NCBI GenBank assembly: GCA_003135555.1
Contig: PLCF01000049.1
Location: 448-27,886 of the forward strand
Source: Vulcanimicrobiota bacterium
GTDB taxonomy: Bacteria; Vulcanimicrobiota; Vulcanimicrobiia; Vulcanimicrobiales; Vulcanimicrobiaceae
DNA length: 27,439 bases
Direction of reading: 5' to 3'
Shown here in pieces: positions 1-27,439 of this stretch; position 1 is the stretch's first letter; each line of letters begins with the position of its first letter. The position numbers and the translations under genes were made by a program. The notes beneath the pieces were generated by a model. It saw only the letters and a list, made by a program, of their open reading frames with translations. It was not told the DNA's origin and did no database searches.

Positions 1-773
1 ACGTCGCCGCTGCGCCCCGAGATCCCGAGCAAGCCCGAGCGGCGCTCGAGCATCTCCTCGAGCTCGCCGACCGTGACGCCGCCACGCAGCACGTGCACCA
101 GCAGCCCCGGGTCGACCGAGCCGCTGCGCGTCGCCATGGGCAGCCCATCAAGGGGCGTGTAACCCATCGTCGTGTCGATGCTCGCACCGCCGCGGATCGC
201 ACACAGCGACGACCCGCCGCCGAGATGCGCGGTCACGACCCGTGCGCGCGCGAGGTCGAGACCCGCGAGCGCGCACGCGCGATGTGCTGCGTACTCGTGA
301 CTCAAGCCGTGATAGCCCAACCGGCGCAAACCGGACTGGGTGAGGCTGCGGGGCAGCGCATACGTCGTGGCAGCGGCCGGCATGGTGCGATGGAATGCGC
401 TGTCGGCGACCGCGAGCTGCGGCAGCTCGGGGCGCAGCCGGCGCACGATAGCGACCGCCTCGAGCGCGCGAGCATCGTGGAGCGGGGCCTCGCCGGCGAC
501 TCCGCCGATCCGCTGGGCGGCGCTTTCGTCGAGCCGCAGCACCGGCGGCGATCCGTCGGGGAGCCGCACGAAGCGGTGCACGACGACGTCGGCCTCGCTC
601 CGGAGCACGGCTGCGAGCCCCTCTTCGAGCGCTGAGGTCTGCAATGCGATGGCCGGCGACGGCGGAGCGGCGAGCGGCGGCAGCGGCGAGAAAAGGTCGT
701 AGCGTTCGAGCTTGACACTGGTCGAACCGGCGTTGACGGTGACGACGCGCAGCCGCGCCGGTTCGCTGCTCAG
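1..773 (-). CDS. ackA: Acetate kinase (acetate/propionate kinase family), 3' end truncated by window edge
   Basis: Hand translation, absent from the ORF track: LRVVTVNAGSTSVK, APLH, DSAFHRTMP, RRLGYHGLSHEY, AHLGGGSSLCAI, DTTMGYTPLDGLPMATRSGSVDPG are acetate-kinase signature motifs. Start is uncertain; best candidate is CTG at 773 overlapping the upstream TGA. Confidence 0.9.
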   Translation of the reverse strand, partial: MSSEPARLRVVTVNAGSTSVKLERYDLFSPLPPLAAPPSPAIALQTSALEEGLAAVLRSEADVVVHRFVRLPDGSPPVLRLDESAAQRIGGVAGEAPLHDARALEAVAIVRRLRPELPQLAVADSAFHRTMPAAATTYALPRSLTQSGLRRLGYHGLSHEYAAHRACALAGLDLARARVVTAHLGGGSSLCAIRGGASIDTTMGYTPLDGLPMATRSGSVDPGLLVHVLRGGVTVGELEEMLERRSGLLGISGRSGD

Positions 774-946
774 GGTTGCCGCTCGCCCGACGAGATCTCG
801 CGCAGCAAGATCTCGACCTGCGCCAGTTCGTCGAGAATCGTGGTCAGCCGCTCGGGCGTCGGGTCGACGATGCCGTCGCGGAACGCCTCCACGTTCGATA
901 CGACGACGGTGAGATGATTGCGGATCTCGTGTACACGGTTGCTCAC
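770..946 (-). CDS. 58-aa stand-alone HisKA (DHp, phosphoacceptor/dimerisation) protein
   Basis: GTG at 946 overlaps the regulator stop (GTGA). Translation MSNRVHEIRNHLTVVVSNVEAFRDGIVDPTPERLTTILDELAQVEILLREISSGERQP* has an H-box (HEIRN) and a BaeS-like EA..DG...TPE helix-turn. Below the ORF-track size cutoff. Confidence 0.75.
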   Translation of the reverse strand: MSNRVHEIRNHLTVVVSNVEAFRDGIVDPTPERLTTILDELAQVEILLREISSGERQP

Positions 947-1644
947 GAAGGGTTGACCATTTTATAGCCGACACCCAACACCGTGACGATGTAGCGCGGG
1001 TTGGCCGGATCGGGTTCGATTCGCAACCGCAAGTTTGCGATATGGCGGTCGATCGTACGGTCGAAGACGTCGCCGTCGGCAGTCACGTGCTCCAGCAGCT
1101 GGTCGCGCGTGAGCGTTTGGCCCACGTGCGAGCACAGCACGTCGAGCATCTTGAACTGCGTCGGCGTGAGCGTGACGGACTTGCCGCCCACCCGCACCTC
1201 GTGGGCGACCAGATCCAACGTTATCGCGCCGATCCGCCGCTCGTGCGGCGACGTCCCGACTTCCGCACGCTCGTTGCGGCGCAGCACGGTCTTGACGCGA
1301 GCGACCACCTCTCGCGGACTGAACGGCTTGCTGACGTAGTCATCGGCGCCGAGCTCGAGCCCGACCACGCGGTCGATCTCATCGGCTCGACCGGTGAGCA
1401 TGATGATCGGCACGTTGCGCACCGAGCGCATCCGGCGTAGCACGTCGGTCCCGGGGAACCCCGGCAAGTTGACGTCGAGCACCACCAGATCCGGGCGATG
1501 GCGCTCGAACAGGTCGATCGCCGTCGGACCGTCCGGGGCATAGACGACGTTGAACGAGTCCTCGCGCAGATAGCGCAGCAGGATTTCTACCACGGCCGGC
1601 TCGTCGTCGACGACCAGCACGGTCCGCCCGGTCATCGCGGTCAT
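943..1644 (-). CDS. OmpR/PhoB-family response regulator
   Basis: Receiver motifs VVDDE, LDVNLPG (phospho-Asp), MLTG, GADDYVSKPF; winged helix RTIDRHIANLR...TVLGVGY. Alternative start at 1635. Confidence 0.95.
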   Translation of the reverse strand: MTAMTGRTVLVVDDEPAVVEILLRYLREDSFNVVYAPDGPTAIDLFERHRPDLVVLDVNLPGFPGTDVLRRMRSVRNVPIIMLTGRADEIDRVVGLELGADDYVSKPFSPREVVARVKTVLRRNERAEVGTSPHERRIGAITLDLVAHEVRVGGKSVTLTPTQFKMLDVLCSHVGQTLTRDQLLEHVTADGDVFDRTIDRHIANLRLRIEPDPANPRYIVTVLGVGYKMVNPS

Positions 1645-1716
1645 GATCGCCCAAGTTCGGCCGTCCGTACCGGCGGTCCCGTGTCCGCAGATTTCATTTC
1701 GAGCCTCGGTCGACGA

Positions 1717-2214
1717 TCAGCCGCCGTGCTTTGCGGCCTCGGTTTTCTCATACTCCGAGCGAAGCTCGCGCCGGACGCCGTCTAAGAGGGAAACGAACGT
1801 GGCGTGCGCGATTCGGCGGCCCACGACGTCGTCGAAGAGCTTTCCGGCGACACCGCCGGGCGGTTCGTATCGACCGCCGAGCTCGAGCTCGCATTCAGCG
1901 TAGTCCTCACCCGCGCGGAGTGTAATCGTGCCCTCGAAGCCGGGCGTCGGGATACCGCGCGAGGTCTGCCCCGCGGTCCAGGCAATGCTATAGCGCGATG
2001 TGAAGTTCTCCGTGCCGGCGATGCGCTGCGTCACCGCGGTGACGTCGCGCGCAATCTCGCGCCCCGGCGCCACCGGGACGACGAGCGCGAGAACGCAGCG
2101 GCCTTCGCCGGCTCCGGGTTCGAGGCCTAGCCTGCGCTCGAGGGCCCCTACGGCCTGCACGTAGGGCGCTTCCAAATAGACGCGCTCGCGGACTTCTGTC
2201 ATACGATCGAGCAT
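1717..2214 (-). CDS. Hypothetical protein, paralog of 2256-2675 (possibly SRPBCC/START-like fold)
   Basis: ATG at 2214 with GAGG 8 nt upstream (alternative 2202). Shares motif F.GT....C..E..G.Y.PP.G.AG..FD...G.RIA.AT...LL with its neighbour. The fold is inference. Confidence 0.7.
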   Translation of the reverse strand: MLDRMTEVRERVYLEAPYVQAVGALERRLGLEPGAGEGRCVLALVVPVAPGREIARDVTAVTQRIAGTENFTSRYSIAWTAGQTSRGIPTPGFEGTITLRAGEDYAECELELGGRYEPPGGVAGKLFDDVVGRRIAHATFVSLLDGVRRELRSEYEKTEAAKHGG

Positions 2215-2255
2215 ACCATAAACCTCAGCGCTCGAATTCGGCCCCTGGGTCGGCG

Positions 2256-2675
2256 CTAGTTCATTTTGAGCAGGAGCCGCTTGATCTCCGCGAGCAGCTC
2301 GGATGCGGTCGCCTGCGCGATGCGTTGTCCGAACGCCGTATCGAACACCGCGCCGGCGATGCCGAACGGCGGGCGGTAGCTGCCGTCGATCTCGATGCGG
2401 CACCAGCCGATCGCGTCCTCCGCGACGCTGAGCGTTCCGGAAAAGCTGGGATAGGGTCCGCCGTCTTTCGGCATCCACGATACGTCGAGCAGTCGGTACC
2501 CGGGATATGCAGGCTTGGTCTTGAGGTGAAAGTCGACGTCTCGCTCGACCGTGAGGTGACCGAAGCGAACGCGCAGCGGAAGGACGGCGTCGCCGCCGTC
2601 GAAATGCGCGTACAGGCGGTCGGGAACCTCATCGAACGGACACGCTACGGTCGTGAATTCACGTATGTTGCTCAT
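2256..2675 (-). CDS. Hypothetical protein, paralog of 1717-2214
   Basis: ORF MSNIREFTTVACP...FSGTLSV...CRIEIDGSYRPPFGIAGAVFDTAFGQRIAQATASELL; starts a few nt after the upstream stop (GTG 2678 or ATG 2675). Confidence 0.75.
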   Translation of the reverse strand: MSNIREFTTVACPFDEVPDRLYAHFDGGDAVLPLRVRFGHLTVERDVDFHLKTKPAYPGYRLLDVSWMPKDGGPYPSFSGTLSVAEDAIGWCRIEIDGSYRPPFGIAGAVFDTAFGQRIAQATASELLAEIKRLLLKMN

Positions 2676-2682
2676 CACGCAG

Positions 2683-3846
2683 CTACCGTTTGGCCTTCGC
2701 GACCGGCATCGTCCACCACACGAACACGCGCCATGCCGGCGTGCCCACTCGGTCGACGCCGTTCCCGACGTTGGTCCCGGAGAGCCCCGCTTCCGTGTAC
2801 AGCCGCAGATATCGCGCGAGCTGCACCGTGAGGTCGATGTTGCCGTAGTGGTTGATCGTCCCCATCCCGTCGTCGGTCATCTCCCGCCGGAACCCGACGA
2901 GCACTTTGTCCTTGAAGAGCGGCTGGTAGACGTTGAGCGTGTATCCACGGCTGTTTGCGGGCACGGTGGCTCCGGCCGCGGGATAGCTGTCGTGCGTGGT
3001 TTGGTAGACGAAGAATACACCCGGCACCCCGTGCGTGGGATCGCGCTGCACGTATCCGGCCAGCGCCGCATACCGGTCGGTCAGGCCGTCGGAGATGGGG
3101 AAGGTTCCGGTTGCGCCGTAGACTCCGACCTCGAGCGGACTCTTGGGCCGCATGAAGGCGGCGCGGTACTGCAACGCTTTCCCGTTGCCCGGGACCCAGT
3201 CTGTCGCACCGTTCAGGTCGGCGGTGCTGCCGACGTACGCTGCGTCGACGCTCACCGAACCTCGGAGGTATCCGGCCTTCGCGCCCCACCGGTTCGCGTC
3301 AAGCTCGTAGGTGTGTTCGCCGACCGTCACCTCCGGCGTGTTGAAGGGCGCGATCTCGATCCACATGCTGTACGGCGATGGCGCGGGAACTTCCAGCTTG
3401 CCGACTTCGAGGTACCCGTTATGCTTGAAGAGGTTGTTGTAGCTGACCCAGGCGGTGTCCAGCCCGCCGGCCTGGTTGCCGTTCACGAGCCACTGCTGCA
3501 CGTGGTACGACCAGTTGTCGCCCGCCAGCCCGACGGCGTGGATGGCGACGCTTCCCCATACGACTTTGTGCGTGTCGGGGGCAGGTGCTTGTGAGTCGTA
3601 GCGCGTCTGATAGTTGACCCAGAGCGGGACGACCTTCTTGAGGACGGCCGCGTCCATGTACGCGTACTGCGAACGCTGGACGTATCGCCCGTATGCGTTC
3701 AAGGCCGGCACCGCGGTGTGGCACTGCGAACACGCGACGCCGTATGCTTCTCCAAAGGTCGGCATCGCGAGGGTCGGCGCGCGGTTGACGACGACGAGCG
3801 CTGCTGCGAACCCGACGCCTAACGCGAATCGAAGCGCGCGTGTCAT
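2683..3846 (-). CDS. Monoheme cytochrome c fused to probable outer-membrane beta-barrel (Cyc2-like)
   Basis: ATG 3846 overlaps the upstream TGA. Signal peptide, then AMPTFGEAYGVACSQCHTAVPALN (single CxxCH), then alternating aromatic/Gly beta-strand pattern ending WRVFVWWT. Confidence 0.7.
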   Translation of the reverse strand: MTRALRFALGVGFAAALVVVNRAPTLAMPTFGEAYGVACSQCHTAVPALNAYGRYVQRSQYAYMDAAVLKKVVPLWVNYQTRYDSQAPAPDTHKVVWGSVAIHAVGLAGDNWSYHVQQWLVNGNQAGGLDTAWVSYNNLFKHNGYLEVGKLEVPAPSPYSMWIEIAPFNTPEVTVGEHTYELDANRWGAKAGYLRGSVSVDAAYVGSTADLNGATDWVPGNGKALQYRAAFMRPKSPLEVGVYGATGTFPISDGLTDRYAALAGYVQRDPTHGVPGVFFVYQTTHDSYPAAGATVPANSRGYTLNVYQPLFKDKVLVGFRREMTDDGMGTINHYGNIDLTVQLARYLRLYTEAGLSGTNVGNGVDRVGTPAWRVFVWWTMPVAKAKR

Positions 3847-4217
3847 GGCCTCACCACGACCGTCAACGCCATATCCGCGTGGCCTGGACCGCACATGATC
3901 GCGCACGGGATCTTGTACGTTCCCGCTTTCTTCGGGGTGACGCTGATCGACACGGGCTTGTCCGGCGCGATCATCGTAGACGGGATCCCGAGTTCCTTCG
4001 AAACGATGCCGTGGACGCCGCCCGCCGACGTGAAACGCAACGTCTGGCGCTTACCCGCGCGCAGAACGATGTGGTCGGGGGCGAACTTTTGGTCGGCTGT
4101 CGCCACGATGTTGATGACGGGCACGGCCGGCTTCGCAGGCGCGGCAGCGCCGATGGGGGCCGCACCCGTGGCGGCGACCAACATGGCCGCGGAAAGGGCA
4201 ATCACTATCGCACGCAT
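3843..4217 (-). CDS. Secreted cupredoxin with CuA-type ligand set
   Basis: RBS GGAGGAG before ATG 4217; Ala-rich signal peptide; VHG plus CAIMCGPGHADM (CxxxCxxxHxxM as in CoxB/NosZ CuA sites). Confidence 0.85.
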   Translation of the reverse strand: MRAIVIALSAAMLVAATGAAPIGAAAPAKPAVPVINIVATADQKFAPDHIVLRAGKRQTLRFTSAGGVHGIVSKELGIPSTMIAPDKPVSISVTPKKAGTYKIPCAIMCGPGHADMALTVVVRP

Positions 4218-4274
4218 GGTACTCCTCCGCTCGATCGTAGAGCGGCTGTGGGAACGCGCTGCGAACGGCGGGTC

Positions 4275-4304
4275 GGGGCGTGTGAACGGATCTTCACACG
4301 CCCC
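4275..4304. promoter_or_regulatory. Perfect 12-bp inverted repeat in divergent intergenic region (candidate operator or hairpin)
   Basis: GGGGCGTGTGAA-cggatc-TTCACACGCCCC, 58-87 nt upstream of the cupredoxin start. Confidence 0.5.
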
Positions 4305-4436
4305 TTCATCGCGCGTGCACGCGCGCTCCATACCATTGCCACGGTATGAGTACGGCGGTTTCCACGCTCGAAGAGCCGATCGCGGGCGCGCTAGGCTTCA
4401 CAGAGTGATCACACGGCATGACTCCGGAGGTTGGCT

Positions 4437-4880
4437 ATGACCGGGATGCTCGATCCGGTGACGATGGACGCGCTGTTGAGATCCGAGACAGTCGCGCATC
4501 TCGCATGCATCCGAGCCGACGGTCGGCCGTACGTCGTGCCCATCACCTATGCCTATGATGGAGAGGCTCTGTACTCGTACAGTGCCGACGGCGACAAGCT
4601 GGATGCGCTGCGTGCCAACCCCTCGGTGTGCGTGGTCGTCGACCGTGTCGAGGACGCTGCCAACTGGGTCAGCGTCCTCGCGTGGGGCACGTTCCGCGAG
4701 TTGGCCGACGGGTCTGCCGCACAGGCTCTACGGCTGATCAGCGAACGCTTGCGTACGGTAGCGCTTGCGGATGCGGCGCCGGGTTCGGCCGAACGGAGTT
4801 ACGTCGGCCGCACCGGACGTGACGGCGTCACGTACCGCATCGCGATCGCCGAACGCACGGGGCGCTTCTCCAAGAGTTGA
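4437..4880 (+). CDS. Pyridoxamine 5'-phosphate oxidase-like (NimA-type) flavin-binding protein
   Basis: GGAGG RBS at 4426-4430, ATG 4437; motifs AHLAC...DGRPYVVPITY, GDKLDALRANPSVCV, WVSVLAWG, RTGR. Confidence 0.85.
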   Translation: MTGMLDPVTMDALLRSETVAHLACIRADGRPYVVPITYAYDGEALYSYSADGDKLDALRANPSVCVVVDRVEDAANWVSVLAWGTFRELADGSAAQALRLISERLRTVALADAAPGSAERSYVGRTGRDGVTYRIAIAERTGRFSKS

Positions 4881-4919
4881 CCGGCCTTTTCGGTAAATCG
4901 AACATACGTTCGATCCAAC

Positions 4920-4975
4920 TGTCATGCCGAGCCCCGTCTTGTCATGCTGAGCCCCGTCGAAGCATGGGCCACCAT
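4920..4975 (+). repeat. REP-like hairpin repeat copy 1 (CATGCT/AGCATG stem variant) preceded by a partial copy
   Basis: TGTCATGCTGAGCCCCGTCGAAGCATGGGCCACCAT at 4940-4975; partial TGTCATGCCGAGCCCCGTC at 4920-4938. Confidence 0.8.
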
Positions 4976-5039
4976 CGTCGCCGCGGCGCGGCCAAGGGTG
5001 ACAACCACCGGGCGAGTTACGTAAAACCCCGCCGCCTGG

Positions 5040-5068
5040 TTGCCGCAGGGTTGCATGTGGGCTATAGT
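5040..5068 (+). promoter_or_regulatory. Sigma70-type promoter of the dcw operon
   Basis: TTGCCG (5040-5045), 17-nt spacer, TATAGT (5063-5068), directly upstream of mraZ. Confidence 0.65.
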
Positions 5069-5100
5069 GGTCGACAGTGGATCACAGTGGGGCTCAGTGG
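5057..5100 (+). promoter_or_regulatory. MraZ-binding direct repeats (GTGG boxes, 10-bp period)
   Basis: GTGG at 5057, 5067, 5077, 5087 and 5097, matching the known MraZ operator architecture upstream of mraZ. Confidence 0.85.
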
Positions 5101-5108
5101 AGGTCCTG

Positions 5109-5546
5109 ATGGACCGTCCGCTGTTCACAGGTTCGGTCGAGCATAGCCTAGACGATAAGGGCCGTCTCGTCGTGCCCGCACGCTTCCGCGAGCGGCTGGG
5201 TGCCGGCTTCTTTCTCACCATCGCCGAGCCCGACCCGTGTCTGGCGCTTTATCCGGCCTCCGCCTGGGGTGACGTCTGCGCCCGCATCGAGGCCGCCCCG
5301 GTCAAAGATGCACGCTTCCGCAGCTACGTGCGCCACCTCTTCGCCAATACCGAAGAGCTCAGCACCGACGCCCAAGGCCGGCTGGTCATCCCGGCCGCGT
5401 TGCGCGCCTACGCCGGGATCGACAAGGAAGTGATCTCGATCGGCTCGCTCACCCGCGTCGAGGTCTGGGCCAAGGACCGCTACGCGAAGCACGTCCGCGA
5501 CCGCGGCGAGCTGCCCGACATCGCCTCGGAGCTGGGGCTGTTTTGA
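5109..5546 (+). CDS. mraZ: Division/cell-wall cluster transcriptional repressor MraZ
   Basis: GGAGG then ATG 5109; two DxxGRLxxP motifs (DDKGRLVVP, DAQGRLVIP); first gene of dcw. Confidence 0.96.
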   Translation: MDRPLFTGSVEHSLDDKGRLVVPARFRERLGAGFFLTIAEPDPCLALYPASAWGDVCARIEAAPVKDARFRSYVRHLFANTEELSTDAQGRLVIPAALRAYAGIDKEVISIGSLTRVEVWAKDRYAKHVRDRGELPDIASELGLF

Positions 5547-6422
5547 TTGCCGCCCCACGTTCCGGTCCTGGCGCGACAAACGGTGGACGCACTAGCGATC
5601 CGCTCGGATGGAACCTACATCGACGCAACGTTCGGTGCCGGTGGGCACTCGGCGCTGATCCTTGCGGCCCTGAATGCGCGGGGCCGGCTGGTCGCGTTCG
5701 ATGCGGACCCCTCGGCGGGCGCGCACGCGCTCGCCGACCCGCGCTTCACGCTGCTGCACGCGAACTTCCGCGATTTGGCGTCGAGTCTCGACGCGCTGGA
5801 GATCGCGCAGGTCGATGGGGTTCTTTTCGATTTGGGGGTGAGCTCGATGCAGTTCGATGAGGGCGAGCGCGGCTTCTCGTTCCGCGTCGCCGCGCCGCTG
5901 GACATGCGCATGAACCCCGCTGCCGGCGAGAGCGCCGCGGAGTTTTTGGCGCTCCGCGACGAGCGCGTTATCGCCGACACCATTTACGAGTACGGCGAGG
6001 AGCGCAAGTCGCGCCGCATCGCGCGCGCCATCGTCGCGCTGCGCGAGGCCGGCACGCCGGTGCGCGACACGCTCGATCTCGCCGGGGTCGTCGCGCGCGC
6101 CGTGCGCGCCCCCGCGCACGCCAAGATCCACCCGGCCACGCGCACGTTCCAAGCCCTGCGCATCGCGGTCAACGACGAGCTCGGCGCGCTGCGCGAGGGG
6201 CTCGACGCCGCCCTCGCGCGCACCGCGCCGGGCGGCCGCATCGCCGTCATCAGCTTCCACTCGCTCGAGGATCGCATCGTGAAGCACACCTTCCGGGAGG
6301 ATCCGCGCGTGCGCGTCCTCACTCGCAAGCCGATCGTCGCCGCGGGTGACGAAATCGCTTCGAACCCGCGGGCGCGCAGCGCCAAGCTGCGGGCCGCCGA
6401 ACGCATCGCGGTGGCGGCATGA
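5547..6422 (+). CDS. rsmH: 16S rRNA m4C1402 methyltransferase RsmH (MraW)
   Basis: HVPVL, DATFGAGGHS, DLGVSSMQ, RGFSF, HPATRTFQALRIAVN, ISFHSLEDRIVK, NPRARSAKLR. Confidence 0.97.
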   Translation: MPPHVPVLARQTVDALAIRSDGTYIDATFGAGGHSALILAALNARGRLVAFDADPSAGAHALADPRFTLLHANFRDLASSLDALEIAQVDGVLFDLGVSSMQFDEGERGFSFRVAAPLDMRMNPAAGESAAEFLALRDERVIADTIYEYGEERKSRRIARAIVALREAGTPVRDTLDLAGVVARAVRAPAHAKIHPATRTFQALRIAVNDELGALREGLDAALARTAPGGRIAVISFHSLEDRIVKHTFREDPRVRVLTRKPIVAAGDEIASNPRARSAKLRAAERIAVAA

Positions 6423-6844
6423 TCGCCGCGCAGCGTGTCGAGCCCGAGCTGCGGCGCATCGACCGCGTCCGCCACGCCGCCGACCGGCGCGTGCGCCGCA
6501 CCCGCCGCCGTTTGCACCGGCCGGTCCACGCCGTCGCCACCCTGACGATCCTCTTGCTGCTGCCGCTGCTGGGCTACGTCGCATTGACCTCGCGGATCAC
6601 CTCGCAGAGCTTCGCGCTGGTCCGCGCCGAGCACGATCGCACGGCGCTCGTCGACGAAACGCAACGGCTCGACGACCGCATCGCGCAGCTCCAGTCGCCC
6701 GAGCGCCTCGCCGCGCTCGCCGCGAACCTCAAGCTGCACGACCCGCACGTGTACGCCGTCGTACGCATCCCCGAGCCGAAGGCGCAGCCCCGGCCGACCG
6801 GGCTGGCGTTCTTCGGGACCTTGTTCAGCGGCAGCAGCCGGTAA
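6419..6844 (+). CDS. ftsL: Cell division protein FtsL-like
   Basis: Position between rsmH and the PBP; basic N-terminus, one TM helix, coiled coil ending LQSPERLAALA. Confidence 0.7.
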   Translation: MIAAQRVEPELRRIDRVRHAADRRVRRTRRRLHRPVHAVATLTILLLLPLLGYVALTSRITSQSFALVRAEHDRTALVDETQRLDDRIAQLQSPERLAALAANLKLHDPHVYAVVRIPEPKAQPRPTGLAFFGTLFSGSSR

Positions 6845-6848
6845 TCTG

Positions 6849-8614
6849 ATGGCGGCACGTGCCTTTGCGCGCGTCCCGCCGCTGCGCGCGAAGGTCGCGA
6901 TCGTGTTCCTGACCGTCTTGGCGCTCGCGCTGGCGCTGCGCCTGGGCGAGCTGCAAATCCGCGAAGGCCCCAGCCTGGCGCACAAAGCGCTGCGCCAGCA
7001 CGGTCACACGGTCGAGACCTTCGCCAAGCGCGGTGCGATTCTCGACCGCAACGGCGGCGTGCTCGCGCATTCGCTGGCGTCGGAATCGATCTACGCGGTA
7101 CCGCCCGACGTGCTCGACCCGCACGCCGTCGCGGTGAAGCTCGCGCCGCTGCTGCACAAGCCTGCGCCCAACATCGAAGCGGCGTTGCGCGACAAGATCT
7201 CGTTCCGCTGGTTGGCGCGCAAGGTCCCGCACGACGTCGCCAAGCGCGTCGACGCGCTGGCGATCCCGGGAATCGTCACGAAAGGCGAGGAGACCGGACT
7301 GCGCTTCGTCTCGTCGGGGCGCCTTGCGTCGACGGTGGTCGGCTTCACCGGAACCGACGAGAACGGCTTGGACGGCCTGGAGTACTCGCTCGACAAGCTG
7401 TTGCGCGGCACACCGGGGCGCATGCGCATCGAAGCCGATCAGTTCAACCGCGCGATCCCGTTCGGCGAGACGCAGGTCGTCGAGCGCGCCGTCCCCGGCA
7501 ACACGATCGTCACCACGCTGGACCCGTACCTGCAATTCGAAGCCGAGCGGCTGCTGCGCACCGCGATGAAGAAGTGGAGCGCGCGCAGCGCGACCGCGCT
7601 GGTGATGGATCCGTGGACCGGCGAGCTGCTCGCGGTCGCCAACTTGCCCGACTTCGATCCGACCCACTTCGGTGCGTTCGGCAGCGATACGTGGCGCGAC
7701 CGCGCGATCAGCGACGCCTACGAGCCCGGTTCGACCTTCAAGCTCATCACCGCGGCGGCGGCGCTCGAGAGCGGAAAGTTCCCGGCCGGCGTGCGCTTCC
7801 CGGCGCGCGATGCGATCGAGGTCGGCGGGCGCACGATCCACAACGCCGAGGACGGGTTGATGGCGAGCGGCCGGGGCAGCGAGTCGATCGAAGAGATCGT
7901 CGCGCTCTCACACAACGTCGGCGCCGCCGAGATCGGGCTCGCCACCGGACCGACGGCGATGTACCGCACCATCCGCAAGTTCGGGTTCGGCGATGCGACC
8001 AAGGTCGAGCTTTCGGGCGAGAACCCCGGGATCGTCACCAAGCCCGCCGACTGGAGCGGTTCGTCGCTGGCGACGATCTCGTTCGGCCACGGCATCTCGA
8101 TAACGCCGCTCGCCCTGGCGCGCGCCTACTGCGCGATCGCCAACGGCGGCCTGCTGCTGCGCCCGCGCATCGTCTCGGCGATCGAGGACGCCAACGGCAA
8201 ACTGATCTACCGCTACGGCACGGAGGTCGAGCACCGCGTCATTACCGAGCGCACCGCGGCGACGCTGCGCGGCTACCTGCGCACCGCCGTCCTGCACGGC
8301 ACCGGCAATCCGACGGCGCAAGTCGCCGGCTACACCACCGCCGGAAAGACCGGGACCGCCCAGGTCGTCGAAAACGGGGTCTATCTGGGCGGCGCCTACA
8401 TCGCGTCGTTCGTCGGGATGATCCCGGCCGACCACCCGCGCTATCTGATCCTGGTCAAGGTCGAACGCCCGCACGGCTCGATCTACGGCTCGCAGGTCGC
8501 CGCGCCGGTGTTCGCGCAGCTCGCCCGGGCCGCGATGTTCCACGCCGGCGTGATGCCGGCCGCCGGCCCGGCGCGCTTGGTCAGTTCGGGCCGCGCGCCG
8601 AACGGAACGCGTTG

Positions 8615-8615
<1 letters not shown>
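6849..8615 (+). CDS. ftsI: Class B penicillin-binding protein (FtsI/PBP3-type transpeptidase)
   Basis: RGAILDRNG, GLDGLE, catalytic EPGSTFK (SxxK), SHN (SxN), KTGT; N-terminal TM helix; dcw position. Confidence 0.93.
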
Positions 8616-10095
<1,480 letters not shown>

Positions 10096-10099
<4 letters not shown>

Positions 10100-11487
10100 C
10101 GCTCGACACGCTCGAGGCGATCGACGCGATGCGCGCTCGGGTGGTCGGCGCGGAAGCGCTGCCCGCGGCGCTGCTCGTGCAGACCGACACGCGCTCGCTC
10201 GAACGCGGGGCGACGTTTCTCGCCTTGCGCGGCGAGAACTTCGACGGCCACGCCTACGTCGACGAAGCGTTCGCGCGCGGCGCCGCCTGCGCGATCGTCG
10301 ACGCGCGCGACGAAGTGTCGATCGCCGCGGCCAAAGGCCGTGCGCTGCTGGTCGTCCCCGACACCTTGCGCGCGTACCTCGAACTCGGAGCGCTGGCGCG
10401 TACGCGCGTCCGCGGCACGGTCGTCGCGGTCACCGGCAGCACCGGCAAGACCACGACCAAGCAGTTCCTCTTGGGTCTGTTGCGCGGCGTCGGCGTCCCC
10501 GCCGCCGCGACGCCCGAGAACGAGAACAACGAGGTCGGCGTCGCCAAGTTCCTCTGCGGGCTCGACGACGGTGACGAACGGATCGCGATCGTCGAGATGG
10601 GCGCGCGCAAGTACCGCGACCTCGACGTGCTCGTCGCGGCGGCGCGCCCCGACATCGGCGTGCTCACCAACGCCGGCGAAGCGCACCTCGAGATCATGGG
10701 CTCACGCGGGCGCATCGCCGAGACGAAGTGGGCGGTCCCGGCGGGCTCGCGTCAGGCGGTGCTCAACCTCGACGACGCCGCGTCGCGCGAGCGCGCCGCA
10801 ACGCTGGCGCTGGCGCCGCTGTGGTACGGCATCGACGACGAGCGCCCGCCGCAAGGCGCGCGCGCCGTCGTCATCGAGTCCGACGCGGTCCGCACGATCG
10901 CCGCGGACGGCGCCGTCGAGCGGTCGCGAATCGAGATCGGTTTCCCGGGCGACCACAACCGCCGCAACCTGGCCGCCGCGTTCGCCGCGGCGCTGCTGTG
11001 CAGCACCGGGCGCGCGAGCCTCGCCGACCTCGCCGAGGCGGTGCGCGGCGTGGCGCTGCCGCACGGCCGCTACGAGATCGTCGACCTGCCCAACGACGTG
11101 CGCCTGGTGTTCGACGCCTACAACGCGTCGCTCTCGGGGACGCTCGCCACGTTGGCGACGTTCGGGCGCGAAGAGGCGGAGCGCCGCATCGCGGTGCTGG
11201 GCAGCATGGCGGAGTTGGGCGACGACGCGCCCGCGATGCACGAGAAGATCGGCGAGATCGCCGCGACCCGCGCCGACGTCGTGCTCGCCGGCGGCGAGTT
11301 CGCGCCCGACACCGCGCGCGGCGTCGAGGCCAAGGGCGGTACGGTGGTGCGCTACGCCGCCAACGACGACGCGATCGCCTGGCTGCGCGCGAACGTCCGT
11401 CGCGGCGACACGATCCTGCTCAAAGGTTCGCGCCGCTACAAGATGGAGCAGATCGCCGAAGCGCTCGGCGCGGCGGTGTTCGCATGA
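10096..11487 (+). CDS. murF: UDP-MurNAc-pentapeptide synthetase MurF
   Basis: DTRS, GENFDGH, TGSTGKTTTK, NNEVG, EMGA, DAYNAS, GSMAELG, LLKGSR. Confidence 0.96.
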
Positions 11488-12179
11488 TCCCGGTCGCGAT
11501 TCGCGAGAGCGGGCTCCCCGAAGGCCTCGTCGCGATCCCGGTGCGCACGCGGCTCATCGCCCCCGGCGACGACCTCGCCGCGCTCGTCGGCGCCGCGATC
11601 CGCGGGATCGCGCGCCCCGGCGACGTGGTGGTCATCGCCGAGACCGGCGTCGCCATCGCACAGTCGCGTTTCATCGCGGCCGAGTCGATCCGCCCGTCGC
11701 GCTTGGCGCTGGTGCTGTCGCGTCACGCCGGTGCGCTCGCGACGGTGAGCCAGCCCGAATCGCTGCAGCTGGTGATCGATCAGGTCGGCGCGCGCAAGGT
11801 CGTGTGGGCCGTGATCGCCCACGTGTTCGGTCGCCTGCGCGGGCGGCGCGGCGTGTTCTACGAGATCCTAGGCGAAGCGATCGCCGCGATCGACGGCTAC
11901 ACCGGGACGCTGCCGCCCTACGAGCGCGCGATCGTGCTCGGACCGGCCGATCCGGATCCCGTCGCGACCGTCCTGGCGTTGGCGCTGGGCGTGCATGTCG
12001 CGATCGTCGACGCCAACGACCTGCGCCGCGCTAAGACGCTGGGCGCCTCGCCGCACGTCGATCGCGACGCCGTCGAGCGCGCGCTCGTCGGCAACCCGCA
12101 CGGCAACGGCGACGAGCAGACGCCGATCGTCGTCCTCGCCTGGCGCGGCACCGGCCCGAACCCGCTGGTGACGCCGTGA
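11484..12179 (+). CDS. CofE-like (F420-0:gamma-glutamyl ligase family) protein
   Basis: ATG 11484 overlaps the murF stop. IPVRTRLIAPGDDL, GDVVVIAE..VAIAQ, IDG..GTLPPY, LGP.DPD, AIVDAND, GNPHGNGDEQTPIVV resemble CofE-family motifs (recognised by eye). Confidence 0.75.
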   Translation: MIPVAIRESGLPEGLVAIPVRTRLIAPGDDLAALVGAAIRGIARPGDVVVIAETGVAIAQSRFIAAESIRPSRLALVLSRHAGALATVSQPESLQLVIDQVGARKVVWAVIAHVFGRLRGRRGVFYEILGEAIAAIDGYTGTLPPYERAIVLGPADPDPVATVLALALGVHVAIVDANDLRRAKTLGASPHVDRDAVERALVGNPHGNGDEQTPIVVLAWRGTGPNPLVTP

Positions 12180-13204
12180 GCGACATCGGTATCCACCTCC
12201 CCTGGTGGGCTCCGCTGCTGTCGTTCTTCCCCGGCAACATCGGCAGGTTCGTCGTCCCGCTGCTGCTCTGCACCGTTGCGGCCTTCGCGCTGAGCGCGAT
12301 CCTCGGGCGTCCGCTGATTACCGCGTTGCGCCGGGCGTCGGCACGGCAGATCGCTTACGAAGACGCGCCCCAAACGCATCAAAGCAAGACCGGCACGCCG
12401 ACCATGGGCGGTCTGCTGTTCGGGCTCGCGCCGCTCGTCGCGCTCGTCGTCGCCCCCTTCCGCGAAACCGCGGCCCTGGCGGTGTTGATCTACGGCTGCA
12501 TGGCGATCGGAGCGATCGACGACGTCGCCAAGATTCGCGGACAGCAGAACCGCGGACTGCGCGCGCGGACGAAGTTCGCGCTCACGGCGATCGTCGCCGT
12601 CGTCTTTCTGCTCGTCGCCGGACCGCAATACACGTCGTTCGTCGGCATCGGCGCGGTACCGCCCTGGCTCTGGTACGGGCTCTCGATCGTCGTCGTCGTC
12701 TCGACGACGCACGCGGCGAACCTGACCGACGGTCTCGATGGCCTCCTGTCGGGTGTCGCGATCCCGCCGTTGCTCGTGCTCGTCATCGCCGGGTATCTTG
12801 CCGAAGTGCGCGTGGGGGACGACGGAATGGCCGCTCAGGCCGTGGCGGCGGCGATGCTCGGCGCGGTGCTCGGTTTCTTGCTCTACAACCGCCATCCGGC
12901 GCGGTTGTTCATGGGCGACACCGGCTCGCTCGCCGTGGGGGGCGCGCTGGCCGGCGGCGCGATCCTCACGCACACGCAGCTGTTCCTTCCAATCATTGGC
13001 GGCGTGTTGGCGGCAGAAACCCTCAGCGTCATCATCCAGGTCGTGTCGTACAAGTCGACGGGCCGCCGCGTCTTTCGGATGAGCCCGCTCCACCACCACT
13101 TCGAGCTCGCCGGGTGGCCGGAGACGAAGGTGACCTCCGGATTTTGGCTCGCCTCGCTCGTCCTCTCCGTGTTGGGCCTCGCCCTGATCTCGCTAACTGC
13201 ATGA
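12176..13204 (+). CDS. mraY: Phospho-MurNAc-pentapeptide transferase MraY
   Basis: KTGTPTMGG, IDD, NLTDGLDGL, FMGDTGSL, RMSPLHHHFE; multiple TM helices. Confidence 0.97.
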   Translation: MSDIGIHLPWWAPLLSFFPGNIGRFVVPLLLCTVAAFALSAILGRPLITALRRASARQIAYEDAPQTHQSKTGTPTMGGLLFGLAPLVALVVAPFRETAALAVLIYGCMAIGAIDDVAKIRGQQNRGLRARTKFALTAIVAVVFLLVAGPQYTSFVGIGAVPPWLWYGLSIVVVVSTTHAANLTDGLDGLLSGVAIPPLLVLVIAGYLAEVRVGDDGMAAQAVAAAMLGAVLGFLLYNRHPARLFMGDTGSLAVGGALAGGAILTHTQLFLPIIGGVLAAETLSVIIQVVSYKSTGRRVFRMSPLHHHFELAGWPETKVTSGFWLASLVLSVLGLALISLTA

Positions 13205-14616
13205 ATCCCCAACCGAGCGGCGAGCTGGGCCGCGACGAAAACGTTCTGATCATCGGCCTGGGGCGCAGCGGACGCGCCAGCGTCGAGGTGCTGCGCACGC
13301 GCGTCGCGCGCGTGTACGCGACCGACGAAGCGTCGCCCGACGAGCTCGCCGACGCGTTCGCCGACCTCGCGGCCGCCGGCGTCGAGTACGTTGAGCCCGC
13401 GCGCCTGGGCGACTACCTCGAGCGCATCACCGTCGCCGTGCTCTCGCCGGGGATCCCGCTCACCTCGCCGCTGGTGCGGCGCGTGCAGGCGGCGCGCATC
13501 CCGGTGTTCAGCGAGGTCGAGGTCGCCTACCGGTTGTGCCGCGCCCCGATCGTCGCGGTCACCGGTACCAAAGGCAAGTCGACGACGACCGCGTTGCTCG
13601 GCGCGCTGTTCGAAGCCGCCGGCAAGACGGTGCGCGTCGGCGGCAACATCGGCAACGCGCTAATCCGCGAGACCGCCGCCGCGTCGCCCGACGACTGGGT
13701 GATCGCCGAAGTCTCGTCGTTCCAGCTCGAGTCGATCCGCTCGTTCAAGCCGCGCATCAGCCTGATCCTCAACATCACACCCGACCATCTCGACCGCTAT
13801 CCGTCGATGGAAGAGTACGCCGAAGCGAAGTTCCGCATCTTCGCCAACCAGGGCGCGGGCGACACGTTTATCGGCAACCTCGACGACCCGATCGTCGCCT
13901 CGGCGAATCAAGGCCAGGACGACGGCAGCCGCATCAAGGCGCGCGAGCTGTGGTTCGCGTCGGAGCCGCACCGCAACACGACGCTCTACCTGCGCAACGG
14001 CCGGCAGATCGTCTACGCGCCGCCAACGGGCGATCCGCGTCCGGTCGACATCCTGCGCACCAGCGAGATCGCGCTGCTCGGCGCGCACAACATCGAGAAC
14101 GTGATGGGCGCCATCCTGGTCGCGCTGGCCGCCGAGTTGCCGCTCGACGCGATCCGCGCAGGCGTGCGCAACTTTCGCGCGCTGGGGCATCGGCTCGAGC
14201 CGGTCGCCGAGATCGACGGCGTGCAGTACGTCGACGACTCCAAGGCCACCAACCCCGGCGCGGTGATCGCCGCGATGCGCTCGTTCGACCGCCCGATCGT
14301 GCTCATCGCCGGCGGCAAAGCCAAGGGCACCGATTTCGCCGCGATGGGCAAGGTCGTTTCGTCGCGCGCCAAGGCCGTGGTGCTCATCGGCGAAGCCGCC
14401 GACGACATCGCCGCGGTCGTGCGGCGGGCGAAAGTCGAGCACGCGACGTCGATGGACGACGCGGTCCTGCGCGCGAGCAATCTCGCCGAGCCCGGCGACA
14501 TCGTGCTGCTCTCGCCCGGCTGCGCGTCGTTCGACATGTTCCGCTCGGCCGAACATCGCGGCGAGCTCTTCGCCGGCGCCGTGCGCGGGCTCGGGGCGGT
14601 CGCCGGTGCACGCTAG
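13201..14616 (+). CDS. murD: UDP-MurNAc-L-Ala:D-Glu ligase MurD
   Basis: ATG 13201; GLGRSG, SPGIP, TGTKGKSTTT, GGNIG, EVSSFQL, HRLE, DDSKATN, LLSPGCASFDMF. Confidence 0.97.
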   Translation: MNPQPSGELGRDENVLIIGLGRSGRASVEVLRTRVARVYATDEASPDELADAFADLAAAGVEYVEPARLGDYLERITVAVLSPGIPLTSPLVRRVQAARIPVFSEVEVAYRLCRAPIVAVTGTKGKSTTTALLGALFEAAGKTVRVGGNIGNALIRETAAASPDDWVIAEVSSFQLESIRSFKPRISLILNITPDHLDRYPSMEEYAEAKFRIFANQGAGDTFIGNLDDPIVASANQGQDDGSRIKARELWFASEPHRNTTLYLRNGRQIVYAPPTGDPRPVDILRTSEIALLGAHNIENVMGAILVALAAELPLDAIRAGVRNFRALGHRLEPVAEIDGVQYVDDSKATNPGAVIAAMRSFDRPIVLIAGGKAKGTDFAAMGKVVSSRAKAVVLIGEAADDIAAVVRRAKVEHATSMDDAVLRASNLAEPGDIVLLSPGCASFDMFRSAEHRGELFAGAVRGLGAVAGAR

Positions 14617-15766
14617 AGGCGTCCGCCCCACGCAGCCCGGCGCGAGCTACGCGCGCACCGCGCGGCCCAAGCCCGTCCTCAAGCCGCCCGACGCGCTGCT
14701 GCTCGGTGCGGTCGCGTTTCTGGTCGGGCTCGGCTTGGTGATGGTCTACAGCGCGTCGAGCGCGACCGCGTACGCGGCCTACCACGACACCGCGCACTAC
14801 CTCAAGCGCCAACTCGTCTATCTCGTGCTCGGACTGTTCCTCGCCTACGTGGCGTATCGCGTCGACTACGGCAAGCTGCGCGGGCTCGCGCCGGGCTTGG
14901 TCTTGTTCACGCTGCTGCTGCTGGGGCTCACGTTGATCCCGCACGTCGGCTTCTTGAGCGGCGGCGCGCGCCGCTGGCTGGGCTTCGGCGCTTTCTCGTT
15001 CCAGCCGTCGGAGTTGGGCAAGCTCGCGCTGGTGATCTTCTTGGCGGCGAAGTTGTCGCAGCTCAACGACCGCGTGCAATCGCTCTCCAAAGGCGTCGTG
15101 CCGGTGCTGCTGATCACGCTGCTGCTGGCCGGACCCGTGCTGGTCGAGCCCGACATGGGAACTGCCTCGATCTACATCTTCACCGCGCTAGCCGTGCTGT
15201 TCACCGCCGGCGCGCGCATCGAGCACCTCATCATGTGTACGCTGGCGATGCTGCCGGCCGTGGTGATCGCCGTCGGCTCGTCGCCGTACAAGCTCAAGCG
15301 CGTCCTCGCCTTCATCGACCCCTGGAAGGACGCGCAAAACACCGGCTTCCACATCGTGCAGTCGTTGCTCGCGCTGGGAAGCGGTGGGATCTTCGGCCTG
15401 GGCCTGGGCGCGTCGCGGCAGAAATACTTCTATCTGCCGATGCCGCACACCGACTTCATCTTCGCGGTGATCGGCGAAGAGTTGGGGATGCTGGGCTGCC
15501 TGGTCGTCATCGCGCTGTTCTTGCTGTTCGCGATCCGCGCCGCGAGCCTCGCGCTGCGCGCGCCCGACCGCTTCGGCATGCTGCTCGCGCTCGGCTGCAC
15601 GTACCTCATCGTGATCCAAGCCTTCGTCAACATCGGCGTAGTAACGTCGTCCTGGCCCGTAACCGGCGTCCCCCTCCCGTTCATCTCCTTCGGCGGCACG
15701 TCGTTAGTCGTCTCCCTCATCGCCGTAGGCCTAATCGTCAACATCGGCCGCTACCGCACGTCATGA
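14606..15766 (+). CDS. ftsW: SEDS peptidoglycan polymerase FtsW
   Basis: MVYSAS, GARRWL, FQPSELGK, EPDMG, HTDFIFAVIGEELG, TGVPLPFISFGG. Confidence 0.95.
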   Translation: MHARGVRPTQPGASYARTARPKPVLKPPDALLLGAVAFLVGLGLVMVYSASSATAYAAYHDTAHYLKRQLVYLVLGLFLAYVAYRVDYGKLRGLAPGLVLFTLLLLGLTLIPHVGFLSGGARRWLGFGAFSFQPSELGKLALVIFLAAKLSQLNDRVQSLSKGVVPVLLITLLLAGPVLVEPDMGTASIYIFTALAVLFTAGARIEHLIMCTLAMLPAVVIAVGSSPYKLKRVLAFIDPWKDAQNTGFHIVQSLLALGSGGIFGLGLGASRQKYFYLPMPHTDFIFAVIGEELGMLGCLVVIALFLLFAIRAASLALRAPDRFGMLLALGCTYLIVIQAFVNIGVVTSSWPVTGVPLPFISFGGTSLVVSLIAVGLIVNIGRYRTS

Positions 15767-15770
15767 CTTA

Positions 15771-15852
15771 TGTCACCCCGTGCCCCAAAGGATTCATTGT
15801 CACCCTGACGGAGTCACGTGCGCGTGAGCCCCGTCGAAGGGTGAGCCACCAT
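15771..15852 (+). repeat. REP-like repeat copy 3 (long variant with nested hairpin)
   Basis: TGTCACCCTGA-CGGAGTCACGTGCGCGTGA-GCCCCGTCGAAGGGTGAGCCACCAT at 15798-15852; partial TGTCACCCC at 15771. Confidence 0.9.
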
Positions 15853-16788
15853 CCCTGTCGCACGGCGCTCGCGGCCGCGCTGCTGCTCGCAACACTCGGC
15901 GCAACATCGCCGCCGCCGCCGTCGCTGCTGATCGCAACGCCGACGTTCCTGATGTACGCCGAAGGCGACCACCGCCAACCCGCCGTCGCCGGCGGGCGGG
16001 CGGCGGGCTACCACGTGCTGAGCACCCTCGCCGACGGTAGCGCACTCGTCGGTTACGACGACGATCTGTTCACCGCCGTCGAGTCGGTGACGCCGGCGCT
16101 CGAGGCGCGCCGGGTCAAGACGTTCCCGCGCGGCACCACGTTCTTCCCCGGTAACGACGGCTTCTTGGCCTACGACGGCGCGTCCCAGCTGCTGCGCCGC
16201 TACGACGCGCGCGGCACGCTCATCGGCTCGCCCGTGCTACCGTCGGGGATCACCTCGGCGCTCGGCGTCGGCGACTCCATCGTCGTACTGGGAGCTGGAC
16301 GCTTGCAAGTCTACGACCGCGGCGGCCGAATGCGCCGCGTCGCCGCGATAGAAGGCAACGCGCTCGCCGCCCTGCCGGACTCCCGCTTCGCCGTCAACGA
16401 CGTGCGCGACGGCGAAGTCCGCGCCTACACTACCGAGCTCGAACAGACCGCAACGCTACGCTACGTCGGCCTCCCCGCGCGCACGATCGCATCAGCGCCC
16501 GACGGCGCGCTAGCCGTGCTCGCCGGAACACCCTCCTGCGTCACGTCCGACGCCGAAGTCGACGTCTTCACCGACCTCCACGCGCAGCCCGTCGCGCGTA
16601 TCCACACCGGCATCACCGCCCCGCTCGCGCTCGCCGTCGGCCCCGGCTACGTCTACATCGCCAACGGATCGTGCCAGCGCGATCAGGACGGCTCGATCTC
16701 GATCTTCACCCGCGAAGGCACCTCCGCCGGCACCATGCAAAACATCGGCACCCCCACCAGCATTCTCCCGTTTCGTTTGTCACCCTGA
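15841..16788 (+). CDS. Secreted hypothetical protein, probable beta-propeller
   Basis: Signal-like RTALAAALLLATLGA, beta-rich repeats (ASAPDGALAV, LAVGPGYVYIAN). Start is either GTG 15841 (inside repeat 3) or ATG 15763 (overlapping the ftsW stop). The stop lies inside repeat 4. Confidence 0.65.
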   Translation: MSHHPCRTALAAALLLATLGATSPPPPSLLIATPTFLMYAEGDHRQPAVAGGRAAGYHVLSTLADGSALVGYDDDLFTAVESVTPALEARRVKTFPRGTTFFPGNDGFLAYDGASQLLRRYDARGTLIGSPVLPSGITSALGVGDSIVVLGAGRLQVYDRGGRMRRVAAIEGNALAALPDSRFAVNDVRDGEVRAYTTELEQTATLRYVGLPARTIASAPDGALAVLAGTPSCVTSDAEVDVFTDLHAQPVARIHTGITAPLALAVGPGYVYIANGSCQRDQDGSISIFTREGTSAGTMQNIGTPTSILPFRLSP

Positions 16789-16824
16789 CGGAGTCGCGTG
16801 CGCGTGAGCCCCGTCGAAGGGTGA
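16778..16824 (+). repeat. REP-like repeat copy 4 (long variant)
   Basis: TGTCACCCTGACGGAGTCGCGTGCGCGTGAGCCCCGTCGAAGGGTGA. Confidence 0.9.
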
Positions 16825-16827
16825 AAG

Positions 16828-16865
16828 GAGAAGGCCCGCTCTTCCAAGCGGTCCTTTTCGTTTTG
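16828..16865 (+). terminator. Candidate intrinsic terminator
   Basis: GAGAAGGCCCGCT-cttcca-AGCGGTCCTTTTC hairpin (one mismatch, one G-U pair) with T-rich 3' side, after the last co-directional gene of the first dcw block. Confidence 0.45.
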
Positions 16866-16876
16866 ACCGTCCTCAT

Positions 16877-16931
16877 TGTCACCCTGACGGAGTCACGTGC
16901 GCGTGAGCCCCGTCGAAGGGTGAGCCACGAT
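16877..16931 (+). repeat. REP-like repeat copy 5 (long variant)
   Basis: TGTCACCCTGACGGAGTCACGTGCGCGTGAGCCCCGTCGAAGGGTGAGCCACGAT. Confidence 0.9.
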
Positions 16932-17118
16932 CATCCCGTCACCGCCGCGGACCTGCGGGCGTGCTTTCGCGGCGACGTCTACGGTGAGGCAGAGACGATG
17001 ACGGACGCGTGGTTCGCCGACCACGTAGCGCGCAACGACATCGCTCGAACGGTCTACTGAGCGAACTCTGCTGGGACCAGATCGCACGCCAACAACGAAT
17101 GCGCATCGCGCTACTCTC

Positions 17119-17215
17119 TTAGAGCAGCTGGCGCAACTCGTCGGAACTCATACCGATGTCGTCAAGGATTTGGGCAAGCATTCGGGGTCGACGGCTGCCC
17201 GAGGGAGACGCCGCG
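17119..17215 (-). pseudogene. HicA toxin remnant (internal deletion)
   Basis: Directly after hicB: RRLPR (HicA-like N-terminus), then out of frame PRMLAQILDDIGMSSDELRQLL* (HicA-like C-terminal helices). The catalytic GSH core is absent. Confidence 0.55.
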
Positions 17216-17217
17216 CG

Positions 17218-17469
17218 TTAGGCTGCAGGCGGATTGACGATGACGCGCTCCACACGTACCGGAACGTCCGCGTCCGGTGCGGGGAGTTCTTCACCATGTT
17301 CGATCGCGACCTCGATCTCGAGCTCGATGACTTCGCGCGCATTCGCGAGCGCATCATCGACCGTCTCACCCTGGGTGTGCGCGTGCGGAAATGCAGGAAT
17401 CCGTACGACAAATCCGCCGTCGTCCGGATCGGCTTCGAGAATGACGCGATAAGCGCGCGGATCGGCCAC
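17218..17469 (-). CDS. hicB: HicB-family antitoxin
   Basis: YRVILEADPDDGGFVVRIPAFPHAHTQGETVDDALANAREVIEL...GEELP; GTG start at 17469 is inferred. Confidence 0.88.
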   Translation of the reverse strand: MADPRAYRVILEADPDDGGFVVRIPAFPHAHTQGETVDDALANAREVIELEIEVAIEHGEELPAPDADVPVRVERVIVNPPAA

Positions 17470-17524
17470 GAGGATAATTTCGCGCCGAGGAAAGTCGATC
17501 CCCTCGACTTTCGGCGCTCCCACG

Positions 17525-17575
17525 GTCACCCTGACGTGATTGTCACCCTGAGCCCGTCGAAGGGTGAGCCACGAT
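17525..17575 (+). repeat. REP-like repeat copy 6 (half plus full)
   Basis: GTCACCCTGA-cgtgat-TGTCACCCTGAGCCCGTCGAAGGGTGAGCCACGAT between hicB and fabZ. Confidence 0.9.
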
Positions 17576-17577
17576 CG

Positions 17578-18051
17578 CTACAGCGAGAGAATCGACGTCT
17601 CGTAACCCGACAGCGACGGATCGCTAACGATCGACAACCGCAACTCGCCGCTGACGACGAGCTTGCCGTCGACCTTCCCTTCGACCGCCATCAAGGCGAC
17701 GTTCATCTTGATCTTGTCGACGCGCGCCTCCATGTCGAACCGATCCCCCGGAACCACCGGCCGCCGGAAGCGGATCTTGTCCATCCCGGTGAGGTACGAC
17801 ACCTTGCGCGCCATCTCGCCCGGTTCGACGATCACCGCGCCGGCGAGCTGCGCCAACGCCTCGACCATGAGCACGCCCGGCAGCAGCGGATTGCCTGGAA
17901 AGTGACCCGTGAACATCGGCTCGTTTGCGGTGACGTTCTTGTAGCCGCGCGCGAACACCATCAACTCGCGTTCGGTGATCCGGTCGATCAGCAGCATCGG
18001 GTAGCGGTGCGGCAAGATCTGCATGATCTCGCGCACGTCCATCTCGGCCAC
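17578..18051 (-). CDS. fabZ: 3-hydroxyacyl-ACP dehydratase FabZ
   Basis: LPHRYPMLLIDR, KNVTANEPMFTGHFP, PGVLMVEALAQ, FRRPVVPGD; GTG 18051 overlaps the upstream TAG (alternative ATG 18042). Confidence 0.93.
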   Translation of the reverse strand: MAEMDVREIMQILPHRYPMLLIDRITERELMVFARGYKNVTANEPMFTGHFPGNPLLPGVLMVEALAQLAGAVIVEPGEMARKVSYLTGMDKIRFRRPVVPGDRFDMEARVDKIKMNVALMAVEGKVDGKLVVSGELRLSIVSDPSLSGYETSILSL

Positions 18052-18302
18052 TACGCGCCACCCGCATAGTCTTGGATCGGCGTAACCCGCCCGCCGAAAA
18101 TCTCGCTCAGGTCGACACCGTATGCCGCGCAAACGCTCGCGAGCTCGGTTTCGCTCAGCCCAACCGTTCCCGCCTCGGCCTCGGCAAGCCGTTCCGCATC
18201 GATCCCGGTAGCCTCGGCCGCGCCCTCGACGGTCAGCCCGCGCCGCGTGCGAAAGCGCACGAGCCGCTCGGCAACCTCCGCGAGCAGATTCTCATCGGGC
18301 AC
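18051..18302 (-). CDS. XRE-family HTH protein
   Basis: RLVRFRTRRGLTVEGAAEATGI...AEAG...AYGVDLSEIF matches the HTH_XRE pattern; start uncertain. Confidence 0.75.
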   Translation of the reverse strand: MPDENLLAEVAERLVRFRTRRGLTVEGAAEATGIDAERLAEAEAGTVGLSETELASVCAAYGVDLSEIFGGRVTPIQDYAGGA

Positions 18303-18399
18303 CCCCAGAGGTTGAACGCCCAGCCGTCGTCCTCCCGGCGCGAGTCGAACCGCATCCAAGGAAGCGATCGCGCATCACAATCAAAAGCGCCATCCCCAT

Positions 18400-18435
18400 T
18401 GTCACCCTGAGCCCCGTCGAAGGGTGAGCCACGAT
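18400..18435 (+). repeat. REP-like repeat copy 7
   Basis: TGTCACCCTGAGCCCCGTCGAAGGGTGAGCCACGAT. Confidence 0.9.
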
Positions 18436-18569
18436 CCCGGTCGGCCGGTCGGACGGCGCCCTGTAAAGACCTGGTCGGGTTGTAGGGCATAGCACATAGG
18501 GGCTAGAACGGGCTGCCAGCCGTCGAGGAACTGGGCGTGGGCGCGGGTGTCGGCGGCACGGAGGTAAGG

Positions 18570-19823
18570 GTGCGGGTTACCGGGACGCGGTTGGGAGCGT
18601 TTACGCTCCTCGGTCTTGTGCTATTAGCCCCGGGGTGTGGCGGCGGCCATGGGGCCACGAACGCGATCCCCGACGGGAGCATGGCGCCCGTCAAATCGGT
18701 CTCGCCCGCGTCGATCCCCGCCCCACCGATGGCGCGGACCGCGATTTTGCCATCCTCGGCGATGACCTCGGTCCGGACTCCCCAGAGCGCGATCGCGCCG
18801 CTAGGGTGGACACAACTTCCCGGCGGAGGCATCTTCGTCGCGGCGAGCCCCGACGGCTCGATCTGGGTCCTCTCGAACCAAGGCCCCGGCCCGGACCAAT
18901 CGATCTGGCACTACGCCAACGGAAACTGGTCGAACATCTCCGGCGGTGCGACCCGGCTCGCCGTCGCGCCGGACAACTCGCTCTGGGCCGTCACTGCCGC
19001 GGGCGGGATCTATCACTATACCGGTTCATGGACGCAGATCGCCGGCGGCGCCAGCGACATCTCGGTCGGCCCCGACGGCTCGGTCTACGTCATCTCGAAT
19101 CAAGGCGGCGGCCCGTTCGGCCGCGGCGCTTGGCGCTACACGAACGGTGCGTGGACGGCGCTGCCGGGCGGCGGCGTGCGTGTCGCGGCCTCGTGGGATG
19201 TTGGAACGTACCTGGGCAACATCACGCCGGGAACGCTGTGGGTCCTCAACACGCCCGGCGATCTGTGGTACTGGAACGCGGCCTTCGGCTTCCACAACCT
19301 CGGCGGCGGCGGCGTCGAGATGGCCCCGACCAGCAACGGCGGGATCTTCGTGCTCGGATTTCCGCAAGGCCCGAACGGCTATCCGCTCTGGTACAACGAC
19401 TTGAGCACCGGCACGTGGACGCCGCTGAGCGGCGGCGGGGTCAGCATCGCGACCGATAGCGCGCACGTCTACGCGATCGGTAAGGCGGGCGGCATCTATT
19501 CCGCCCCGATCACCGCGCCTACACTGTCGGCGAACCCGTCCACCCTCGCGTTTCCGCTCAACCAAACGTACGCTGCACAAACCGTGGCGATCTCGGGCGG
19601 CACGGCGCCCTACACGGTGAGCGTCGTCGATGCGACGATCGCGCAAGCCTCCATGAGCGGATCGACGCTGACCGTGGCTCCGGTGTTCAACGCGGGGCTC
19701 GGGTACTACAACGCGGGTTCTACGACCGCAACCGTCCGCGATGCGGCGAACAACCAGATCGGTGTTCAAGTCGGCGTAACGAGCGCGGTTATTATCATTG
19801 AGTCCCGGAGGCGGAATCGATGA
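18570..19823 (+). CDS. Lipoprotein with tectonin-like beta-propeller repeats and C-terminal Ig-like segment
   Basis: GGAGGT RBS, GTG 18570, lipobox LAPGC; repeated W..(L/I).GG...(V/I)...PDGS.(W/Y)V blades. Confidence 0.75.
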   Translation: MRVTGTRLGAFTLLGLVLLAPGCGGGHGATNAIPDGSMAPVKSVSPASIPAPPMARTAILPSSAMTSVRTPQSAIAPLGWTQLPGGGIFVAASPDGSIWVLSNQGPGPDQSIWHYANGNWSNISGGATRLAVAPDNSLWAVTAAGGIYHYTGSWTQIAGGASDISVGPDGSVYVISNQGGGPFGRGAWRYTNGAWTALPGGGVRVAASWDVGTYLGNITPGTLWVLNTPGDLWYWNAAFGFHNLGGGGVEMAPTSNGGIFVLGFPQGPNGYPLWYNDLSTGTWTPLSGGGVSIATDSAHVYAIGKAGGIYSAPITAPTLSANPSTLAFPLNQTYAAQTVAISGGTAPYTVSVVDATIAQASMSGSTLTVAPVFNAGLGYYNAGSTTATVRDAANNQIGVQVGVTSAVIIIESRRRNR

Positions 19824-19900
19824 ACGTGCTTTCGTCTGACCGCGCTCGCGGTCGTCGTAACGACGGTGCAAGTAATCATCGAGCCTTGGGAGGCACGTCA

Positions 19901-22900
19901 ATGAGCATACATCGCCTTCTCGCGGTTGCCGCGGCGCTCGCCATCAGCCTCTCCGGTTGCGGCCGCGGAAGCTTGAACGTACTTCCTCCCGTAACGCGCG
20001 CCGCCGCGAGCGGTTCGCAAGCCAACCTCAGCGTCGTCATCCGGGTCCCTGCCGGAACCGCTGCAGCCCAGCGCGCCCGCCGTCCCGCATTTATTTCGGC
20101 ATCAACGGCGTCGGTCGTCCTCGCGTTGAACGGGACCGCGCTCGGTACGATCAACACGACACCGGGGTCGGCAGAATGCACCACGAACGGCACCGCTCCG
20201 GGCCTGCTCTGCACGCGTAGTTTCGCCATCGACGCAGGAAAGTATTCGTATTCCTTGTCGGCGTTCGATCAGGTGAACGGAGCCGGCGCAAAGCTCTCTA
20301 CGTCCATTGGGCAGTTCGTTGTAGTCGCGAACCAGGTTAACGTTCTGCACGCCGTCCTGAACGGTGTCGTGAGCGCCTTGAAGGTGAGCCTGAGCTCGAA
20401 CACCGTGCAGCAGGGCGTACCCGCGACGGTTCAAGTCAACGTTTCGGCGCTCGACGCTGACAACAACGTGATCATTTCCGGGTCCTACGCTGATGCGAAC
20501 GGAAACCCGCTATCGATCACGCTCGGCAACTCCGATACGTCCGGAGCGATCCAGCTGTCGCAGACGACGCTGACCGGCGCAGTATCGCCGGTAAGCTTGA
20601 CCTACAACGGTGCTTTAATTGCAAGCCAGACGGTTACGGCGACAGCCCCGAACCTCGCGGGAGGCGGCGCTACGCTCACGGTCGTTACTCCGTCAGCGCT
20701 TCCGCTCGGGAACGTCGGCGCGCTCGTCCTCGTTTCGGCCCCGACCGCGTCCGGTTCGTCGCGATGGCAGTTGTCGGCTTCGGTTGTTGGTACGGACGGG
20801 GCACCCATGTCCGGCGTCCCCGTCGCGTTCAGCGCGACGGGAGGCGCCGTCGATCAGAGCAACGTCCCGAGCGACAGTTCCGGAATCGCCGCGACGACGA
20901 TCGCGCCGACGGGCGGAACCTCCGTCGCGGCGGTAACCGCCACGGCCGGATCGCAATCCGCGGTGATCAATATAATCTTCTCCGGTACGACCACGACGGC
21001 ACACCGGCGCGGGCTCAGGAGCATCACGGGCCCGCGGATCATACTCGGGTTCAGCCGCCCCGGCGGAAACGGTGCCCTCTCGAATCCGTTCTCGACGCCG
21101 GACGCGTGCCACGTCCCGCCGGACACGACCCCATCGACGCAGTGCCAGCCGCTCTTCGATCAACAGAAATTGACGCTCGCCGCAATCGACGGAGTTCAGG
21201 CCGGCTGCAGTGCGTACAATACGATTTCGGAGATCTACGGCATCGCCAATTGCGTGGGGATGACCGGTGTCATCGCGTCCTGCGTTCTCTCGGAGACCGG
21301 CCTAGGAGGCGTCATCTGCGCCGGCGCAATCGACACCGGCGCCGCCGACTTCGTCACCAAGGAGTGTCTCGCTTACCTCGCCGGCCAGATCGCCGATCTG
21401 TTCCACGCTGGATTCGTCTACAACACGATTCAATTCATCCGTCACCAGTCCGTGGACGGCTTGATTACTGTGGCGTGCGGCATTCCGCTCGACTCACTCA
21501 AGCCCGTCTTGTCGCAGGTGTCGTTCACGGTGACATCGCCGGGAGCATTTTCGACCGATGTCGCGGGCTATCAAGCACCGTTGACCGCATCCGGCGCGGG
21601 TTTCCTCGGCTTCAAGTCACTATCGCTGACCCGGAACGGCCCATCGACGGCAGGTCCGTACGTGTGGAACAAGAGTGACGGCACGATGGGTGTGCTCGTC
21701 GTCACCGATACGAACCTGACGCTGTCACCCGTCGTTACCCGCATGGGCGATCCGCGCGGGATAACGACCTGGACGCTGACCGCCGTCGACGCGAACAATG
21801 TTTCGCGATCGTCCACCTTTACGGTCGACTACGAGCCGACCGCGACCGTGGCACCCGGCTTCCCGGTGAACACGAACCCCGGCACGGTTGGAAGCCCCGG
21901 GCCGACGCTCTCGAGCAGCTCGGTCACCTTGAGCTGGTCCGCATCGCCCGGAGCGACGTTGTACAGTTTCGGCGTGCGCGACATGACCACGAACGCGCTG
22001 GTCGTCGACAAGACGACGACGGGCACGAGCTACACCGCCGTGCTTTCGCCGGGCGGGCGTTATCGCTGGAACGTCCAGGCGTGCAACAGTGCAGGCTGCT
22101 CGAGTTTCACCGCGGATCTGTACTTCCAGACCCCCTCCGCCACGGTTCCGGCAATGCCGGCAAACACGACCCCGGGTACGGTCTCCGGACCCGGACCATC
22201 GCAATCGGGCGCGTCGGTTCCTTTGAGCTGGAGCGCCGTTGCCGGAGCGACGTACTATAGCTTCGGCGTGCGCGACATGGTCACGAACACGCTGGTCGTC
22301 GACAACACGACGACGGCAACGACGTATACCGCTTCACTGAACCCCGGCGGCCAATACCGCTGGAACGTGCAGGCATGCAATAGTGCCGGCTGTTCGTCCT
22401 TCACCACGCCGCTGTACTTCCAGACACCGAACGGTGCGACGGTTCCCGGGACGCCGATGGGCACGAGCCCCGGCACGGTCAGCGGTCCGGGACCCATTCA
22501 GTCCAGCACCTCCGTCGGCCTGAGCTGGAACGCGTCGTCGGGTGCGACGTACTACAGCATCGGCGTGCGCAACATGAGCACCAATGCGTTGGTCGTCGAC
22601 ACGACGACCAACGGCACCAGCTACACCGCCGCGCTGTCAGGCAGCGGGCAGTATCGCTGGAACGTTGCGGCGTGCAGCAGCGCGGGCTGCTCGAGTTTCT
22701 CGACGGACCTCTACTTCCAGACGCCCGGCGGCGGCGGCGTGACAATCCCCGGCACTCCGACGAATCCGAGCCCCGGCACCGCGAGCGGGCCAGGGCCCAC
22801 CCAGGCGAGCAGTAGCGTGACCTTGAGCTGGAGCGGGTCGAGCGGTGCTACGTCGTACAGCCTCGGCGTGCGCGACATGGGCACGAATCAGCTCGTCGTC

Positions 22901-23914
22901 GATACGACGACGTCATCGACCAACTACACCGCCTCACTTTCCGCGAGCAAACAGTATCGCTGGAACGTGGCGGCGTGCGACAGCGCCGGCTGTTCGAGCT
23001 ACACGACGGACCTCTACTTCCAGACGCCCGGCGGCGGCGTGACAATCCCCGGCAGTCCGACGAATCCGAGCCCCGGCACCACAAGCGGGCCCGGGCCCAC
23101 CCAGGCGAGCAGCAGCGTGACCTTGAGCTGGAGCGGGTCGAGCGGCGCCACGTCGTACAGCCTCGGCGTGCGCGACATGGGCACGAACCAGCTCGTCGTC
23201 GACACGACGACGTCGTCGACCAGCTACGCCACTTCGCTCTCGTCCGGCAGACAGTATCGTTGGAACGTCGCGGCCTGTAACAGCGCAGGCTGTTCGAGCT
23301 ACACGTCCGATCTCTACTTCCAGACGCCCGGCAGCATCCCCAGCACGCCGAGCGGTACGAGCCCCGGTTCAACGAGCAGCCCAGGCCCGACACAGTCGAG
23401 CAGCACCGTCGGCCTAGGCTGGAACGCGTCCTCGGGCGCGACGTACTACAGCCTCGGCGTGCGCGACATGGGCACGAATCAGCTCGTCGTCAATACGACG
23501 ACGACCAACACCAGCTACAGCGCGAGTCTTGGAACAGGCGGTCAATACCGCTGGAACGTCGCTGCCTGTAACAGCGCGGGCTGTTCTTCCTACACGACGG
23601 ATCTCTATTTCCAGACGCCCGGCACCATACCGAACATGCCGACGGGCATGACTCCAGGATCCGCGAGCAGCCCCGGCCCGACGCAATCGAGTAGCACCGT
23701 CGGCCTCGGCTGGGGTGCGGTTTCCGGGGCCACCTACTACAGTGTCGCAGTCCGCGACATGACGGCAAACGTTTTGGTTGTGGACACGACTACGACGAGT
23801 GCCGGGTACACGGCCTTCTTGTCGGCGCATGGCAAGTACCGCTGGGACGTCGCGGCGTGCAACAGCTTGGGCTGTTCATCGTTCACGACACCGATCTACT
23901 TCCAAACGCCGTGA
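19901..23914 (+). CDS. Large surface lipoprotein: Ig-like domains, Cys-rich segment, seven FN3-like repeats
   Basis: GGAGG RBS, ATG 19901, lipobox LSGC; Big-1-like G.P.SGVPVAFS...SDSSGIA; seven ~100-aa units ending YRW(N/D)VxACxSxGCSS(F/Y)xxx(L/I)YFQTP. Confidence 0.85.
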   Translation: MSIHRLLAVAAALAISLSGCGRGSLNVLPPVTRAAASGSQANLSVVIRVPAGTAAAQRARRPAFISASTASVVLALNGTALGTINTTPGSAECTTNGTAPGLLCTRSFAIDAGKYSYSLSAFDQVNGAGAKLSTSIGQFVVVANQVNVLHAVLNGVVSALKVSLSSNTVQQGVPATVQVNVSALDADNNVIISGSYADANGNPLSITLGNSDTSGAIQLSQTTLTGAVSPVSLTYNGALIASQTVTATAPNLAGGGATLTVVTPSALPLGNVGALVLVSAPTASGSSRWQLSASVVGTDGAPMSGVPVAFSATGGAVDQSNVPSDSSGIAATTIAPTGGTSVAAVTATAGSQSAVINIIFSGTTTTAHRRGLRSITGPRIILGFSRPGGNGALSNPFSTPDACHVPPDTTPSTQCQPLFDQQKLTLAAIDGVQAGCSAYNTISEIYGIANCVGMTGVIASCVLSETGLGGVICAGAIDTGAADFVTKECLAYLAGQIADLFHAGFVYNTIQFIRHQSVDGLITVACGIPLDSLKPVLSQVSFTVTSPGAFSTDVAGYQAPLTASGAGFLGFKSLSLTRNGPSTAGPYVWNKSDGTMGVLVVTDTNLTLSPVVTRMGDPRGITTWTLTAVDANNVSRSSTFTVDYEPTATVAPGFPVNTNPGTVGSPGPTLSSSSVTLSWSASPGATLYSFGVRDMTTNALVVDKTTTGTSYTAVLSPGGRYRWNVQACNSAGCSSFTADLYFQTPSATVPAMPANTTPGTVSGPGPSQSGASVPLSWSAVAGATYYSFGVRDMVTNTLVVDNTTTATTYTASLNPGGQYRWNVQACNSAGCSSFTTPLYFQTPNGATVPGTPMGTSPGTVSGPGPIQSSTSVGLSWNASSGATYYSIGVRNMSTNALVVDTTTNGTSYTAALSGSGQYRWNVAACSSAGCSSFSTDLYFQTPGGGGVTIPGTPTNPSPGTASGPGPTQASSSVTLSWSGSSGATSYSLGVRDMGTNQLVVDTTTSSTNYTASLSASKQYRWNVAACDSAGCSSYTTDLYFQTPGGGVTIPGSPTNPSPGTTSGPGPTQASSSVTLSWSGSSGATSYSLGVRDMGTNQLVVDTTTSSTSYATSLSSGRQYRWNVAACNSAGCSSYTSDLYFQTPGSIPSTPSGTSPGSTSSPGPTQSSSTVGLGWNASSGATYYSLGVRDMGTNQLVVNTTTTNTSYSASLGTGGQYRWNVAACNSAGCSSYTTDLYFQTPGTIPNMPTGMTPGSASSPGPTQSSSTVGLGWGAVSGATYYSVAVRDMTANVLVVDTTTTSAGYTAFLSAHGKYRWDVAACNSLGCSSFTTPIYFQTP
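21850..23911 (+). repeat. Intragenic tandem repeat, 7 x ~300 bp
   Basis: Units 4 and 5 are nearly identical in DNA (GACAATCCCCGGCA at 22741 and 23041, period 300). Confidence 0.9.
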
Positions 23915-23927
23915 CCACCCTAAGCGC

Positions 23928-24416
23928 CTAAGCGGCCTCCTCGCCTGAACGCAGCCCTTCGACGGCGAGCACCACCGCCGCGCCGTAAATTCCATGCGGA
24001 ATCGCGTCGGCCAGCCAGTCGCCGGGACTCCACTTCGCGGGATCGGTAGCACCGGTCTTGGTCGCCGGCACGTCGCTGAGCGCCATCGCGGCGGCGCCGA
24101 CGACGAGCGCCGCAAGCGGCACCGAGATGCGCCGCGGCAGCAACGGCCGGATCATCGCGTACAGCATCCCGACGCCCAGCCCGTTGCCGTATCCGAGCAG
24201 CGCCCCCAGCGCGCTGCGCCGGTGCTGCGACGTCTCGTCGTCGCGCGTGAGTCCCGACAGCCCGGCCGACGAAGCGACGTTCTTCACCAGCTTGCCGGGC
24301 ATCTCGCTTTCGGCGCGCCCGCGCACCGCCATGTCGGCGTAGGTGGCGACGTTGAGGGCGGCCGTGCCGACGGCGCCGGCGGCCGTCCCGGTGGCAAGCG
24401 AGCGGAGCAGTGTCAT
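23928..24416 (-). CDS. Hypothetical membrane protein
   Basis: MTLLRSLATGTAAGAVGTAALNVATYADMAVRGR...TDPAKWSPGDWLADAIPHGIYG; several hydrophobic Gly/Ala helices; ATG 24416. Confidence 0.8.
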   Translation of the reverse strand: MTLLRSLATGTAAGAVGTAALNVATYADMAVRGRAESEMPGKLVKNVASSAGLSGLTRDDETSQHRRSALGALLGYGNGLGVGMLYAMIRPLLPRRISVPLAALVVGAAAMALSDVPATKTGATDPAKWSPGDWLADAIPHGIYGAAVVLAVEGLRSGEEAA

Positions 24417-24482
24417 GCTGGCTTGTACCCCGGGAAGCGCAGCGCCGGGAGCATGGGATCGCTCGCCCGCCGTGAAACCTTC

Positions 24483-25639
24483 GTGTCCGTGGAACTGCGC
24501 GTCGCGTTCACCGGAGGCGGCACCGGCGGACACGTCTATCCGGCGCTCGCGATCGACGAAGCGCTGCGCGCGCGCTTCGGCGCCGACAGCTACACGGCGC
24601 ACTTCTACGGCAACCAAGACGGGCTCGAAGCCACGCTGGTCAAGACGATCCCGCTCAGCTTCGTCCCCAGCGCGCCGCTGCGCCGGTCGTGGTCGCTCGA
24701 AACGCTGCGCACCATGTTCGCCAACCTCGCCGGGATCGTCGTCGCGCTGCGCGCCCTGGCAACATTCAAGCCCGACTTCGTCGTCGCGACCGGCGGCTAC
24801 GTATGCTTCGCCGTCGTCGTCGCCGCGCGCATCCTGCGGTTCGTGCGCGCCCTGCACTGCCCGATCGCGCTCTTGGAGATCAACGTCACGCCCGGGCTGA
24901 CGAACCGCATCGTCCTGCCGCTCGTCGACGAGGTGTGGACGACCTACGCCGCGTCGCAGGAATCGTTCGGGCACAAGGCCGTGCTCACCGGCGCGCCGGT
25001 GCGCGCATCGCTGCTGCAGGTCAAGGACGGCCCTAGCGCGCGCGAGCGCCTCGAGCTCGACCCCGAGCGCACGACGATCGTGGTGATCGGCGGCAGCCAG
25101 GGGGCGCGCTCGGTTAACGAGGCGGTCGCGGCGCTGGTCACCCGTCGCACCCTCGGCGACTGGCAAGTGCTGCACGTCAGTGGCGAACGTGACTTCGCCT
25201 ACATGCAAGCCGAAGAGCGCGAGCTCGCGCCGGGCAACCGCGTGCGGCTCGTGCCCTACCTCGACGACCCGGCCGACGCCTACGCCGCCGCCGACGCGGT
25301 GGTCGCGCGCGCCGGCGCGTCGACGCTGGCCGAGCTCGCCGTGACCGGAACGCCGGCCGTGCTCATCCCGTATCCGCATGCCGCCGACGGGCACCAGGCC
25401 GTCAACGCCGCGCTCTTCGCCGAGTCCGGCGCCGCGCTGGTGCTCAGCGATGCCGAGGTCGACGGCGACCGCCTGTGGTGGACGCTGCGCGAGGCGCTCG
25501 AGCCCGACCGCAACGCCGCGATGCGACGTGCCGCGCGGTCGCTTGCGCCGCGCAACGCCGCGGCGGCGATCGTGGCCCGGATCGAGCGCGCGCTGGCGCC
25601 GCGGGTCGGCGACGCTCCCGACGCGAACGTGGATCACCC

Positions 25640-25643
<4 letters not shown>
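24483..25643 (+). CDS. murG: Lipid II GlcNAc transferase MurG
   Basis: TGGGTGGHVYPALA, TGGYV, GGSQGA, RAGASTLAE, LIPYP, HQAVNA; start GTG 24483 or 24489. Confidence 0.96.
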
Positions 25644-27016
<1,373 letters not shown>

Positions 27017-27035
27017 GCCACCATGCCCCCCTCAT

Positions 27036-27092
27036 TGTCACCCTGACGCATGTCACGCTTCGCGTGAGCCCGTCGAAGGGTGGGCCACGATG
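27036..27092 (+). repeat. REP-like repeat copy 9 (long variant; tail overlaps murB ATG)
   Basis: TGTCACCCTGA-CGCATGTCACGCTTCGCGTGA-GCCCGTCGAAGGGTGGGCCACGATG. Confidence 0.88.
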
Positions 27093-27439
27093 AAGCCCGT
27101 CGGCGTCCTCGACGACACCGACCGCGCCGCCCTCCGTGAGCGCTTCGCCGAGCGCGCCCGCTTCGACGAGCCCCTCGCCCCGGTCACCTGGTGGAAGATC
27201 GGCGGCCCAGCCGACGCGCTCATCGACGTCCACACCACCGACGAGCTCGCCTTCGTCCTACGCCGCGTCTTCAAACGCCGGCTCCCGATGTTCGTGCTAG
27301 GCTCCGGCTCGAATCTGCTCGTCGGCGACGGCGGCATCCGCGGCATCGTCCTGCGCCTCGAAGGCGACTTCACCACCCTCGACGTCCGCGCCGAACCCGA
27401 CGCCATCGTAGCGGAGGCCGGCGGCAGCGCCTCCCTAGC
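27090..27439 (+). CDS. murB: UDP-MurNAc dehydrogenase MurB, 5' part
   Basis: Hand translation MKPVGVLDD...DEPLAPVTWWKIGGPAD...LGSGSNLLVGDGGIRGIVL; follows murC; truncated by the window. Confidence 0.93.
   Translation, partial: MKPVGVLDDTDRAALRERFAERARFDEPLAPVTWWKIGGPADALIDVHTTDELAFVLRRVFKRRLPMFVLGSGSNLLVGDGGIRGIVLRLEGDFTTLDVRAEPDAIVAEAGGSASL

Follow-up and report, generated by a model that had tools for sequence, protein, structure and literature searches.

A CofE-fold protein encoded between murF and mraY in class Eremiobacteria as a candidate ligase joining polyamines to peptidoglycan precursors

Outside the core pathway of peptidoglycan synthesis, MurT/GatD amidates the alpha-carboxyl of D-iso-Glu on lipid II in an ATP-dependent reaction. 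For the protein described here, named X, MurT/GatD is a functional analogue, as both would act on the same precursor carboxylate, although the MurT/GatD fold (Mur ligase plus glutaminase) is unrelated to that of X. The Mur ligases MurC-F share with X the operon and, as proposed, the kind of reaction, namely acyl-phosphate amide ligation on the precursor; their fold differs, however, and X carries no Mur ligase domain. In Selenomonas ruminantium, Kamio and co-workers reportedly described the transfer of a diamine to a peptidoglycan lipid intermediate by a membrane-bound, ATP-requiring enzyme. This is the same reaction as the one proposed for X. It is an orphan activity for which we found no gene in the literature, and we likewise found no paper naming the enzyme of D-Glu polyamination. 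In Negativicutes, the stem-peptide D-Glu bears cadaverine or putrescine, as described in PMC10628300 and in the preprint 10.1101/2021.05.31.446380, and the preprint poses the reason for a cadaverinated wall as a question. According to PMC10628300, the outer-membrane tether OmpM of diderm Firmicutes needs the D-Glu-linked polyamine to bind the wall.

The closest described fold is that of CofE and the FbiB N-terminal domain (PF01996, TIGR01916; PDB 2PHN, 2G9I, 7ULD), which is common to X over the full length. CofE activates a carboxylate as an acyl phosphate and converts it to an amide (PMC10861534, PMC8498797), which we take as the likely chemistry for X; the origin of CofE is called unclear in an F420 review (PMC8498797). 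A precedent for recruiting the fold to a different carboxylate acceptor, in F420-free organisms, is FolC2 (CT611 of Chlamydia), which complements an E. coli folC mutant (PMC1971073, PMC4161248). The two differ in gene context: FolC2 lies in a folate operon in genomes without FolC, whereas X lies in dcw or polyamine/amidase contexts.

The window, that is, the whole stretch of 27,439 nucleotides analysed, contains X within a dcw cluster (Table 1). The original prediction had described X as CofE-like, overlapping murF and mraY by 4 nt each, with a dcw-like codon style and with no F420 genes in the window. All of this was borne out. The overlaps read ATGA and GTGA, the GC3 of X (0.92) is near those of murF (0.94) and murE (0.91), X has a PF01996 match together with the CofE fold, and the Pfam scans of the window detected no F420 biosynthesis gene. 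PF01996 was the only domain matched in X, Mur_ligase_M and Mur_ligase_C being absent, whereas the neighbours MurE, MurF and MurD carry Mur domains. No TM segment was found in the window's X protein. Nearly all of the best 120 homologues have the same length of 231 aa, with a query coverage of 99-100%, which supports the start codon. Judged from these sequence features, X is a real, conserved gene and no chance ORF.

Table 1. Coordinates of X and of the dcw genes around it in the window
Feature	Position	Strand	Evidence
Upstream dcw block	5040..10099	+	Pfam scans
mraZ	5040-5546	+	Pfam scan
mraW	5547-6422	+	Pfam scan
ORF without assignment between mraW and the PBP gene	6346-6849	+	Pfam scan
PBP transpeptidase	6849-8615	+	Pfam scan
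murE	about 8600-10099, start approximate	+	Pfam scan
murF, UDP-MurNAc-tripeptide:D-Ala-D-Ala ligase	10096..11487	+	Mur_ligase, Mur_ligase_M, Mur_ligase_C domains
ATGA, murF stop / X start overlap	11484..11487	+	sequence reading
X (P0001), CofE-fold protein, 231 aa	11484..12179	+	translation; PF01996 match
GTGA, X stop / mraY start overlap	12176..12179	+	sequence reading
mraY, phospho-MurNAc-pentapeptide translocase, GTG start	12176..13204	+	Glycos_transf_4 + MraY_sig1
Downstream dcw block	13300..15766	+	Pfam scan
murD	about 13300-14616, start approximate	+	Pfam scan
ftsW	14606-15766	+	Pfam scan

The AF2 model of X (pLDDT 92.6, pTM 0.89) was submitted to Foldseek against the PDB. At E<=0.001, the search returned five CofE chains only (2phn, 7uld, 2g9i), all over the full length, with E-values from 5e-11 to 1e-9, TM-scores of 0.56-0.62 and 249-262 aligned columns, and the runner-up had an E-value of 0.75. 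Profile comparison by hhalign also gave homology between X and true CofE (probability 97%, E 7.7e-11). The shared residues comprise the PGDD and PGD motifs, Arg62, the DPD motif and a strand Asp; the latter, Asp176 (V-D-A-N-D), aligns to the Asp of CofE S-D-S, within the (S/T)-D-(S/T) motif, and is conserved in at least 90% across 63 family members. The active-site comparison, which is a profile alignment alone, differs at the nucleotide-site motif, where T-(H/Q)-K-x-x-S-K-A-E-G-R of CofE is replaced by A-E-(S/T)-x-V-A-I-x-Q-G-R in X. The hhalign alignment places A-E-T-G-V-A-I-A-Q-S-R at this two-Lys motif, with the Arg alone retained. The two Lys and one Glu lost in X are invariant among the five aligned CofE sequences, and we take them to have a role in GTP binding; as a consequence, nucleotide binding in X may differ or be lost.

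X was then scored against the models of CofE. The PF01996 match reached 47.4 bits (cut-off 25), with residues 20-100 covering profile positions 2-80 of 218 only, whereas true CofE proteins from the same phylum scored 184-231 bits over positions 4-218. On the CofE equivalog models TIGR01916 and NF009809, X obtained 28.0 and 31.1 bits against cut-offs of 180.65 and 274, respectively. An HMM of the X family gave 250-330 bits for core X proteins and 13-25 bits for true CofE. The tree places X in a separate deep clade, with a support of 100/100 for the split between X and CofE. In the protein atlas, X matched only clusters named 'F420 ligase', from Bacillota, Actinomycetota and Chloroflexota.

The phylogenetic profile against the cof genes, which had been suggested as a check, separated X from the F420 pathway. 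In the three families of the class, CofD was present in 0/296, 0/5 and 0/30 genomes (0/331 in total), whereas X was present in 284/296, 5/5 and 27/30 of the same genomes (316/331 in total). Where CofD exists in the phylum, X is a second paralogue: all five CofD-holding genomes (5/5) carry X and a separate full-length CofE, and it is the latter that adjoins CofD. Searches of the window's genome (84% complete) yielded no CofC, CofD or CofG/H; the sole PF01933 match is YvcK, and the CofH/G-like matches are MqnC and MqnE. X does not, then, cluster with true CofE in a genome with a complete F420 pathway. On these grounds, X is not CofE.

Synteny with the mur genes was equally consistent. Of the 401 Eremiobacterota genomes searched, 384 contained X, including 246 of the 247 high-quality ones. 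In the class, X lies directly downstream of murF in 49/49 loci examined, so the dcw location is not unique to this genome, and mraY is 3' of X in 47 of these loci, the other two stopping at the locus end. Elsewhere, Ddl, MurI or Amidase_3 is adjacent. Some gene calls join MurF to X (P0124) or X to MraY (P0174, P0213), either through true fusion or through a one-base error in the 4-nt overlap.

Relatives of X sharing about 40% identity are spread over Terrabacteria, among them Veillonella, Selenomonas, Megasphaera and Sporomusa, and the family is also found in Acidimicrobiia. Its members include Veillonella magna, V. montpellierensis, Selenomonas sputigena, Megasphaera, Dialister, Mitsuokella, Anaerovibrio, Sporomusa, Pelosinus and others. 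When this profile was set against the taxa with a polyaminated wall, as given in PMC10628300 and PMC12826042, the X family was present in Veillonella, Selenomonas, Megasphaera, Sporomusa and others. Among 14 control genomes, PF01996 had matches in three archaea only and in 0/11 others, and the genomes without a match include E. coli, B. subtilis, Lactococcus, Corynebacterium, Thermus, Deinococcus, Synechococcus, Thermotoga, Caulobacter and Bacteroides. For E. coli, a wall without bound polyamine is described in PMC10628300. The other PF01996-negative control organisms are not known to have polyamine bound to their walls.

Outside the class, we scanned 65 non-dcw species loci and counted a decarboxylase if it lay within 6 kb of X. 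A basic-amino-acid decarboxylase was counted in 42/65 loci, about 20 of the 42 belonging to Pelotomaculum or Desulfotomaculaceae, and loci from within a single lineage do not count as independent. By family, there were 29 OKR_DC_1 decarboxylases, seven pyruvoyl ArgDC and six alanine-racemase-fold Orn/Arg decarboxylases. These three families are mutually unrelated, and the arrangements and lineages in which they accompany X number at least five. Such linkage to Lys/Orn/Arg decarboxylases suggests an amine, not an amino acid, as the substrate, and the presence of three unrelated families beside X would be difficult to account for if the substrate were not an amine. Additionally, a signal-less Amidase_3 is adjacent or fused to X in 38/65 loci, a Ddl-X-DUF188 arrangement occurs in 5/65, one X fusion holds a polysaccharide deacetylase domain, and a more distant subfamily of X contains fusions with an AsnB-type amidotransferase.

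A further partner, Y, is a TM-anchored domain fused to X or encoded beside it in relatives. Y and X are split genes in Negativicutes. In Negativicutes-type loci, the pair lies between murI and the rph-rdgB block, with MurI directly upstream of it in 5/10 such loci scanned. Fused Y-X proteins occur in Synergistia-like, Armatimonadota-like and deep Eremiobacterota lineages, in varied gene contexts, and amidase-linked X occurs in Desulfotomaculia, Thermoanaerobacterales and Limnochordales. These partners (MurF/MraY, Y, Amidase_3 and decarboxylases) distinguish X from CofE. The dcw clade has none of the decarboxylase, amidase or Y partners beside X, in the window or in the 49 class loci. It branches outside the decarboxylase-linked clades on a long stem (0.75), a placement that is weakly supported (83/79), and its residue 138 is Gly, against Asp in 42/42 of the other core members. 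The long stem, the weakly supported placement and Gly138 make the transfer of function from the relatives uncertain. On the other hand, 40 columns are conserved both within the dcw clade and within the rest of the family, and 35 of them hold an identical residue in the two groups, which speaks for a common chemistry.

The supply of an amine and of a free carboxylate was examined in the class. An OKR_DC_1 decarboxylase of roughly 500 aa is present in 59/61 class genomes. That of the window's genome lies away from X, beside TonB-like genes, and shares 40% identity, across its full length, with the X-adjacent Pelotomaculum enzyme. A search of class genomes for MurT (MurT_C) gave 0/31.

The original prediction proposed that X ligates an amine or amino acid onto UDP-MurNAc-pentapeptide or lipid I/II. 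This is supported on a comparative basis, as the cof profile, the taxa and the synteny agree. In the mechanism that we propose, X would be a soluble CofE-fold amide ligase recruited to peptidoglycan synthesis and translationally coupled between MurF and MraY. It would activate a free carboxylate on the completed precursor (UDP-MurNAc-pentapeptide or lipid I), most probably the alpha-carboxyl of D-iso-Glu, using an NTP and a divalent metal to form an acyl phosphate, as CofE does. The attacking amine would be cadaverine, putrescine or agmatine from a Lys/Orn/Arg decarboxylase. Whereas the comparisons show the fold, the separation of the family from CofE, its phyletic pattern, and its gene neighbourhoods and fusions, we infer the chemistry with its nucleotide, acceptor carboxylate and amine, as well as the transfer of function from the 40%-identical relatives to the dcw clade. 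That X is a nucleotide-dependent ligase adding a polyamine to a peptidoglycan precursor is our leading interpretation, and appears to us an evenly balanced proposition. The X family would then be the gene for the genetically orphan D-Glu polyamination of Negativicutes, and X may be the long-missing gene for this known wall modification. In Selenomonas and Veillonella, X is paired with the membrane-anchored Y, whereas the window's X has no anchor. A wider version, to which we give somewhat less credence than an even balance, holds that the missing peptidoglycan:polyamine ligase is this family, which would be no peculiarity of Negativicutes but an old Terrabacterial system with three forms, built into the dcw cluster in class Eremiobacteria.

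Two alternatives keep the CofE fold in cofactor metabolism. A true CofE glutamylating F420-0, made or salvaged by the cell, would agree with the PF01996 match above the gathering score and with the many database records named coenzyme F420-0:L-glutamate ligase. It is barely conceivable given scores far under the equivalog cut-offs, a genome in which no CofC, CofD or CofG/H was found, the lack of CofD in all 331 class genomes and the coexistence of X with a real CofE in the CofD-holding relatives; X also occurs in gut fermenters, e.g., Veillonella and Megasphaera. The equivalog scores, the CofD count and the coexistence with a separate CofE rule this candidate out. A FolC2-type enzyme glutamylating folate or another cofactor is very improbable as well. 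COG1478 does have a proven second function, since CT611 of Chlamydia replaces FolC, but canonical FolC (TIGR01499) scores above its cut-off in 31/31 class genomes, the window's genome included, so a FolC2-type replacement is ruled out, and no folate gene was found beside X in any locus scanned.

The remaining alternatives place X in the envelope. An action of X on peptidoglycan or its precursors without the addition of a polyamine is, in our estimation, unlikely but deserves serious weight. X could modify a stem-peptide or MurNAc carboxylate by joining an amino acid or ammonia to it, take part in muropeptide recycling with a cytoplasmic Amidase_3, or serve as a non-catalytic precursor-binding coupler of MurF and MraY. 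The dcw position in every class locus examined, the fusions with MurF, MraY and Amidase_3 and, in the more distant subfamily, with AsnB-type amidotransferase, and the signal-less Amidase_3 partners all fit such a role, as do the lost CofE lysines, the clade-specific D138G and the lack of a decarboxylase beside X within the class. It is the three unrelated decarboxylase families beside X at 42 of the 65 non-dcw loci, and the identity of the dcw clade with the rest of the family in 35 of 40 conserved columns, that speak against it. X might instead conjugate a polyamine to a target other than peptidoglycan (for example as a soluble D/L-glutamyl-polyamine, or on a secondary wall polymer or lipid), in which case the neighbourhoods with wall genes would reflect shared envelope regulation only. 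The decarboxylase linkage would fit a soluble conjugate equally, the Negativicutes-type pair lies in a housekeeping neighbourhood (murI to the rph-rdgB block), and the fused Y-X contexts are varied. However, independent links to six peptidoglycan enzymes in different phyla (MurF, MraY, Ddl, MurI, Amidase_3 and the polysaccharide deacetylase-domain fusion) and the tight translational coupling inside murF-mraY make this quite improbable.

If polyamine ligation by X is correct, the textbook peptidoglycan pathway would gain an extra step, and thousands of 'coenzyme F420-0:L-glutamate ligase' annotations would be corrected in organisms that make no F420. Polyaminated walls would be widespread, their known range being extended to several phyla, a new envelope target would be available in anaerobes, and CofE of the F420 pathway would be the sister of a cell-wall enzyme. 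The candidate gene is present in the genetically tractable Veillonella, so the question of the cadaverinated wall becomes directly testable. Should the polyamine reading fail, X would still mark an undescribed wall-precursor step, because a near-universal, translationally coupled, enzyme-like gene lies inside murF-mraY of a whole phylum.

We found no published report on the peptidoglycan composition of any Eremiobacterota, and the Vulcanimicrobium paper reports a thin wall and an outer membrane only. PF04230 (CsaB-type pyruvyl transferase) occurs in 59/61 class genomes, although this broad family also has matches in the E. coli and B. subtilis controls, and the window's genome encodes a single SLH protein. 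With PF04230 present, this SLH protein could bind a pyruvylated polymer, as it does in most diderm Terrabacteria, so that a polyaminated wall is no longer an obvious need. The idea that Eremiobacteria require such a wall for want of a pyruvyl-polymer route was therefore ruled out.

Y was not found in the window's genome (84% complete) with the Negativicutes profile A4, and HMMs of A4 and of the N-terminal A5 against all six-frame ORFs of >=50 aa gave nothing below an E-value of 3. The fold of Y matched generic Ig-like sandwiches only, namely the adaptin ear, the Kir cytoplasmic domain and TTHA1873, at E-values of about 3e-4.

X is not CofE, although it shares that protein's fold. Its AlphaFold2 model, built with 63 family members as input (pLDDT 92.6, pTM 0.89), matched only five PDB chains at E<=0.001, all of them A. 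fulgidus CofE with full-length alignments, and the next-best match had an E of 0.75. The PF01996 match of X in the Pfam scan reached 47.4 bits and was confined to the first third, and X scored 28-31 bits on the NCBIfam CofE equivalogs against cut-offs of 180-274. The X HMM gave 250-330 bits for the core family versus 13-25 bits for the true CofE of the CofD-holding genomes. In a 66-row tree, from which two rows (the partial protein P0128 and P0201) were dropped, X and CofE fell on opposite sides of a long branch supported at 100/100.

Close homologues of X bear names (Candidatus Elarobacter, Vulcanimicrobiaceae) that put the window's organism in Eremiobacterota/Vulcanimicrobiota. The distribution of the F420 genes was followed across the phylum, in tallies that include up to 11 genomes flagged unpublished. 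CofD was found in 38 of 401 genomes, all within families f6, f18, f19, f20, and f21, and in 0/331 genomes of the three families of the window's class; X was found in 384 of the 401, including 246 of the 247 high-quality ones. Five CofD-holding genomes have two PF01996 genes each, a full-length CofE (184-231 bits) and an X-type protein (22-42 bits), and in the four genomes that have CofD on the same contig as CofE, the two genes are ~1.5 kb or less apart. All five families (L141-L145) have CofD and full-length CofE close together and so, in contrast to the window's class, probably make F420. This profile agrees with the original prediction, which had put X forward as a candidate amide ligase that may add an amine or amino acid to the stem peptide. 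CofC was not detected in the window's genome (84% complete). Two kinds of candidate were rejected there: the one PF01933 protein is YvcK, not CofD, and the CofH/G-like proteins are MqnC and MqnE, not FO synthase. A PNPOx-like split-barrel protein (Pyridox_ox_2) lies immediately 5' of the dcw cluster; this superfamily also includes F420-dependent enzymes, yet F420 biosynthesis genes were not found in the same genome.

Pfam scans gave the dcw order mraZ, mraW, PBP transpeptidase, murE, murF, X, mraY, murD, and ftsW. Reading of the sequence verified the 4-nt overlaps first noticed (ATGA for the X ATG with the murF stop, GTGA for the X TGA with the mraY GTG start), and the dcw-like codon style also held, with a GC3 of 0.92 for X in line with the neighbouring genes. 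The murG gene is absent from its usual place after ftsW in window 15763-25643 (see the table).

The murF-X adjacency was present in all 49 class loci examined, comprising 29/29 from the phylum genome scan (28 of the same genus and one of another), 15/15 from species genomes in which X shares at least 64% identity with the window's copy, and 5/5 genomes from the class's most distant family. The expected synteny with mur genes extends beyond the window's genome. The mraY gene comes next in 47 of the 49, and the remaining two loci end first. MurE, MurF, MraY, MurD, and FtsW were found near X (within ~6 kb, tblastn E<=1e-8) in 0/65 other species-genome loci and in 0/5 loci belonging to the phylum's other classes; therefore, the dcw insertion is a trait of one class and not of the whole family. 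Three of the 15 species-genome loci come from records titled as other phyla. Loci L107, L112, and L113 (titled Armatimonadota, Dormiibacterota, and Acidiferrales) carry the entire dcw cluster including murF-X-mraY, with proteins 46-73% identical, one by one, to the window's, and the titles may reflect misassigned bins.

A search of 1.84 billion representatives returned 677 relatives at E<=0.001 (best 150 listed), and the species-genome pattern scan returned 285. The best 80 of these 285, by record title, belong to Acidimicrobiia, Armatimonadota, Synergistia, Desulfotomaculaceae/Pelotomaculum, Tepidanaerobacteraceae, Thermoanaerobacterales, Limnochordales, Xenobia, and Vulcanimicrobiota. Members were also placed, by exact-sequence look-ups and two additional searches, in Sporomusa, Methylomusa, Pelosinus, Thermosinus, Propionispora, Lucifera, Megasphaera, Mitsuokella, Anaerovibrio, Selenomonas sputigena, Veillonella magna, V. 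montpellierensis, and Dialister pneumosintes, as well as Natranaerofaba and Thermodesulfobium. The family thus occurs in many Negativicutes, e.g. Veillonella and Selenomonas, as the proposed profile against taxa with polyaminated peptidoglycan anticipated.

Outside the class, a basic-amino-acid decarboxylase was identified by Pfam within the fetched 6 kb in 42 of the 65 non-dcw species loci (29 OKR_DC_1, 7 pyruvoyl arginine decarboxylases, and 6 alanine-racemase-fold Orn/Arg decarboxylases). As same-lineage loci are not independent, what counts is how many different arrangements and enzyme families occur; the decarboxylases linked to X are of three unrelated folds and are arranged in at least five ways. 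Amidase_3 adjoins or is fused to X in 38/65 of these loci, and NAGPA-Ddl-X-DUF188 occurs in 5/65. The conserved cluster of NAGPA (phosphodiester glycosidase), Ddl, fused Y-X, and DUF188 (YaiI/YqxD) is found in L059, L064, L067, L071, and L073, titled Synergistia, Vulcanimicrobiota, and Bacillota. Among ten Negativicutes-type loci scanned, the Y-X pair follows glutamate racemase in five and is succeeded by rph-rdgB or unrelated modules. One Negativicutes-type locus has an S-adenosylmethionine decarboxylase gene (polyamine synthesis) three genes 3' of X.

Features of the window and of relatives' loci (L, locus; P, protein)
Feature	Location	Strand	Remark
X ORF	window 11484..12179	+	231 aa by translation
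Split-barrel protein	window 4431-4880		Pyridox_ox_2
ORF without Pfam family	window 15763-16788		downstream of ftsW
ORF without Pfam family	window 17170-18069		downstream of ftsW
Tectonin-domain protein	window 18537-19823		Pfam
1364-aa protein	window 19820-23914		fn3, Ig-like, and ChitinaseA_N domains (Pfam)
GT28 (MurG-like) protein	window 23994-25643		549 aa, GT28 domains from residue 170 (Pfam)
Y	L156:5432-5980		14 more in alignment A4
Y	N-terminal 185 aa of P0133
Amidase_3 partner	L066:5060-5989
Amidase_3 partner	L068:5024-5986
Amidase_3 partner	L063:4951-5850	-
Amidase_3 partner	L095:5037-6002
Amidase_3-X-OKR_DC_1	Pelotomaculum-type loci
OKR_DC_1-Amidase_3-X	L116 and L095
OKR_DC_1, gap, Amidase_3-X	L121
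X-Amidase_3-PvlArgDC	Tepidanaerobacter-type loci
X-OKR_DC_1, or divergent Orn/Arg decarboxylase	all 12 Acidimicrobiia-type loci
S-adenosylmethionine decarboxylase	L185:7807-8595
Sole SLH-domain protein of the genome	L130:2208-5027 (= G000:C62)	-	939 aa

A fused form of ~400 aa, in which an N-terminal TM helix and a ~140-aa beta-sandwich (together Y) precede the X domain (model pLDDT 88, pTM 0.86), occurs in the phylum's other classes and in several further lineages. Of 80 Negativicutes-type metagenome loci kept, 30 were examined, and in 29 of these X is directly preceded by a 177-197-aa ORF with a TM helix; the profile of fifteen such ORFs (A4) matched the Y portion of the fusion with 99.5% probability. 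Y has no Pfam match, its beta-sandwich is Ig-like, and it is always fused to X or immediately 5' of it; its conserved motifs are N-x-G-x-Q, T-I-M-D, L-P-Y-E-Q, and P-R-x-D-D-Y-F-E-A. Profile and HMM searches detected no Y in the window's genome, at 84% completeness. In other lineages, X is fused to or paired with a signal-less Amidase_3 bearing its own N-terminal domain. This subfamily, always adjoining or fused to X, lacks signal peptide and TM segment. Its members have a 'PRITN' beta domain in common, and the DPGHGG and H-x-N motifs are retained; a cytoplasmic MurNAc-L-Ala amidase with a ligase is an unusual pairing. Scanning 28 proteins also revealed fused gene calls in single representatives: MurF-X, X-MraY, AsnB-X, X-M20 peptidase, X-GNAT, X-adenylate kinase, TPR-X, and X with a polysaccharide deacetylase domain. 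The distant subfamily of P0201, P0238, P0242, P0256, and P0244, scoring 130-210 bits against the X HMM, is fused C-terminally to AsnB-type glutamine amidotransferase/asparagine synthase domains and may be another carboxylate-modifying system.

According to the available text of PMC10861534 and PMC8498797, CofE uses GTP and two metal ions to turn a carboxylate into an acyl phosphate, which the glutamate amino group attacks. X retains the fold, PGDD, PGD, Arg62, DPD, and Asp176; however, two lysines and one glutamate, invariant in five aligned true CofE, are replaced, and nucleotide binding could be altered or lost. Residues conserved family-wide are rich in acidic and amide side chains (D47, E53, Q60, D137, D176, N178, D179, and N204). 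X would be a new functional variant among CofE-fold ligases, one in which the CofE reaction uses another, cationic nucleophile and another acceptor. The acceptor may be UDP-MurNAc-pentapeptide or lipid I, as suggested by the position of X between MurF, which makes UDP-MurNAc-pentapeptide, and MraY, which consumes it; in relatives, the TM-anchored Y suggests a membrane-proximal substrate. The modified site is most likely the D-iso-Glu alpha-carboxyl, since this is the known site in Negativicutes (available text of PMC10628300 and 10.1101/2021.05.31.446380), MurI adjoins the Y-X pair in Negativicutes-type loci, and MurT was found in 0/31 class genomes. A conserved ~500-aa OKR_DC_1 decarboxylase is present in 59/61 class genomes, and the copy in the window's genome is 40% identical to the X-linked Pelotomaculum copy.

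Every comparative test proposed supports X as a precursor-modifying amide ligase. From sequence comparison, a peptidoglycan-related role of some kind is quite probable, and the best reading, a peptidoglycan-precursor:polyamine ligase, has about an even chance of being right. The new elements are the linkage to decarboxylases and amidases, the partner Y, and the Negativicutes distribution, which together lead to the specific polyamine hypothesis. Its interest is high, as an old orphan step, wall polyamination, becomes testable. The searchable literature, mostly without subscription journals, named no gene for this step, and a published assignment is possible; Silale 2023 (PMC10628300), the Witwinowski 2021 preprint (10.1101/2021.05.31.446380), and a 2025 Fusobacterium paper (PMC12826042) describe wall polyamination without giving the enzyme in their available text.

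Against the polyamine reading, no decarboxylase, amidase, or Y partner accompanies X in the dcw clade, and the reading is built on these partners. The clade has Gly at position 138 versus Asp in 42/42 other core members compared, although the two groups carry the same residue in 35 of the 40 columns that both conserve. In the 66-row tree, the stem of the clade is long and its placement has weak support. A COG1478 protein with a second known function exists, FolC2 of Chlamydia (available text of PMC1971073 and PMC4161248), but X is unlikely to be such an enzyme because canonical FolC is present in 31/31 class genomes. CsaB-type pyruvyl transferases occur in 59/61 class genomes; therefore, the genome's single SLH protein need not rely on a polyaminated wall. 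The only cultured member, Vulcanimicrobium, is described as a diderm with a thin wall. In the SLH protein itself, the one SLH repeat is N-terminal (residues 74-117), and Pfam matches nothing in ~800 further residues; the protein is encoded next to a DUF3084 gene and looks like an OmpM/SlpA-type outer-membrane tether.
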